DNA of 64,000 nucleotides from Candidatus Dojkabacteria bacterium HGW-Dojkabacteria-1 (lineage in GTDB: Bacteria > Patescibacteriota > Dojkabacteria > SC72), in NCBI GenBank assembly GCA_002840365.1, contig PHAO01000001.1:239242-303241 (forward strand). The letters run 5' to 3'. Shown here one piece after another: positions 1 to 64,000 of the stretch; the stretch's first letter is position 1; each line of letters begins with the position of its first letter. Position numbers and translations under genes: made by a program. The notes beneath the pieces were generated by a model. That model saw only the letters and a list, made by a program, of their open reading frames with translations, was not told the origin of the DNA and made no database searches.

Positions 1-11
1 ATGTTGTAGAG

Positions 12-434
12 ATGTTTTCTTTAAAGAAGTATGAGAATGTAAGGAGATTGTTTAGAAGATCTTTAATATATTTTTTTACATTAGCTATCCTTTTTGTTCC
101 AATTGCAATGTTTTTAACTAAGATTGGAATAGAGATTCTTTTTCCACAGTATTCTAATGGTATATTGATGGCACTACTTTTACCTGTTGCACTAACATCT
201 GCAAAAGCGATACCTGTTTTAGTTATAAATACGGGGTTAATAGCTTCTACTGGGCATGCAAAATATATGGCTGTAGAGAATGTGGTTGTTGGTGTAATAA
301 ATGTTTTACTTAATATTTTTGTAATACAGATATATGGATATATTGGTGTAGTATGGGTTACCTTTATACTTCAGAGTATATCTTTAGTAGTGTTGTATAT
401 AGTGTATTACAAGAGGTTGAGGGAGTATTGTTAA
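12..434 (+). CDS. C-terminal fragment of a polytopic membrane protein, possibly a polysaccharide flippase (Wzx/MOP-like); the reading frame is open to the window edge, so the gene probably starts upstream
   Basis: 140 aa made almost entirely of hydrophobic TM-like segments; frame has no stop back to position 3; sits next to peptidase and envelope genes. Confidence 0.35.
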   Translation: MFSLKKYENVRRLFRRSLIYFFTLAILFVPIAMFLTKIGIEILFPQYSNGILMALLLPVALTSAKAIPVLVINTGLIASTGHAKYMAVENVVVGVINVLLNIFVIQIYGYIGVVWVTFILQSISLVVLYIVYYKRLREYC

Positions 435-457
435 TATAGTTTAATGTATAATGACGC

Positions 458-1600
458 ATGGAACCTACAGAGACAATAGGATGTGAAAAAACAGAAATGG
501 GTGAAGATTTGGCCTTTCTTAAAAGCAAGATAGAGGAAGTGCATTTTGATCCTTATAGAAATGTTGATGAGCAAACATTTTCACAATCCCTGAATAGAGT
601 AGGATTTGTGGAGAAAAGGTATAGAGAAATAGCTATACAAGAATCTATAGCTTTACTTGGAGATGCACATACTACAGTCTGTAATTTTAGATTTGGCGAA
701 TTATTTCCAGTACGATATCAAGAAATAGGTGGATATTTTTATATTATTGGGGCTCCTGACATAGGAGACCATGTTGTTGGAAGGGAAGTCCGAGGGATAA
801 ATGGTCACAGTATCGAAGATATTGTTAAGAAAGTTAAATCTCTTTCATCAAAGGAAGGACCAGAGGTACTTTTGAGAGATCTTGCTTGGTATTTACAATC
901 AAATATGATACTTAGGTATTATGGTTTCTCAGATGGCAAAGAAGTGTCTCTTGACACAGATAACGGACAAATTCCACTAAAAGTAAGTCAAAAATTAGCT
1001 AATAATCTACAAAGGCTTGACCCTCTGAAATGGATACCTACGGATGTAGATGATGATGAAACATATTTTGGAAACCCATTGTATCAATTTCGTATTTTTG
1101 GTAATACCCTGTTCTTTAAATATAACGATTGTACTAATTCAGGATATTCGAAAGAATATTTGGAAAAATTTAAAGATCGGTTATTAGAGGAGGCAAGAAT
1201 TTGTCAAACACTTGTGGTTGATTTAAGGTCAAACGATGGAGGGAGTACTGAGGTGATGTGGGACTTGTTCGAGAGGTTGCCTGATGATAGGAAAATATAT
1301 GTTGCAATCGGTAGAAGAACATTTTCTTCTGCTATGCATCATCTTCTCTATTTGAAAAATTCAAAAGGAGCAACATTAATAGGTGAGAATGCGGGTCAAA
1401 AGCCGAACAGATTCGGAGATAGTTATCACTTTACTCTACCAAATTCAAAAATTAGGATGAAATCATCCTTCAAATATTTTGAATTACTTCCAGGTCAAGA
1501 TATTGAAGTAGTGGAGCCTGATATTCGGATTCCCCTTACTATTGAAGATTATGTGAATGGTACAGACCCCCTTGAGAAATGGATAAAAGAGATGCGCTAA
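458..1600 (+). CDS. S41-family (C-terminal processing / tricorn-like) serine peptidase, no obvious PDZ domain
   Basis: VDLRSNDGGS motif (S41 DLRxNxGG) and TFSSAM segment resembling the Ser-nucleophile region; 380 aa. Confidence 0.55.
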   Translation: MEPTETIGCEKTEMGEDLAFLKSKIEEVHFDPYRNVDEQTFSQSLNRVGFVEKRYREIAIQESIALLGDAHTTVCNFRFGELFPVRYQEIGGYFYIIGAPDIGDHVVGREVRGINGHSIEDIVKKVKSLSSKEGPEVLLRDLAWYLQSNMILRYYGFSDGKEVSLDTDNGQIPLKVSQKLANNLQRLDPLKWIPTDVDDDETYFGNPLYQFRIFGNTLFFKYNDCTNSGYSKEYLEKFKDRLLEEARICQTLVVDLRSNDGGSTEVMWDLFERLPDDRKIYVAIGRRTFSSAMHHLLYLKNSKGATLIGENAGQKPNRFGDSYHFTLPNSKIRMKSSFKYFELLPGQDIEVVEPDIRIPLTIEDYVNGTDPLEKWIKEMR

Positions 1601-2212
1601 TTACATAGTGTATACCCTTAATAGATTTTCTTCTGTAAGTAATATTAATCTCTTTTGCCCTACTGAAATATTTGTATACTCTGGTAATCCATCAATCCTT
1701 TTTCCCTTAGAATTTTGTACCTCCAGTAATTCTCCATTTTCAATATTTAATTTGTACGTTCTTCCTTCTAAGAAAGAATATGCATTTTGTAAAATAATAA
1801 AATTTTTCTTACACACAATTGGTATGACAGTAGGAAAGATATCCTTTTTAAAAAGTAAGTTCTCTTTTGAATCATACAAAGATATGGAAGTGCTAAATTC
1901 ATCCATACTCTTTATACTTCTATGCTCATACTCACACCTTAGTAATTCTCTCTCATAGCCATAGATACAGTTGTAACATACCTCTAAGATATTCTTAGTT
2001 CTGTTCTCCAGGTTATATATCTCAGAATTGGTGGTATATGAAAGTAATACATTGTCATGTGATATCCAATATATATTTAGAGGAACTTGTTCTGTGTTAA
2101 GTACATATTCAAAGAAAGGCTCTTTCTTTGTTTGGAAGATTGTTAAAAGTAACAACAGGATATTTTCAATCATGTATATATTTTCAAAAATTAGGATGAG
2201 GATTTTCACCAC
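1601..2212 (-). CDS. hypothetical protein, overlaps the 3' end of the upstream M23 peptidase gene (operonic)
   Basis: 203-aa ORF on the same strand, overlapping 2184..3602 by 29 nt; no recognisable motifs. Confidence 0.4.
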   Translation of the reverse strand: MVKILILIFENIYMIENILLLLLTIFQTKKEPFFEYVLNTEQVPLNIYWISHDNVLLSYTTNSEIYNLENRTKNILEVCYNCIYGYERELLRCEYEHRSIKSMDEFSTSISLYDSKENLLFKKDIFPTVIPIVCKKNFIILQNAYSFLEGRTYKLNIENGELLEVQNSKGKRIDGLPEYTNISVGQKRLILLTEENLLRVYTM

Positions 2213-3602
2213 TTAATCGATCAGGGAAGATATCTTTACCAATCGTAGGAATCATATTCCAATCCACATCAATATATTCAACAGGATTTGTATGTGTAGA
2301 AGAACTTAATCCTTTCCTTGTTTCGAAATGAAGATGATATCCAAGATTTTGACAATTCCATTTCCCACTGTTTCCACTAATACCTAGTACTTGATTTCTT
2401 TTTACAGACTCACCAATCTTTACACTGTAGGAATTCAAATGAAAGTAGGTGGAGTACATTCCATTCTTGTGCTTAAGGATTACAAAGTTACCACCTTGAT
2501 TACACTCCCCTCCATACTTGTCATATCCCACATTAACTACTGTAGCATCTGCAATACTTACGACTTTGTTTAGTTTTGCTCCAAAATCGATTCCCTTGTG
2601 TGGGCATTGATACTTTGTACACCCATACCACTGTGTAACCCCAAGATATCTTTCTAATGGGAAAGAGAACGGCTTAATCACAGGCGTAGCCTTTTGCATA
2701 GATATGGGTACTTTCTTTGTATATATTAAATCTACCCAAATATCTCTTTTGAATGAAAGATATATATTAAGCACAAAAGTTACTTTTTTCGAAGAGATAT
2801 CTGTATTGAATATTGTGTTGGTGAAGAATGCAGAATCCTTGAAACCAAAAGAGGAATTCTTTTGGTACATACCATCGACTTCAATATATCCATAGTAGAT
2901 TGGTTGAAGATTTCTTAGCTTCTTCTCAATTAATACCTGTTTGCATTTTCCCCAAGTATCAAAGTCTAGAAGAGAAAAAGGTTTGCACTCATATACATAT
3001 GTCTCTACTGATATTTCTTTTCTGTATATGCCATCTAAAGAAAGAGAGAAGTAGGTATTCCAATCTAAATACTTTGTATTCGTAATAGAAATACCTAAAT
3101 CACAATCAAGACTCTGTATTGAGTATGTCTCTTTCTTTAATATTGAAAGAGTACATTGGGTAGTATTGTTTTCTTGTATACCTTTTACTTCGGGAATATC
3201 TACAATTCTTGGCTCCTCATATATTTCTGTAAGAACAGATCTTTTTTCTACTGGGGGAAGGACCGGAGTAGGAATATCTTCAGGAGTATCTGGTATTTGT
3301 GGAGGGGTATAGGTTTTGTCAAAGAAGAAACAATCCAAGTCTTTGTAGTAGTAATCTTCCCTATCAATATATTTGTATCTCAGCCTCCTACAGTAGAAGG
3401 AGTTTTCTAAATGATATGTATATTCATATGTATTTGTCGTTGGCCAATGAGATATTTCAATATATTTAAAATCTTGCGTATATGAATATTGCAACTCATA
3501 TTCAATATTGTTGCCTAATGATTCCCACTCTGTTTTAAGAGGTAATTGAGAATATGTTGGGTATGAAATATTTAGTACAGTTGCAAATATTAGTGGTATC
3601 AT
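2184..3602 (-). CDS. secreted M23-family (LytM-type) metallo-endopeptidase
   Basis: N-terminal signal peptide; C-terminal HKGIDFGA ... NSGKWNCQNLGYHLHFE segment matching the M23 HxxxD / HxH metal-binding pattern. Confidence 0.75.
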   Translation of the reverse strand: MIPLIFATVLNISYPTYSQLPLKTEWESLGNNIEYELQYSYTQDFKYIEISHWPTTNTYEYTYHLENSFYCRRLRYKYIDREDYYYKDLDCFFFDKTYTPPQIPDTPEDIPTPVLPPVEKRSVLTEIYEEPRIVDIPEVKGIQENNTTQCTLSILKKETYSIQSLDCDLGISITNTKYLDWNTYFSLSLDGIYRKEISVETYVYECKPFSLLDFDTWGKCKQVLIEKKLRNLQPIYYGYIEVDGMYQKNSSFGFKDSAFFTNTIFNTDISSKKVTFVLNIYLSFKRDIWVDLIYTKKVPISMQKATPVIKPFSFPLERYLGVTQWYGCTKYQCPHKGIDFGAKLNKVVSIADATVVNVGYDKYGGECNQGGNFVILKHKNGMYSTYFHLNSYSVKIGESVKRNQVLGISGNSGKWNCQNLGYHLHFETRKGLSSSTHTNPVEYIDVDWNMIPTIGKDIFPDRLSGENPHPNF

Positions 3603-3689
3603 ATATACCTACATTGTTTCATCTAAAGATGAAGAAATCTTTAAAGAAATATTTTTGTACTAAGTAAAATATTGATATAATCGAGAGCT

Positions 3690-6626
3690 ATGATAAAACT
3701 ACTAGAAGGTCTTTTTGACTCTAACGAAAAACAACTTAAAAAAATTCAACTAATTGTAAATGAGATTAACTCCTTAGAAGAGGAAATGAGTAAGCTCTCT
3801 GATGAGAAGCTTAAGAAGAAAACAGAAGAGTTTAGAAAGATACTTAATGTAGACTTAGAACAATCAAGAAAAGATTTCTATGAACTCAGTAGAGAAGAAC
3901 TTAAGAAAATACTGGATGAAGAGAAAAAAGTCCTTAGAGAAATACTACCTCAAGCATTTGCAGTAGTAAGGGAAGCATCAAAGAGGGTTGCTAATCACAG
4001 ACACTTTGATGTTCAGGCAATGGCTGGATATGTATTGTTTGATAACAAGGTTGCTGAGCTGTTTACGGGTGAAGGTAAAACATTAGCAGCTAATATGCCT
4101 CTTTACCTGTATGCATTAACAGGTAGGGGAGCACATTTAGTTACTGTAAATGATTACCTTGCAAGAAGAGATGCAGAATGGAATGGGCATATATTAAATA
4201 GTCTTGGTATGACTGTCGCAGCTATTAACTCTGGTACACAGTATAGATATATTACTGATGAAGAGGTTCTTAAGCTCAAAGGGGATGAAGGTAAAGAGCT
4301 AATTGAGCAAAGAGAGAAAAAAGCTAAAGAGGCGGGTAGACTTAAGTATGATCATATGAGTGGTGTAAATCTAATTGAGTGTAGTAAAAAAGAAGCATAT
4401 GACTGTGATGTTGTATATGGTACTAACAATGAATATGGTTTTGATTACTTAAGAGACAATATGGTTGCCAGTTTAGCTGAGAGAGTTCAGGGTCCTAGAT
4501 ATTTTGCAATTGTAGACGAAGCAGACTCCATTTTGATTGATGAAGCTAGAACTCCTTTAATCATTTCTACTAGTGCAGAGGCATCTAATGAGATGTACAA
4601 ACAGTTTGCTAATTTAGCTAAGTCTTTACAAAAAGAAAAGCACTATACAGTAGATGAAAAATCTAATTCTGTATCCTTAAACGATGAGGGTATTGATGCA
4701 GTAGAGAAACTTCTGAAGGTTAAGAATGTATATGAGAATGCACAACTGGCATATCATTTAGACAATGCACTCAAAGCAAAAGAGCTCTACAAACTTGATG
4801 ATGAATATATGATTAAGGATGGTGAGGTATTAATAGTTGATGAGTTTACAGGAAGAGCTTTACCTGGAAGAAGATACAGTGAGGGATTACATCAAGCAAT
4901 AGAGGCTAAGGAAGGTGTAGAGGTTAAACGTGAGAGTAGAACCATGGCAACCATTACACTACAGAACTACTTTAGGTTGTATTCATACCTTTCAGGTATG
5001 ACAGGTACAGCACTTACTGAAGCTGAAGAGTTTGCATCCATTTATAATCTGGATACCATTGTTGTTCCTACTAACAGGCCTGTTGTAAGAAAGGACTACA
5101 ATGATGTTGTTTACAGAACAATGATGGGTAAATTCGAAGCTATCGTTGAAGATATTAAAGAACACAATGCAAAGGGGCAACCCATACTTGTTGGTACTAC
5201 ATCGGTAGAGAAGTCTGAGGCCTTGTCTATGATGCTTTCTAAAGAAGGTATTGCTCATGAGGTCTTAAATGCAAAACATCACGAGAGAGAGGCTAAGATA
5301 GTGTCAGAAGCAGGTCAAAAAGGCGCAGTTACAATTGCTACAAATATGGCAGGTAGAGGTACAGATATTGCTTTAGGTGAAGGAGTTAAGGAAGCTGGCG
5401 GATTGTATATCATTGGTTCAGAAAGACATGAATCTAGAAGAATAGATAACCAGTTAAGAGGTAGAGCAGGAAGACAGGGTGATCCAGGTGAATCAAAGTT
5501 CTTTGTATCATTCGAAGATGAACTGATGAGACTTTTTGGTGGAGAAAGAATGCAAGCAGTAATGACTCAAGCAGGACTTGAGGATGATATGCCAATATCA
5601 ATGGGTATACTAGGTAAAACTATAGAGAATGCTCAAAAGAAAGTAGAAGCTCACAACTATGATATTCGTAAAAGACTTGTTGAATATGATGATGTTTTAA
5701 ACAAACAAAGAAATATCATATATGATTTAAGAGCTAAGGTATTAGAAATATCTAGTGAGAGAAAGGAAACTGAAGAAATATCTTTAGAAAAAGATATTAA
5801 ATATACAACTAATTTAGATATTGAAAACCTTCAAGATATATTAGATGGTTTCGCAGTAACGAAGAAGGATACTTGGGATATTCAACAGCTAGAGGGATTA
5901 AAATTTAAACTTAATCCTTTGGATATATCCATTTTAAAGAAACTACTTGAATACATAGATATGCTTGTTCAAGCACAGCTTGAAGATGATATGGAGATAG
6001 ATAACATTGAGGAGAGAAATTTGTATATACAGGTAAAAAACTTACTTACAGAAGAGATATTTGAAAAAGGAGTAAAAGATCTTTCATTTAAAAACAGTAT
6101 TGAATTTTTTAGAAGTTTAGAAGGAAAGAGTATTACTGATATTAGTAAAGAATTAAAAAGATTGATATTTGTATCATATATTGAGCATATATATTCGATA
6201 GGGGTAGAGCCAATGAGGGAGCTATCTAAGGTACTAATACTTCAGGGGATAGACAGATATTGGATGGAACATCTTGATAATATGCAAGACTTAAGAGAGG
6301 GTATTTCTTTACGTAATCTTGCTCAAAGAGATCCTTTAGTAGAATACAAAAATGAAGGTTTCAGACTGTTTGATTCCATGCTAAGAAGTATTGATGAAAA
6401 TACTGTTAGTAGATTCTTCAAGGTAAGGGTGGTAAGAAATCAAAGTCCTTTACAAGCACCAATACAAACAGAAAAAGAAGAGGTAAGGAGTTTAACAGAC
6501 AACAGGCCAGGTAATGTAAGTAAGCAACAAACCGTTAAGAGAAGTAAGAAGGTAGGACGTAATGATCCTTGCCCATGTGGTAGTGGAAAGAAGTACAAGA
6601 AGTGTCATTATCCTGAATTTGAATAG
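3690..6626 (+). CDS. secA: preprotein translocase ATPase SecA (978 aa, with lineage-specific insertions)
   Basis: Full-length SecA architecture readable in the translation: NBD1 Walker A (TGEGKT), DEAD-like [17 protein letters not shown], and a C-terminal zinc finger [13 protein letters not shown]. Confidence 0.97.
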
Positions 6627-6643
6627 CTATTATTATGGGTTTA

Positions 6644-6670
6644 TTGACCTATCTCTCTTAATTGTAATAT
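6644..6670 (+). promoter_or_regulatory. candidate sigma70-type promoter (TTGACC ... TAATAT) between secA and the next gene
   Basis: TTGACC at 6644-6649 and TAATAT at 6665-6670 with a 15-nt spacer, TG immediately upstream of the -10; spacer is shorter than optimal. Confidence 0.2.
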
Positions 6671-6704
6671 CCTAGATTACTGTAATCAGTTATCGGTTAT
6701 AATT

Positions 6705-7199
6705 ATGTCAAATCATGAAAATACAAAGAAGGTAGTTACCCAGCGACAAAGTGTACATGTAGTTTTTTTCTCCTGTCCTGATTGTGGTGAAGAAACCGAA
6801 CATATTCAACTCTGTCCAGATTGTTCCAAACCAATGAGGGTAATAGATGTCGTTGAGAAGTTTGGAGATGATGCAGATGCATTTTTAAAAAAAGTTCAAG
6901 AGAAGATTGAGAATGGTACTTTTAAAAAAGATGATTTAATAGCTGTAGATGAAGAAGAACAACCTAATGTCATTGTCCTTGCAGACGATGATTCATTAGA
7001 TGATGGAGCTGTTGTTGATGATGGTGTTGACACATTAGGAGATATATTTCCTGATGATGAAGATGATGAGAAAGTTACCTCTTCTGCCCCAGAGGGTCTA
7101 ACAGATTTAGACGACATTGTCGCAGAATTAGATAAGGAAGAGGATGACGACTTCCCACTTGTTGATGACTTGGGGGATGAGGGTCTTCCAGAGCTTTAA
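6705..7199 (+). CDS. small zinc-ribbon protein with a long poly-acidic (Asp/Glu-rich) C-terminal tail
   Basis: CPDCGEETEH...CPDCSKP (CxxC-N11-CxxC) followed by about 90 residues dominated by D/E; stop overlaps the start of the next gene. Confidence 0.5.
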   Translation: MSNHENTKKVVTQRQSVHVVFFSCPDCGEETEHIQLCPDCSKPMRVIDVVEKFGDDADAFLKKVQEKIENGTFKKDDLIAVDEEEQPNVIVLADDDSLDDGAVVDDGVDTLGDIFPDDEDDEKVTSSAPEGLTDLDDIVAELDKEEDDDFPLVDDLGDEGLPEL

Positions 7200-8347
7200 T
7201 GCAAGAAAAATATTTCAAAAGAGTTGCTGTAATTGCTGATCAAATGACTTCCTTTGGTGGTGCTGATAGGGAGATGTTTTCAATGTTAAAACTTTTTCCT
7301 AATGCAGATATATATACCATTGCATTTGATGCAAACAAATATATTGGTATAAAGCAGAGGGTATATACAAGCTTTGTACAAAGAATACCTAAACCAAAAT
7401 CATTCTACAGACATTTAAAAATATTAACACCATGGGCATATGAAAGCTTTGATTTAAGGAAATACGACCTTGTAATTAGCATCTCAGCTGGTCCGGCAAG
7501 GGGAGTAATTACTGGTATATATCAACCCCATATCGCAATGGTAATGACCCCACCAAGAAGTCTTTGGGACAATGAACTTAATGTAAGAGCCTCTCGGTTA
7601 AAGAATATCTACAAACCAATTTCAACAATATTAAACACATATATGCGTATATGGGATTTAAGTATTTCTAAACGTGTAGATTACTGGACTGCTAATTCGA
7701 AATATATTGCAAAGAAAATACTAAAGAGATATGGGACTAATGCTACAGTAATATATCCTGGAATTTCAAAAGAGAGTTTTGAAAAAGTATCTAAGGAGCA
7801 GAAAAGAAAGATTTGTGAAAAGTACGACATAGAAGGAGAGTTTGTTCTTGTTGTATCTCGTTTGTACGATTACAAAAGAATAGATTGGGCAATACGAGCA
7901 TGTTTAAAAGCAGGTAAGCAATTAGTAATAGTTGGAGAAGGTCCAGATATGAAATATCTAAAGAGTATAGCTAATGGAAATACTCTAATTAAGTTCCTTG
8001 GATTTGTAGAAGATGATAGCGAAGTAAGAGTGTTTTTTAATATTGCAGAAGTATTACTCTTTTGTGGTATAGAGGATTTTGGATTGGTACCTGTAGAAGC
8101 TATGGCACAGGGGACACCAGTTTTTGCATATGAAGAGGGTGGCGTATTAGAAACAGTTAAGAGAGGTATATGTGGAGAATTTTTCAAAGATGAAAAAGAA
8201 TTAACTAAACTACTTAAGAATTTTAAGAAGAGAAGGTATAATCCTAGAGAGATTGTTAAAAGGGCACAGGAATTTACAGAAGAAAAGTTCTTAAATAATC
8301 TAGAAGAATATATTAAAAAAGTATATGACACAGAAAGAAAAAAGTAG
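7199..8347 (+). CDS. GT4-family glycosyltransferase
   Basis: EDFGLVPVEAMAQGTPVFAYEEGGVLETV, the canonical GT4 (E-x7-E) C-terminal motif. Confidence 0.85.
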   Translation: MQEKYFKRVAVIADQMTSFGGADREMFSMLKLFPNADIYTIAFDANKYIGIKQRVYTSFVQRIPKPKSFYRHLKILTPWAYESFDLRKYDLVISISAGPARGVITGIYQPHIAMVMTPPRSLWDNELNVRASRLKNIYKPISTILNTYMRIWDLSISKRVDYWTANSKYIAKKILKRYGTNATVIYPGISKESFEKVSKEQKRKICEKYDIEGEFVLVVSRLYDYKRIDWAIRACLKAGKQLVIVGEGPDMKYLKSIANGNTLIKFLGFVEDDSEVRVFFNIAEVLLFCGIEDFGLVPVEAMAQGTPVFAYEEGGVLETVKRGICGEFFKDEKELTKLLKNFKKRRYNPREIVKRAQEFTEEKFLNNLEEYIKKVYDTERKK

Positions 8348-9497
8348 TACATACAAGATAGCGGTAGTAGCAGATCCTCTTTACAAATATGGTGGAGCAG
8401 AGAAACATCTAGGAGATATACTTAGAGCTTTTCCAAACAGTACTCTTTTTACTGCATTTTGTGATAGGGATTTTGTTAAAAAATACTATCCTAATGTTGA
8501 AATTAAAACTTCCTTTATGCAATATATACCGGGAAAGTTTAAGTTCAGATATTTTCTTCAGTTAATACAACCTCTAGCTTACAAATCTTTTAGATACAAA
8601 GGATATGATGCGATAGTTTCAATATCTATTGCCTTTGCAAAATTCACAAGAGGAAATATTCCACATATAAATATATGTATGTCTCCTACGAAGTTCTTCT
8701 GGGAGAAAGAGGGTAGAACACTTAAGGAGAACAATCAATTAAAAGGAATTAATAGATTCCTATTTAGCTTCTACTCCTTCTTTATGGATACCTTCTTAGA
8801 AGATATCTGGAAAGGGTGGGATAAGGGTGCAGCTCAAAAAGTAGATAAAATGATAGCTATATCAAAAGCAGTTCAAAAGCGTATTAAAAAGTATTACCAA
8901 AGAGATAGTGATGTAATATATCCTCCTGTTGAAGTAAAAGCTATTCAAGAATTAACTAAAGTAAATAGGAAAGAAAACTGGTTTCTGTATCTTGGAAGAG
9001 TAGAAACATACAAAGGAGTAGAGCTTGCAATAAGGGCAGCTCATGATGCTAAGGTACCACTTAAGATTGCAGGTATAGGGGATGATTTAGAAAGAATGAA
9101 GGAGTTGGTAAAGGAATTAAATGCAAAGGGTTATGTCAAATTCTTGGGTTTTGTTTCAGAAGAGGAGAAACTAGAATTACTTTCTAAAGCTAAGGCTTTG
9201 ATTTTTCCTGTTAGGGGAGAAGACTTTGGTATTGTCCCTGTAGAAGCCAATGCAGCTGGTACCCCCGTTATTGCTTACAGAGATGGTGGTGTAGTTGAAA
9301 CTATTTCGGATATTAATCCTAAGAGTGGAGAGTTTTTCAAAAAGTATGATTACAAATCTCTTGCAAGGATACTTAAGAAATTTGATGGAAGACAGTACAA
9401 GGCAGAAAACTGTAGAAAACAAGCAAGTAACTTTGCAGTAGAAATCTTTATTTACAAGCTACAAAGGTATGTAGATGATGCTATACAGAATCGTTAA
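8325..9497 (+). CDS. GT4-family glycosyltransferase (second copy, overlapping start with upstream gene)
   Basis: EDFGIVPVEANAAGTPVIAYRDGGVVETI GT4 motif; translationally coupled to 7199..8347. Confidence 0.85.
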   Translation: MTQKEKSSTYKIAVVADPLYKYGGAEKHLGDILRAFPNSTLFTAFCDRDFVKKYYPNVEIKTSFMQYIPGKFKFRYFLQLIQPLAYKSFRYKGYDAIVSISIAFAKFTRGNIPHINICMSPTKFFWEKEGRTLKENNQLKGINRFLFSFYSFFMDTFLEDIWKGWDKGAAQKVDKMIAISKAVQKRIKKYYQRDSDVIYPPVEVKAIQELTKVNRKENWFLYLGRVETYKGVELAIRAAHDAKVPLKIAGIGDDLERMKELVKELNAKGYVKFLGFVSEEEKLELLSKAKALIFPVRGEDFGIVPVEANAAGTPVIAYRDGGVVETISDINPKSGEFFKKYDYKSLARILKKFDGRQYKAENCRKQASNFAVEIFIYKLQRYVDDAIQNR

Positions 9498-10107
9498 AAG
9501 AATCCTTGATTTAATACTAGCCACAGTACTTTGGATACTTACATCTCCATTAATGTTGTTGATTTCGATATTGATAAAGGTGTCTGATGGAGGTGAGGTG
9601 TTTGTTGGTACCCCTATTAGATATGGTCTGAATGGGAAATCATTCTTTATGTACAAATTTCGTACAATGATTCCGAATGCTCATCATATTGCGATGAACA
9701 ATGGTGAAATCAAAGACAAACTTTTAGGTAATCACAAGCTTGAGGGTGATATGAGAGTAACAAAGATTGGAAAGATATTGAGAAATACAGACTTGGATGA
9801 ATTACCTCAACTTATAAATGTAATTCTTGGTCAAATGAGTATGGTTGGTCCTAGGCCTTTTTATGAGGAGGAGGTTCTACATCACTTAGAGAAATATCCA
9901 GAAGACAAAAAATATTTTGAAGTCATCTTTAAATCGAAGCCTGGATTAACTGGCATCTGGCAAGTATCAGGCAGGAATGAAATACCTTTTAGAAAGAGAC
10001 TACAAATGGAGAGTGAATATGCTCTTAAACCTAGTATACTTAAGGATATGTACATATTTCTAAAAACTCCAATAATCGTCCTTACAAGAAAAGGTGCTCT
10101 TCAGTAG
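9475..10107 (+). CDS. bacterial sugar transferase (undecaprenyl-phosphate phosphoglycosyl transferase, short WbaP/WcaJ C-terminal-domain type)
   Basis: Single N-terminal TM helix then YKFRTM ... DELPQLINVILGQMSMVGPRP, the PF02397 signature. Confidence 0.85.
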   Translation: MMLYRIVKRILDLILATVLWILTSPLMLLISILIKVSDGGEVFVGTPIRYGLNGKSFFMYKFRTMIPNAHHIAMNNGEIKDKLLGNHKLEGDMRVTKIGKILRNTDLDELPQLINVILGQMSMVGPRPFYEEEVLHHLEKYPEDKKYFEVIFKSKPGLTGIWQVSGRNEIPFRKRLQMESEYALKPSILKDMYIFLKTPIIVLTRKGALQ

Positions 10108-10120
10108 ACCCGGGTCTACT
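10103..10120. repeat. perfect 18-bp palindrome AGTAGACCCGGGTCTACT overlapping the TAG stop codon of the sugar transferase
   Basis: Sequence is its own reverse complement; a near-identical copy (AGTAGACTAGGGTCTACT) is at 15996..16013. Confidence 0.8.
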
Positions 10121-10148
10121 AATATGTCTTAATATAGATAGATAAAAA

Positions 10149-10162
10149 TAGACTAGAGTCTA
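10149..10162. promoter_or_regulatory. inverted repeat TAGACT-AG-AGTCTA ending 3 nt upstream of the recO start codon; candidate operator
   Basis: 6-bp arms sharing the TAGAC/GTCTA core with the 10103 palindrome. Confidence 0.35.
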
Positions 10163-10164
10163 CT

Positions 10165-10779
10165 ATGAGGGATATTGTAACTGTAATAAAGTCGGTTAAT
10201 TACTCAGAAGCAGATAAAGTGCTTACTGTTTTTGGTAAAAGCATAGGTAAGTTTGCTCTCTTTGCAAAAGGTATTAGAAAGATTAATAGTAAGAATAGGG
10301 GGAATATGCAAACTCTTTGTACTAGTGAAATATCCTTCTATGAGGGTAAGGGTTTACCTGTACTGACAGAATCACAGCTAATACACTCTCCTAATACAGA
10401 TGTTCTAAAGGACAGAGTCGAGAATCTAAACAGAGTTTTAGTTATGCTTAATCGTATCCTTGCAGAATATGATTCTAATGAAAAGGTTTTTGAGATGTTG
10501 CAAAGCGTCTTAAAGAAGGATTTCAATATTGAATCTGTTAACAGATTCCGAGTAATCTTTCTTAAAGAGATGGGTTTTTTGCAAGATTTTTCTAAGTGTA
10601 ATATCTGTGGTAATGAGAAAGATTTAAGATATATTGATGTTTCTAACTTTGCCCTTCTTTGTAAAAACTGTTACATTAATGTAGGAAAGTGCTATGAATT
10701 AGGTGATAATCCATATACAGAGGAATTCTTTACACAGGCTTTGGATATATATGTTAAGAAAGTAATTGAAGAGATATAG
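10165..10779 (+). CDS. recO: DNA repair protein RecO
   Basis: N-terminal OB-fold-like region; C-terminal CNICGN ... CKNC zinc-binding CxxC-N-CxxC; size 204 aa. Confidence 0.7.
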   Translation: MRDIVTVIKSVNYSEADKVLTVFGKSIGKFALFAKGIRKINSKNRGNMQTLCTSEISFYEGKGLPVLTESQLIHSPNTDVLKDRVENLNRVLVMLNRILAEYDSNEKVFEMLQSVLKKDFNIESVNRFRVIFLKEMGFLQDFSKCNICGNEKDLRYIDVSNFALLCKNCYINVGKCYELGDNPYTEEFFTQALDIYVKKVIEEI

Positions 10780-10781
10780 CT

Positions 10782-12845
10782 ATGAGAATTAAAACTGCCA
10801 TATTACAATTCTGTCTTCTTGTATCTCTTTTTCTTTTTGTTCCCAATATATATGCTCAATTACAAGAAGATGTTGTTGTTACAGCAAATATTAATGTAGA
10901 TTTTTACTCCACAGTAAATGTTAATCCTTCAACGGTAGAAATATTTCAACCTAGTATCGTAGAGATAAGGGTACTTAATCCTAATGGTCAGGGTATACCT
11001 GGAAGACAGATAGTGATTGTTGCTCCTGGATTAAATATTACCCAACCTATTACACTTACTGATGCAACTGGTAGGACAACAGGTTCTGTCTCTAGTGGTA
11101 CTGCAGGAACATATACTGTCTGTGCAAAGGATACTACCTTTGGCTATGACATTGATATACAAAACTGTAAAACCTTGTATGTAATTCCTGTACCAGTTCC
11201 AAGTATGCTTCCTGAGCCACAGTATACAAAGGGTTTAACTAATACTGTTTTATGGCAAAGTTTAGGTACTGCATATAGGTACAATGTTCAGGTTAGTGAA
11301 TTTTCAAACTTTAGCGTAATTAAGCAGGAGTCAGGAGTTATTAATGCTACATCTTTTGAGTTTACAAATCTTGAAAATGGAAAGATGTACTTTTACAGAG
11401 TAAGGGCTCAAAATCTCTTTGGTGGTATAGGTGGGTGGTCTAATTCTGTATATAGTGTTCAAGATGCACAAAATCCATCTATCTCCATATTAGATATTGG
11501 TGGTGTTGGAGAAAATACTACTAACAATTGGAGTAGTAGTTTTACAATTACAATGCTTTTCAGGGTTACAGATAACCTGCAATTAGCTAGTACTCAATTC
11601 ATATGTCTTAATTCCCAAGGTAATTCATATCCTTGTACAAATAGCTCTAATCAAGAAGGAGATATATTTACTGTAAATATTAGGTTAGGTGATTTAGAGA
11701 GAATCTCAGGTACATTCCTAAGGCAGAGATATGAGTTCTGTGTAGAGGCCGTAGATGGTGCTACAAATGTTCAAAGGTTGTGTAATATATATATTGATAT
11801 TCCTCCGGGTGAAGAGGTTGTAGAGCCTCCTGTAGTCCCTCCAATTATCAAACGAGTAGAGAAGGTAATAGAGGATATTAATGTAATATTAGATGATACT
11901 GTTGGTAAGTTAGATCCTAAGGATTTGGATAGGGTAACTACAACTACTTCTGTTGTTACTGCTACTTCCGCAATCGCTATTGCTGCTGGTGGTTTAGGTA
12001 GTCTTCCATATTTCCTTCTTCAGCTATTCCTTAATCTTCTTTCTTTACTTGGATTTAGAAAGGGTGCTAAGCCTGTTGGTTTTGTATATGACTCTGTTAC
12101 TAAAGAGCCAATTTCTCAAGCTATTGTTAGAATCTTTAATGAAGAGAGTCGTATTGTATGGTCAGATGTAACTGATGGTAAAGGATATTTTACGGCTAGA
12201 TTAAAGGATGGTAAGTACAAGATTGTAGTAAGAGCGCCAAGATATATATATCCTTCTACTGTAGTATTTGGTAAAGAAGATTATCCTGTTACCAATGTCT
12301 ATCATGGTGAAGAGTTTGTTGTATCAAGTGAGACAGAAATCAATTTTGCTATTCCTCTTGATCCAATGGAAACATCAAAGTTAAGACTTAGATTAGAAGG
12401 TTTCTGGACTAGAGTTAGGTTCATAGTGAACATTTTACATGTTCTTCTTTTCCTTGCTGGTATTACTTTAGCTTTCTATACATATTACAATTCACCGTCT
12501 GTTCTTTCATTGGTAGTACTTCTTCTGTTTGTTCCAACTTTCTTCTTCATATTAAGAAATATCTTCTTACACAGGGACAGGTATGGATTTGTTTTAGACA
12601 AAGCAAAGAATCGTTTGGAGGGAGTAGTCATTGGTCTAAGAGAGTCTGAGTTTGACAAGATTGTTGCAAAGAGAGTAACAGATGTAAGAGGTAGGTATAG
12701 GTTCCTTGCTGATGAGGGTAGATATTACATTGAGATTTTAGATACTGGTTACAAGGTAGAGAGTATTAAGGGTGGTAATGAGGTATATGTTAAGAAGGAG
12801 ATGTTGGTTACAAGGGATATTGTTCTTACAAGGTTATCTAAGTAG
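10782..12845 (+). CDS. secreted surface protein: signal peptide, Fn3-like domain, C-terminal TM + carboxypeptidase-regulatory-like beta-sandwich + TM segments
   Basis: N-terminal signal peptide ending IYAQ; YFYRVRAQNLFGGIGGWS Fn3 signature; C-terminal GFRKGAKPVGFVYDSVTKEPISQAIVRI ... EDYPVTNVYHGEEF module paralogous to the C-terminus of the 2203-aa protein. Confidence 0.7.
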   Translation: MRIKTAILQFCLLVSLFLFVPNIYAQLQEDVVVTANINVDFYSTVNVNPSTVEIFQPSIVEIRVLNPNGQGIPGRQIVIVAPGLNITQPITLTDATGRTTGSVSSGTAGTYTVCAKDTTFGYDIDIQNCKTLYVIPVPVPSMLPEPQYTKGLTNTVLWQSLGTAYRYNVQVSEFSNFSVIKQESGVINATSFEFTNLENGKMYFYRVRAQNLFGGIGGWSNSVYSVQDAQNPSISILDIGGVGENTTNNWSSSFTITMLFRVTDNLQLASTQFICLNSQGNSYPCTNSSNQEGDIFTVNIRLGDLERISGTFLRQRYEFCVEAVDGATNVQRLCNIYIDIPPGEEVVEPPVVPPIIKRVEKVIEDINVILDDTVGKLDPKDLDRVTTTTSVVTATSAIAIAAGGLGSLPYFLLQLFLNLLSLLGFRKGAKPVGFVYDSVTKEPISQAIVRIFNEESRIVWSDVTDGKGYFTARLKDGKYKIVVRAPRYIYPSTVVFGKEDYPVTNVYHGEEFVVSSETEINFAIPLDPMETSKLRLRLEGFWTRVRFIVNILHVLLFLAGITLAFYTYYNSPSVLSLVVLLLFVPTFFFILRNIFLHRDRYGFVLDKAKNRLEGVVIGLRESEFDKIVAKRVTDVRGRYRFLADEGRYYIEILDTGYKVESIKGGNEVYVKKEMLVTRDIVLTRLSK

Positions 12846-12900
12846 TTTGTATTGAAAAATCTTTAATCTACTGGTATTATTGCGTGTTTAACACTAACGT

Positions 12901-12973
12901 GGGTGTATAGCTCAATTGGTAGAGCAAACGGCTCTTAACCGTTAGGTTCAGGGTTCGAGCCCCTGTACACCCA
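12901..12973 (+). tRNA. tRNA-Lys (anticodon CTT)
   Basis: Canonical 73-nt cloverleaf: GGGTGTA acceptor, AACGG/CCGTT anticodon stem, loop CTCTTAA, T-arm CAGGG-TTCGAGC-CCCTG. Confidence 0.85.
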
Positions 12974-13115
12974 TTTTTTTGATTTTCCATATCTCATACA
13001 GAATATCTTACATCGAGTGATCCTTTGGGGTTTTATGTTAATGATTTCCCTTTCTAGTTATTGTTTAAGCACAATCTTGTAGGATTTTTTACAGGTCTAT
13101 ATAATATAGTGTTCT

Positions 13116-13127
13116 TTAACAGGTCGA
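13116..13127. repeat. left arm of a 12-bp perfect inverted repeat TTAACAGGTCGA flanking the small ORF 13158..13367 (right arm at 13378..13389)
   Basis: Exact reverse-complement match 251 nt apart. Confidence 0.8.
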
Positions 13128-13157
13128 GAAAAAAGCTACAAAGAAGAGGAGTGTAAA

Positions 13158-13367
13158 ATGGGCGATAGAAAAGTTACAAGTGAAACGGTAAAAGGATCAG
13201 AAGTGTCAGGTGGTCCAGTTCGGTATGATAGGTCTGTAACTACCAATAAAGATGGTTCAACGCACTCAACAGAATCGGTAACTACGGAAAGAAGTAGTGG
13301 AAGATTTTCGTGGGATACTGATAAGAATGGTAAAGTTACCAAAGTTCATGGAAACATGAATAAGTGA
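13158..13367 (+). CDS. small hydrophilic Thr/Ser/Asp/Lys-rich protein (69 aa), GC-richer than its surroundings
   Basis: Strong RBS AGGAG 7 nt upstream of ATG; flanked by the 12-bp inverted repeat; composition differs from neighbouring genes. Confidence 0.45.
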   Translation: MGDRKVTSETVKGSEVSGGPVRYDRSVTTNKDGSTHSTESVTTERSSGRFSWDTDKNGKVTKVHGNMNK

Positions 13368-13377
13368 TTTGTAAAAA

Positions 13378-13389
13378 TCGACCTGTTAA
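13378..13389. repeat. right arm TCGACCTGTTAA of the inverted repeat pair
   Basis: Reverse complement of 13116..13127. Confidence 0.8.
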
Positions 13390-13460
13390 TGGTAAGGAGA
13401 GATCAAAATCTCAGTATAATCTCTCCTTACCAGTTTTATCTAAATTTTCAGGTTATTAAA

Positions 13461-13697
13461 ATGACTTTTACCCATAAAAAGGATGGGAATCTTCTTTACG
13501 AGATAGAAATCACTATTAAAGCTTATACTAAGATCTCAGAAAAGGATAAAAAAAGAATCAATAAGATTGCTCTATTAATTGATGCATTAGGTTTTGAAGA
13601 AGAGAGAACAGAAAAAGCATATAGATTTGTCAAAGAGATGGAGAAGAATGAATATCTATTGGATATTGAAGATTGTACTAAGGAACAAAGTGACTAG
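13461..13697 (+). CDS. hypothetical small protein; start chosen at MTFTHKK, though the ORF is open from 13389
   Basis: ORF only, no motifs; start ambiguous. Confidence 0.3.
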   Translation: MTFTHKKDGNLLYEIEITIKAYTKISEKDKKRINKIALLIDALGFEEERTEKAYRFVKEMEKNEYLLDIEDCTKEQSD

Positions 13698-13881
13698 TGA
13701 ATTTATACTCTCAAGATTTTGCAAATTGTTCGACTTCTGTTCCTGTACATCCACCATTTGATTCTTGTTATACTCGTATGTAGGTTGGTTGAGAGGTGGG
13801 GAAGCTCTCCTAGTTATCTTCTATAACTTGCGATGTGAAGCATCTATGGATTATGTCCTGAAGCGGTTCAAGTCCTACAAC

Positions 13882-14340
13882 CTACAACAAGCAATAACTC
13901 TTCCTATCTATATATTCCTGTTCTTCTTGAAGTAGTAGATATTTGTTCTCCTGTAATTCCTTATACAGTTCTCCTCTTGTATATTCCTTTATACTTAGTG
14001 GTACCTGTTCTTTAGTACTGTACCACTCTCCACTTTTCTCTAGATATTTCCAATCAGTATTCTCAGTATCAAATTCATAGATATATACCTTTTCACCAAG
14101 ATATTCATCCTTTATCTTCCTATCTACTTTTACAGTAATGATTTCTGAGTTATTTGTAGTACTAGATGAGAATGATGATATCCCACTAAATACTGCAAAT
14201 ATCTTAGCTTTTAATTCGATATCTGTTGCAAAGATTACACCTTTTGGAGTAGGAGTAGGAAATTTATGATAGTCATCTGGGTGAACAATTTGAGGTTCAA
14301 ATGGGTTTAAGTAAAATCTACTACCTTTATATATTTTCAT
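13882..14340 (-). CDS. hypothetical protein immediately downstream of, and probably co-transcribed with, the Elp3-like gene
   Basis: 152-aa ORF, 3-nt gap from 14343..15938 on the same strand. Confidence 0.45.
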   Translation of the reverse strand: MKIYKGSRFYLNPFEPQIVHPDDYHKFPTPTPKGVIFATDIELKAKIFAVFSGISSFSSSTTNNSEIITVKVDRKIKDEYLGEKVYIYEFDTENTDWKYLEKSGEWYSTKEQVPLSIKEYTRGELYKELQENKYLLLQEEQEYIDRKSYCLL

Positions 14341-14342
14341 TT

Positions 14343-15938
14343 CTATATATCTTTTATCATATACAATTCCATATCATCAAACCCTCTTTTTCTGTAATAT
14401 TCTTTTGTACCAATAGCTGATATTACAGAAAGCTTTTTGAATTTGTTTTTTCTAGAAATATTCTCTGCAATCTCTATCATCTTCTTACCTAATCCTAGGT
14501 GTTGTGATTCTCCAGAACTATCTTTACCAATATTTACTAAAGAGCCATATACATGTACTTCCCTTATCATTGCACTACTTTTTATCTCCTCTATGTATGA
14601 GTCTCTTTTTGGTAATGAGAGTCTGAGGAAGGAACATATTCTATCTGTTTTTTGGGTTTTGTAAGAAATGAAATACTCTGTTGAGACAGTAGTTTGGTAT
14701 TTAATAGTTTCTAGTTCTAAATCTTCCCACTTTATATCCTCATCCTTTATCTCTCTACTTCTAATATCTTGTATCTTTTTACCAACTCTCTCTATCTCTT
14801 CTTCTGCTATTTGTCTAAAGTTGGTACTTTTGTTTCCATCCACTATCTCATTAGAAGGAATATCCCTAACTATTCTTGTTAGTCTTGTATATCTTGGTGT
14901 CTTGGGTAATATTTCTACAAAGAGTTTAAGTAGCTCTTCTCTTGTATATGGTTTGTAGTTACCTTCTTTGTAATATTTCTCTAAAAGTGTATTTGCAATT
15001 ATTGATGTAGGATATATCTTAAGTTCATCTGGTATATATTCTTTCTTCCAAAGCCTATCATAGTCTTTTATATCTTCTTTTACACTTGAGCCATACAAAT
15101 TTGGCATCCAATGGGCATGTATTTTAAAACCTGCCAACCGAAGTAATTCGAAAGCCTTCTTCGTTTCTTTTGTACTGTGTCCTCTTCTATTTGATTCTAA
15201 GATATTGTCATTGAGACTCTGTATCCCTATCTGTATCTTTGTTGCACCAAGTTTTCTTAATCTAATTACTTCCTCTTCCGTTATGTAATCTGGTCTTGTT
15301 TCTAATACTAGTCCTACATTTCTACATACAGTTGTTTCATTTATTCCTTGTGCTTTATACAATTCTTCCCAAGATATTTTCTCTGTACCCGTATCTTTCT
15401 CATACTTTGTATTACCAAAGCTATTCATTCCATCGAAACATCTTTTTACAAACCAAATTATGTACTGTTCAGGATAGAAGGAGCAAGTACCACCAAGTAT
15501 AATGAGTTCTATTTTATCTGTGTTATGTCCAATGTTTTGTAATGCCTTTATACGATTGTATGTTTGGTAGTAGGGGTCAAACTCATTCTTTAATGCTCTC
15601 TGTGCTCCTGGCTCACTAGCTATATATGACTTTGGCATTCTTACATCACTTGGACAGAATATACATTGCCCAGGGCATGCAAAGGGTTTCATAAGGACTG
15701 TTACTGTTGCTACACCAGATTGAGTTCTAGTTGGTTTCATCCTTATTCTTTCTTCTATTATTTTGTTTACTTCTATTTCTTTCTTTTTGAGTAATGTTTT
15801 GTATGCTTCTACTAGTTCATCATGTCTGTAAAGCCCTTTTCCCTCTTTTGGATATTTCTTAAGTATGGTTTGAAGGGAGTTTTCTCTCCATGTTTTAGTA
15901 TTTTGTATTTGTTCAAATATTTCTTTGAAATTTTGCAT
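14343..15938 (-). CDS. Elp3-like radical SAM / GNAT acetyltransferase (elongator protein 3 homologue; putative tRNA U34 modification enzyme)
   Basis: CPGQCIFCP (CxxxCxxC radical-SAM cluster) near the N-terminus after an Elp3-like leader; C-terminal HLGLGKKMIE ... YYRKRGF GNAT-like motif; 531 aa matches Elp3 size. Confidence 0.75.
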   Translation of the reverse strand: MQNFKEIFEQIQNTKTWRENSLQTILKKYPKEGKGLYRHDELVEAYKTLLKKKEIEVNKIIEERIRMKPTRTQSGVATVTVLMKPFACPGQCIFCPSDVRMPKSYIASEPGAQRALKNEFDPYYQTYNRIKALQNIGHNTDKIELIILGGTCSFYPEQYIIWFVKRCFDGMNSFGNTKYEKDTGTEKISWEELYKAQGINETTVCRNVGLVLETRPDYITEEEVIRLRKLGATKIQIGIQSLNDNILESNRRGHSTKETKKAFELLRLAGFKIHAHWMPNLYGSSVKEDIKDYDRLWKKEYIPDELKIYPTSIIANTLLEKYYKEGNYKPYTREELLKLFVEILPKTPRYTRLTRIVRDIPSNEIVDGNKSTNFRQIAEEEIERVGKKIQDIRSREIKDEDIKWEDLELETIKYQTTVSTEYFISYKTQKTDRICSFLRLSLPKRDSYIEEIKSSAMIREVHVYGSLVNIGKDSSGESQHLGLGKKMIEIAENISRKNKFKKLSVISAIGTKEYYRKRGFDDMELYMIKDI

Positions 15939-15995
15939 CGTGTATTATACTGGTAAACCCTAGTCTAACAGAAGAGCTTTATGTAGAGGTTTTTT

Positions 15996-16013
15996 AGTAG
16001 ACTAGGGTCTACT
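15996..16013. repeat. near-palindrome AGTAGACTAGGGTCTACT overlapping the TAG stop (minus strand) of the flavoprotein gene; second copy of the 10103 element
   Basis: 7-bp arms AGTAGAC/GTCTACT with a 4-nt spacer; complementary CCCTAGTCTA lies at 15958..15967. Confidence 0.75.
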
Positions 16014-17228
16014 TCTTGCGGCAGTAATTCCTGTACTCCAACATATTTGTAAGTTGTATCCTCCTGTTGGGCCATAGACATCTATTATCTCTCCTGCAAA
16101 GTAGAGGTTATCTATGAGTTTGGATTTCATAGTTTTAGGATCTATTTCCTTTATACTTACTCCTCCACTAGTTACGATTGCCTTGTCCCAGCTTTCTAGT
16201 CCTGATACTGTTAATTTGAAATCCTTAAGTAAGTCTATTATGGTATTCCTTTGTTCCCTGTTTATATCACATGCTTGAGTTGAGGGGGGTATTTGAGAAA
16301 GATCTACAACGATGGGGATTAGAGAAGATGGAAGGTAGCTTTTAAGTAGGGTTCTTAAGTTTTTTCTACCACTTTCTTTTAAATCATGTTGCAACCTTTT
16401 GTCTAATTCTTCCTTTGGTATTGCTGGTTTAAAATCTATACTGATATTTACTTCCCCTTTTTCAAGTGCATCTCCAATCTCTCTAGACATATCAATCACT
16501 ATCGGACCACTTAATCCTTCGTGTGTGAAAAGGGCTTCTCCAAATTTACTACATACCTTTTTCTCATTTTGATATGCAGAAATAGTAACGTATTTAAGAG
16601 ATAGTCCTGCTAATTCTTTTACATATTTTTCTTTACAAAGTATTGGTACTAGAGCTGGTTTAAGCTCTGTAATTGTATGCCCTATTTCTTTTGCTAGAGT
16701 ATATCCATCTCCATTTGATCCTGTTACTGGGTATGTTTTTCCTCCTGTTGCAAGAATATATTTTTTTGCTTTGAAGTCTCCCTTGTATGTAGTTACCGAT
16801 GAGATTGTATTTCCATCCATATTGAATTTCATTACTGAAGTATTTGGTAATATGTTTTCTCCTACCTGTTCAGTTAATGCATATATGATGTCTACAGCCT
16901 TATCACTTTTAGGAAATACTCTTTTTCCTCTTTCTACCTTTAAGGGTATCTTAAGTATATCTTTGAAATATTTCATAGTATCTTCTACTGAAAATCTTGA
17001 AAAAGCTCCGTAGAGAAATTTTCCATTTCTTTGATATTTGGAGACTAAATCATCAAGATTTGTATTATGGTTTGTTACATTACATCTTCCTTTACCAGTA
17101 ATTACTAACTTTTTCCCTGGTCTCGGATTTCTTTCTATGATTAAGAATGATTGTCCTAATCTTTTACACTCAACTCCTGCGATGAGTCCTGCTGCTCCCC
17201 CTCCAATTATTATTGTGTCATATGTCAT
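16002..17228 (-). CDS. HI0933/BaiN-family FAD-dependent oxidoreductase
   Basis: N-terminal YDTIIIGGGAAGLIAG Rossmann dinucleotide fold and KGRCNVTN, typical of the HI0933 family. Confidence 0.75.
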   Translation of the reverse strand: MTYDTIIIGGGAAGLIAGVECKRLGQSFLIIERNPRPGKKLVITGKGRCNVTNHNTNLDDLVSKYQRNGKFLYGAFSRFSVEDTMKYFKDILKIPLKVERGKRVFPKSDKAVDIIYALTEQVGENILPNTSVMKFNMDGNTISSVTTYKGDFKAKKYILATGGKTYPVTGSNGDGYTLAKEIGHTITELKPALVPILCKEKYVKELAGLSLKYVTISAYQNEKKVCSKFGEALFTHEGLSGPIVIDMSREIGDALEKGEVNISIDFKPAIPKEELDKRLQHDLKESGRKNLRTLLKSYLPSSLIPIVVDLSQIPPSTQACDINREQRNTIIDLLKDFKLTVSGLESWDKAIVTSGGVSIKEIDPKTMKSKLIDNLYFAGEIIDVYGPTGGYNLQICWSTGITAARSRP

Positions 17229-17299
17229 TGTCTATTATACAATTGCCTGTAATTAATATATATATTAAAATCTACAAATTAACTTGTATTGATACATGC

Positions 17300-17896
17300 A
17301 TGCTAGCTAAAAACAAAGAGAAGACACTTGTAGTATTTAAACCAGATGTTGTTCAAAGGCAGATAGTTGGAGAGATTGTAAGTAGGTTCGAGAGAAAGGG
17401 TTTTAAACTTGTAGGAATGAAGATGTTAATACCTAGTAAAGAATTAGTAGGTAAGCATTATGAAGACAAGAAAGAATATCTAATGGAAACAGGAGAGAAG
17501 GCTAAAAAGGGTGCTATCGCAAGAGGAGAGGATGTAAGTGATTGGAACAGTTTGGAAAGGGGTAGGTGGATTAGAGAATCAAATATTAACTATCTTACGT
17601 GTGGTCCTGTTATAGCGATTGTTCTTCAAGGTTTTGGAGTTATTTCAGGAGTCAGAAAGATGCTTGGTAGTACAAGCCCAGCTGATGGTGATGTAGGTAC
17701 AATTAGGGCAGATTTTTCTTTAGATTCATTTGCATTAGCAGATGAGCAAGGGAGAGTTACAAGGAGTATGGTTCATGCTTCAGATAGTGTTGAGAATGCT
17801 GAAAGGGAAATTGGCCTATGGTTTAATGCTACTGAGATTTCTGAGTATGAGACTGCTGCAGAGAAAATCTTCTATGATGTAGGTTGGAGTAATTAG
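17300..17896 (+). CDS. ndk: nucleoside diphosphate kinase (with insertions); start refined to MLAKNKEK
   Basis: LVVFKPDVVQRQIVGEIVSRFERKGFKLVGMKM matches the NDK N-terminal signature. Confidence 0.7.
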   Translation: MLAKNKEKTLVVFKPDVVQRQIVGEIVSRFERKGFKLVGMKMLIPSKELVGKHYEDKKEYLMETGEKAKKGAIARGEDVSDWNSLERGRWIRESNINYLTCGPVIAIVLQGFGVISGVRKMLGSTSPADGDVGTIRADFSLDSFALADEQGRVTRSMVHASDSVENAEREIGLWFNATEISEYETAAEKIFYDVGWSN

Positions 17897-18546
17897 AGTT
17901 TAAGAAGGTCATCAACAAGGTTTTGTTTTTCTGTACTTAAGGTTGTATCTATTTCTTCAGATTCAAACTTTTGTATTTGTATTTTTCCATCTAGGAAATT
18001 TTTTAGTCTTTCGAAGTCTTTTTTTAAAGTAGATTTAAGAGTAGGGTTATACAAAGCTACAGCTGGATGATACATTGCAAATATTGGTATACCCGTACTA
18101 TGTTCATATGCTTGTCCATGAGCAAGTGAGATTTTCAAATCAGGTATGAATCGCTCTAATGCATGTTTACCAAGAGGAATAATGACCTTTGGCTTTATAT
18201 GTAACAATTCAGCATTTACCCATGTTCTACAAGCATCTTTTTCTTCAGGAAGGGGGTCTCTGTTATTAGGGGGTCTGTATTTAACTACATTTGTGACATA
18301 TACATCTTCTCTTTTGTATCCAATATTACTTAGTAATTGATCTAGTAATTTCCCCGCTGCTCCTACAAATGGTTTTCCTTCTTTGTCTTCATTTAAACCA
18401 GGGGCTTCCCCTATGAACACTATTCCGGACTTTGGTTTTTGTGTTTCATATACTGGTTGTGTAGCACTTCTTTTTAGAATACACCTGTTATGTACTGCGA
18501 AGTACTCATGTATTTCTTTCAGTGATTTAAAGTCTTCTATTTTCAT
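17893..18546 (-). CDS. uracil-DNA glycosylase, family 4
   Basis: GEAPGLNEDKEGKPFVGAAGKLLD, the family-4 UDG GE(A/G)PG ... F.G..G motif. Confidence 0.8.
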   Translation of the reverse strand: MKIEDFKSLKEIHEYFAVHNRCILKRSATQPVYETQKPKSGIVFIGEAPGLNEDKEGKPFVGAAGKLLDQLLSNIGYKREDVYVTNVVKYRPPNNRDPLPEEKDACRTWVNAELLHIKPKVIIPLGKHALERFIPDLKISLAHGQAYEHSTGIPIFAMYHPAVALYNPTLKSTLKKDFERLKNFLDGKIQIQKFESEEIDTTLSTEKQNLVDDLLKL

Positions 18547-18602
18547 CTCCCCATTATACCAATTAAGATTGAGTAAGTTTTGTAGTATAATGGGCGAGTT
18601 AA

Positions 18603-19625
18603 TTGTATATTTTTAATATGGAAAATACAGATTACAAAGTACAAGTTTTTACAGGGATTAGGCCCTCTGGTGGTTTAACTATTGCTAATGCAATTGGTGC
18701 TGTTAATCCCATTGTAAAGATACAAGAGGAAGAAGAGGTTGGTAATACAATGGTCTTTGTTGCAGATTTGCATGCCTTAACTGATGCTGAACCAAAAGAA
18801 ACTCAAAGTAACATTGTTGATGTCGTAAAGGATTACATCTCTTTGGGTTTGGATGTAAACAGAAACAGAATCTTTGTGCAGTCTTTTCTTACTCAAGAGA
18901 TAGCTGAATTGAACTTGTATCTTTCAAGACTTGTCACTATTGCAGAATTAATGAGAGTACCTACATTAAAAGAAAAGATTAAGAAGGGACAAAACGAGAG
19001 TAATGCTAGTGCATTACTTGCAATGTACCCTATTATGATGGCTTCAGATATTCTTTTACAAAAATCTGAATATGTTCCTGTTGGTGAGGATCAGGTTGCC
19101 CATATTGAAATTACTAGAGTATTGGCTCAGAAGTTTAACAAAAAATATGGAAATGTATTCCCTCTTCCTAAGGTATTGTCTTTGGGTAAGCCTGTAAGGA
19201 TTAAGTCTTTGACTGGTAATGGAAAGATGAGTAAAACAGATCCTAGTGGAGCAATTCTACTAGATGATCCGATTGAGATATCTTTAAACAAGGTAAAGAG
19301 AGCTCAAAGTGCTTTTGCCAAAGAGAAGTCAGAGAGTTTAGATTCTTTGGTATTGATAGGGGAGTTTGTTGGAAACGAAAAAGAGAGAGAAGAAATACTA
19401 TCCATTATGAAAAGACACTATGATGGTGAGAATGTAATGGGTGAGCTAAAGGGTGTAATTTCTACTGGCTTAGAAAGATTTTTAAAGGAGTTTCAAGAGA
19501 AGAAAGCATCTTTGAAAGAGGAGGATATTCTCAAGAAGGTAAAAATAGATGGTGATATAGCAAGAGAGAATGCTAAAGAGACATTAAGAGATGTTAGGAA
19601 AGCAATGGGATTGGAATATTTTTAA
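18603..19625 (+). CDS. trpS: class I aminoacyl-tRNA synthetase, most likely tryptophanyl-tRNA synthetase
   Basis: KMSKT (KMSKS) motif, degenerate HIGH region (SGGLTIANAIG), 340-aa size typical of TrpRS; TyrRS not excluded. Confidence 0.6.
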   Translation: MYIFNMENTDYKVQVFTGIRPSGGLTIANAIGAVNPIVKIQEEEEVGNTMVFVADLHALTDAEPKETQSNIVDVVKDYISLGLDVNRNRIFVQSFLTQEIAELNLYLSRLVTIAELMRVPTLKEKIKKGQNESNASALLAMYPIMMASDILLQKSEYVPVGEDQVAHIEITRVLAQKFNKKYGNVFPLPKVLSLGKPVRIKSLTGNGKMSKTDPSGAILLDDPIEISLNKVKRAQSAFAKEKSESLDSLVLIGEFVGNEKEREEILSIMKRHYDGENVMGELKGVISTGLERFLKEFQEKKASLKEEDILKKVKIDGDIARENAKETLRDVRKAMGLEYF

Positions 19626-21640
19626 TTATCTCTTATTCTGACAATATATCTTTGTCCATGACCAAACACTTCATCCATATCACCTTCTTTTACAACGAAG
19701 ATTTTTATTCTACCATCATTGTGTCTGTTTGAATCTGCTACAAGCAGTACTGTTTCTCCTCTTTCATCTTTGATTTTATCCAGTATTAATCCGATATGTC
19801 CTGTAGGTTTTCCAGTACCTGCCATTGGGGCACCATCTACTCTTACAAAAAGGTCCCCGGGGTTATAATCATCAATACTAAGTTCTCCTCCTGCAATGGC
19901 TTGGGCTCCATAGTTTGTTGCCATAGACCTTTTCTCTTTATAGGTGTAATTTCTGAGTCCTTCGGGTATTAATTCTCTAGCACTATCTGCTGGAGCACTT
20001 CCAACGTATGGTATTGGTATTTCTGGATACAGCCAGGAGGCCATCATCACAAAGCCTACACATTGTAATGGTTGGTTTTTTACTTGTGCAGTTGTTGATA
20101 ACATAAGTATTCTATCAACCCTTTCTTTGTTTTCTTCTGTAACATACTTTTTATACCAATCAGAGTTTCTTAGGTATTCATTTAATCTTTGTGGATTCTC
20201 ATAGGTATATGTATTTACAGACTCTTGTAATTCCAATACGTTTTTCAAGGTTGAGTTTTGCTCTATTCTTTCTGAAAAAAGTCGTAAATCTTCTACGTTG
20301 TATATTAAATCAGCAGAGTTTTGCATTTGTATATCAATGGGATGATTTAATACATTTATGTCCATTTGATTGTCATTTAGTCTCTCTTGGTGTTGTGAAC
20401 TTCTGAAATATCTGTAGTTTTCAAGGTCTATTGCTAATTTTTCTGTTTGATCTTTTGGAGGAAAGTCTTCAAATGAAAGCGAAACTACAAGAAAGACATC
20501 TGAAAGACCTCCTACACCATCTTTCTCGGTTGCACTATATGGTAAATCAGAGGGAGTTGTAAAAGTTTTAATATGAAGATATTTGTCTTCACCTTGAACC
20601 CATCGAAAGTCAAATGTTTCTCTATCATTGTAATCTACTGTTGCATCTACAAGATATTCAGAAGGACTAAAAGGTCCTTGTGCATACCTTACTGGATGAG
20701 CCCATTGTTCCAAAATTTTGTATTGATTGGTATTTTGTAGATGAACGAGTGCAGAGGTTCCAGTTGCCATTGCGCAGACCCCCCCTCCTTTTACCTTGGA
20801 TTTGGAACTTGTTAGTCCGTATTCGTACTCATTTTTTTTGTTTAAATCTTTTAAACCAATCATATTTAAATATGATTGTTCTGTATTTTTTCTTAGAGGC
20901 CCATTTACATCTTGGTACTCAGACATATTTCTGAGAGCAATTAAGGTATTTGTAACTTTATTAGGATATATGAAATCCTCTGTTACTACATATGATACTA
21001 TTTTACTATTTGTTTCCTTCTCTTTGGTAAACTCTATCTCCGTCCCATTTTCGTCTGTGGCACCAAGGAGCACAGCTGAGACAAAGTTTGCACCAAATGT
21101 ATTCGCGATTAGACCTAATTTAATTTTTTCTCCATTGGGTCCGGTAATATTTCTTATTTCCGCTATTTCAAAACTGTGTCCGTAAGGAACTATTATTTCT
21201 TTAACCTCTCTTCTTTCATCTACAAAATTATCTTTTCTAAGAGGAATCATGTACATCGAAGTTTCATTTAATATTTCTATACCATATCCTGGTTCTTTTG
21301 CTTCAATTTTTTCTATTTTATATTCACTCCAGTCAGTAATATTTAAAATCTCATGATTAAAGGGCTTACTTTCTTGTGATATTGTTTGTTCAGTAGGTGT
21401 TTCAACAAGGGTTTGTATTGAAGGTGTTAGCGTAGGTGTCGCAAAGCTAGGCGCTTTTGCAGTATTTGTATATTCGAACCCCATGGGGGTAGCAAGGGTT
21501 TCAGTAACTGGTGGTTCTGTAACAGCTTCTTCTGCTTTTGCTTGTGCGGATTGGCCTATATTTGTACATCCTGTAACAGCAGAGGCGAGAAGAGATGTTA
21601 CAGTAAGAAGTTCTACTGCTTTGTTGTGTTTTCCTTCCAT
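19622..21640 (-). CDS. lipoprotein with C-terminal CHAP-domain (Cys/His amidase-peptidase)
   Basis: Lipobox AVTGC after a signal peptide; C-terminal QCVGFV ... PGDLFV ... GHIGLILD matches the CHAP Cys/His pattern; 1-nt gap from the giant surface-protein gene. Confidence 0.6.
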   Translation of the reverse strand: MEGKHNKAVELLTVTSLLASAVTGCTNIGQSAQAKAEEAVTEPPVTETLATPMGFEYTNTAKAPSFATPTLTPSIQTLVETPTEQTISQESKPFNHEILNITDWSEYKIEKIEAKEPGYGIEILNETSMYMIPLRKDNFVDERREVKEIIVPYGHSFEIAEIRNITGPNGEKIKLGLIANTFGANFVSAVLLGATDENGTEIEFTKEKETNSKIVSYVVTEDFIYPNKVTNTLIALRNMSEYQDVNGPLRKNTEQSYLNMIGLKDLNKKNEYEYGLTSSKSKVKGGGVCAMATGTSALVHLQNTNQYKILEQWAHPVRYAQGPFSPSEYLVDATVDYNDRETFDFRWVQGEDKYLHIKTFTTPSDLPYSATEKDGVGGLSDVFLVVSLSFEDFPPKDQTEKLAIDLENYRYFRSSQHQERLNDNQMDINVLNHPIDIQMQNSADLIYNVEDLRLFSERIEQNSTLKNVLELQESVNTYTYENPQRLNEYLRNSDWYKKYVTEENKERVDRILMLSTTAQVKNQPLQCVGFVMMASWLYPEIPIPYVGSAPADSARELIPEGLRNYTYKEKRSMATNYGAQAIAGGELSIDDYNPGDLFVRVDGAPMAGTGKPTGHIGLILDKIKDERGETVLLVADSNRHNDGRIKIFVVKEGDMDEVFGHGQRYIVRIRDN

Positions 21641-21641
21641 T

Positions 21642-24600
21642 TTATGTTCTTGCTATCTTAAGATTTCTGTTAATCAATTTTCTTCCCTTAGTTGATATTT
21701 CTGTTTTACCTTCTACAATCTTTATACCACTATCTGTTGTTTCTATAATATATTCTCCTTTCTCTGAGATATCAAATGAGTATCTCCCTTCCGAGTCTGT
21801 AACTCTTTTTGCTACTACCTTATCAAAATCTTTGTCCTTAAGTATGAGTATGATATTTACAGCGGGTGTACCATTTTCATAAAGAACTTTTCCTGTTTTT
21901 CTTCTCATACCAATAATGCTTTTTACAAGAACATATGTGGTTGGAATGTAAAGTAGTAATATCGCTAGGTTTTGTGTAATTGGATTCTTTGAGTATACAT
22001 ATGAAGCTATTGTAATACCTCCAAGGAAGAGAATTAGGTTTATGATTGGTAGTATAGATGAAGCAAAACTTCTGAAGAGAGTAAATGCTTTCTTTTGTAT
22101 TGCTTTCTGATCTGGGTCTATGGGGATTACAACATTTATTTCATTTTCCTTAAGCAGTATCTTTTCTCCGTGGTATACATTGGAAAGTGGGTAATCTTCC
22201 TTTCCAAGTATTAGTTTAGATGGGAAGTCATAGTTTCTTCCTTTCACTTCAAGTATATATTCTCCGGTAGGGATGTCTGTTCTAAAGAGTCCATACCCAT
22301 CTGTTACTGCAGTATCAACAAGTTTTTTCTCAAGATCATATATTCTAACAATTGCTTGCTGTATTGGTGCTCTTGTAATTGAATCATATACATATCCAGC
22401 AGGGTATCTCTTTCTTCTAAACCCTATTGAGCTTAGGATGTTGATAAAGATTTGTGACATAGCATATCCTACCTGTCCAAGGTTTCCTAAGATTGATGCT
22501 AATCCTACTGAAACAGTAACTGCAGTAGCAGTAGCTGATACCGTAGTGAGTCTTTCTTTTTCTATATTTCCCAGTGGTGAGCTATCAAGTAAATTGAATG
22601 TTGTAGTTACTACTCCCTCTACTGCATTAGAGATGTTGTCCCTTATTCTTCCTGTTGTTGGTATTACTGCTGGTTTCTCATACAGTTCTCCCTGTGCACC
22701 TGTTCCTCTTAGTCCATCTGCTATCCAATATGTTACTCCTGATATACTTGCTTGAGATACTGTTACATCATTTCCTTCGACTTTTAGCTTTTGAGGGAAG
22801 TTTCCTGTATACAGGACTGCTTTGTTACAATCAACTTTTATTTCTTCTAAGCTTCTTGCTTCTGGACATATTCTAAATGCGTTGTCTGAATCCTTTTTAA
22901 CTACATACATAGTATACTTATCTGTTAATCCATGTGTAGTATTAAGCTTCACAACAGTCTTACCTTGTTGTGGAGAAGTTTGAATAATTGCATTACTCCA
23001 GTCTCTGTTGTTCTCAAATGATATTGGTAAGTCAGCTACAACAAAATCTTCAGTTAAGATTCTTACTGTTTGAACACCTGTTTGTGCTCCTTCAACATTA
23101 CTTACATCAATATTTCTGTTGTCTACAAGTATAGTACTTATGTTTTCAGGCTTGTTAAGAATAATGGAGAATGTTTTACCTGTATTACTTTCTACAAATG
23201 CAGTTTCTACATTTGCATTGTTAATAGCCTTAACTCTAAATGCATATTGGGCTCCAGGTTCAAGAGATCTAATTGTTAAACCGGTATTTCCTCCCCATGA
23301 TGAATGCGTTCCCCAAACGACATTGTCTACAAGTTGCATGGTTGTATAGTCAAGATATTTTCCAGTGTTACTTTCCTGTATTGCAAATCTTGTAGTAGTG
23401 GGGTTTCCATTTCTGTCGAATCTTATCCTACCTGTACTTCCTCCTACGGTTTCAAAGATTAGGTCTCTTGGAAGGTTGGCCCATGTGGTAGCAGAAATTG
23501 TTTCAGAGAATCCTGAGAACAAATTATCTGAGTTAACGCTTCTTACTCTAAAGGTATATGTTGTATTTGGTGGAAGATTTGCTAATGTGAAGTTACTGTT
23601 TACTCTTGTATCATCATGTATTACTGTTGCAGTTGTAAATCTGTTTTCGTTATCAATATTTCCATTTGTTACTGCTTCAACCAATTGATATCTTGTATTT
23701 GCAGGATTAAGATTCTTGTCTACAGTTAATTCTATTGAACTTCCACTAATTACTCTTGCTCTTACACTTGGTACTCTTGAGAAGGTATGTGCACTTATTG
23801 ATTGGGAACAATCTGTTTCAAGATTTTGAGAGTTTCTTGCTCTTACACAGAATGTATATCTTGTATTGGCTTCTAGGTTTTGAATATTTACTCCACTGTT
23901 ACTACCGAAATCTTGTAAGGATCTCCATACAGGTTGTGTATCGAATACTCTTGTTGATGGATTCACATTCTGATTACGATTTACTTCCATTAATCTGTAT
24001 GTAGTAGAGGTGTTGTTACTGTTAGCATTAATCACTACAGACATTGTAGTTGTATCAATTGCTGTTACAGAGGTAATAGCTGGTTGGTAAGAAAGAGTAA
24101 TGATACTTACTTCATTACCATATTCTGTCTCTATGGAGTCATCATTAAGGGCTTTTACTCTGAAGGTATATTCTGTATTTGGTAATAGTCCATATACGGT
24201 TATTCCATTATTTGAGCCCAACTGTATATATGTTGCATAGTAGGGTGAGTCCTGAAGTAATTGAGAGTTAGTATTAAGATATTTCCCAGAGATTTTTTCT
24301 TGTAGAAGATATCTAGTAGTAGAAGGATTATTATTTGTATTTACAGTTAAGTCAACACTGTCAGCAGTATATTTTCCTGCTGTAATATTTTGTAATGATG
24401 GTACATTTGCAAACGTTATTGCAGAAACCACATTACTAAATGTACTCTCTGCAATACTGTTGTATATTTTCATTTTCCTTGAGTAAGAGGTATTAGGTTG
24501 CAGGTTGTTTTCTGTACAGCTAAGTATTTCTGTCCCAAGACAGGTTTTAATTAATACTCCATTTTCGTTATACAACTTAATACCTAATATACTGTCTGTA

Positions 24601-27600
24601 TATTCAGATATTCTCCATGTTATTTGACTACTTGAATCAACAACTGGAGCTATTGCTGTGATTGGTGAGAGTAGGGTAGTAGCAGAGGATGTTCCAGAGA
24701 AGTCCGTTTCAACATTTTCTCCATTTCTTGCTTTAACCTTGAAAGTGTATGTTGTTCCTGAATTTAACCCTATTACACTAAATGGTGTTAAATCTGCATT
24801 GTTCTCTCCCCAGAATGGAGTTGCTTGTAATTCTCCTGTTGTTAAATTTAGATATTTGCCTGTAAATGTTTCTTGTATTAGAAGCTCAGTATATTCTGGA
24901 TTTGCTCCATTCAGTACTCTTAGAGATATTGTTGAATTACTTGTAGCATATACATCTGTAAGACTTGGTGTTGTTGCGAGTGTATATGTAGAAATTTGGG
25001 TTGAATAAAGGGTTTCTTGTCCATCGAAGTTTCTTGCTTTTACTCTGAATGTGTACTGTGTATTTGGTTGTAATCCTATTGCTACATCTGATGTACTTTT
25101 AATCCACTCCCTTATTCCCGAATCACATCCTGTTTCTATACATTCAAAGAAGAGTCCAGAATCTCCTGTTGAGAGATTGTTTACTCCAGTTGCATTAAGA
25201 GATACAGAGGTAGTAGAGAGTGGGCCTGCAGAGAGAGTCGGTACACTTGCTTGAGTATATATGGTTATTGTATCTGAATATTCTGTTTCAACATTATCTC
25301 CATTTCTAGCTTTTACCTTAAATGTATATGGTGTGTTGTTTGAGAGTCCTGTTACGGTAGGATTATTGTCTAGTGTCCATACATTAATATTTGTATCGCA
25401 ACTACCCTCGCAATCAAAGTACAGTTCTCCACCATTTACTGGTTGTGTTGCTGTGAGAGATATTGAAGTATCTGTCTTAACTCCAGAATATTGTATTGTT
25501 GGAACAGATACTAATGTATATGCACTTGCGCTGTTTGAGGGAGAGCTTTCTGCTTCATTGTTAAATACGATTGCGTATCTTGTATATTGTGTATTTTCAG
25601 AGAGATTCTCTTCATCACAATATGTTAGATTTTGACCTACACAAGTTACTTTAAGAATGTCATTTTCATCATACAGCATTATTCCTTCCTCTCCACTTGC
25701 ATTATCAACGAATTCCCAACGCATTGATGTGGTCGTAAGTGGTGTTCCTTTAAACTCTGTTACAGTGTTTGGTACATCAAGCATTTTAAAAGTAGCTGTT
25801 GAGGACCAAGGGCTTTCTGTACCAGGTGTATCTATGAATCTTATCCTCCAAAAGTATGTTACTCCGTTTAGTGAAAGAGCTACTCCTTCATATTGAATTG
25901 GTATTGATCTTAAGCCATTCTCAATCCGGTCACTTCCTAAAAGCGCTATATATCCACTATCCCACATAGTTGTACCTGTAAAGGAAGAATTTGTATTTAC
26001 TTGGACTTGATAATGAGTTCCAAGATCTGAAGGATCAGAATCAGTAAAGACTGCACTAAACTGAGGCTGTAATGTTGTTACTTGGGTTGGATTTGTTTGA
26101 TTGTTTGTTTCAAGTGAAGATGGTGCATTAGGTGTAGAATTCATCTTGAAGGTATTTGTTGACGACCAACCACTAACAGATCCATTTACATCCCATACTC
26201 TCATTCTCCAGTAATATGTAGTACCATCAAGTGTCAAAGTATTTCCTTGGTATGTTATATTTGGAGTTCTTGTATTGTTTGCAGTTGTGGCCATAGAGGT
26301 CTCACCACTATCCCACATAGTTGTACCTGTAAAGGAAGAATTTGTATTTACTTGTATCTGATACTTGTTACCACTGTCACCATCAGGGTCTGTAAACAAA
26401 GCGCTGAAATTAGGTTGTGTGTTTGTAATAGAGGTTGGATTTACTAATCCTTCCGTTTGTAGTTGTGTTGGGGCGCTTGCAGGAGTATTCATCCTGAAAG
26501 ATGCTGCAGAGGACCATGCCCCTTCTGCACCTTTGTTATCCCAGTATTTTATTCTCCAGTAATATGTAACTCCATTCAAAGTGAGATTAGATTGTCCATA
26601 TGTAATATTTGGTCCTCTTGTTCCTCTTGTTACTGCAGAGATATTTATTTTTCCACTATCCCACATCGTAGTACCATTAAACGCTGATGTTGTATTTACT
26701 TGTAATTGATATGACACCCCTGTATCTCCAGTATCTGGATCATTGAAAATTGCACTGAAAATAGGGTTCATTGTTGTTACTCTCGTAGGATTTGTAGCAT
26801 CATTTGTTGTAAGGCTTGTAGGTGCTGTTGGAGGTGCGTTGTAAGTCTCCTCCGCGCTTTGGGAGACATTTACAGATGCTTTTCTTTGAGCAAAAATGGT
26901 TGTTATGTATGGTGGGAGTGCTTGTACTGCGGATGTTGTCGCTGTACAGCTATGAGTATGTGTATCATGCACGAAGGCTGAACCTGAAACCCTATATATT
27001 CCCTGAGAACTTGCACTCTGTCCTCCCGTTGTAACACTTATACTGTGGGTGTGTGTTGCTCCTGCGTATGAAGAACCTGCTGTTACAGCTCCAAGTGGAA
27101 ATTTTCCATCAAGAGCGGAAAATCTTGTCCAGCCGTATGGTGGAAGAGCTGTTGTCATTTCAATAATGCCGTTACTGGCATATGTTAAGGTAGAAGCCTG
27201 TCCATATGTTACTGAATAATATGGAATGTTATTATTTCCTGCTGTAGTAGTGGTACTGTTCGTCGTATGGAAGTGGTTTGCCGCAGCACTTGTACTACTG
27301 TGGGCGTCCTTACTATCCCTAGAATTGTTTGTTCCAGTATTGTATCCACCCGTGGCACTATGTGTATGTGTTGCAGATCCCCCACTTGCTACAAACCCAT
27401 TTCCACCCTTTGGATATCTTCCTGTGAGAGTTGAATAGTAAGTGAAATTAGCAGCTAGAGTTGTTGAGTTTGTATTAAACATTGCAATGGTATTTGCTGG
27501 ATGTGAGAGAGAAGTGTTTGAACAGTAGTATAGTTGGGTGAATGGGGGGTCAATCGTTGTATCTGTTACATTTACGGTTGCTCCTGTATGAGTATGATTA

Positions 27601-28253
27601 GCTAGCTGTGCAGTAGTGTTGGGAGAATCATCGTCAGCACCATTATGGAAAGTTCCAATTGCTGTTCCAGTTGTACAACTTGCAGTTCCATGATTATGGG
27701 TACCATTGGAACTTGTGCCATAGGAGGAGGAACCATATGGAAATTTCCCATCATATACACTTTCTCTAGTCCATCCACTTGGGCATGATGCAGAAGAAAG
27801 GACAAGGAATTTCCCACTCCAGGATGCTTGTCCACTTGTTGCGGAAGGGTTTGAATAGTAGAGATAAATTGTCTTACCTGCTGCAGGAAGACTTGGAATT
27901 CTGACCCAAACTTGTGTAGTTGTTGTATTACATCCTCCCTCTATCCAGTATGCAAGTAATGTCGTGTCATTACTATCAACAAATCGTAAGTCATTACAAT
28001 TAGATTGTAATTTTCCACTTGATATTAATGTTGATGTATTTACCACTACTAAAACATCTTCGTTTGTAAGGTCGGAACCTGTACCACTAACTGTTAATGT
28101 TCTTCTATTTGCCCAACTACTGTTATACCAGCCCCTTACCTCTTGTACATTCGTACTCATTACAAATATAGCCGTGATTAAACCAGTAAGACTAAGAAGT
28201 GCAATTACAAATATCAATATTTTCCTAAGTTTCTTTTTCTTGGCAGTTTTCAC
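21642..28253 (-). CDS. giant (2203 aa) cell-surface protein: N-terminal DUF2341/LamG-like domain, His/Thr-rich HTH-repeat region, about ten tandem Fn3 domains, C-terminal carboxypeptidase-regulatory-like domain and TM anchors
   Basis: N-terminal TM/signal; LRFVDSNDTTLLAYWIEGG ... VWVRIPSLPAAGKTIYLYYSN (DUF2341-like); repeated ATHTHS/HDTHTHS motifs; repeated TYYWRI(K/R) ... WSS and YTF(K/R)VKARN ... ETEYS Fn3 units with about 100-aa period; C-terminal GFRRKRYPAGYVYDSITRAPIQQAIVRI module. Confidence 0.85.
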   Translation of the reverse strand: MKTAKKKKLRKILIFVIALLSLTGLITAIFVMSTNVQEVRGWYNSSWANRRTLTVSGTGSDLTNEDVLVVVNTSTLISSGKLQSNCNDLRFVDSNDTTLLAYWIEGGCNTTTTQVWVRIPSLPAAGKTIYLYYSNPSATSGQASWSGKFLVLSSASCPSGWTRESVYDGKFPYGSSSYGTSSNGTHNHGTASCTTGTAIGTFHNGADDDSPNTTAQLANHTHTGATVNVTDTTIDPPFTQLYYCSNTSLSHPANTIAMFNTNSTTLAANFTYYSTLTGRYPKGGNGFVASGGSATHTHSATGGYNTGTNNSRDSKDAHSSTSAAANHFHTTNSTTTTAGNNNIPYYSVTYGQASTLTYASNGIIEMTTALPPYGWTRFSALDGKFPLGAVTAGSSYAGATHTHSISVTTGGQSASSQGIYRVSGSAFVHDTHTHSCTATTSAVQALPPYITTIFAQRKASVNVSQSAEETYNAPPTAPTSLTTNDATNPTRVTTMNPIFSAIFNDPDTGDTGVSYQLQVNTTSAFNGTTMWDSGKINISAVTRGTRGPNITYGQSNLTLNGVTYYWRIKYWDNKGAEGAWSSAASFRMNTPASAPTQLQTEGLVNPTSITNTQPNFSALFTDPDGDSGNKYQIQVNTNSSFTGTTMWDSGETSMATTANNTRTPNITYQGNTLTLDGTTYYWRMRVWDVNGSVSGWSSTNTFKMNSTPNAPSSLETNNQTNPTQVTTLQPQFSAVFTDSDPSDLGTHYQVQVNTNSSFTGTTMWDSGYIALLGSDRIENGLRSIPIQYEGVALSLNGVTYFWRIRFIDTPGTESPWSSTATFKMLDVPNTVTEFKGTPLTTTSMRWEFVDNASGEEGIMLYDENDILKVTCVGQNLTYCDEENLSENTQYTRYAIVFNNEAESSPSNSASAYTLVSVPTIQYSGVKTDTSISLTATQPVNGGELYFDCEGSCDTNINVWTLDNNPTVTGLSNNTPYTFKVKARNGDNVETEYSDTITIYTQASVPTLSAGPLSTTSVSLNATGVNNLSTGDSGLFFECIETGCDSGIREWIKSTSDVAIGLQPNTQYTFRVKARNFDGQETLYSTQISTYTLATTPSLTDVYATSNSTISLRVLNGANPEYTELLIQETFTGKYLNLTTGELQATPFWGENNADLTPFSVIGLNSGTTYTFKVKARNGENVETDFSGTSSATTLLSPITAIAPVVDSSSQITWRISEYTDSILGIKLYNENGVLIKTCLGTEILSCTENNLQPNTSYSRKMKIYNSIAESTFSNVVSAITFANVPSLQNITAGKYTADSVDLTVNTNNNPSTTRYLLQEKISGKYLNTNSQLLQDSPYYATYIQLGSNNGITVYGLLPNTEYTFRVKALNDDSIETEYGNEVSIITLSYQPAITSVTAIDTTTMSVVINANSNNTSTTYRLMEVNRNQNVNPSTRVFDTQPVWRSLQDFGSNSGVNIQNLEANTRYTFCVRARNSQNLETDCSQSISAHTFSRVPSVRARVISGSSIELTVDKNLNPANTRYQLVEAVTNGNIDNENRFTTATVIHDDTRVNSNFTLANLPPNTTYTFRVRSVNSDNLFSGFSETISATTWANLPRDLIFETVGGSTGRIRFDRNGNPTTTRFAIQESNTGKYLDYTTMQLVDNVVWGTHSSWGGNTGLTIRSLEPGAQYAFRVKAINNANVETAFVESNTGKTFSIILNKPENISTILVDNRNIDVSNVEGAQTGVQTVRILTEDFVVADLPISFENNRDWSNAIIQTSPQQGKTVVKLNTTHGLTDKYTMYVVKKDSDNAFRICPEARSLEEIKVDCNKAVLYTGNFPQKLKVEGNDVTVSQASISGVTYWIADGLRGTGAQGELYEKPAVIPTTGRIRDNISNAVEGVVTTTFNLLDSSPLGNIEKERLTTVSATATAVTVSVGLASILGNLGQVGYAMSQIFINILSSIGFRRKRYPAGYVYDSITRAPIQQAIVRIYDLEKKLVDTAVTDGYGLFRTDIPTGEYILEVKGRNYDFPSKLILGKEDYPLSNVYHGEKILLKENEINVVIPIDPDQKAIQKKAFTLFRSFASSILPIINLILFLGGITIASYVYSKNPITQNLAILLLYIPTTYVLVKSIIGMRRKTGKVLYENGTPAVNIILILKDKDFDKVVAKRVTDSEGRYSFDISEKGEYIIETTDSGIKIVEGKTEISTKGRKLINRNLKIART

Positions 28254-28352
28254 TATTAATATTTAATCAAAATGTGAATCAACAAGCAACAATTTTAATT
28301 TCAAAAAGAACTAAGTTGCATTAAATACTTTTCTTTGGTCTAATTTTAAGAC

Positions 28353-29450
28353 ATGAAAAAAGTTCTTATAGTAATTGGTAGTGCTGGAGGTGGTCATATT
28401 GCATGTGCAAGAGCTATTGAAACAGCACTTTTAAAGTATAAGAAAGAACTGGATATTGAGATTGTAGACCTATTTCAACTCTCTGTATTTACAAAAGGTT
28501 ATGATTTTTACTATTACCTTGTTACTAGATTTAGATTTGTTGAAAAGATATACAATTTTGGATATTGGTTGATAAATAGGAGTAAGGTATTTAGTGAAGT
28601 AGTATTTTTTTTCTCAGTTCTTCCACTATATTCTCCTACTAGAAGATATTTAGAAGAGAAAAAACCTGATTTAGTTATCTGTAACAACGGTCCTACTGTA
28701 AGAGCAGTAGGTATGTGTAAGAAAGAGCTGAATTTTAAATATGTAATTACTGTACCAGACTTAATATCTGTTAATCGTTGGTGGGCTGATGGTAGAGCAG
28801 ATATTATCTTTTCACCAACTAAAGAAGCAGATGAAATATTAAGAAATTACTGTAAAGAATGTAATGTAGTCTCACCTTACTATCCACTGCGTGATGTACC
28901 TATGTATTCGAAAGAGGGGATATTAAGAATTAGAAAAGATATATTTAATGAATACGGATTTGATGTAAACAAGAAAACTATACTTATTACCGGTTGTGGT
29001 ATGGGTACTGGTAATATTGTTCAGGGTTTAATGAGATATATTCGTAAGCATGATTACCAATTTATCATTATGGTTGGAAGAGACAAAGTCTTAGGTAGAG
29101 CTCTTAAATTGATGTTTAAGAAAAATACAAGAGTAGCAATTCAAGGATATACAACAGAAATATTAGATCTTTTTGCAATATCTGATGTGATTATTGCAAA
29201 ACCGGGACCTGCAACTGTACTAGAGATTGAAAAGGTAGGTAAGAAAGCTATCTTTACATATCCAGTTGGGTACCAGGAATGGGGGAACGTTGATTACCTA
29301 CTTACGAATCCTAATTTTAGATATGTTGGTAAAAGGTTTGATTTAATACCAGAGCATATTGAAGAGTTACTTACTATTAAAACAAAAAAGCACCAGAGTC
29401 TAATTAAAGACTCCAGTGCTATTGTAGAATATCTGTTTAAACAAAAGTAA
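28353..29450 (+). CDS. GT28-family glycosyltransferase (MurG / MGDG-synthase / UgtP-like)
   Basis: N-terminal GSAGGGHIACARA (G-rich GGxGGH loop) and C-terminal IIAKPGPATVLEIEKVGKKAIF resembling MurG-type motifs. Confidence 0.6.
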   Translation: MKKVLIVIGSAGGGHIACARAIETALLKYKKELDIEIVDLFQLSVFTKGYDFYYYLVTRFRFVEKIYNFGYWLINRSKVFSEVVFFFSVLPLYSPTRRYLEEKKPDLVICNNGPTVRAVGMCKKELNFKYVITVPDLISVNRWWADGRADIIFSPTKEADEILRNYCKECNVVSPYYPLRDVPMYSKEGILRIRKDIFNEYGFDVNKKTILITGCGMGTGNIVQGLMRYIRKHDYQFIIMVGRDKVLGRALKLMFKKNTRVAIQGYTTEILDLFAISDVIIAKPGPATVLEIEKVGKKAIFTYPVGYQEWGNVDYLLTNPNFRYVGKRFDLIPEHIEELLTIKTKKHQSLIKDSSAIVEYLFKQK

Positions 29451-30660
29451 GTGCGTAACCCTTTTTACCAGCTCTTCCTGTTCTACCAATACGATGTATG
29501 TAATCATCGTAATTTTCAGGAATGTCATAGTTTATTACATGACTAATGTTGTTTACGTCCAATCCTCTTGATGCTACATCTGTAGCGATTAATATATTAA
29601 GATTATCCCTTTTGAAAGCATCTATTATTCTAGTTCTTTGTGCTTGTCTTTTATCTCCATGTAATGCATTTACTTTAACTCCTTTATCAAAAAGTTTCTT
29701 TGAAAGATTTTCTGCTTCTCTTTTAGTTCTTGTAAAGACTAATATCTTTTTAAATTCATCTTTACTTAAGTAATCACAGAGTACATTAAACTTGTTTTCA
29801 CCTGGTTTTAGTCTAACTACATCCTGGTCTACATTTTTACCTGGTTCTTGTTTCTCAATTTCAATTCTTACAGGATTTTTAAGTAATGTATTTGCAATTT
29901 CTTCTGATTTTCTATTCATTGTTGCAGAAAAGAAAAGGGATTGTCTATTTTCGCTTAAGCGAGAAGTTATATACCTAATATCTTCAATGAATCCCATATC
30001 TAACATTCTATCTACTTCATCTAATATGACATTGTTTATTTCCTTTAGGTATATAGCGCCTCTCTCAGAAACGTCTTTTAATCTTCCTGGTGTTGCAATT
30101 ACAAATGCAGGGTCTCTTCTAAGAATCCCTATTTGTGCACCTATACTATTTCCACCAATTACTAATACTGACCTTAGTCCTGTATTTCTAGCTAATTGCA
30201 TAAATTCATCCTGTATTTGAATTGCTAATTCTCTTGTAGGTACTACGATAAGGAATCTCTGATTTCTATCGTGTACTCCCTTATTTATCATTGGGATTAA
30301 GAAAGCTGCCGTTTTACCAGACCCTGTACTTGCTAATCCCAATATATCTCTCCCTTGTAGTATCTTTGGTATAGCTTCGTATTGAATCTTTGTTGGACTA
30401 GTATATTTCTTGTATGTAATATTTCTTTTAAGTTCTTTAACTAAATCAAACTCTAAGAGATTATGATCTAATACATAAATACTTGGTAAATCTTCATATA
30501 CAGCTTTTGCTATTAATTGATTTACACTAATCTTTGATCCTCTCCTGTTATATCCTCCACCTCTCCTACTATTACTGTATGAGCTACTTCTGTAAGAAGA
30601 TCTTCTTCTATTGTTGTAACGGTTATTACGACCGTAATTCTTTCTGGAATAGTTTTCCAT
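29437..30660 (-). CDS. DEAD-box ATP-dependent RNA helicase with an N-terminal Arg/Ser/Gly-rich tail
   Basis: Q-motif (TSPTKIQ), Walker A ASTGSGKTAAF, DEVD box, SAT, ARGLD, HRIGRTGR motifs. Confidence 0.9.
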   Translation of the reverse strand: MENYSRKNYGRNNRYNNRRRSSYRSSSYSNSRRGGGYNRRGSKISVNQLIAKAVYEDLPSIYVLDHNLLEFDLVKELKRNITYKKYTSPTKIQYEAIPKILQGRDILGLASTGSGKTAAFLIPMINKGVHDRNQRFLIVVPTRELAIQIQDEFMQLARNTGLRSVLVIGGNSIGAQIGILRRDPAFVIATPGRLKDVSERGAIYLKEINNVILDEVDRMLDMGFIEDIRYITSRLSENRQSLFFSATMNRKSEEIANTLLKNPVRIEIEKQEPGKNVDQDVVRLKPGENKFNVLCDYLSKDEFKKILVFTRTKREAENLSKKLFDKGVKVNALHGDKRQAQRTRIIDAFKRDNLNILIATDVASRGLDVNNISHVINYDIPENYDDYIHRIGRTGRAGKKGYALTFV

Positions 30661-30812
30661 GTAAGTAAATATTTAATTTTATCTTCAGTTTATAGAGGTA
30701 ACCGAAAATAAAAATATTTAACCTTAATGGATTTGGGGCGATTATTTCGTTTAAATCTATCAAACAAGAAATGATTATATCACTAATATACAAAAATACC
30801 TAATATATATTC

Positions 30813-31106
30813 CTATTCTTTCTCTATACCGTTTGAGTTTGTCTCTTCTAGTTCTAAATATTGTAATGCTAATTCTCTTAAATCATCTGGTTCCATTTCT
30901 ACATTTTGTGCATTTCTTGCAATTACATCTTCTAATTCTTCTTCTGTCATTTCTAATCTCATTGCTCTTGCTGTACAGATAACGGTTCTTTCCCTCCTTA
31001 TATCTAATCTCTCTCTTTGACTCTTTGGATTTCCTACGTAAAGAGCTGGTTTTGATTCATCGCGTATCCAGACTGTGTCTCCGTTGTCATTTGTAAATGT
31101 TGGCAT
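30813..31106 (-). CDS. hypothetical acidic protein
   Basis: 97-aa ORF, no motifs. Confidence 0.3.
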   Translation of the reverse strand: MPTFTNDNGDTVWIRDESKPALYVGNPKSQRERLDIRRERTVICTARAMRLEMTEEELEDVIARNAQNVEMEPDDLRELALQYLELEETNSNGIEKE

Positions 31107-31244
31107 TTGTGTTAGTAAAAATATATTAAAGAAGCCAGATTATACCAAATCTTTAATGTTTGAACAGTATTTTGTCTGTCTAATTGTATGATTTTCAATC
31201 ATTGTGTAATATGGAAAGATATCTTACTTGTTACATACTGTCCC

Positions 31245-32228
31245 ATGAAATTAATAACTGGAGCGACTGGTAGAGTAGGTATTGCATTGGTCAGAGAGCT
31301 TAATACAAGGGGAGAGAAGGTTAAGGTATTGGTTAGAGAGGGTTCTAATACAAAAGAATTAGAACAATTTAATTGTGAGTTTGTACATGGAGATATATTA
31401 GAGGTAGATAAATGGGAAAGTAGTTTGGAAGATATAGATTCTATTTTTCATTTAGCAGCACATATTAATATTTCTTCAAAGAAGAAAGATTTTACATTTG
31501 ATACTAATATCCAAGGTACAAAAAATATTGCAGATTTGTGTTTGAGAAAGGAAATAGTAATGGTATATGCATCTTCAATACATGCTCTTTCTGCTCCTAG
31601 TGATGGTTCTACTATTACAGAGCAAACTACTTTTGTCACAGATTCGAAAGAAAGAAGAGGTATATATGATTACTCCAAATCATATGCTACGAAGTATGTA
31701 TTAGAAAAAGCAAATGAAGGTTTGAAAGCTATAATTGTTCATCCTACAGGCATTATTGGTCCATATGATTTCAGACCATCTCTCTTTGGTCAAGGTATGA
31801 TTGATAGTGTAAAGAGTGGTTTGAAATTAACTACTGGTGGTAAGTTTGACTATGTTGATGTACGAGATGTAGTTTGGGGTATGCTAAAGGCTTTAGAATT
31901 AGAAAAATATGGAGAGAGATACATTCTTTCTGGGGAGCAGCTTAGTATGGAGGAATATGTTAATTACTTAAAAGAATTTACTGGGATACAATCTAATACA
32001 AAAATATTGGGATATACCAGTAGTTTACTTCTTGCTTACATCTCCTCTATACTCAACAAGGATTCACAGATTACACCATATGGTGTAAAAACTCTCTACA
32101 GTAACAGTAATATTTCTCATGAGAAATCTACTAAAGAGTTGGGCTACAATCCTAGAAGCGTAAAAGAGTCACTTTTTGATCAGTATACTTGGTTTAAATT
32201 AAATGGATATCTAGATGAAAAAAAGTAG
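31245..32228 (+). CDS. NAD-dependent epimerase/dehydratase (extended SDR family); start refined to MKLITGATG
   Basis: ITGATGRVG Rossmann motif and a YxxxK-containing central region. Confidence 0.75.
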   Translation: MKLITGATGRVGIALVRELNTRGEKVKVLVREGSNTKELEQFNCEFVHGDILEVDKWESSLEDIDSIFHLAAHINISSKKKDFTFDTNIQGTKNIADLCLRKEIVMVYASSIHALSAPSDGSTITEQTTFVTDSKERRGIYDYSKSYATKYVLEKANEGLKAIIVHPTGIIGPYDFRPSLFGQGMIDSVKSGLKLTTGGKFDYVDVRDVVWGMLKALELEKYGERYILSGEQLSMEEYVNYLKEFTGIQSNTKILGYTSSLLLAYISSILNKDSQITPYGVKTLYSNSNISHEKSTKELGYNPRSVKESLFDQYTWFKLNGYLDEKK

Positions 32229-32913
32229 AGTAGAACTAGAGCAAGCAAAAGAGAGAGTACTTAACTCTAAAGTATTTCTTTTTGATTTTGATGGTACTTT
32301 AGTAAATCTTGATAAGTTAAATGTTGATGCTTTTGCATTAGTATTTAAAGATATGTTCAATTTAGAATTTACTAGAGAGGACTTTATGAAATATATCTCA
32401 GGTAGAGGTTCTGAGAATGGTTTAAGGGAATATTTAGGTGTACATGGTGTAGAAGAGTTCTCATCCAAAGAGTTAAATGACCAATTCTATGTACACAAGA
32501 ACAGGTTGATAGAGGAGAAATTGGAAGAGGAGGTATATCTTTTGCCAGGTATTAAGGAGTTTTTAGAGCATTTCAAAGAGAGTGGAAAGAGAAATATTGT
32601 AGTTACCTCTTCAAGAAGGGAGCATGTAGAGAGGATGCTTACTCATTTTGGTGTTTATCATCATTTTGAAATTGTTTTTGATAGGTACAATGTTGTTAAG
32701 GGTAAGCCTGATCCTGAACCTTTTGAGAAGGCAATGGAGTATGCAAAGGTAAATAGTAATGAGTGTATTGCATTTGAAGATTCCTTCTATGGTCTTCAGT
32801 CTTCTAAAGGTGCTAACCTTTTTACAATAGGGGTATTAAATGATGGTTGGAATGAAGATTTTGTATATGATTTAGCGGATTTTGTAATCGAAAGCTATAC
32901 GGATATTCTTTAA
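32215..32913 (+). CDS. HAD-superfamily hydrolase (beta-phosphoglucomutase-like)
   Basis: VFLFDFDGTLVN (HAD motif I DxDGT), VVTSS motif II, C-terminal EDS motif. Confidence 0.75.
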   Translation: MKKSRVELEQAKERVLNSKVFLFDFDGTLVNLDKLNVDAFALVFKDMFNLEFTREDFMKYISGRGSENGLREYLGVHGVEEFSSKELNDQFYVHKNRLIEEKLEEEVYLLPGIKEFLEHFKESGKRNIVVTSSRREHVERMLTHFGVYHHFEIVFDRYNVVKGKPDPEPFEKAMEYAKVNSNECIAFEDSFYGLQSSKGANLFTIGVLNDGWNEDFVYDLADFVIESYTDIL

Positions 32914-32966
32914 TACTTGAAGTTCATTTTTAATGTTGATATCTTTATATATACTAATTTGTAATA

Positions 32967-33761
32967 TTGTATTTAATGGATAGATTTGAAGAATTAAGAA
33001 AGGCTCAAGAAGGGACATTAGAGCAACCTAATACCACACCTGAGCAAGAGGCAGTTGTTTCTCCACAACCTTCTGTAAGTATGGAAGAGAGTGTTATTTC
33101 AACTATGTCTAATGAAGAGAAAAGAGCAAAGACTTTGAATATGATTCTTTTGGTTATGGTTTTTGCAATGATTGGTTTGTTTGCATATCTTTTCTTTACT
33201 GATAGGTTACTACTTGGAGTAGAGAATCCTTTCTCAAAGCAGGTTGTAGAAGAGGAGGAAGATATAGAAGAAGAGAAAGATGAAGAAGAAGGGTCTGCTG
33301 TACAAATGAAAGAGTATGTAAATACAGAGTTTGGAGTTAAATTTGAATATCCTGAGTCATGGGTTGTACAGGAGGATGTTGTAGAAGGTTCCTTAGGTTT
33401 GGAAATAAAGGAGAGGTCAGCTAATCCTGATTTTGTATTTGTATATAGTTTACCTACTGCTTCTGGACCAGAAATTTGCTATTTCTCTGATACTGAAAAT
33501 CCAGAAGAGATAGTGATTGGTACTTTGTATGACAATTTCTTTTCAATCAATACAGATTCTTCTCTTAGAAGAACTCTTTGGGTAAGTCAGGGAGTTTCAG
33601 AATACAAGGTATGTAAGAAGGATACAAATGGTAATTATACAGATTGGATACAAGCAGGGTATGTATCATACAAAGTTAATATGAACAGACCTGATGCACA
33701 GAGTATGTTAAAGATTATGGATGATATCTTACTATCATTCGAATATACAGGGAATATTTAG
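32967..33761 (+). CDS. hypothetical membrane-anchored protein with an acidic linker
   Basis: Single TM helix (LNMILLVMVFAMIGLFAYLFF) then an E-rich segment and a globular domain. Confidence 0.45.
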   Translation: MYLMDRFEELRKAQEGTLEQPNTTPEQEAVVSPQPSVSMEESVISTMSNEEKRAKTLNMILLVMVFAMIGLFAYLFFTDRLLLGVENPFSKQVVEEEEDIEEEKDEEEGSAVQMKEYVNTEFGVKFEYPESWVVQEDVVEGSLGLEIKERSANPDFVFVYSLPTASGPEICYFSDTENPEEIVIGTLYDNFFSINTDSSLRRTLWVSQGVSEYKVCKKDTNGNYTDWIQAGYVSYKVNMNRPDAQSMLKIMDDILLSFEYTGNI

Positions 33762-33782
33762 ATAATTGTTATATATGACTTG

Positions 33783-33823
33783 GCTAAGGAGACACGGTGA
33801 TGACACATGTGTGCCTCCTTAGC
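33783..33823. terminator. hairpin (GCTAAGGAG ... CTCCTTAGC, 9-bp stem, 23-nt loop) between convergent genes; candidate bidirectional terminator and boundary of the GC-rich gene
   Basis: Inverted repeat read directly from the sequence. Confidence 0.45.
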
Positions 33824-33835
33824 TAGTCAGTGAAT

Positions 33836-34618
33836 TTAGTCCTCCCAGGAATCTATATGAGTCCATTTTGGTCTTGCATGAATTGCTATATCCTTCCCGG
33901 TGTACTGGTCATGGATAGAAATCATGCAACAAGGAGCATCTTTTACTCTTCGCCAATACTCGCCCTGTATTCCAGTAATCTCGCTTATGAAGCGAATCAT
34001 ATCCTCAGGATCGCTTGTAGCGAAATCCCAATGAATACCTGGTACCCAGTCGTTTGGCCAGAGCTGATGCTCAACCCAGAAGATTCCGTTTGGTGATTGC
34101 CGCGTTTGAACGGGTATGTACCATCGTTGATGGTCTGGTGCAGACTTTGAAATCGCAACAGAATCATACCTGTCCAAAGTCTTCCCTATCTCTTCTTGGC
34201 AATCTTGCTCTGACTGGTGCTTGAACCCTACGTGGTGGAAGCGTACTTCATAGGATATGGACCACATCAGTAGAGCAGCCAGCATTAGGTCAACGTTATC
34301 GTTTTCCCACGCTGAGGCAGCCACAATGTAGTGATCCTCGCGGAGCCCACCTTTCCATTCGCAGCCATCGTCAAAATTCGGAATCGGAGTTCTTGAGATT
34401 CCTTGACGAGAGCCCTTGGCAAGAAGGGTGTATGCTTTCCATGCTGCGTACATGGCAGGGGAGTTATCATCTCCAATGCCACCAGCCCATTTGGAAAGTT
34501 GTGACTCTACACCATACCCAGTATGATCAGCTTCAATCATATGGATATAGGTGGGAGTCTGTGATGCGCCGAGTAGTAAATCGGCAAGGTAGAAGGATCT
34601 TTCAAAAAGCGTTTGCAT
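33836..34618 (-). CDS. GC-rich (foreign-looking) gene; possible amidase_2 / PGRP-like N-acetylmuramoyl-L-alanine amidase, start refined to MQTLFERS
   Basis: GC content by eye well above neighbours (roughly mid-40s % versus about 33%); RBS AAGGAG 7 nt upstream of the chosen ATG; weak resemblance to amidase_2 motifs (HYIVA ... FHHVGFKHQSEQDC). Confidence 0.4.
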   Translation of the reverse strand: MQTLFERSFYLADLLLGASQTPTYIHMIEADHTGYGVESQLSKWAGGIGDDNSPAMYAAWKAYTLLAKGSRQGISRTPIPNFDDGCEWKGGLREDHYIVAASAWENDNVDLMLAALLMWSISYEVRFHHVGFKHQSEQDCQEEIGKTLDRYDSVAISKSAPDHQRWYIPVQTRQSPNGIFWVEHQLWPNDWVPGIHWDFATSDPEDMIRFISEITGIQGEYWRRVKDAPCCMISIHDQYTGKDIAIHARPKWTHIDSWED

Positions 34619-34711
34619 TGCATATCTCCTTTTTGGAATGTTTTTCACTGACTTTTAAAGAACCCCTTATTATACTATGGGCTCTATATAAATTCTAGTT
34701 AGGAGAGGAGT

Positions 34712-35113
34712 TTAAAGATTTATTAATTTGAGTAGGTACGGCATAAAGATTATCAATCCTAGGATTACAGAAAGTATCGCACTAACTAATACTGCACCTG
34801 CACTAACATCTTTTGCATATTTAATATTTACTCTGTACTCTTCAGAAACAGTGTCACATACTGCCTCTATTACACTGTTAAAAGCTTCTGATATAAGGAC
34901 TAATGCTATTAAAAATCCTACAGCTATCCAATCACTATGTGAGATTTTAAGTAGATATGCAAAGACTATTACTAATACAGCAACTACTAATTGAATTCTG
35001 AAATTTCTTTCATTCTTTACTATCGATATTACACCTTCAATAGCGTGTTTTTGGCTTTTTAATATACTTTGTGGTGTTCTAAATGTACTACCCATATAGC
35101 TCCCATTATACAT
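34712..35113 (-). CDS. dgkA: diacylglycerol kinase / undecaprenol kinase (DgkA family)
   Basis: Three TM helices and the SEAFNSVIEAVCD motif characteristic of DgkA. Confidence 0.8.
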   Translation of the reverse strand: MYNGSYMGSTFRTPQSILKSQKHAIEGVISIVKNERNFRIQLVVAVLVIVFAYLLKISHSDWIAVGFLIALVLISEAFNSVIEAVCDTVSEEYRVNIKYAKDVSAGAVLVSAILSVILGLIIFMPYLLKLINL

Positions 35114-35139
35114 AAAAGTCTGAAAAAGTAACTAGTATT

Positions 35140-35571
35140 TTACTCCTCAACAACAACAGTTCCAGTCATATATGGATGTGGTGTACAAATATAGTCATAT
35201 GTTCCTACCTCTGTAAATGTATAGCTAAAGGTTTGTCCCCTTCTAAGTAGTGGTCCTTTGAAATCTCCGTCTCCTGCAATATCATGTTGTACACTGTCTT
35301 GGTTAGTCCAAGTTACTGTATCTCCAGGTTTAATTACTACTGTTGATGGAGAGTATACATAGTTTCGTATTGTTACATTTATAGTGTTACTTGTTCCTTC
35401 TACTTGTTCTTGTTCATCATTGTTTTCTTGTATATCTTCATCTTGTACTTGTTGGTTGGGGCTATCATTTGTTCTGGTATCTCTTTGTGGTACAAAGAAA
35501 AGTAAGACAAGTACTATACCTATAGCTACAACAAAGATTACTGAGAGTACAATTACTAAAATTTCTTTCAT
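35140..35571 (-). CDS. membrane-anchored cupredoxin (plastocyanin/azurin-like blue copper protein)
   Basis: N-terminal TM; type-1 copper ligand pattern H (SVQHD) ... C-x2-H-x2-M (YICTPHPYM). Confidence 0.7.
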   Translation of the reverse strand: MKEILVIVLSVIFVVAIGIVLVLLFFVPQRDTRTNDSPNQQVQDEDIQENNDEQEQVEGTSNTINVTIRNYVYSPSTVVIKPGDTVTWTNQDSVQHDIAGDGDFKGPLLRRGQTFSYTFTEVGTYDYICTPHPYMTGTVVVEE

Positions 35572-35593
35572 ATTAATATGGTTATTAATTTAA

Positions 35594-36016
35594 TTAGGAG
35601 ATTTTCATATCCTCGCTATCCATAGGATAGTATCCCTGTAGAGAAGGTGGTAGATATTCCATATTATATCCCTCTATTTTATGCAATTTTCTTGCAAAGA
35701 ATTCTGTCTCTACCTCACCAAGCCCTATTCCCCAAAGATATTTAAAACATTCACTGTTATCTTCTCTTGTAAATATTTCTACTAATCCTTCAGCAATATC
35801 TTCGTTTAGTAAGCCTTTAGACCAATCATTTAATATTAGATACAGTTGTCTTTGATTTTCTGTAACATATTCTATTACTGGTATATGGTACTTTACTAAG
35901 AGATTTGTTAATTCATTCGCATCTGGATCTGCTCCTTCTGTTTTTTCATACAAATCATCTAATTCATTAGCAAATTGAAAAAGTAGATGATTTAACTCAT
36001 CAATATTGTTTATCAT
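35594..36016 (-). CDS. hypothetical protein
   Basis: 140-aa ORF, no motifs. Confidence 0.35.
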   Translation of the reverse strand: MINNIDELNHLLFQFANELDDLYEKTEGADPDANELTNLLVKYHIPVIEYVTENQRQLYLILNDWSKGLLNEDIAEGLVEIFTREDNSECFKYLWGIGLGEVETEFFARKLHKIEGYNMEYLPPSLQGYYPMDSEDMKIS

Positions 36017-36035
36017 TGAAGGGTATATATTAAAA

Positions 36036-36236
36036 TTATATATACAGACTTAATGCAAAGAGTACGTGTAGAAGTACTATTATTGAGAATATGATTGCAC
36101 TTATTTTGTGATATTTAAACATTTTTGGATATCCTTTGGTCATTAATATTCCCGTCGTTATCTGTATTATGAAAAAGATTAATGCTAAGAGTCCTAGCCA
36201 AAATACAATTGGTTTACCAAGTATTATAAATATCAT
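36036..36236 (-). CDS. small two-TM membrane protein
   Basis: 66 aa, two hydrophobic helices. Confidence 0.3.
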   Translation of the reverse strand: MIFIILGKPIVFWLGLLALIFFIIQITTGILMTKGYPKMFKYHKISAIIFSIIVLLHVLFALSLYI

Positions 36237-36281
36237 GTATATATTTGATTAGCTTAATATTAATACAGTATACAATGTAGG

Positions 36282-36878
36282 TTGGGAATATACAAAATTT
36301 TAAATTTAAGTGATATATTAATTAATAACTTTAGTTCTTTCTTTATGAATACATCCTTCTGGAAAATCTTATCCATTATATTCATTGTGTTTTTTGTTGT
36401 AACTGGCGGTTATATTTTCTATCTGTTTAATCAAGGTTTTTTTGAAAGATGCGAGAAATCAGTAAATGAAGAGCAAGTGATTCAACAGAGTTGTAAATAC
36501 TCTGTAAGTAGTGAAAATATGAATCTCCCAGTAAAGGTTTACAGAAGTTTTACTCAAATGGAAGATTCTGAGGGCAATTTTGTTGGTTACTTGGAGAATA
36601 TTTTGAAACTAGATTCTGAAAGGAAGACTTTTGAAATAAGTATTCAATTTGAACAGTATGGATATATTTTAAAGGGTACTTATGAAGAGAAAGAAGATGA
36701 GATTAAATTGGTATATGATCCTGCAGCATTTGATGATTTAGATTCTTCTGTTAATACTTTGGTTCTAAATGTATACAATGGTGATATTTCAATCTTAGAA
36801 TTTGTTAGTGAGCCAATATCAACACTGTCCCCAAAGAAAGGGGATATGTTTGTGTATTTTTTGAGTGAAGATAGATAA
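36282..36878 (+). CDS. hypothetical membrane-anchored protein
   Basis: N-terminal TM helix then a soluble domain; 198 aa. Confidence 0.4.
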   Translation: MGIYKILNLSDILINNFSSFFMNTSFWKILSIIFIVFFVVTGGYIFYLFNQGFFERCEKSVNEEQVIQQSCKYSVSSENMNLPVKVYRSFTQMEDSEGNFVGYLENILKLDSERKTFEISIQFEQYGYILKGTYEEKEDEIKLVYDPAAFDDLDSSVNTLVLNVYNGDISILEFVSEPISTLSPKKGDMFVYFLSEDR

Positions 36879-37282
36879 ATCTATCCTAACAAGAATTTTA
36901 ATATCTCATATACCAAGAATGCAGGCCATACTATTGCCTTAAGGATTCCTAATGCTCCCATCCAAAAGGTAGTTGCAGTAGAGATGTAATATATAGCTGC
37001 TCCAATTAGACCGAAACCATATACTGCATTTCCTGATTGATTGCTGTAATTATGTTTTGACATATTAAAAAACACTTATATTATTTAAATGATACATACA
37101 GTGTGTATACAGTACATACTACTGCTATTACAGCAAAGATTACAAGATTGTCTTGTATAAATTGTGGGAAGTAAGAACCAATTATTGTACCTATGGAAAG
37201 TAGTGCAAATTTAAATATTGCTATCTGCTTCCATGTGTATGTGTATGATTTAAGAAATTTCATACAAAAAGAAAAAAATAAT

Positions 37283-37882
37283 TTAAATCTCTTTAATTAA
37301 CTCTACAATATCTTTTTCTATTTCACTAGGTTCTACATTGGGAGCATATCTTTTGTATGGTTTTCCATCTTTATCTATTAAGAATTTTGTAAAATTCCAT
37401 TTGATAGAGTTACCCATTAAACCATCAGGTAGTTCTCCTTTGAGATATGTAAATACAGGGTGTTCATTCTTTCCATTAACATCTATTTTTTCTGAGAGAA
37501 GGAATGTTACCCCAAAGTTTAATTTACATACCTCTACCATATCTTCATTTGATTCTGGTTCTTGATTAAGAAATTGATTAGAAGGAAATCCAATTACTTC
37601 TAATCCTTTTCCTGCATATTCTTTATTTAGTCTCTCTAAATCTTTAAACTGATATGAGAAACCACACTGTGTAGCAGTGTTTACAATTAATACAACTTTT
37701 CCTTTGTAATCACTCATCTTTATCTCATCACCCATTGTGTTCTTAAATGTTAAGTCGTAAAAATTCATATCTGTTTTTTTACTTAAGTTATTTGAATATG
37801 CCCTTACTCCTCCTATTAGTAAAATGCTAAGTAAGAGGAAGAGAGAAATTATTAATATTGTTTTTTTCTTTTTTGATTCCAT
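37283..37882 (-). CDS. glutathione peroxidase-family thiol peroxidase with N-terminal signal/TM anchor
   Basis: VNTATQCGFS and FPSNQFLNQEP match the GPx signatures (VNVASxCG, FPCNQFxxQEP) with Cys/Ser variation. Confidence 0.8.
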   Translation of the reverse strand: MESKKKKTILIISLFLLLSILLIGGVRAYSNNLSKKTDMNFYDLTFKNTMGDEIKMSDYKGKVVLIVNTATQCGFSYQFKDLERLNKEYAGKGLEVIGFPSNQFLNQEPESNEDMVEVCKLNFGVTFLLSEKIDVNGKNEHPVFTYLKGELPDGLMGNSIKWNFTKFLIDKDGKPYKRYAPNVEPSEIEKDIVELIKEI

Positions 37883-37944
37883 GTATTAGGGGTAAAATTT
37901 AAAGAAGGGTATTCTTCTTTTGTATGAAGGGAGGTAATATTTTT

Positions 37945-38658
37945 TTATTTTATATCTACACTTGCAGGAACTGTTCCTACAAATTTAACACCTTCTGAGG
38001 TAACTATTGCTTCTTTTACATTGGTGTAACTAGAGAGCTCTCTTGTTTTAGCCGTTATATTCTCTAGTAAATCAGCCAATGAATTATTCAGGGAGTTCGG
38101 TACTGTATATCCCCCTATCTTTAAACTCTCAATATCATATATTGCATTGTTCTCAGTTATTGAAGCTCTGCCTTTTGCATACAAGGGAAGTGGGTCTGGT
38201 ATGTATTTAAGATATGTTTTTGCTTTGTTAATATCTTCTTGTGTATACCCAAGCATCTTTGCAAATGATTCTGCTACAGGTATAGATATTGATGAAGATG
38301 CTTCTACTGTACCATCACCATTTATCCTTATCTGTGAATTCTTAAAGGGTAAATCACTCCAATCCTTTTCCCATCCTGCTATCCATGAGTTAATTTCACT
38401 TTGTGTAAAGGTATGATCTAATTCTATACCTCCCTCAAATACTAATTCTCCACTTTTAGGTGTTTCTCCTTTTAGATTGTTTACATACCCTATGTCATCA
38501 TAGAAAGAGTATATTTCATCTGGTGTTTCTCTTACTCCTAGTTCTACCTGTTTAAGTGCTGCATTTGTTAGAGATGGTACTTTACCACTTAAAGCAAGAT
38601 ATCCGAGTCCTACAACAATCAATATTATTATTAATACAAAGAGGAGGATTTTTTTCAT
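37945..38658 (-). CDS. hypothetical secreted / membrane-anchored protein
   Basis: N-terminal TM or signal helix; 237 aa. Confidence 0.4.
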   Translation of the reverse strand: MKKILLFVLIIILIVVGLGYLALSGKVPSLTNAALKQVELGVRETPDEIYSFYDDIGYVNNLKGETPKSGELVFEGGIELDHTFTQSEINSWIAGWEKDWSDLPFKNSQIRINGDGTVEASSSISIPVAESFAKMLGYTQEDINKAKTYLKYIPDPLPLYAKGRASITENNAIYDIESLKIGGYTVPNSLNNSLADLLENITAKTRELSSYTNVKEAIVTSEGVKFVGTVPASVDIK

Positions 38659-38688
38659 TGATTAATTGGGATAGAAAATATTTTATTA

Positions 38689-39270
38689 TTAAAATATATC
38701 TTTTTTCTCTTTCTCTGTAAATCTTCTTATAGTTGGAATTACAAAATAGTTAAACACAGATATTAGTAATCCCAATACAATTGCCCCTATACTCCATTCT
38801 ATTACTCCTGGTAAGAATAGTTGAATAAATGCATATCGTATATTCTGTATTGAGAAGTTAAGTACCATATTTTCAAAATTAGGTAGTCCTACAAAGAATA
38901 GTAGGAATACATAGTGCAGGTAGTAAGAGATTACAGAGATTAGGTATGCCAATATTGTTCTAAGGGTAAGAATTTTAAGAGATATTAGTTTCTCTTTTTT
39001 ACTTTTAATGTATACATACAGACTTAGTAAGTACCATGGTAGTAACATATATATGAACAGAGGGATGAGTTGTAATGGATTGTTGCTGTTTCCAAATATT
39101 TTAGAAAAGATGGGGCTAATGGTATTTTGATAATGGAAATCAAAGATACCGAAGAGAAAAGATATTGTTATAAGGGTGAAAATACTTCTTTTCATTTTAG
39201 ATACTATAACACAAAGAGATATGAGTAAAAAATATTTACAAAGTAGTACTGTTTTGATAAATTGAATCAA
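38689..39270 (-). CDS. polytopic membrane protein, unknown function
   Basis: 193 aa, about 5 hydrophobic helices. Confidence 0.4.
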   Translation of the reverse strand: MIQFIKTVLLCKYFLLISLCVIVSKMKRSIFTLITISFLFGIFDFHYQNTISPIFSKIFGNSNNPLQLIPLFIYMLLPWYLLSLYVYIKSKKEKLISLKILTLRTILAYLISVISYYLHYVFLLFFVGLPNFENMVLNFSIQNIRYAFIQLFLPGVIEWSIGAIVLGLLISVFNYFVIPTIRRFTEKEKKDIF

Positions 39271-39347
39271 TATATGAGAAAACTTGCCTACCCTTCATTC
39301 ATGTTTTTGTTTACAGCATTAATACTTTTTCTTTTTTACCATCAAAG

Positions 39348-41921
39348 GTGCATGCCCAGTATTCTGGATTAGGAAGTGGAACTATAGAATTACCATACGT
39401 AATTACAACATGTTCCCAATTACAGGAGATAGGGGATGATCCCACAGCTCACTATGTCTTAGGTAATGACATATATTGTGAAGAGAGTGAGTTATGGAAT
39501 GATGGTAATGGTTTTATACCTATTGGTGGAGGGCAGGATTTCTGGGGAACTTTAGATGGAAATAGTTTCACCATATATGATTTGTATATTAACAGACCCG
39601 AAGAGAATAATATTGGATTATTTCATACGATTGAGGGTGGAGAAGTGAAGAATTTAACACTTGAGAGAGCATATGTTAGAGGCAACGGCAGAGTTGGGGC
39701 TTTAGCAGGACAATCATCAGATGGAGATTATTTTAATATTTCAGTTATCGATTCAATTGTTATATCAGAAGATATCTATTTTGGAAGTAATGTCGGAGGA
39801 ATTGTAGGATTTAGTGAAGATAGTATTACTATTGAAAATTGTAGTTTTAATGGGACAGTAACAGGATACAATTATGTAGGAGGTCTTCTAGGAAATGGCT
39901 ATGGAGGAGGATCAGAAATATATATTATTGATTCGTATAATGAGGGAGTTATTTCTGGTAAAAGTGGTGTAGGTGGATTAGTAGGAGTTTCAAGTTATAT
40001 TCACGAGATATCTAATTCCTACAACACTGGTTCTGTTGTCGGTTTCTACAGAGTAGGTGGATTGGTAGGTTACTCACAGTATGATATTTCAATCACGGAT
40101 TCATACAATGAGGGTAGTATTTCTGGTTACTATCGTGTAGGAGGATTAGTAGGTGGTGTTGAGGAGAAGGTGACAATATTAAGATCGTACAATGAAGGCC
40201 CGATTTCTTCCCTTTTAGAAAATTATGATCCTGAAGAGTATGATTTACCTTCGTGGATAGATCAATATGTCTGTGTAGGTGGATTAGTAGGTGCAGCTTG
40301 GAAGAGTGATATTTCCAAGTCATATAATCTTGGTAATATGCAAGCATTGGGTGGTTCTAGGTCAGTTGGTGGTATTTTAGGTTGCGGAGGTTTAGTAGAT
40401 ATACAAGAGACTTACAATAAAGGTGATATAGAAACGGAATTAACAATTTCAAGGATGGTTTCAATAGATGGAGTTGGTGGTCTGGTAGGTATGGCAATTA
40501 ATATGAAGCTTATGAACACATATAATGCGGGGAATTTAAGTGTCAGCTATTGGAATGATTGTACAGAATATTTTACAGATGGCTATTTATATTTTTCATG
40601 TGGCTATTTCCCTTTCAGTGGCGGTTTAGTTGGTACCTCTATGGTTTCCTCTGTTAGAAATTCATATAACAGAGGTGATATTACTATTGCTGAGAGTCAG
40701 GAAGAATTAGCCGAAGGGGGAGTAGGTGGGTTATTTGGGCTTCTTCTAATGGATGAGTGGATGATAAATGATATAGTTAATAATTTTGAGAAGGATTTTG
40801 TAGAGAGAGTTACAACATATATAGCCGAATTAATTAATAATTTCGCAGTAGGATTAATAACAAACCTTTACACAGGGGATAATGTCTTTGTAGGAGGATT
40901 AGTGGGTATGTTTTTTGCAGGTAATTGTACAGATAATAACTGTGTAGATGAGTATATTAATTTTCAAAATAATTGGTGGTTTAATGGTATAACCAAAGCA
41001 ATAGGTACAGTGGTTGGAGATATCTTCAGTATTCCTCAAATGTATTCAGAAGAGCAAGAGGAAGGTAGGTTTGAAAGAGCAAGTACAATGGAAATATTTA
41101 AGACCTATTCACACAAGGTATACAATACTGATCCTGAATGGGATTTTAATACAATATGGAATTCGGTATATGATGGTAAAGGTTATCCAGTATTAGGAAT
41201 ACAAAGCTTGGTGATGCCTTCTGCACCTGTCGCTAGTGTTGTTTCTGGAACATATTCTAGTGGTTTTAATGTATCTCTTTCATCTTCAGCCAGTACAATT
41301 AGATATACAATAAATGGAATAAATCCATCATGTAGTACAGGAATAATATATACAGGTTTAATACCAATATCTTCATCCTCTGTGATTAAAGCTATTGGTT
41401 GTTCAGATGATGTTTCTTCTTCTCTTTCTGAGTTTACATACATCATATTGCCAAGTGGTCCAACACCAGATACAACACCGTCTTTAACAACTTTAATAAA
41501 GAGAAAGATATATACTCCTCCAACTGTGTTGGAGAATTTAGAATCAAGTAGTGAAGTACAAGAAGAGAAAGAGGAAACGAAGGTAGAAGAGAGTAAAGAA
41601 GTAGTATTTAGAATAAAGATTGTAGATGAGAAAGGTAATGCCTTGGTAGGTGCAAAGGTTATCTTTGAGGGTAAGGAGTATATTACTGATATGAATGGAG
41701 AAATAAGGGTTAATGGAATAGAGAGTGGTGAGTATGTATTAAAGATTACTCATGATGGTAAGGAGTATGAACAGGGGGTTGTTTTAGGGAATTCTAACCT
41801 TGTAACTGAGGTAATATTAGAAGATACAGAAAAGAAAGATTTCCCGTGGTGGGTAGTAATAGCTGTGGGTAGTGTATTACTAGTTACAGGAGTATATGCA
41901 TTTAGGAAGAAACAGATTTAG
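39348..41921 (+). CDS. surface protein with about ten tandem GLUG-like repeats (SYN-G-I-G ... VGGLVG), a CHB_HEX_C-like domain, a carboxypeptidase-regulatory-like domain and a C-terminal TM anchor
   Basis: Repeated [SY]YNxGxISGxxxVGGLVG units of roughly 25-30 aa; STIRYTINGINPSCSTGIIYTGLIPISSSSVIKAIG resembles the chitobiase/hexosaminidase C-terminal domain; C-terminal WWVVIAVGSVLLVTGVYAFRKK anchor. Confidence 0.6.
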   Translation: MHAQYSGLGSGTIELPYVITTCSQLQEIGDDPTAHYVLGNDIYCEESELWNDGNGFIPIGGGQDFWGTLDGNSFTIYDLYINRPEENNIGLFHTIEGGEVKNLTLERAYVRGNGRVGALAGQSSDGDYFNISVIDSIVISEDIYFGSNVGGIVGFSEDSITIENCSFNGTVTGYNYVGGLLGNGYGGGSEIYIIDSYNEGVISGKSGVGGLVGVSSYIHEISNSYNTGSVVGFYRVGGLVGYSQYDISITDSYNEGSISGYYRVGGLVGGVEEKVTILRSYNEGPISSLLENYDPEEYDLPSWIDQYVCVGGLVGAAWKSDISKSYNLGNMQALGGSRSVGGILGCGGLVDIQETYNKGDIETELTISRMVSIDGVGGLVGMAINMKLMNTYNAGNLSVSYWNDCTEYFTDGYLYFSCGYFPFSGGLVGTSMVSSVRNSYNRGDITIAESQEELAEGGVGGLFGLLLMDEWMINDIVNNFEKDFVERVTTYIAELINNFAVGLITNLYTGDNVFVGGLVGMFFAGNCTDNNCVDEYINFQNNWWFNGITKAIGTVVGDIFSIPQMYSEEQEEGRFERASTMEIFKTYSHKVYNTDPEWDFNTIWNSVYDGKGYPVLGIQSLVMPSAPVASVVSGTYSSGFNVSLSSSASTIRYTINGINPSCSTGIIYTGLIPISSSSVIKAIGCSDDVSSSLSEFTYIILPSGPTPDTTPSLTTLIKRKIYTPPTVLENLESSSEVQEEKEETKVEESKEVVFRIKIVDEKGNALVGAKVIFEGKEYITDMNGEIRVNGIESGEYVLKITHDGKEYEQGVVLGNSNLVTEVILEDTEKKDFPWWVVIAVGSVLLVTGVYAFRKKQI

Positions 41922-42149
41922 TATTTTTATCCTTTCTTTATACAAAGGTTTTGCTTACTAAAGCATTCTAATATATATTATAGGGATGAGAATAGAGAAG
42001 ACCTTCAATCCCCAACGTTTGAAAATACTCCTCAAGTATCACAGGGTATTACTGATTCAGGAAACAATCAAGATTAGTAATCCTAAAAAAATAATCTTTT
42101 CGTCTCCGGTCCATCTTCCTTTAATATTTATACGAAAGTATAATCATTT

Positions 42150-42875
42150 ATGGTTACCTTTAAAGTCGATAAAGAATATGTATTTCAAGAATTAAAATCT
42201 CTTCTTAATGACGATTCTGTTTTTAAAGATGAAGTATTTGAAGTTCTTGAAAAAGATTTTCCTGAGTTAGTAAAGGAGTATAAATCTAATCCTTCAGATG
42301 AGGTAATAAAGAGGTATTTAAATCTAGTTATTGATAATTCTGTAGAGGAATACAAAGTAGAACTAGAGAAGTATTGGAGACAGTATGAGAGTAATATATT
42401 ATCAGCCCTATTTGAGATAACTGGAGTATCAATAGATACAGATATTACATGCTACTTAAGGAACATACATTGGTATCCAAGAGATATTGATAAACAAGAA
42501 TTTGCACTTTGTGCTCAGGATTCCTTGTTTAACAGTATGTCTACTATGATCCATGAGATCACGCATTTTTACTACTTTAAAAAATGGGAGGAAGTATTTC
42601 CTGATATACCAAAAGAACAATATGAAGCACCTCACCCATATTGGCATTTAAGTGAATTAATGGCATATGTTATTGATAACGATATTAGAATAAGAGGAAT
42701 TAGCTATACTACATGGATACAATCAGAGTATGCTTATCAATGGTTTGATAATGAAGGAAAGATATCTATTCAGGGATATTTTGATAGGTTGTATAATGAA
42801 AACATTACAGATTTCAAAGAATTCCTGTTGAAGGCTAAAAAAGTTGTTGATGAGAATCCTGGACTTTTTGAGTAG
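42150..42875 (+). CDS. putative zinc metallopeptidase (HExxH motif)
   Basis: MIHEITHFYY HExxH motif in a 241-aa cytoplasmic-looking protein. Confidence 0.4.
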   Translation: MVTFKVDKEYVFQELKSLLNDDSVFKDEVFEVLEKDFPELVKEYKSNPSDEVIKRYLNLVIDNSVEEYKVELEKYWRQYESNILSALFEITGVSIDTDITCYLRNIHWYPRDIDKQEFALCAQDSLFNSMSTMIHEITHFYYFKKWEEVFPDIPKEQYEAPHPYWHLSELMAYVIDNDIRIRGISYTTWIQSEYAYQWFDNEGKISIQGYFDRLYNENITDFKEFLLKAKKVVDENPGLFE

Positions 42876-42930
42876 AGATTGGAATTGGGAGGAAAATTAG
42901 TTTAGAACCAAAAAGAAAAGCAGGAAATTT

Positions 42931-43446
42931 TTATACTTTTTCATTCCCAATTATCTGATATATATCATTCCGAATTTTCCCAATATTGTTTACATCTGTA
43001 CTTTGTATCCTAAGTAGAGGCATATTGGCTTCTTGAAAGATTCTTTCTACTAAATTATCTCTATCTCTCCTATCATTTCTTGAGTGGGAGATATCATCTA
43101 ATTCTATTGCTAAAAGGGGTGAAAGATATACTTTGTCACAGATTACATAGTCTATAGATTTTCTTTGTATATGGCTTAGAGCCCCTTTCCAGTCTTGTCC
43201 TATTACTTTGTTATCTAATATTGAATCTAAATGTATCTGTGGAAATATGTAATATCGGTTATCTAACAGTTGGTTTAAGGTCTTAAAGAGATCGGATTCC
43301 GCTTTTGTTAATAGGTACTTCTTTCTAGTATATTGATATATTTTTTTGGTTTTATACCTATTTTTCTTTTTTATTAATGATGAAACTACAGAGAGTAATG
43401 CAAAGATAGGGATGAGGATTAGGATGTATATTATGAAGGTATCCAT
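42931..43446 (-). CDS. membrane-anchored DUF2726 (NERD-like) domain protein
   Basis: N-terminal TM; KSIDYVICDK ... AIELDDISH ... RDRDNLVERIF resembles the DUF2726 pattern. Confidence 0.5.
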   Translation of the reverse strand: MDTFIIYILILIPIFALLSVVSSLIKKKNRYKTKKIYQYTRKKYLLTKAESDLFKTLNQLLDNRYYIFPQIHLDSILDNKVIGQDWKGALSHIQRKSIDYVICDKVYLSPLLAIELDDISHSRNDRRDRDNLVERIFQEANMPLLRIQSTDVNNIGKIRNDIYQIIGNEKV

Positions 43447-43472
43447 GTTAATAGTATATATTGTTGTTTAGA

Positions 43473-44054
43473 TTATTCAAAACTTTTAAAAATTTCTTTG
43501 TAAAAGGAAAATTTTGAAGAAACATTATTATTTAAAACCTCTAGAGTGTGCCCAAGCATCTGATAATTAACAGAGAGTATCGCATCCTCACTTAATAAAG
43601 GATAATCCTTCTTTAAGTTTGTCCAATCAAGAGATTCTGCATTTACATGGCTAAAACTATGAGTGATTTTTACTACCTTATTGTAGTATTCTTTTGAAAA
43701 TCCAACCTCTAACATTCTCTCCCCAAGGTTACTTTTTGTCCATCTCTTCCCGAATCCAAAATCATCTTTGGAGATATCTACGAGATATTCCTTTATTCTC
43801 GTTTCAAAATTTTTATTTAAAATCCATTTTAAATTTACGGTATTTTCTATTAAAGATCTTAGTAAGATGGCTGCTTCCTGAGTAAAATTCTTCTCACATA
43901 ATAAAAGAATTGCCCCAGTAATATGAAATGAATTATAAGAGAGGCTGTGGATTAAAATATTTTTAGGAGTTTTTTCATAATTTCTTCCGATTTCGTCGAA
44001 GACAGAGTCCGTTTTTTTAATAGTATCAACAATTACACTTCTATATTGTCTCAT
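43473..44054 (-). CDS. hypothetical protein immediately downstream of the Type IIG RM gene (overlapping stop/start)
   Basis: 193-aa ORF overlapping the RM gene end by 14 nt; no motifs. Confidence 0.45.
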   Translation of the reverse strand: MRQYRSVIVDTIKKTDSVFDEIGRNYEKTPKNILIHSLSYNSFHITGAILLLCEKNFTQEAAILLRSLIENTVNLKWILNKNFETRIKEYLVDISKDDFGFGKRWTKSNLGERMLEVGFSKEYYNKVVKITHSFSHVNAESLDWTNLKKDYPLLSEDAILSVNYQMLGHTLEVLNNNVSSKFSFYKEIFKSFE

Positions 44055-47000
44055 TTTTTATATTTTTATCAATTTCTTTCATAATCCTATCTGTTTTTTC
44101 TAGAATTACTATTATTTTTTGATAATGCTCTATGTCTATGTTAGTTAATTCTATTCCTCTTCTATCCTTTAACCATTTTTGTGCAGGCTGATAACCACCT
44201 ATATAGAAATTCCATGCAATTTCAGACACATTTCCAAAGTATTGGGTATCATTAATATAGACATTGCTGTTTTTGTATCTTATTTTTTCTACAACATCAG
44301 ATCCACTAATAGGATATGTAGTTATATATTTATTAATTTTTGATGATTCCATTAAATGTAATTCTCTTAGTTTTGTTCCTATCTTTACTAATTTCTTAAA
44401 AGATTCTTTGTCTTTAGGGTATGGTACTCTAGGAAAATCTATCTTTAAGAATTCTTTGTATTTCTCCCTATATTTAGGACTATGTAATACTGCATATATA
44501 TAATCAAAGATATCTTCTGGTGTAGTTTTACCAACTATTTCCTCTATTTTTTTCACTATTTCGGTATTCAAGTTTGGTGTTTTAGTACCATCGTCGGAAT
44601 AGAGGTAGAGTGGGAAGACATAGCTATTATCTAATGGGGAGCAAATAGCCTTATCAGTTATATCCTTTGTCACAAAGTAACAATGAAATGGGCTTCGGTC
44701 TCTTTTTGTGCTATTTAGAACGAAATTAGGCTTTTCGAGAATATGTTTCATAACTGCATGTCGAGGATTGAAAACAATGTTCTTATGATAATAAATAAAT
44801 CTGTTATCAAAAATCCTGTAAGAGTATGTCTTAATCAAATCTTCCCTATATGTTTTTCCTCCTTTTCTTGTGTCAGATAATTTCCAAAGAGCGTTGTCTT
44901 GGAGTGAATATTTTGATTTAATTTCTTCATCTGTTAGGTTAGGATCATAGAAGTCTTTAATCTTTTTCTCTAAGTTATTTTTGTTTGTATTTACAGCATA
45001 ATTGTCCTTTGCGGTAGTAATACCCATACTGTGAACTTTAAAAAATTCTTGCAATGAAATTCCTCTGTTATATTCATTTATATTTTCATAATTTTTTTCC
45101 TCAAAGAAGTAGTAAGGTTCTTGATACTTTATTTGTAGAAAAGGAGTAGATCCAATTTTGAGTGAATTTAACTCTCTTAATTTCTTTTCTCTAGTTCCCC
45201 AGATATCATATCTAAATATTTTTCCTAATTCATTAGATTTTTTCTTGTTTGTTTTTATACCAATAAATATTGCTACTCCAGGTTGAATATCAAAAACATT
45301 TTCATCTTTACTTCCATCTGGACTAATATCTTTTGTCTTTGTATTTCCATGCAAATCTATTATGTAGATTTTGTCAAAGGTTTTAAGTAAACTCCATCTC
45401 ATACCCCTAAAGGTGGGATTTTCTAAGTAACCATGGTTTGTTATGAAGGCAACAATTCCAGAATTATTCTTTTCAATGAAATTCTCTGCTAAGCCAAAAA
45501 ATTTTACATAATCATCATTTAGCCAATGTTTTTTTTCTTTTAATTTCTCATCTCCTCCTGGCTCAACTTTGTATTTATTAATTATACTCTTCGCATAAGG
45601 AGTTTCGTTTGAGGAAACTCCGCTATAAGGAGGATTTCCTATTACCACCATAACGGAAGTGTTTCTCTTAATCTTTTCTGCTTCCTTAGATTCTTCGGTA
45701 ATACTTTCTGCAAAACCAAAAGAAAATAGACCTTCTTGTTTAATCCCTTGTTCTAAGGCATTTGTTAAATAAATACCTAATCTTTTATTAAAATGTATAA
45801 AGCCAGTCTTTTTAAATGCAATACTTAGCTTAAGGTGAGCTATGGTATATGGAGCCATCATTAATTCAAAAGCATGAATACGAGGTAAAAGATCATGATG
45901 AACATATGAAGGCCACCGGCCTTTTTGACCAGAATCTAAAATATTTTTATAAATGAGGTTTATAACTGCACTAATAAAAGTCCCTGTTCCAGTGGCAGGA
46001 TCCAATACTTGAACAGTATGTTTTCCATCTGCAGATTTTGAAGTATCTGCTAAACCATTGTGAAGATTAAAATCTTTTTTGAGAATGGTATCTACTGAAG
46101 TCACGATGAAATTCACAACGGGGAGGGGTGTATAGTATGCCCCCATTCTTTTTCTTAAAGCAGGATCATACTCTTGAAGGAAGTCTTCGTAAAAATGTAT
46201 CACAGGATCTTTACCATCTTTTTTTTCAAAGTATTCCTCAAGTAGATTTTTTACATCAGCATGAGAGAAAATTTGGCAAAGTTCATCTACAATATATTCC
46301 AATCTTTTATCGAAATTAGGTCCTGCTATATGATCGAAAAAATGCATTAGTAAGGGATTGGATTGGGGTACTAAATCTCTTGCTTCCTGCCTTGTAAAAC
46401 GATCTTGAGATTCATCGTTATATCTTGCTGCGAATAAGCCGTAGACCAATGTCTGGGCATACATATCCGCAAAAGATTCTACAGTTAGATCGCTTACTAA
46501 AAGTTTCTTAATCATTTCATAGACTCTCGCAATTTCTGTTCCTTCTTTTAAGAATTCTTTAACATTATCTCTTATTCTTTGTGCTTTCCCCGCCATTATT
46601 TTTGAGAGGTGAGCTCCCGATTTAATTGGTTCTTTGTATGATTTTGAGAAATCAACGAGCGTCTTTTCTAAAAGGACATAGTTATCGGGGATAGAAGATA
46701 TTGTTTTTGTTTTTTTATCGACATTTCCAATTTTAATAGGTTCCTGATATAAAAGACCATTTCTGTAAAAGCGAAATTCTAGATAATCAGTTAATACAAG
46801 ATTTGCATATCCATAGTACCTAGCCATTTGCTCAGATTTTTCTATCTTGTCTAAAGATACTCCTAAATCCTTTGTTTCCATGTATAAGATAGGGATTTCC
46901 CCATTAAAAATAACAAAGTCTGGTTTATTTTTATCCTCGGTTTTAGCCTCTTGCCTTATTTTTCTTACTTCAATTCGATTAAAAATTTCCTGTAGTAGAT

Positions 47001-47094
47001 TCTGTATTGGTGTTCTATATGAATACTCTGTTCCTTTTTCACTTTTGTATATTTCAGATATGGAAGAAAGATATTTTTCGAAGGTTTGTTGCAT
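44041..47094 (-). CDS. Type IIG/IIL-like restriction-modification enzyme: N-terminal PD-(D/E)xK nuclease fused to a gamma-class N6-adenine DNA methyltransferase and a C-terminal target-recognition region
   Basis: KPDFVIF-x11-ETKD (PD ... ExK); motif I VLDPATGTGTF; motif IV VIGNPPYSG; 1017 aa; AT-rich relative to flanks. Confidence 0.8.
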   Translation of the reverse strand: MQQTFEKYLSSISEIYKSEKGTEYSYRTPIQNLLQEIFNRIEVRKIRQEAKTEDKNKPDFVIFNGEIPILYMETKDLGVSLDKIEKSEQMARYYGYANLVLTDYLEFRFYRNGLLYQEPIKIGNVDKKTKTISSIPDNYVLLEKTLVDFSKSYKEPIKSGAHLSKIMAGKAQRIRDNVKEFLKEGTEIARVYEMIKKLLVSDLTVESFADMYAQTLVYGLFAARYNDESQDRFTRQEARDLVPQSNPLLMHFFDHIAGPNFDKRLEYIVDELCQIFSHADVKNLLEEYFEKKDGKDPVIHFYEDFLQEYDPALRKRMGAYYTPLPVVNFIVTSVDTILKKDFNLHNGLADTSKSADGKHTVQVLDPATGTGTFISAVINLIYKNILDSGQKGRWPSYVHHDLLPRIHAFELMMAPYTIAHLKLSIAFKKTGFIHFNKRLGIYLTNALEQGIKQEGLFSFGFAESITEESKEAEKIKRNTSVMVVIGNPPYSGVSSNETPYAKSIINKYKVEPGGDEKLKEKKHWLNDDYVKFFGLAENFIEKNNSGIVAFITNHGYLENPTFRGMRWSLLKTFDKIYIIDLHGNTKTKDISPDGSKDENVFDIQPGVAIFIGIKTNKKKSNELGKIFRYDIWGTREKKLRELNSLKIGSTPFLQIKYQEPYYFFEEKNYENINEYNRGISLQEFFKVHSMGITTAKDNYAVNTNKNNLEKKIKDFYDPNLTDEEIKSKYSLQDNALWKLSDTRKGGKTYREDLIKTYSYRIFDNRFIYYHKNIVFNPRHAVMKHILEKPNFVLNSTKRDRSPFHCYFVTKDITDKAICSPLDNSYVFPLYLYSDDGTKTPNLNTEIVKKIEEIVGKTTPEDIFDYIYAVLHSPKYREKYKEFLKIDFPRVPYPKDKESFKKLVKIGTKLRELHLMESSKINKYITTYPISGSDVVEKIRYKNSNVYINDTQYFGNVSEIAWNFYIGGYQPAQKWLKDRRGIELTNIDIEHYQKIIVILEKTDRIMKEIDKNIKNETI

Positions 47095-47172
47095 TAACTT
47101 TTGTTAGAATTGTTAAGTTAGCTTATAGAATTTTACATTTTCTTAGTTTTTATAACAAGGGAAGAAAAGTAG

Positions 47173-48171
47173 TTATTCTTCTTTCTTTGGATATTTTTTT
47201 AGCATTTTTGATAACAACAGAAGGGTTATTTCTATTGCAATATTTCTAGATAAACGGAAATATTCCTTATTTGAAACAAAAGAATGCCCTCCCTCTTTAT
47301 GAAGAACTCCGACAAAGGAGGTTATTAGGTCATCGTCTCTATCCGATAATTCTAATTTTATTTTAAGATATCGCCTATAACGTGCAATATCTCGCAAATT
47401 TTTTCCTTCAGGGTCTTTATATTTCGGAATATTATCTCCTTCAACTGAAGAGATTCTTTTTGCTATATCTTGAACCAAATCACTGAAAAAAGATCGGAAA
47501 TCATTAATTAAACCTGCTGATATGCTACGACTTTTTGTGTTAAGATGTTCGTCTATCTCAGTTAAAAATTCGTTATATTTCTCATCTAAGTCGATATATT
47601 TTATTATTCTTTTTACCTCTTTTACATCTTTGTTAATTTCAATATTTACTGCTCTAAGTTCACCTTTTAATCCTATGATTGAGAGATCAATTAACTTTTG
47701 TAAGACTTCTTCCTTAAAATTGTTCAAATCTTGAAAAAATTCGTGAACGAGTATCTTCTTTAGAGATAATCTTAAATCAAACAATTCATCAGTTGAGAGA
47801 GAAATGAGATTCTCTTCGAGTATTAGGTCAATGAAAGAGAAAATATTGGAAGATTCATTACTTAGATTGTTATAAAGACTTGATTGAATATGTTCTAAAA
47901 CCTTGTCTTTGTGTCCAAGATTAAATAACGTCCATGATCTAATGGGCAAAGTGTTTATATCATATCTTGAAAGTAGTAGCTTAACAAAAGAGCTTCTTAG
48001 TTCTACGTTGGTTTCCTCGATAGAGTGATATAGATCTTGTAAAATTTCGGAATTGGGATAAGAAAAATTGCTATCAGAATCAAGAAAGAAGGTGAATATT
48101 CTACTGTTGATATCGGAAATTTCCTTTGTTAAAACAATTTGAACTCTTTTTTCTAACTTTTCTTCATTCAT
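47173..48171 (-). CDS. hypothetical protein heading the defence-island operon; start refined to MNEEKLEK because the longer ORF runs into tRNA-Asp
   Basis: 332-aa ORF on the same strand 78 nt upstream of the RM gene. Confidence 0.45.
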   Translation of the reverse strand: MNEEKLEKRVQIVLTKEISDINSRIFTFFLDSDSNFSYPNSEILQDLYHSIEETNVELRSSFVKLLLSRYDINTLPIRSWTLFNLGHKDKVLEHIQSSLYNNLSNESSNIFSFIDLILEENLISLSTDELFDLRLSLKKILVHEFFQDLNNFKEEVLQKLIDLSIIGLKGELRAVNIEINKDVKEVKRIIKYIDLDEKYNEFLTEIDEHLNTKSRSISAGLINDFRSFFSDLVQDIAKRISSVEGDNIPKYKDPEGKNLRDIARYRRYLKIKLELSDRDDDLITSFVGVLHKEGGHSFVSNKEYFRLSRNIAIEITLLLLSKMLKKYPKKEE

Positions 48172-48183
48172 TATTCTTGAAAA

Positions 48184-48260
48184 TGGCGGGGTGAACGGGA
48201 CTCGAACCCGCAACCTTTGCAGTGACAGTGCAATGCTCTAACCAGTTGAGCTACCACCCC
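48184..48260 (-). tRNA. tRNA-Asp (anticodon GTC)
   Basis: Reverse complement reads GGGGTGGTAGCTCAACTGGTTAGAGC ... TTGCA-CTGTCAC-TGCAA ... GGGTTCGAGTCCCG ... CCGCCA. Confidence 0.85.
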
Positions 48261-48343
48261 AAAATGCTAAAAGAGTATATCAAACGTATATTAAAAATAC
48301 AATGTGATATAATTTTTGTATATAAATATATAAAGCCCCATAT

Positions 48344-49231
48344 ATGGATAATAATATACTCTCCTTAATAAGTAATTTCGCAGAAATTACCCTCTTTAAT
48401 GTAGATGAACAAGGAAGAATAAAGAAAGTAATACTAAATACCAAAGAAAATTTCAAAACAACAGGAGTTAAATATGTATTTGAGTTCTTTTCTAAAGAAG
48501 ATGCAGCTAGATTAATGGATATGCTAAGTGTAGGAATTGATCAAGAAAGAGAATACTTTCTCTTCAAAAGACAATTCAATATCCCTGACTATGCAGATGT
48601 AAGTGTAAGAACTATAAATGGAGAGATATATGTAGGATTCCAATTCTACAAAACCTCAAGAGAAAGAGAACTAACATTGGAAAGAAGAATCAATGAATTA
48701 AATACTGCTGCTAATACAGATCCAATGACTAAACTCCTTAACAGATATGGATATTGGGAAAGGGTAAAAGCGATACTTAACTGTGGAGACTCTGAAAGAA
48801 GGGTAGGTATATTGGTAGTAGATATAGACAAATTAAAGACCATTAACGATACAATGGGACACAAGACAGGAGACAAGGCAATTACACAGATAGGGGATTT
48901 AATATCATCCACTATACGTAATCGGGACATAGCGGTTAGATATGGAGGTGATGAGTTTGTAATAGTGGTTGAGGAGCTATCCGGAAGTAAGAGTACTGCA
49001 CATGGATTAGGTAGTAGACTTGTAAGAACTATTAATCAAAACAAAAAGAATTTCCTAACAACAACATCCATAGGGGTACATGTTACAAGAGTTGGAGATT
49101 TTGAAAAATATCTTAACAATGAAAACAAACTAAGAAAGGAATGGGACAAAGCAGTAGAGATTGCAGACAAAATGGCATACAAAGCTAAGGAAAATGGCCG
49201 TAACCAAGTACAATTCTCTAAGGAAGCTTAA
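48344..49231 (+). CDS. GGDEF-domain diguanylate cyclase with an uncharacterised N-terminal sensor domain
   Basis: RYGGDEFVIVV GGDEF motif preceded by the RxxD-like I-site region. Confidence 0.8.
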   Translation: MDNNILSLISNFAEITLFNVDEQGRIKKVILNTKENFKTTGVKYVFEFFSKEDAARLMDMLSVGIDQEREYFLFKRQFNIPDYADVSVRTINGEIYVGFQFYKTSRERELTLERRINELNTAANTDPMTKLLNRYGYWERVKAILNCGDSERRVGILVVDIDKLKTINDTMGHKTGDKAITQIGDLISSTIRNRDIAVRYGGDEFVIVVEELSGSKSTAHGLGSRLVRTINQNKKNFLTTTSIGVHVTRVGDFEKYLNNENKLRKEWDKAVEIADKMAYKAKENGRNQVQFSKEA

Positions 49232-49560
49232 GAATTCTTTTCAATTACATCAACAAAAGTCTCCTTATCCTGTAAACCAATCATTGTTTCTACCAATTCA
49301 CCATCTTTAAAAAGCATTACTGTTGGAATACTCATAATTCCATACTTAGCAGGGAACTCTCTCTCCTCATCTACATTCATCTTACAAACTTTAGCTTTCT
49401 CTTTAATCTCTTCTGCTAGTTCTTCAATGATAGGGCCTAACATTCTACATGGACCACACCATGGAGCCCAGAAATCTACTAATACTAATCCCTTTGCATC
49501 TAAAACTTCTTCTTGAAAGTTACTGTCTGTTACATGTACTAGAGCCATAATTGTAAACAC
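49228..49560 (-). CDS. trxA: thioredoxin
   Basis: WAPWCGPCR active site, 110 aa. Confidence 0.92.
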   Translation of the reverse strand: MFTIMALVHVTDSNFQEEVLDAKGLVLVDFWAPWCGPCRMLGPIIEELAEEIKEKAKVCKMNVDEEREFPAKYGIMSIPTVMLFKDGELVETMIGLQDKETFVDVIEKNS

Positions 49561-49612
49561 TTAATTTAGCTTTGTAATAGGCAATTCTGCATATTCCTAG
49601 TATAATTATACC

Positions 49613-50704
49613 ATGAAAAGATTTAGATTAACTAACAATAACTGGGACGAAGCAATTAAAGAAGCAGTAAAGGTACTAAATGAAGGTGGGCTTGTAGTAT
49701 ATCCTACAGAAACCTGTTATGGTATTGCTGTAGATGCTACTAATGAGAGAGCATTAAGTAAGCTTCTCTCATACAAAACATTCAGAGGTTCCAAACCTAT
49801 CTCAGTAGCTGTAGCTAATAGAGAGATGGCAGAAAGGTATGTAGAAATAAATGAAATGGCAGAAAATATATACAAGAACTACTTACCAGGACCAATAACT
49901 GTGGTATCAATGAGTAAAGGAGTTCTTAAACCACCAGTTGTTTCTAAGCAAGATTCTACCGGTATTAGAATACCAGATTACAAATTTACACTTAAGTTGA
50001 TTGAATCTTTTGGAAGACCAATTACTGCGACCTCTGCAAATGTATCTTACAAACCACATCCATACAGTATTGATCAATTGATAAAGGATTTACCTAAGAA
50101 AAGTGAATCCCTTATTGATCTATTCTTAGATGATGGAGAACTACCAAAAAATGTACCATCTACAATATTAGATACCACTATGAATACTCTTACTGTACTA
50201 AGGGAAGGAAAGCTAAAATTTGAAGATGCAATTTTACAAAGTACTCTTTTGGAAGAGAAAATAACTAAGAAACCTGAACATACAAGTGATATGGGAGAGT
50301 CCTTTACTAAGGAATACCTAAAGGATTTAGAAGGTAGTGTTGTAATTGCATTAAGTGGAGAGCTAGGTGCTGGTAAAACTCAATTCACAAAAGGTATTGG
50401 AGTAGGACTTGGGGTAGAAGAGCTAGTTAATTCACCTACATATACAATCATAAATGAGTATGAATATGGTAGTAAGGTATTAGCACATATGGACACATGG
50501 AGACTCATGGATGAGGATGATTTAAACAGGTCTGGACTAATTGAGCATTTGGAGAAGGGTAACATTGTAGTAATAGAGTGGGCAGACAAATTCTACCAAG
50601 AGCTGGAAGGGATATGTCGCCAAAAAAACATCCCTATGTACAAAGTAACATTTAAATATATTTCACTTAAAGAAAGAGAGATAAAGATATATGGTACTAA
50701 CTAA
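49613..50704 (+). CDS. fusion of TsaC/Sua5 (YrdC domain, threonylcarbamoyl-AMP synthase) with the TsaE (YjeE) P-loop ATPase
   Basis: N-terminal VVYPTETCYGIAVDATNERA (YrdC); C-terminal ALSGELGAGKTQFTKGI (TsaE Walker A). Confidence 0.75.
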   Translation: MKRFRLTNNNWDEAIKEAVKVLNEGGLVVYPTETCYGIAVDATNERALSKLLSYKTFRGSKPISVAVANREMAERYVEINEMAENIYKNYLPGPITVVSMSKGVLKPPVVSKQDSTGIRIPDYKFTLKLIESFGRPITATSANVSYKPHPYSIDQLIKDLPKKSESLIDLFLDDGELPKNVPSTILDTTMNTLTVLREGKLKFEDAILQSTLLEEKITKKPEHTSDMGESFTKEYLKDLEGSVVIALSGELGAGKTQFTKGIGVGLGVEELVNSPTYTIINEYEYGSKVLAHMDTWRLMDEDDLNRSGLIEHLEKGNIVVIEWADKFYQELEGICRQKNIPMYKVTFKYISLKEREIKIYGTN

Positions 50705-51779
50705 GGAAATATTAAAAGAGAAACCATTAATACTTGCAATAGATACAAGTTGCGATGATACCTCTGTTGCACTACTTAGAGGGAGAGAGGTATTAAATAG
50801 TGAGCTTTCATCTCAGATAGAGTTACATTCTGAATTTGGGGGTGTAGTTCCTGATTTAGCAAGGAGATTACATGAGGAGAATATTGAAGAGGTTTACAAC
50901 AAAGCATTAAACAACAATCCAGGGATGATAAATAATGTGGATTACATAGCTGTAACAACTGGTCCTGGATTAGCCATAGACTTAGAAGTAGGTCTTAAGT
51001 TCGCAAAGGATTTGGCAGATAGGTATAACAAGCCTTTTGTTCCTGTTAATCATATGGAAGGGCATCTTTTTTCATCTTTACTTCTTAATTCAAAAGGTAA
51101 TGGGTTAGTAAGTGATGAGGAATTAGTAGATGCATTTCCTGCAATTGCCCTCCTTATGTCCGGAAAGCATACCGAGATAGTGTATGTAGAGAGTATTGGG
51201 GAGTACAAGAAGCTTGGTCAAACATTAGATGATGCAGCAGGAGAGGCGTTTGATAAAGTGGGTAGAGTTTTAAACTTAGGATATCCTGGTGGTCCTGTTG
51301 TAACAGAGTTTGCAAAGAGAGGAAAAAGTGGAGTAATTAAGTTTACTACTCCAATGAAGAACTCTGGAGATTTAAACTTCAGCTATTCAGGTCTTAAAAC
51401 TGCAGCATTGTACAAGTCAAAAGAATTAAGAGAAAAGGGTATTCCTGAGAGAGAATGGATATATGATTTCTGTAGAGGATTTTTAGATGCTGTAGTTGAT
51501 TCTGTAGTTATTAAATTGCAGTTAGCTATAGAGAAACATCCAGAGGTAAAAACTGTATTTGTAGGAGGAGGAGTGTTTAATAGTGAAGAGATACTTAGAA
51601 AGGTTGGTAATACTGTTAGGTCTTACAATCTTAATTACTACTTTCCAGAGATAGAGTACAGAAGTGATAACGCAGCTATGATTGGTGTTAGTGCATATTT
51701 AAATATACTTCAGGGGAAGTATATTACAGACAAAGATGAGATAGAGGAGATTGATAGAGATCCTAGACTTTCACTTTGA
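50691..51779 (+). CDS. tsaD: tRNA N6-adenosine threonylcarbamoyltransferase TsaD (Kae1/Gcp family)
   Basis: LAIDTSCDDTSVAL N-terminal motif and PVNHMEGHLF metal-binding motif. Confidence 0.85.
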   Translation: MVLTKEILKEKPLILAIDTSCDDTSVALLRGREVLNSELSSQIELHSEFGGVVPDLARRLHEENIEEVYNKALNNNPGMINNVDYIAVTTGPGLAIDLEVGLKFAKDLADRYNKPFVPVNHMEGHLFSSLLLNSKGNGLVSDEELVDAFPAIALLMSGKHTEIVYVESIGEYKKLGQTLDDAAGEAFDKVGRVLNLGYPGGPVVTEFAKRGKSGVIKFTTPMKNSGDLNFSYSGLKTAALYKSKELREKGIPEREWIYDFCRGFLDAVVDSVVIKLQLAIEKHPEVKTVFVGGGVFNSEEILRKVGNTVRSYNLNYYFPEIEYRSDNAAMIGVSAYLNILQGKYITDKDEIEEIDRDPRLSL

Positions 51780-51823
51780 CATTTTCAGAAGTAATAGAGT
51801 ATAATCCGAAGTCTTTTTTAAGG

Positions 51824-51896
51824 GCGCTGGTGGGGAAGTTGGTATCCCGTTGGATTTTAAATCCAAAGCTCGAAGGTTCAAGTCCTTCCCAGCGCG
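51824..51896 (+). tRNA. canonical 73-nt tRNA cloverleaf with anticodon TTA (reads UAA/UAG); suppressor-type tRNA with Gln-like features (discriminator G73, UUUUAAA loop)
   Basis: Acceptor GCGCTGG/CCAGCGC, D-arm GGGA-AGTTGGTA-TCCC, anticodon stem TTGGA/TCCAA with loop TTTTAAA, variable AGCTC, T-arm GAAGG-TTCAAGT-CCTTC; all arm lengths canonical. Confidence 0.55.
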
Positions 51897-51903
51897 CCTT
51901 AAG

Positions 51904-51961
51904 CAGTAGGGGTACATAGAGTGAGGTTTTCCTCCTTGTCCTCCTCAGTACCTCTACTGCT
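51904..51961. terminator. 13-bp stem hairpin (GCAGTAGGGGTAC ... GTACCTCTACTGC, one G-U pair, 32-nt loop) between the suppressor-type tRNA and the convergent eno gene
   Basis: Inverted repeat read from the sequence; the loop is long for a classical intrinsic terminator. Confidence 0.35.
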
Positions 51962-51963
51962 TT

Positions 51964-53241
51964 CTATTTCCCAAGACTGTTTTCAATGATTAGGAGTCTA
52001 TTGTATTTTGCTAACCGTTCGCCTCTATCTGGACCTCCAAATTTGGATTGTTGAGCTGGTGTACCTACAACTAGGTCTGCAATAAAGTCATCATTAGTTT
52101 CTCCACCTCTGTGTGATATTACTGCATTCATTCCGTTGTCTACGGTCATCTTTATAGCTTCCAATGTTTCTGTTACTGTTCCAATTTGATTTAGTTTAAT
52201 TAGAACGGCATTAATTGCTTTTTCTTGTATACCCTTTTGAATAAGTTTGGTATTTGTAACAAGTAAATCATCTCCAACAACTTGAAGTTTGCTTCCTAAC
52301 TCTTGTGTGAGTGTAGTCCAGCTTTCCCAGCTATCTTGCTCAAACATATCCTCTGTTGAATATATTGGATACTGTGAATACCATTCCTTTTGTATCTCAT
52401 ACCACTCCTGTGGTGAAAGAGATTTGTTTTCTTTCTTTAAATCATATTTTCCACTTTCTTTGTTGAAGAACTCCGATGCTGCAAAGTCTAGTGCTATTTC
52501 AAACTGCTCTCCTGGTTTGTATCCTGCTCTTTTAATACCTTCCAAAATAATATCTAATGATTCTTTGTTACCACTTAGTTCTTTAGGTATGTATGCCCCC
52601 TCAAATCCTACACCTACAGAGTATCCTTTCTCATCTAATACATCGTGAAGTGCATGGAATATTTCGCTCCCTGCTCTAAGTTGTTCTTTGAAGTTAGGAA
52701 AGACACCTTCCTTTGGAACTACCATGTACTCCTGTATATCTGTAGACCAATTACCATGTTTTCCACCTTCCATTACAAGTATTTGAGGTCTTGGTAGTTT
52801 AAATTTTTCTACTGAGTACTCTTTCTCCCAATATATCATTCCAATATATTCATACAGCTCTATACCAACTCTTTTTGCTACTGCTTTGCAAAATGCCATA
52901 GAGCAAGACAGTATTGAATTGCCTCCTAGTTTAGATTTATTCTCTGTTCCATCTAATTCTCTAAGAAAATCATCAAACTGTTTTTGTGATTCAAACTCTT
53001 TGTCTATGACTGCATTCTTTATAGTTGTGTTTACAATCTCTACTGCTTTAAGTACACCTTTACCATTGTATCTAGCCTTATCTCCATCTCTTAGTTCAAG
53101 TACTTCATTTACTCCAGTTGAAGCTCCACTTGGTACTTCTCCTCTTGCTTTATCTCCACTCCATAGCTCTATTTCTGTTGATATTGTTGGTATTCCTCTA
53201 GAGTCTAATATTTCTATTGCGTGTACATTCTTTATTTTCAT
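51964..53241 (-). CDS. eno: enolase (phosphopyruvate hydratase)
   Basis: Full-length match to the enolase pattern (IEILDSRG ... SHRSGETED-like HRGGETNDDFIADL ... ). Confidence 0.95.
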   Translation of the reverse strand: MKIKNVHAIEILDSRGIPTISTEIELWSGDKARGEVPSGASTGVNEVLELRDGDKARYNGKGVLKAVEIVNTTIKNAVIDKEFESQKQFDDFLRELDGTENKSKLGGNSILSCSMAFCKAVAKRVGIELYEYIGMIYWEKEYSVEKFKLPRPQILVMEGGKHGNWSTDIQEYMVVPKEGVFPNFKEQLRAGSEIFHALHDVLDEKGYSVGVGFEGAYIPKELSGNKESLDIILEGIKRAGYKPGEQFEIALDFAASEFFNKESGKYDLKKENKSLSPQEWYEIQKEWYSQYPIYSTEDMFEQDSWESWTTLTQELGSKLQVVGDDLLVTNTKLIQKGIQEKAINAVLIKLNQIGTVTETLEAIKMTVDNGMNAVISHRGGETNDDFIADLVVGTPAQQSKFGGPDRGERLAKYNRLLIIENSLGK

Positions 53242-53359
53242 TTCATTTCTCTTAGCAATTTATTACTTGATTGTTGCACAAAGTAGTTTAGTAGGCAAGA
53301 AAAACCCATAGTAGGTGTTTAGATGGTATAATACGGGACTAAAATATTATGATTTCTAA

Positions 53360-53851
53360 ATGGGAGACAAAAAAGATTTACCAGCATTGATAAAGGAATG
53401 GTTTGAGCCAGATACATCTCCTACAGAAGAGATTGTGGTTGAGGTACAAGATGTAATCTTGGAAGAATTAGAGTATGAGAGTGTAAGTCAGGATGTATCG
53501 GAAGAATTACAAATGGTTGGAATAGATTCGGTAGTAGAGGAGACGGTTGGGAACGATCCTTCTGCTTTAGATTTTCTTAAGGAGAAATTTCCTTCTCTTT
53601 TGGGTAATTGTAATTCTTGGAAAGATGTATTTAAGGAGGCAGCTAGAATATCTAGAGAGGTACACAAAGAATACTTCTTTATACAGGTATTCGCATCAGG
53701 CGTCATCCTAACATATATGGCTACAAATCCATTCCTTAAATCTTTAGGTCCTGTATTAGCATCTGTGGGTTACAGAAACAGTAGTGTAATACAAAGGGGA
53801 GTATCAGAAGAGGATGTTAGAAAAGTTCTTGGAGGTAGTTCTAAAAAGTAG
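53360..53851 (+). CDS. hypothetical protein
   Basis: 163-aa ORF, acidic N-terminal half. Confidence 0.35.
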   Translation: MGDKKDLPALIKEWFEPDTSPTEEIVVEVQDVILEELEYESVSQDVSEELQMVGIDSVVEETVGNDPSALDFLKEKFPSLLGNCNSWKDVFKEAARISREVHKEYFFIQVFASGVILTYMATNPFLKSLGPVLASVGYRNSSVIQRGVSEEDVRKVLGGSSKK

Positions 53852-53878
53852 AAGAATTTGTTAGAATATCGACATCAA

Positions 53879-53964
53879 GCCGAGGTGGTGGAATTGGCAG
53901 ACACGCTACCTTGAGGTGGTAGTGGGAGTAAAATCCTGTGCAGGTTCAAGTCCTGTTCTCGGCA
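53879..53964 (+). tRNA. tRNA-Leu (anticodon GAG), long variable arm
   Basis: GCCGAGGTGGTGGAATTGGCAGACACGCTACCTTGAGGTGGTAG ... GGTTCAAGTCC ... TCTCGGCA; nearly identical 5' half to E. coli tRNA-Leu(GAG). Confidence 0.9.
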
Positions 53965-53995
53965 GAGTATTTATGGTGTATAATACACACGTTTA

Positions 53996-54072
53996 GGGCG
54001 ATTAGCTCAGCTGGCTAGAGCATCTCGTTTACACCGAGAGGGTCGTAGGTTCGAATCCTACATCGCCCACCA
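53996..54072 (+). tRNA. tRNA-Val (anticodon TAC), CCA encoded
   Basis: GGGCGAT-TA-GCTCAGCTGGCTAGAGC-A-TCTCG-TTTACAC-CGAGA ... GTAGGTTCGAATCCTAC-ATCGCCC-ACCA. Confidence 0.9.
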
Positions 54073-54226
54073 TTCCATAGGGTGTTATTTTGTTTAACTC
54101 ATCTCTCAATATTCCTGCTTATATTACATCGAGTAGTAAAATTTCCTCAGTTACTGAAATATTTCTTGTTAATGACAACTATAAGTTATATAATCCAATA
54201 TCTCAAACCGAAAGGAGGTGAGGTAA

Positions 54227-54322
54227 ATGTTTGCAGTGAAGTATTTCACTCAGGTCGAGTCAACTGATGCTAACGCAACTAGCACAGTAGACAAATCGAG
54301 CGGGCAGACTGACTTCGATTAG
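54227..54322 (+). CDS. unannotated 31-aa peptide MFAVKYFTQVESTDANATSTVDKSSGQTDFD; candidate graspetide (microviridin-like RiPP) precursor
   Basis: RBS AAAGGAGG 9 nt upstream; leader FAVKYF resembles the microviridin PFFARFL recognition motif; core rich in Thr/Ser donors and Asp/Glu/Lys acceptors; 104 nt upstream of an ATP-grasp gene; GC-rich. Confidence 0.55.
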   Translation: MFAVKYFTQVESTDANATSTVDKSSGQTDFD

Positions 54323-54426
54323 TCGTCACCGGCAAGCAAGAAGGGGATGTGGAGATCCACAATGCATTATTATGGCCGACACCTCTCTACATCCCCCTAG
54401 CTCTTTCAAGCATTTAAGGAGAAATC

Positions 54427-55362
54427 ATGAGCGCAATACTAGTAGTAACCACATTGCCAGACCCCCACGTAGAAATGGTAAAAAAGCATCTCAGTTCTGA
54501 TGCGAATGTAGTCATATTTGATCCAAAGACTCTGGCGTTGTCCGGTGGCTTTACGCTTTCAGACGCAGGGCTTTTATCCACTCTTGATGGGGTTAATCCG
54601 ACCTCAATTTGGTATCGGAAGCCAAAGTATGTTTCTGATGCTGAGCTAGAGAAAATGGGAATCCCGAAAGATTTAATCTCTGCAATTTCATCTCTACATG
54701 AGGAGGGATTCTCACTAATTAGCGAGGCATATCCTGAAAGTCTTTGGGTATCAAAACCAACTGCAATCAAAAGTGCTTCAAACAAGCTTTTGCAAACTTT
54801 GATTGCAAAGAAGATTGGATTCCGTGTTCCGGAGACAATCTTTTCGACGGATCCGGTGGCAATAGAGGGCTTACGAAGCAGGGTGGGAGACATTGTGATT
54901 AAGCCATTGGGAAGGCCGTTTGCAACTGTAAATGGTATACCTTCCTGGTTTTTTGCTACTGTTATCCCTTCCTCTCAGACAATGGATTATGAAGGTCTAG
55001 GGTTAACTCCTATGATTTTTCAGCAGTTAATCCATAAGCTGTTTGACTTAAGAGTAACTATCATCGGTAACAAGATATTTGGATGTAAAATAGTTTCAGA
55101 TCAAGTTGATTGGCGAACTGTACAGTCAAAACCTGATACTCTATATACACCCTTCGAACTTGATAGAAATATCATCGAGAAATGTTTACTCATGAATCAG
55201 CAACTTGGTCTGAACTTCGGGGCCTACGACTTCGCTTATTCCAAGGAGGGGGAATATGTTTTTTTAGAGATAAATCCTAACGGACAGTGGGGATTTGTTG
55301 AAGACAAAACGGGATTACCCTTATCCAAGACAATGGCGGAATTACTGACCGGTTCTCTTTAA
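54427..55362 (+). CDS. ATP-grasp ligase, candidate graspetide (omega-ester/amide) macrocyclase
   Basis: 311 aa, the size of RiPP ATP-grasp maturases; EYVFLEINPNGQWGF ATP-grasp C-terminal motif; GC-rich relative to the host; RBS AAGGAG. Confidence 0.65.
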   Translation: MSAILVVTTLPDPHVEMVKKHLSSDANVVIFDPKTLALSGGFTLSDAGLLSTLDGVNPTSIWYRKPKYVSDAELEKMGIPKDLISAISSLHEEGFSLISEAYPESLWVSKPTAIKSASNKLLQTLIAKKIGFRVPETIFSTDPVAIEGLRSRVGDIVIKPLGRPFATVNGIPSWFFATVIPSSQTMDYEGLGLTPMIFQQLIHKLFDLRVTIIGNKIFGCKIVSDQVDWRTVQSKPDTLYTPFELDRNIIEKCLLMNQQLGLNFGAYDFAYSKEGEYVFLEINPNGQWGFVEDKTGLPLSKTMAELLTGSL

Positions 55363-55364
55363 AT

Positions 55365-55949
55365 GTGCTGGGGGAAAGCTTTTGGTATAATACTCCAATG
55401 AAACAAAGCTATCCCCCAGTCACAACTGCGACGAAAAAAATCGCAAAAAGATTAATTGAAATGGCAAAGCAAGACCAATTGGTTCGCGATAAATATTTAT
55501 CAAAAAGTGGAAAAAAATATTTAGATCAGATGTCGAAGGTTGATGAAATGAATAGAAAAGAGTTTAAAAGAATTTTCAAACAAACAGGGTTAATTACTTC
55601 TGAATATGGTGAAGAAGCTCAAATGGCGGCCTTTTTAATTGTTCAACATATGCCAAGAGAAGAAGTTGAATTGATGAAAGAATATCTTTCATTAATGAGA
55701 AAGAATATGACGGGTTACCCTCCAAATATATATGCAATGTTAACCGATAGAGTAAGAAATTGGGAAGGAAAGAAACAGTTGTATGGAACTCAATTTGTAT
55801 CGGTAGAAGGAAAAGAGAATATATACAAAATGAAGGATATATATAAACCGAAAGAGGTAGATAAAAGAAGGCTTGAGATAGGTTTGGAACCTTTAGAAGT
55901 GTATATGGATAATCTAGCGAAAGAGAAGGGGGTAACTTTAATTTCTTAA
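55365..55949 (+). CDS. hypothetical protein directly downstream of the ATP-grasp gene (3-nt gap); possible accessory of the peptide locus
   Basis: 194-aa ORF; composition closer to the host than the two upstream genes. Confidence 0.4.
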   Translation: MLGESFWYNTPMKQSYPPVTTATKKIAKRLIEMAKQDQLVRDKYLSKSGKKYLDQMSKVDEMNRKEFKRIFKQTGLITSEYGEEAQMAAFLIVQHMPREEVELMKEYLSLMRKNMTGYPPNIYAMLTDRVRNWEGKKQLYGTQFVSVEGKENIYKMKDIYKPKEVDKRRLEIGLEPLEVYMDNLAKEKGVTLIS

Positions 55950-56030
55950 GCAAGTAATTTCTAAGGTATGTTTCTGATACAATTGTAGTTTTATTAATAC
56001 ATCCTACTATTTTAGTTTATACATTTCCCT

Positions 56031-56441
56031 ATGGCTGATATTAAAGATGACATTGAAAAAGGTGATGATTATATATGGGAATGGGCTGAACCAGGGCGTA
56101 TTGATGGTACTAGCCTCATTATCCTTAACGAAAATCTTGCAGCGGCAATGGGTATCGCGAATAGTGTTTTTCCAGTTCTAGAGGGTAAAGAATCTGAGAA
56201 TTTAAACAAATTTGTTCGTAAATTCTATCAAGAAAATATTTTAGAAATAGAGAATTTAGATTTACTTGTACAGAACCTTTTTCTTCTTCGATCTATTGAT
56301 TTACAAATGAGAGAGACAAAGGAATTGTTAAAAAGAGAAATAATGCTCAACTGTGCTCAGGTTGCTCTTACAGACATATTGCTATTAATAGCTGATAATC
56401 CAAGTCTTTTTGCTGAGATAGATAATAGAATGAAATATTAG
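56031..56441 (+). CDS. hypothetical protein
   Basis: 136-aa ORF. Confidence 0.35.
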   Translation: MADIKDDIEKGDDYIWEWAEPGRIDGTSLIILNENLAAAMGIANSVFPVLEGKESENLNKFVRKFYQENILEIENLDLLVQNLFLLRSIDLQMRETKELLKREIMLNCAQVALTDILLLIADNPSLFAEIDNRMKY

Positions 56442-56522
56442 TTTTGACTCATTTAGTATATCTGTGTATATTTTAATAATATCTGTCTTACCAGATAGTA
56501 TAAATTTATACATAGATAATAT

Positions 56523-57959
56523 ATGGATTCCAGTTTTACAAGTTTTCTTACCATTTCATATCAGGAATTAGAAAAATTAAATCTAAAGGCTAAGAAAAAA
56601 AGAAAGAATAGGGCATTAGTTAATGAAAAAGCTTTAGAAAAAGAGTATAGGGAATATTTAGAAAAAACAGAAAGTATAAAGGCAGTAACAGTAGCATTCT
56701 CAGATTTGGAAGGAAGGTTTCATATGCTTGACTATGACAAAAAATTTTTACTTGAATCAAGTAATAACTTAACATTTGATGGTTCTTCTGTTAGAGGGTT
56801 TAGTAGTGTAGATGAATCTGATTTAAGATTAAGATTAGATTGGGCCTCTTTTTACTGGTTACCTGCAGATATATTTGGAGCAGGAAAGGTGGCAATATTT
56901 GCAGATATCTGTACTAGAGAAGGAGAAATTCATTCTTCGGATTTCAGAGCAAGATTAAAAGTATTGCTAAAGGATCTTTACAAGAAGAAAATGGAAATAA
57001 ATGTAGGAAATGAATTAGAAGGGTTTCTTTTTGAAGGTGTTGATGCAGAGATGCACTTCAGAGAAAGTAAAGGTTTTAAATTGGTATCTTTGGGTGGTTA
57101 CTACCACTCTTTACCAAAAGACAAACTAAGACTCTTTATCGATTCTGTTGCAGAGGCACAAAGGGCTCTGGGTTTTGAGAATGAGAAAGATCATCCAGAG
57201 GTAGCTCCATCTCAGTTTGAGCTAAATTACAAGTATACAGATGCTATCAATGCAGCAGATCAGATTCAGCTTTACAAAATGATAGCAAGACAAATTGCTG
57301 AGAATATGGGATGTACAGCATGTTTTCTCCCTAAGCCTTTGACTAATATCAATGGTAGTGGAATGCATACCAATATTTCAATATTAAAGAATGGCAAGAA
57401 TTCCTTCTATACGAAAAATGGTATAGAGACCCTTTCTAAATTTGCAAAAGATTTCATAGATAGGGTATTGGCAAATGCAACAGATATTTGTTTAGTATTA
57501 AATTCAAGTGTTAATTCATACAGAAGGTTAGATCCTAATTTTGAAGCACCTAATCAGATTAAGTGTTCTGCTGTCGATAGATCTGCAATGATTAGAATAC
57601 CTACTGGGAATGAAAACTCTACTCGTATTGAAGTAAGATCTGTTGGTTCTGATACTAATCCATATCTTTTAACATATACCTTGTTGAAGATTGGGTTGGA
57701 AGGCCCTAAAACAGAGATAGACGAATCTAAGAGACAAAGAACTAGAGTATTGCCTGGTAATATCCATGATTCTCTTAGAATCTTTAAGGCAAGTGATTTA
57801 ATGACAGAAGTCCTTGGTGAAGATGCAAAAGAAAGATATGCAAATCTTAAAGAGAAGGTTGCAGACAGGGCTCACAAGGAATTAGGTAAGAGTATAAAGA
57901 AGTCTGAGGTTATATATCATCACGAAATAACTAATCAGTATCTTTGGAATCAGTTTTAA
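56523..57959 (+). CDS. glutamine synthetase-family protein (GlnA-like; gamma-glutamyl ligase)
   Basis: N-terminal beta-grasp FDGSSVRGF; ATP-binding KPLTNINGSGMHTNIS motif (KP..G.NGSG.H.N.S). Confidence 0.8.
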   Translation: MDSSFTSFLTISYQELEKLNLKAKKKRKNRALVNEKALEKEYREYLEKTESIKAVTVAFSDLEGRFHMLDYDKKFLLESSNNLTFDGSSVRGFSSVDESDLRLRLDWASFYWLPADIFGAGKVAIFADICTREGEIHSSDFRARLKVLLKDLYKKKMEINVGNELEGFLFEGVDAEMHFRESKGFKLVSLGGYYHSLPKDKLRLFIDSVAEAQRALGFENEKDHPEVAPSQFELNYKYTDAINAADQIQLYKMIARQIAENMGCTACFLPKPLTNINGSGMHTNISILKNGKNSFYTKNGIETLSKFAKDFIDRVLANATDICLVLNSSVNSYRRLDPNFEAPNQIKCSAVDRSAMIRIPTGNENSTRIEVRSVGSDTNPYLLTYTLLKIGLEGPKTEIDESKRQRTRVLPGNIHDSLRIFKASDLMTEVLGEDAKERYANLKEKVADRAHKELGKSIKKSEVIYHHEITNQYLWNQF

Positions 57960-58019
57960 ATTGATTAAAAATGTTTTCTGTAATATATTCTTAGGGTATA
58001 TAACCTGAGAGCTAAATAC

Positions 58020-58655
58020 ATGGAAACAAAAATAGACCTAGATAGGTATCGAAGTTACTATGAGAAATTTGATATAGGGCATGGATGGGGACATATTGAA
58101 TCTGTGAGAAATTTTGCACTAGAACTGGGTAAAAAATACTGTCCAGAGAAACTAGAATTACTTTGGGTTGCAGCAACACTACATGATATTGGTCTATCAG
58201 TCTCAAGAGAGAATCACGAAAACGATGGTGCAGATATGATATTAAAGGATGAAGAATTAAGAAAGTACTATACTCAAAAAGAGATTGAAGAGATAGCAAA
58301 TGCTGTAAGACAACATAGGGCATCATGTGGTAATCCTCAAACAGACTTTGAAAAGATAATTAGTGATGCAGATAAGGTATCTGATGATACAAATAGTGCA
58401 TTTCAAAGAGCATACTATTGGGGTAAGGAGAAGCTTCCTCAGGTAAACCATGAAGGACAACTACTAAGGGCTGCATATCATCTACATGAAAAATTCGGTA
58501 AGAGTGGTACAGGTAGAAGATTGTATTTCAAAGAGAGTATTGAGAAGATAGATTCTGTATATGACCCTATCTTCGAAGCATTAGAGAGTTATGACTTAAA
58601 GAAGTTAGAAAGTTTTTTAAAGTTGTTTGAAATTGATAAAGGTTTCTTTTTGTAA
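58020..58655 (+). CDS. HD-domain phosphohydrolase
   Basis: HGWGH ... ATLHDIG HD motif. Confidence 0.7.
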   Translation: METKIDLDRYRSYYEKFDIGHGWGHIESVRNFALELGKKYCPEKLELLWVAATLHDIGLSVSRENHENDGADMILKDEELRKYYTQKEIEEIANAVRQHRASCGNPQTDFEKIISDADKVSDDTNSAFQRAYYWGKEKLPQVNHEGQLLRAAYHLHEKFGKSGTGRRLYFKESIEKIDSVYDPIFEALESYDLKKLESFLKLFEIDKGFFL

Positions 58656-58689
58656 TATATTTAAATGGATAACATAAATCTTTTTAAGT

Positions 58690-58890
58690 ATGGATTTACT
58701 AAAATACATAATTGTGGGAGTAGGTTGTTTGTTTGTAAGTCTAATACTTTCTATCATGGTTAGGAACATACTCGCAGGTGTGGGCTTTGCAATTCTTTCC
58801 TTTGGGGGATACATACTTTGGAATTATTTTAATGCTGCTAAAAATGATCCTCCCAAAAGTCCTTTTGACAATACACCAACGGACAATTAG
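58690..58890 (+). CDS. small two-TM membrane protein; its stop codon overlaps the 5' end of tRNA-Val(CAC)
   Basis: 66 aa, two hydrophobic helices. Confidence 0.35.
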   Translation: MDLLKYIIVGVGCLFVSLILSIMVRNILAGVGFAILSFGGYILWNYFNAAKNDPPKSPFDNTPTDN

Positions 58891-58954
58891 CTCAGTTGGT
58901 TAGAGCACTACATTCACATTGTAGGGGTCAGTAGTTCGAGTCTACTATTGTCCA
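58881..58954 (+). tRNA. tRNA-Val (anticodon CAC)
   Basis: GGACAAT-TA-GCTCAGTTGGTTAGAGC-A-CTACA-TTCACAT-TGTAG ... GTAGTTCGAGTCTAC-ATTGTCC-A. Confidence 0.85.
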
Positions 58955-59424
58955 GTTTCTGGCTTTACTTTGCTTGTACAGAATGCACACTTAGTGGATT
59001 TTTTACTAATATCTGAAAAACAGTATGGACATTTCATTGTCTTTTTTTCTTCCTTTACCTGTTCTTTCTCTGTTGCTTTGTTAATAGCTCTAACAATGAA
59101 ATACAAAATTATTGCCGTTATAGTAAAGGTAATTAACGCATTTAATACTAATCCGTACTGAATTACTACTGCTTGTGCTTCTTGTGCTTGAGCAAGTGTA
59201 TCATATTGCTCTTTACCAAGGGTAAAAAACATTTCAGAAAAATCTAAATTTGCCGTTAAAAAACCAATTGGAGGTGTAAAGATATTCTTTACTAAAGCGT
59301 CAACTAAATCCTTAAATGCTACACCAATGATTACTCCAATTGCTAAAGTAATGGCGTTGTCTTTCATTGCAAATTTTTTAAACTCCTTTAATTCCTTTCT
59401 AATACCCTTAAGAATTCTTCCCAT
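58945..59424 (-). CDS. mscL: large-conductance mechanosensitive channel MscL with a C-terminal zinc-ribbon extension
   Basis: LKEFKKFAMKDNAITLAIGVIIGVAF ... IFTPPIGFL matches the MscL N-terminus; C-terminal CPYCFS ... CAFCTS CxxC-N12-CxxC. Confidence 0.85.
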   Translation of the reverse strand: MGRILKGIRKELKEFKKFAMKDNAITLAIGVIIGVAFKDLVDALVKNIFTPPIGFLTANLDFSEMFFTLGKEQYDTLAQAQEAQAVVIQYGLVLNALITFTITAIILYFIVRAINKATEKEQVKEEKKTMKCPYCFSDISKKSTKCAFCTSKVKPETGQ

Positions 59425-60637
59425 TTCTTTTTAAAATGTAAAAAATTAAAACCAACAATACAAAGAAGAAGAGTGATGCATATACTATAATTTGATTCAT
59501 AAAGGCATCTTTCAAGGAATCATTGTTAAATTGAAAGAGTGTATATTGCAATGCAACAAGTAAAACTAAGAAGAAGATATGTATATATGAGTCCTTTATC
59601 AGTAATGAATTAATTACCATATATGAGACTGCATATACTGTCATGGCGATTCCATATAGTGTAATATATGGCACTATTTCAGAGTACATTCCCTTGAATA
59701 CAATATCTACTATTTCTTTTGTAAACAGGAAATATACAGCAGAGATAGCGAGTCCTGTTAATGCAGAAATAGTTAGAGAGATGAGTAAGGTTTTCTTTCT
59801 GAATTGATCTTCTTCATTTGCTAACTTTGAAATCATTACACCAGCAATAGTAATTGATGCAAAGTAAACAATCTTTCCTACAAGTGATAGTGCTCCATAT
59901 GATGCTCTTACTTCAGGATTTACAAGTATTAAATCAAGTGTAAATGGTGCATTAAGAAGTAAGAATGTTATAAATAGGAGTACAACTGCTTTGTATTGAA
60001 TATTGATTTTCTCTGTAGAGAGTTTCATGCTTCCTGTTCTTACGAAAGGAAGTACAAAGATTAGTGTTAACATAGCAGGTATTACATTCGAAAGAATAGG
60101 GAGTGTAATATCTAAGCTATTTGATATTGCATAGTAGCCCATTACAAACTTAAGGATTGTCTCAACAACAAGAATTAAATTCAATGTAGCTATCTTTTCT
60201 AACCCAAGTAGAAAGCCCTTTGGAATTGGAGAAATAATTGCTCCAAAGAGAGCTAAGCTGAGTGGTAATATGTATTTGTCAGGTATATTTGCAAAAGCAG
60301 CTATTTGTTCTCCAAAGATTAAGAATAGTGCAGACAGTGTAACTGCAACAAGTCCTAATTGTAGTGTACTTCTAATCTTGAATTTTTCTAGATTAAAGTC
60401 TCTTTTTTGAGCAACCCTTTTAGTTATTGCAGTTTGTATTGCAATTGCAGGTATTTGTACTAGGTATATTATTCCCAAAGCGGCATTGTAAAGACCAAAG
60501 TCATTACTTTGGAGATTTCTAGCAAGGTAAATATTGAAAAGATAGTTAAGGAAATTTACAAAGACTCCTACGAGTATGGTGATTAATATATTTTTTAGAA
60601 AGGTATTTTCTCCATTAAAATATTTACTTAGTGTCAT
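59408..60637 (-). CDS. MOP-superfamily polysaccharide biosynthesis protein (Wzx-like flippase)
   Basis: 409 aa, about 12 predicted TM helices, N-terminal pattern typical of polysaccharide biosynthesis proteins. Confidence 0.6.
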   Translation of the reverse strand: MTLSKYFNGENTFLKNILITILVGVFVNFLNYLFNIYLARNLQSNDFGLYNAALGIIYLVQIPAIAIQTAITKRVAQKRDFNLEKFKIRSTLQLGLVAVTLSALFLIFGEQIAAFANIPDKYILPLSLALFGAIISPIPKGFLLGLEKIATLNLILVVETILKFVMGYYAISNSLDITLPILSNVIPAMLTLIFVLPFVRTGSMKLSTEKINIQYKAVVLLFITFLLLNAPFTLDLILVNPEVRASYGALSLVGKIVYFASITIAGVMISKLANEEDQFRKKTLLISLTISALTGLAISAVYFLFTKEIVDIVFKGMYSEIVPYITLYGIAMTVYAVSYMVINSLLIKDSYIHIFFLVLLVALQYTLFQFNNDSLKDAFMNQIIVYASLFFFVLLVLIFYILKRNGKNS

Positions 60638-60700
60638 GGTGTATACTTGTCTAGTTATATATAATTAATAGAATACGATAATTTAATAAACTTTACCATT

Positions 60701-61867
60701 ATGGAACTAATAATAGCATTAATCGGAGGTATAGCCTTGGGTATTGGAATCTTCTATTTCTTCTTCAAAGGTAATAGTAAGCAACAGGAAGAAATCTCTG
60801 AAACAATATCTCAAAAGTTAAATGAGATAATGCCAAATATCTTAAGCCAGGCTAATGAGAGTTTAGTTAGGATGGCTGATCAGAAGTTGGGTGCAGAATC
60901 TAACAAAACAAGAATAGATTTAGAAAATAAAAGGTCTGAGATAGAAAGATTGGTAAAAGTAATTCAAGAGGATTTGAAAAGTAGTAAAAAAGATTTAGAA
61001 CTCTCTGAAAGAGAAAGGATTAATTCATTCTCGGCTCTTAAATCTTCTTTAGATGATTATAAAAAGATTACAGAGCAGCTTTCTGTAAGTACGGAGAATT
61101 TAAAAAAGGTTCTTTCGAATAATCAGTTAAGAGGTCAATTCGGGGAGCAGGTTGCAGAAGATTTACTTAAGATGGCAGGTTTTGTCCCAGGTGAGACATA
61201 TACAAGGCAGGAGTCTGATAATGGAAGTAGACCTGATTTCACAATATATTTCCCTGACAAGACGAAGATAAATGTTGATGCTAAATTCCCATATTCTTCA
61301 CTACAAAAAATGACTGAAACAGATGATGCTGATTTAAGAGCTAAGCATATGAGACAGTTTGAAACAGATGTTAAAGAGAAGATTAAACAGGTTACAACCA
61401 GAGAGTATATTAATCCTGAAGATAGGACTGTAGATTTTGTAATTCTCTTTATTCCAAATGAAATGATATTCTCCTTTATCTACGACAAGATGCCTCATAT
61501 ATGGCAAGATGCTATGCAAAAGAAGGTTGTATTAGCTGGTCCATTTAGTTTTACTGCTATTCTAAGAATGGTAAAGCAGGCATATGAGAATTTTAGAATT
61601 CAAGAGAATATATACAAGATTGTTGGGCATGTTCAATCAGTAGAAAAAGAGTTTGACAAGTTTAGTGAGGAGTTTGATAAGGTAGGTATAAGGATTCAAC
61701 AATTACAAAAGCAGTACTCAGATGTAAGCACAACACGTGTAAATCAGATGAAGAGAAAGATAGATCTTGTAAAGTTAGAAGGTGGTAGTGCGAAAGAGAG
61801 TTCACTTAATGATATTGTTTCTATACCAGAGAAAAGTAATTCTACCTCTCAAGGAACACTGTTGTAA
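60701..61867 (+). CDS. rmuC: DNA recombination protein RmuC
   Basis: N-terminal TM helix, long coiled-coil, C-terminal VDFVILFIPNEMIF region typical of RmuC. Confidence 0.7.
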   Translation: MELIIALIGGIALGIGIFYFFFKGNSKQQEEISETISQKLNEIMPNILSQANESLVRMADQKLGAESNKTRIDLENKRSEIERLVKVIQEDLKSSKKDLELSERERINSFSALKSSLDDYKKITEQLSVSTENLKKVLSNNQLRGQFGEQVAEDLLKMAGFVPGETYTRQESDNGSRPDFTIYFPDKTKINVDAKFPYSSLQKMTETDDADLRAKHMRQFETDVKEKIKQVTTREYINPEDRTVDFVILFIPNEMIFSFIYDKMPHIWQDAMQKKVVLAGPFSFTAILRMVKQAYENFRIQENIYKIVGHVQSVEKEFDKFSEEFDKVGIRIQQLQKQYSDVSTTRVNQMKRKIDLVKLEGGSAKESSLNDIVSIPEKSNSTSQGTLL

Positions 61868-61917
61868 AAAAGAGGGGGCTTGTGAGCCCCCTTCAGTTTC
61901 CTCTTTTGTGTATCAGA

Positions 61918-62616
61918 TTACATAGTAGGTGTTGTTTCTTGTGCTGGAGTGCTTTCTACTTTTGGAGTAGAGGTATTACTCTTTGGTTTCCATGCTAATA
62001 GGTAGAGTAGTACAAACATACCGAAAGGAATTAAGATTAGAAGTACGAGTAACTTCTCATATCCTCTCTTTTCTGTAATATTTGCTAATGCAATGATAGA
62101 GATAATCATTACTATGAATGCACCAATTCCTGGTATTAAGAGTAAGAGTAATAACCATGGGTTCTGTCCTCCAAGTTGTAGCATCATAATGCTGTTTAGT
62201 ATTGGAATCCAAGCAAACCATGGATTCTCATATCCCATTTCCTTACCAATTTTCATAAGAGCAAGTGCAGAGAAGATGTATCCTCCCAAACCAAATACTA
62301 TTGCAAAGAGCATATATACTCCTGCAAACAATGCCATAAAGCCTGCTCCTAAAAGACCAGCTGCAACGTCAGCGGCATCTTGCCCTTGTGTTGTATACAA
62401 GAGATCATCTGCTGTGTCATAATCCCATTCCCAATCCCAATCTGTTCCTTCATCTGTGGTGTACATATACTCATCTGGAGCCTCATCTGTAGTTGGATCC
62501 TGATAAAGGATAGGGGTATCATCTACAGGTACTTCCTCTTCTTGTGCTCTTACTACACCTAATGGTAGTAGTGTAAGTACTAAAAGAGTTACTAAAAATA
62601 GCTTTAGTTTACTCAT
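61918..62616 (-). CDS. secreted/membrane protein with acidic (D/E/W-rich) N-terminal region and multiple TM helices; paralogue of 62684..63097
   Basis: Signal peptide; shared motif WFAWIPILN ... LQLGGQNPW ... LIPGIG with the adjacent gene. Confidence 0.45.
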   Translation of the reverse strand: MSKLKLFLVTLLVLTLLPLGVVRAQEEEVPVDDTPILYQDPTTDEAPDEYMYTTDEGTDWDWEWDYDTADDLLYTTQGQDAADVAAGLLGAGFMALFAGVYMLFAIVFGLGGYIFSALALMKIGKEMGYENPWFAWIPILNSIMMLQLGGQNPWLLLLLLIPGIGAFIVMIISIIALANITEKRGYEKLLVLLILIPFGMFVLLYLLAWKPKSNTSTPKVESTPAQETTPTM

Positions 62617-62683
62617 TAATAAAATATATATAAAAATTATCTATACTCTTAAAGAGTAGCACCTATGTCTTTAATCTTCAAGG

Positions 62684-63097
62684 TTACTTTTTCTGATATT
62701 CTCCCCAAGCAATATATCCTTGAGCAATAAATTGTGCAATCATTCCTCCGTTTGGTATTAACCATGCAAGCGCTACAATTAATCCTACCCATGTTGGAAA
62801 ACCTCTTAGTTCTGAAATTCTAACCCAAGCGACTGCACTTAGTACTGTAACCGCTATCCAACCCAAAAATGGGATAAAGATTAATAAATAGTACCAAGGA
62901 GAGTAGCCTCCCAGTTCTAATTGATATGCTCCTTTTACAATTGGTATCCAAGCTCTCCAAGTATCTGTGTTTCCTAATTTCTCTGCTATCTTACTTAATA
63001 CTAATGAAGTGTATATGTAAATTCCTAAAACAAAAATGGAAATCATAGTTCCATATACAGTAAAAAACGTTATGAAATACAATAGATCTTCGTTCAT
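62684..63097 (-). CDS. small polytopic membrane protein; paralogue of 61918..62616
   Basis: WRAWIPIVKGAYQLELGGYSPWYYLLIFIPFLG motif shared with the neighbouring gene. Confidence 0.45.
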   Translation of the reverse strand: MNEDLLYFITFFTVYGTMISIFVLGIYIYTSLVLSKIAEKLGNTDTWRAWIPIVKGAYQLELGGYSPWYYLLIFIPFLGWIAVTVLSAVAWVRISELRGFPTWVGLIVALAWLIPNGGMIAQFIAQGYIAWGEYQKK

Positions 63098-63174
63098 ATG
63101 AGAAGTGAATTAAATAATATAGTTAAATATATAGATATTTGTAAAAGAAGACAAACATATGTTAATTTATATCA

Positions 63175-63759
63175 ATGCCAAGTAAGAATTACTTCAAAAT
63201 AATAAAAGGAACAAATCCAATACTTCTATCAGCTCCGCATGTGTTTTCACACAAAAGACCTTCTTTAACTCCATCTTACAAATTAGGAGAGCCATGGACA
63301 GATGATATTGTTTATGAGATATGTGCTAATACAGGTGCATGGGGTATAGTCCTGACACAAGAAACTGATACAGATCCTAATTATATCCCTTTAAAAAGAA
63401 ATCCTTATAAACAAGAAATTACAAAAATTGTTCAAGAGAACAAGATTATAAAATTTTTAGATTTTCATGGACTAAGGAATGAGAGTGAAATAGATGTAGG
63501 TATCTACTATCCTACTAGATTTCAGAACTCCATCTTACTTGCAGAGACTGTCAGTAAAGCATTAGGAAAGGGTAAATTGAGAGGTATTAATTCATGTATA
63601 TTTAGATTTGAGGATAATGGGCAGGAGACATTAGGTGAGTATGTTGCTACTAAGCTTAGAGTACCTTCTATACAGTTAGAGATTGCCAGATACATTAGAG
63701 AAGACAAAATACTTAGAAATACATTTATTGAAAACCTATCTAATATCTTCAGAGTGTAG
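63175..63759 (+). CDS. hypothetical protein, possibly N-formylglutamate amidohydrolase (FGase)-like
   Basis: LLSAPHVFSH and DFHGLRNES weakly resemble FGase family motifs. Confidence 0.3.
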   Translation: MPSKNYFKIIKGTNPILLSAPHVFSHKRPSLTPSYKLGEPWTDDIVYEICANTGAWGIVLTQETDTDPNYIPLKRNPYKQEITKIVQENKIIKFLDFHGLRNESEIDVGIYYPTRFQNSILLAETVSKALGKGKLRGINSCIFRFEDNGQETLGEYVATKLRVPSIQLEIARYIREDKILRNTFIENLSNIFRV

Positions 63760-63843
63760 TATTCATTAATATTTTGAGTCTTTTTTGACCTTGTTATCTA
63801 CCTCTGTTATTCTTGTATATCTAACTTTATATAGTCATTTACT

Positions 63844-64000
63844 ATGACCACTGTTAAAAAAGAGGTAAAAACCGTTGTTGAAAGTCCAAAGAACAAAGCT
63901 ATTGATATTGCAGTTGCGCAAATTGAGAAACAATTTGGTAAAGGCTCCATTATGAAGCTAGGAAGCAAGGAGAAGGTTGCTGTTGAAGTAATTCCCACAG
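63844..64000 (+). CDS. recA: recombinase RecA, N-terminal fragment (continues beyond window end)
   Basis: [22 protein letters not shown] is the conserved RecA N-terminus. Confidence 0.85.

Follow-up and report, generated by a model that had tools for sequence, protein, structure and literature searches.

Organisation of the locus

The window, that is the whole stretch of 64,000 nucleotides that was analysed, comes from Candidatus Dojkabacteria bacterium HGW-Dojkabacteria-1 and carries a compact set of three genes: a small ORF for a candidate peptide precursor, a gene for an ATP-grasp ligase and a gene for a DUF6624 protein (Table 1). The small ORF runs from an ATG to a TAG codon, with an in-frame TAA directly 5' of the ATG, and is preceded by GGAGG at 54214-54218, 8 nt 5' of the start. 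The ligase ATG follows after a gap of 104 nt. An initial annotation of this DNA had pointed to the 31-codon ORF with its strong RBS, to the 104-nt spacing and to the 311-aa ATP-grasp gene, and the sequence and the ORF list bear out all of these. It had also called the precursor unannotated, as absent from the ORF track; on four contigs of the public collection, the precursor is a called gene. The 3-nt gap that it gave between the ligase and a 194-aa gene needs correction, as the GTG at 55365 leaves a gap of 2 nt. The choice between this GTG and the ATG at 55398 is ambiguous, and many close homologues start at the equivalent of the ATG, which lies 35 nt from the ligase gene.

Table 1. Positions of the genes and putative control elements of the cassette in the window
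Feature	Position	Strand	Basis
Sigma-70-like promoter of the precursor operon, TTGTTA-17-TATAAT	54166..54194	+	Consensus scan, 10/12; function inferred
Ribosome-binding site of the precursor gene, AGGAGGTGAGG	54213..54223	+	Alignment of six loci
Graspetide precursor gene, 31 aa, MFAVKYFTQVESTDANATSTVDKSSGQTDFD	54227..54322	+	ORF list, conservation
Hairpin between the precursor and ligase genes	54343..54396	+	MFE fold; function inferred
CUCUUU / ligase Shine-Dalgarno helix	54401..54421	+	RNAalifold; weak evidence
Graspetide synthetase, ATP-grasp macrocyclase of MdnB/MdnC/CdnC/PsnB/PruB type, 311 aa	54427..55362	+	
DUF6624 (PF20329) protein	55398..55949 (183 aa, ATG) or from GTG 55365 (194 aa)	+	

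The 163-aa gene upstream (53360-53851) and the 136-aa gene downstream (56031-56441) were considered as further members of the cassette and set aside, as neither is co-conserved with it. A search for a PCAT/ABC exporter or C39 peptidase in the neighbouring genes and in 10 of the 13 window ORFs with at least 400 aa gave none, and there is no PIMT-type methyltransferase near the ligase.

The ATP-grasp ligase

In an HMM search of the 311-aa protein, which the initial annotation had suggested, the best NCBIfam matches were all ATP-grasp RiPP maturases: TIGR04187 (E = 1.9e-52), matched over its full length (ligase residues 3-308 on profile positions 1-312), MvdC (2e-42) and MvdD (2e-36). RimK (3e-12) and GshB (4e-4) scored far lower. 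With 178.4 bits against a curated cut-off of 350, the ligase is not a member of the GRASP_SAV_5884 subfamily, although TIGR04187 is its best-matching model, and it likewise scores 145 against 425 for MvdC and 125 against 475 for MvdD. Since it falls under every curated NCBIfam cut-off, the ligase belongs to no named equivalog. A profile of the ligase matched AMdnB, MdnB, CdnC and MdnC in the PDB over the full length (E = 1e-56 to 1e-58) and RimK in the C-terminal part only (E = 8e-9), and the best PDB matches by sequence were MdnB, AMdnB, MdnC, PruB, CdnC and PsnB. When the AF2 model (pLDDT 93.1) was compared with the PDB by Foldseek, the top 32 chains were all graspetide ligases, ahead of RimK, LysX and ArgX, with TM-scores of 0.85 for CdnC and MdnC, 0.80 for PsnB and 0.67 for RimK. 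K159, R209, E281 and N283 are invariant in the aligned homologues and D268 is kept in at least 90% of them; we take these residues to be the ATP-grasp lysine, the ExN motif and other ATP- and Mg-binding positions. Judged by its sequence, the ligase retains the three-domain architecture, including the N-terminal pre-ATP-grasp domain, together with the ATP/Mg-binding residues.

Grouping with RimK, GshB or Ddl, named in the initial annotation as the finding that would speak against a RiPP maturase, was looked for, and both sequence and predicted fold place the ligase with the graspetide maturases. That the enzyme is nonetheless of the RimK, GshB, LysX or Ddl type, serving primary metabolism or protein glutamylation beside a coincidental ORF, is scarcely credible: public annotations do name its relatives "RimK protein" or "glutathione synthase/RimK-type ligase" and homologues give weak PF08443 matches, but the RimK family scores lower by 40-50 orders of magnitude, with matches confined to the C-terminal ATP-grasp part, graspetide ligases reach TM-scores of 0.80-0.85 whereas RimK, LysX and ArgX stay at 0.6-0.67, and across genomes the small ORF and the ligase co-vary.

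The precursor peptide and its relatives

The AT-rich 10 kb around the locus is overlapped by 90 ORFs of at least 25 aa; taken alone, the precursor ORF is not beyond chance. We regard it as real because its RBS and its frame, length and sequence are conserved across other genomes. In the loci L001-L004, L009, L081, L083, L087 and L162-L165, it has exactly 31 codons in the same frame and lies behind the same RBS, beside ligases that range from 53 to 89% identity to that of the window. Its pN/pS is 0.13-0.69, the other two frames are closed, and synonymous changes occur within the invariant GQTDFD. This conservation beside the ligase in related genomes was a point on which the initial proposal had been made to depend.

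Variants of the peptide, drawn from the loci retrieved around ligase homologues, are nearly invariant at both ends, with MFA[VI]..F at the N-terminus and GQTDFD at the C-terminus. The first six variants all agree in M1, F2, A3, V4, F7, T8, S12, T18, T20, V21, G26, Q27, T28, D29, F30 and D31, and those of L162-L165 differ at V4, T8, T20 and V21. The hydroxyl positions shift between variants (TSTV, TSST, TATSTT), with Ser at position 20 and Thr at position 21 in that of L164 and L165. The leader is roughly residues 1-10, with MFAVKYF as the putative recognition motif, and the core is roughly residues 17-31, containing T18, T20, T28, D29 and D31. The initial annotation had described a core of Thr/Ser donors and Asp/Glu/Lys acceptors; the Thr and Asp residues are indeed conserved, while the Lys amide link that this implied is not borne out. 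Lys23 varies among the precursors, so that nothing supports an omega-amide link through it and we rejected this bond.

A 36-aa form, MIPFGVDDLVVVAGSDATATSTTQDNGQTDFDFDDD (MIPFGVDDL...GQTDFDFDDD), adjoins a ligase 42% identical to that of the window and, by its sequence, connects the 31-aa peptide with a wider family of CPR precursors whose leader is PFGxxF/L and whose core is rich in Thr and ends in DxD. In an alignment with 41-50-aa PFG-leader precursors from WWE3, Microgenomates and other CPR, F2, T28 and D31 are invariant. MFAVKYF aligns to PFG[AV]xx[FLM] of these related precursors, Met1 replacing the Pro of the Phhx(1,2)h motif, and the PFGAKYL-type leaders among them favour the initial view of FAVKYF as a leader helix. 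Only about 50% of known precursors carry the motif, which thus does not define them strictly. The core layout TxT-x8-DxD resembles the published TxxxTx(6-10)Dx(1-4)D. The locus therefore has a small precursor that adjoins the ligase and is co-conserved with it, bearing a predicted N-terminal recognition segment and a core with conserved Thr/Ser nucleophiles and Asp acyl donors, as graspetide precursors do.

Promoter, hairpin and the question of a regulatory peptide

The promoter and the RBS of the precursor gene are also conserved. The -10 element TATAAT is kept in four of five related Dojkabacteria loci, the exception being L004 (TAAAAT), and the -35 TTG in all aligned related Dojkabacteria loci but L004 (TTGAC there). 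Within the RBS, GAAAGGAGGTGAG is invariant in all six aligned loci. Between the precursor and ligase genes, the MFE fold of the window gives a 13-bp stem, GGGGAUGUGGAGA / UCUCUACAUCCCC. A stem of 13-15 bp occurs at the same position in 6/6 loci, although its sequence differs between two subgroups (GGAGAUACAG...CUGUAUCUCC). RNAalifold on the MAFFT alignment missed this large hairpin because the two subgroups were misaligned, and single-sequence folds were used instead. Shuffling gives the hairpin a z-score of -1.6 in the window and values from -3.1 to -5.1 in the other five loci. Rfam, searched over 53800-56100, returned two tRNAs only and no match for the hairpin. Probably, the hairpin acts as a partial terminator or mRNA stabiliser that sets the ratio of precursor to enzyme. 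Further downstream, CUCUUU (54401-54406) can pair with the ligase Shine-Dalgarno sequence AAGGAG (54416-54421), and RNAalifold predicts this helix in 6/6 loci. Its sequence is nearly invariant, with one G-C to G-U change and without compensatory covariation, and it could possibly damp translation of the ligase.

These RNA elements, together with the very short length of the ORF, are what would be expected if the ORF were a uORF, encoding a leader peptide that regulates the ligase by attenuation through the hairpin, and if the ligase acted on another substrate. We consider this very unlikely. The ORF is conserved at the level of amino acids, as seen from the pN/pS below 1 and the synonymous changes already described, and its product is homologous to precursors of 36-50 aa with a graspetide-typical leader and Thr/Asp core. 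Furthermore, the hairpin lies 20 nt 3' of the stop codon with no alternative anti-terminator seen, and in L076 a homologous peptide gene is found downstream of the ligase, an arrangement incompatible with attenuation.

Relation to described graspetide systems

The initial annotation knew of no cluster of this kind in a CPR bacterium, a statement that is outdated: CPR graspetide clusters with a DUF6624 partner were described bioinformatically by Makarova et al. in 2022 (PMC8939145) and Carter et al. in 2026 (PMC13097080). These two surveys also give the Phhx(1,2)h logic of the leader, the T...T...D..D core and the association with DUF6624 or "cluster 23" (PMC8939145, PMC13097080). Branches 1 and 2 of Makarova et al. 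share with our locus the host group, CPR, and the logic of leader and core (PMC8939145). Their Branch 2 lists a 126-aa ligase fragment of WS6 (Dojkabacteria) GW2011_GWF2_39_15, which is our locus L005, and "cluster 23" occurs in all their Branch 1 and 2 loci (PMC8939145). The L005 ligase fragment and DUF6624 protein are 75% and 71% identical to those of the window, and through L005 the window ligase falls in the Branch 2 clade with an adjoining putative "cluster 23" protein. From the shared loci and an N-terminal DQxxR motif, "cluster 23" appears to be DUF6624. The WS6 locus and most other Branch 2 loci were left without an assigned precursor, and it was suggested that small ORFs had been missed (PMC8939145). 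Unlike in Branch 2 (PMC8939145), a precursor is identified here, of 31 aa and with Met for the motif Pro. Precursors as short as 31-50 aa can account for loci to which the earlier surveys had assigned no substrate.

Group 42 of Carter et al., a cluster of a synthetase similarity network at an alignment score of 70, comprises 22 BGCs, largely from candidate phyla, with synthetase, precursor and DUF6624 (82%) (PMC13097080). The window locus has the DUF6624 co-occurrence and the CPR origin, while the representative precursor differs. This representative, from Komeilibacteria, has 48 aa, a PLILDRL-type leader and a GG site, and can be aligned with the window peptide only over the C-terminal few residues, where its ending ...TTHGTPNDPDSGGTD resembles ...TSTVDKSSGQTDFD of the window (PMC13097080). 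GQTDFD, MFAVKYF and PFGAKYL were not found in the portions of supplement text available for either survey (PMC8939145, PMC13097080), nor was any Dojkabacteria entry or matching peptide motif in that of the second (PMC13097080). On sequence grounds, then, the cassette is of an already predicted kind, and what appears new is its very short precursor, which was not found in the available supplement text of the earlier surveys.

Among the characterised systems, the microviridin enzymes (MdnA/MdnB/MdnC; PDB 5IG8, 5IG9) have the same ligase fold and domain order as the window ligase (TM 0.78-0.85) at about 24% identity. Their leader motif PFFARFL shares the F..F/L pattern with MFAVKYF, and the chemistry predicted for the window is likened to their Thr/Ser-to-Asp/Glu esters. 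However, microviridins are made with two ligases, for esters and then an amide, and a GNAT acetyltransferase, whereas the window has one ligase and DUF6624; and the microviridin core TxKYPSDWEEY has a Lys amide, whereas that of the window has no KYPSD and no conserved Lys. The cassette is accordingly outside the microviridin family (graspetide group 1). In the systems of CdnC (7MGV), PsnB (7DRM) and PruB (9BOU), one ATP-grasp enzyme makes several ester rings on a short core, and the window likewise has a single ligase. Their folds match the predicted one with TM 0.74-0.85 at only 18-26% identity, and the TxT...DxD layout could give plesiocin-like hairpin rings. These systems differ in having longer precursors, often with repeated cores, and transporters or other partners rather than DUF6624. 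The leader in the window is, to our knowledge, far shorter than that of every characterised graspetide, and we know of no CPR graspetide that has been made or characterised so far.

Proposed mechanism

We consider it highly probable that the three genes of Candidatus Dojkabacteria HGW-Dojkabacteria-1 form a cassette for a graspetide (omega-ester-containing RiPP) and propose that it works as follows. The dedicated promoter would drive the 31-aa precursor, and the conserved hairpin, possibly with the helix that masks the Shine-Dalgarno sequence, would pass less expression to the ligase and DUF6624 genes. The ligase would bind the N-terminal MFAVKYF, the presumed counterpart of the microviridin PFFARFL or CPR PFGxxF/L leader helix with Met for Pro, and would use ATP to activate the side-chain carboxylates of Asp29 and Asp31 as acyl phosphates. 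Thr/Ser hydroxyls of the T18-x-T20 cluster may then attack these acyl phosphates, and the product would most likely contain two macrolactone rings (TxT-x8-DxD), nested or parallel. The co-inherited cytoplasmic DUF6624 protein would then serve the peptide or the ligase as partner or tailoring factor.

The cassette is dispensable, since relatives show its decay: in L005 the precursor is gone and the ligase is truncated, its 5' half missing, and in L009 and L087 the ligase is split. Such decay, the GC content of 41-44% in the precursor and ligase genes versus 30-37% in the flanks, and the differing genomic contexts of the cassette between genomes would also fit a horizontally acquired remnant, genuine in origin but non-functional or decaying in the window. 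This we hold to be improbable, since the copy in the window has each of its three ORFs, its promoter, its two RBSs and its hairpin intact, and since the close relative L001 (83% ligase identity) has the same arrangement with a peptide pN/pS of 0.13.

A bolder version of the cassette model can be offered only tentatively, and we think it rather unlikely to hold in full. The peptide would be the smallest natural graspetide precursor, its leader would be a bare recognition helix starting from Met1, and therefore no leader removal would be needed. DUF6624 would represent a new class of partner or tailoring protein, on which the activity of the ligase depends or which introduces another modification. 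The product would be a compact cross-linked peptide of episymbiotic bacteria, e.g. a protease inhibitor, used on hosts or competitors, and short PFG-leader precursors would supply the "missing" precursors of CPR Branch 2 loci.

CPR bacteria have tiny genomes with few recognised natural-product genes, and because these are few, a widely retained cyclisation cassette is among the rare starting points for studying their interactions with hosts or rivals. As a test case the locus is very small and easy to synthesise, with a peptide of 31 aa, a single ligase and a single DUF protein, and the minimal leader needed by such ligases would be useful for the engineering of peptide cyclisation.

The DUF6624 protein

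The third protein matches Pfam PF20329 with E = 1.8e-17. Comparison of its AF2 model (pLDDT 93.6) with PDB folds gave no informative match, and Q83, H84, D117, R118, Q127, Y129, Q132 and R158 are invariant. In 2026, attention was drawn to DUF6624 as a possible class of biosynthetic enzyme still to be discovered (PMC13097080). Of 166 related loci, 40 have its gene no more than 260 nt from the ligase. The arrangement varies: the DUF6624 gene is convergent in L166 and divided from the ligase by a hairpin in L004, L009 and L162.

We regard it as a putative cytoplasmic accessory protein of the cluster. To the alternative that a graspetide is made while DUF6624 is non-biosynthetic, serving immunity, target mimicry or peptide handling or being a mere conserved neighbour, we give appreciable weight as a minority view. 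DUF6624 is absent beside equally similar ligases of Saccharibacteria and Actinobacteria (89 loci with room for it), and the Saccharibacteria ligases thus indicate that not all such enzymes need it. Outside CPR, its homologues are secreted lipoproteins or PDZ fusions, the gene survives in L005 without an intact ligase, and the convergent and hairpin-separated arrangements also lean this way. An accessory role in biosynthesis is favoured by the adjoining position (<=260 nt) of the gene in every Dojkabacteria and WWE3 locus and by the invariant polar Q, H, D, R and Y residues, which suggest a catalytic or ligand-binding pocket. Furthermore, the CPR copies have no signal peptide and would therefore be in the same compartment as the ligase and the peptide.

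Ligase and precursor

The family and modelled fold of the ligase, together with the conservation of the precursor, argue that the graspetide cluster proposed in the initial annotation is real and was correctly interpreted. Judged from its sequence, the cassette (see the table) adds a new member to the known but uncharacterised CPR type of graspetide cluster, with a precursor that is unusually small and an accessory protein that is conserved.

Features of the cassette and its upstream flank (positions in the window)
Feature	Position	Strand	Remarks
tRNA-Leu(GAG)	53879-53964		Just upstream of cassette; ARAGORN and Rfam
tRNA-Val(TAC)	53996-54072		Just upstream of cassette; ARAGORN and Rfam
Promoter-like TTGTTA-17-TATAAT	54166-54194		Largely conserved across five related Dojkabacteria loci
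GGAGG (precursor RBS)	54214-54218		8 nt 5' of precursor ATG
Graspetide precursor ORF	54227-54322	+	31 codons; window sequence and mechanical ORF list
13-bp stem	54343-54355 with 54384-54396		Between precursor stop and ligase RBS
CUCUUU	54401-54406		Pairable with ligase SD
AAGGAG (ligase SD)	54416-54421
Graspetide-type ATP-grasp ligase	54427-55362		311 aa; ORF list
DUF6624 gene	start GTG 55365 or ATG 55398		194 aa or 183 aa
Extended -10-like TGGTATAAT	55383-55400		Ends 6 nt before DUF6624 ATG 55398

At 100% identity the ligase matches a hypothetical protein from Candidatus Dojkabacteria bacterium HGW-Dojkabacteria-1, which places the host within the CPR; it has no significant match in Pfam. Its top NCBIfam matches are all ATP-grasp ribosomal-peptide maturases (TIGR04187, 1.9e-52, residues 3-308 on profile positions 1-312; MvdC, 2.3e-42; MvdD, 2.4e-36; grasp-with-spasm, 8e-20), with RimK at 2.9e-12 and glutathione synthase at 4e-4 outside the maturases. 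Since all of these scores lie under the curated cut-offs, the ligase falls in no named equivalog. Among PDB sequences the single ligase sequence matches MdnB, AMdnB, MdnC, 9BOU, CdnC and PsnB, and a 24-homologue profile matches AMdnB (6.8e-58), MdnB (1.1e-56), CdnC (2.7e-56), MdnC (5.7e-56) and, more weakly, 9BOU (6e-46) and PsnB (1e-24) over their full length; the RimK match (8e-9) is confined to positions 112-316. When the AF2 model (pLDDT 93.1, pTM 0.89) was compared with the PDB, the first 32 chains were graspetide macrocyclases only (TM-scores: CdnC 0.85, MdnC up to 0.85, AMdnB 0.80, PsnB 0.80, PruB (9BOU) 0.74), and RimK, ArgX and LysX ranked after them at 0.60-0.67. The ligase groups with RiPP maturases and not with the RimK, GshB or Ddl families. 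Positions that would be expected to bind ATP and Mg in an ATP-grasp enzyme are retained in the homologue alignment: the Lys of IVIKPL, the E-x-N of FLEINPN and Arg209 are invariant, and D268 is at least 90% conserved.

The 31-codon ORF with its RBS, reported to lie 104 nt before the ligase gene, was recovered from both the window sequence and the ORF list. It encodes MFAVKYFTQVESTDANATSTVDKSSGQTDFD and cannot be extended upstream, since an in-frame TAA directly abuts its ATG. By size alone it is unremarkable, as 90 ORFs of at least 25 aa overlap the surrounding AT-rich 10 kb, and the case stands on the RBS and the comparative data. The initial annotation had called it unannotated, but the exact peptide is already a called gene on four public contigs and so is not universally unannotated.

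We compared loci carrying ligase homologues, 160 from ligase-alignment scans of species-representative genomes and metagenomes and six added by individual look-ups. Every intact ligase of 53-89% identity to that of the window is preceded by an ORF that is exactly 31 codons long and follows the same AGGAGGTGAG site, so the small ORF is kept beside the ligase in related genomes. The peptides are MFAVKYFTQIESTDANATSTVDTSSGQTDFD (L001 and L081), MFAVNFFTRIESADAKGTGTVDKSTGQTDFD (L002), MFAVKYFTEMDSTGPESTSTVGDESGQTDFD (L003), MFAVNFFTMMDSTGPGSTSTVGNESGQTDFD (L004), MFAVKYFTEMDSTGPESTSTVGNESGQTDFD (L009, L083 and L087), MFAINFFVVMESTGPESTSTVGNDSGQTDFD (L162 and L163) and MFAVNFFTPVESCCMSSTSSTDNDSGQTDFD (L164 and L165). 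The pN/pS of the ORF is 0.13-0.69 by Nei-Gojobori counts, its remaining two frames are closed in all loci, and the invariant C-terminus holds synonymous differences (GGG/GGT/GGA, CAG/CAA, ACT/ACA, TTC/TTT, GAT/GAC).

Proposed chemistry and expression

In MdnC, CdnC and PsnB the leader helix is bound, Asp or Glu side chains are phosphorylated and Thr or Ser hydroxyls close ester rings. By homology, the same steps would apply here: the ligase would dock on the helix of the precursor leader and activate Asp or Glu side chains of the peptide by phosphorylation, after which Thr or Ser hydroxyls would close the ester rings. The first six peptide variants share M1, F2, A3, V4, F7, T8, S12, T18, T20, V21, G26, Q27, T28, D29, F30 and D31, of which V4, T8, T20 and V21 are changed in L162-L165; Lys23 and Asp14/Asp22 are variable. 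Given this residue conservation, the T18/T20 cluster (positions 18-21 across all variants) would supply the nucleophiles and D29 and D31 the acyl donors, giving two rings. Alternatively, the hydroxyls of T8, S12 or T28 or the C-terminal carboxylate could enter the cross-links instead.

L004 departs from the promoter-like consensus in both hexamers. Between precursor and ligase, a stem of 13-15 bp folds at the same location in all six loci (the window and five related Dojkabacteria loci) with sequences that differ by subgroup (GGGGAUGUGGAGA versus GGAGAUACAG); the hairpin is conserved as a structure, not as a sequence. Against shuffled sequences its z-score ranges from -3.1 to -5.1 in five loci and is -1.6 for the window. 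CUCUUU can pair with the ligase SD in all loci and is near-invariant, which precludes a covariation test. We infer by analogy that these elements may hold precursor expression above that of the enzyme, a feature of many RiPP and bacteriocin operons.

A wider CPR precursor family

Beside a ligase of 42% identity (L166) the precursor is MIPFGVDDLVVVAGSDATATSTTQDNGQTDFDFDDD, which retains GQTDFD and has a PFG-type leader. Where ligase identity falls to 30-38% (WWE3, Microgenomates, Paceibacterota, Saccharibacteria and unassigned CPR contigs), a 39-86-aa peptide is encoded upstream (for example MKSKRKPVKVVPFGAKYLKKVAMANKRSSSNTNTGTGTSQPDADHD and MNTNNQQVVPFGVSFMQPMPVLDASAMGLTRTHTHTGMGDSGQDSETDSD). 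In the Paceibacterota locus L076 (5006-5125) the PFG-leader precursor MKKQPFGVQFAETPEMVSSADCGDSTQFITGKDWDFDSD lies downstream, between ligase and DUF6624, and the cassette gene order is therefore not fixed. In a joint alignment M-F-A-V-K-Y-F aligns with P-F-G-A-K-Y-L. The spacing between this motif and the Thr-rich block varies little from sequence to sequence, and F2, T28 and D31 never change. The Dojkabacteria peptide thus appears to belong to the same family but to have lost its N-terminal extension entirely, the initiator Met now occupying the conserved Pro position. The alignment with PFGAKYL-type leaders also supports the earlier suggestion that FAVKYF is a leader recognition element.

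The initial annotation knew of no such RiPP cluster in CPR-like bacteria, which is outdated: the CPR-type graspetide system is already known, bioinformatically only. Makarova et al. 2022 (PMC8939145) reported CPR graspetide clusters in Branches 1 and 2 of their ATP-grasp tree, each containing a "cluster 23" protein that is uncharacterised. FAVKYF corresponds to their leader signature "Phhx(1,2)h" and the core to "TxxxTx(6-10)Dx(1-4)D". Most Branch 2 loci had no identifiable precursor, possibly from missed small ORFs (PMC8939145). Directly upstream of 31-38%-identity ligases in WWE3, Microgenomates and other CPR (L010-L015, L088, L091, L093, L097, L100) we found 41-50-aa ORFs with a (V/I)xPFG[AV]xx[LMF] leader and a Thr-rich, Asp-rich C-terminus, and these are likely the "missing" precursors of the Branch 2 loci with 316-aa ligases. 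RODEO has since been extended to 43 graspetide groups (Carter et al. 2026, PMC13097080), of which group 42 comprises 22 BGCs; 82% of these contain DUF6624 and many belong to candidate phyla. Its Komeilibacteria representative precursor, MKKNSTPKPLILDRLRQPIEDIYKGGEKAMEGFTTHGTPNDPDSGGTD, is unlike the window peptide except near the C-terminus. The accessible supplement text of PMC8939145 contains none of the peptide motifs of our loci, and the Dojkabacteria precursor family, its minimal leader and the short PFG-leader CPR precursors do not appear in the accessible material of either study.

The DUF6624 protein

The third gene matches PF20329 (DUF6624) at 1.8e-17. An ORF of 194 aa does follow the ligase, as first described, but the start is ambiguous since many close homologues are 183 aa, the length from ATG 55398. 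By tblastn and profile search, 40 of the 166 loci have DUF6624 no more than 260 nt from the ligase, among them every Dojkabacteria and WWE3 locus, whereas 89 with sufficient flanking DNA lack it (mostly Saccharibacteria, Actinobacteria and Chloroflexi). Q83, H84, D117, R118, Q127, Y129, Q132 and R158 are invariant. The AF2 model (pLDDT 93.6) is mainly helical with a small sheet, and comparison with solved structures gave no informative relative. DUF6624 is most likely a partner or tailoring factor, given its close linkage to the ligase, its cytoplasmic location and its invariant polar residues; an immunity or peptide-handling protein is a serious alternative. CPR copies have no N-terminal hydrophobic segment. 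Outside CPR, some DUF6624 proteins (among them P0149, P0150 and P0162) are fused to an N-terminal PDZ domain, and many others begin with a signal peptide or a lipoprotein-like segment. These fusions and N-termini hint that the protein may act on peptides or C-termini in the cell envelope.

Neither DUF6624 start has a Shine-Dalgarno sequence. The extended -10-like element, retained as TGGTATAAT in L001 and as TGGTAGAAT in L002 and L005, may mark a separate leaderless DUF6624 transcript; in L004, L009 and L162 a hairpin, GCTGGGAGGTAA...TTACYTCCCAGC, fills the ligase-DUF6624 spacer in its place.

Possible mobility and decay

The GC content of precursor and ligase is 41-44%, against 30-37% in surrounding genes (window 53900-55400 versus flanks 50000-60000), and their GC skew is near zero where that of the surrounding genes is positive; the DUF6624 gene has 32-36% GC. 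The cassette directly follows tRNA-Leu/Val in the window and L001; in L004 it comes after tRNA-Gly, and in L162 its neighbours are dnaX and ybaB-recR, between which it lies. Together with the GC contrast, this suggests that it is mobile or was horizontally moved. Decayed copies also occur. L005:3087-5014 (WS6/Dojkabacteria GW2011_GWF2_39_15, LBWK01000001.1) keeps DUF6624 intact but has no precursor ORF, and only the last 126 aa of its ligase survive, with 75% identity to residues 171-311 of the window ligase; an unrelated 239-aa opposite-strand gene stands where the precursor and ligase 5' half would be. This locus is the WS6 entry in the accessible part of Table S1 of PMC8939145, a 126-aa Branch 2 ligase fragment without a precursor. 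L009:3863-4899 and L087:2501-3399 have a ligase gene broken into two ORFs (212 aa and 126 aa; shortened match 893 nt), which may reflect a frameshift, deletion or assembly error. Both loci keep an intact 31-aa precursor gene and an intact DUF6624 gene. From the GC contrast, differing contexts and decayed copies, the cassette looks both mobile and dispensable.

No peptidase, PCAT or exporter adjoins the cassette or was found among the large window ORFs scanned. A 2203-aa ORF at 21642-28253 (-) and the adjacent 672-aa ORF at 19622-21640 (-) have no Pfam match. Elsewhere, the window encodes a Type ISP restriction-modification enzyme at 44041-47094 (-) (Type_ISP_C, 2e-83).
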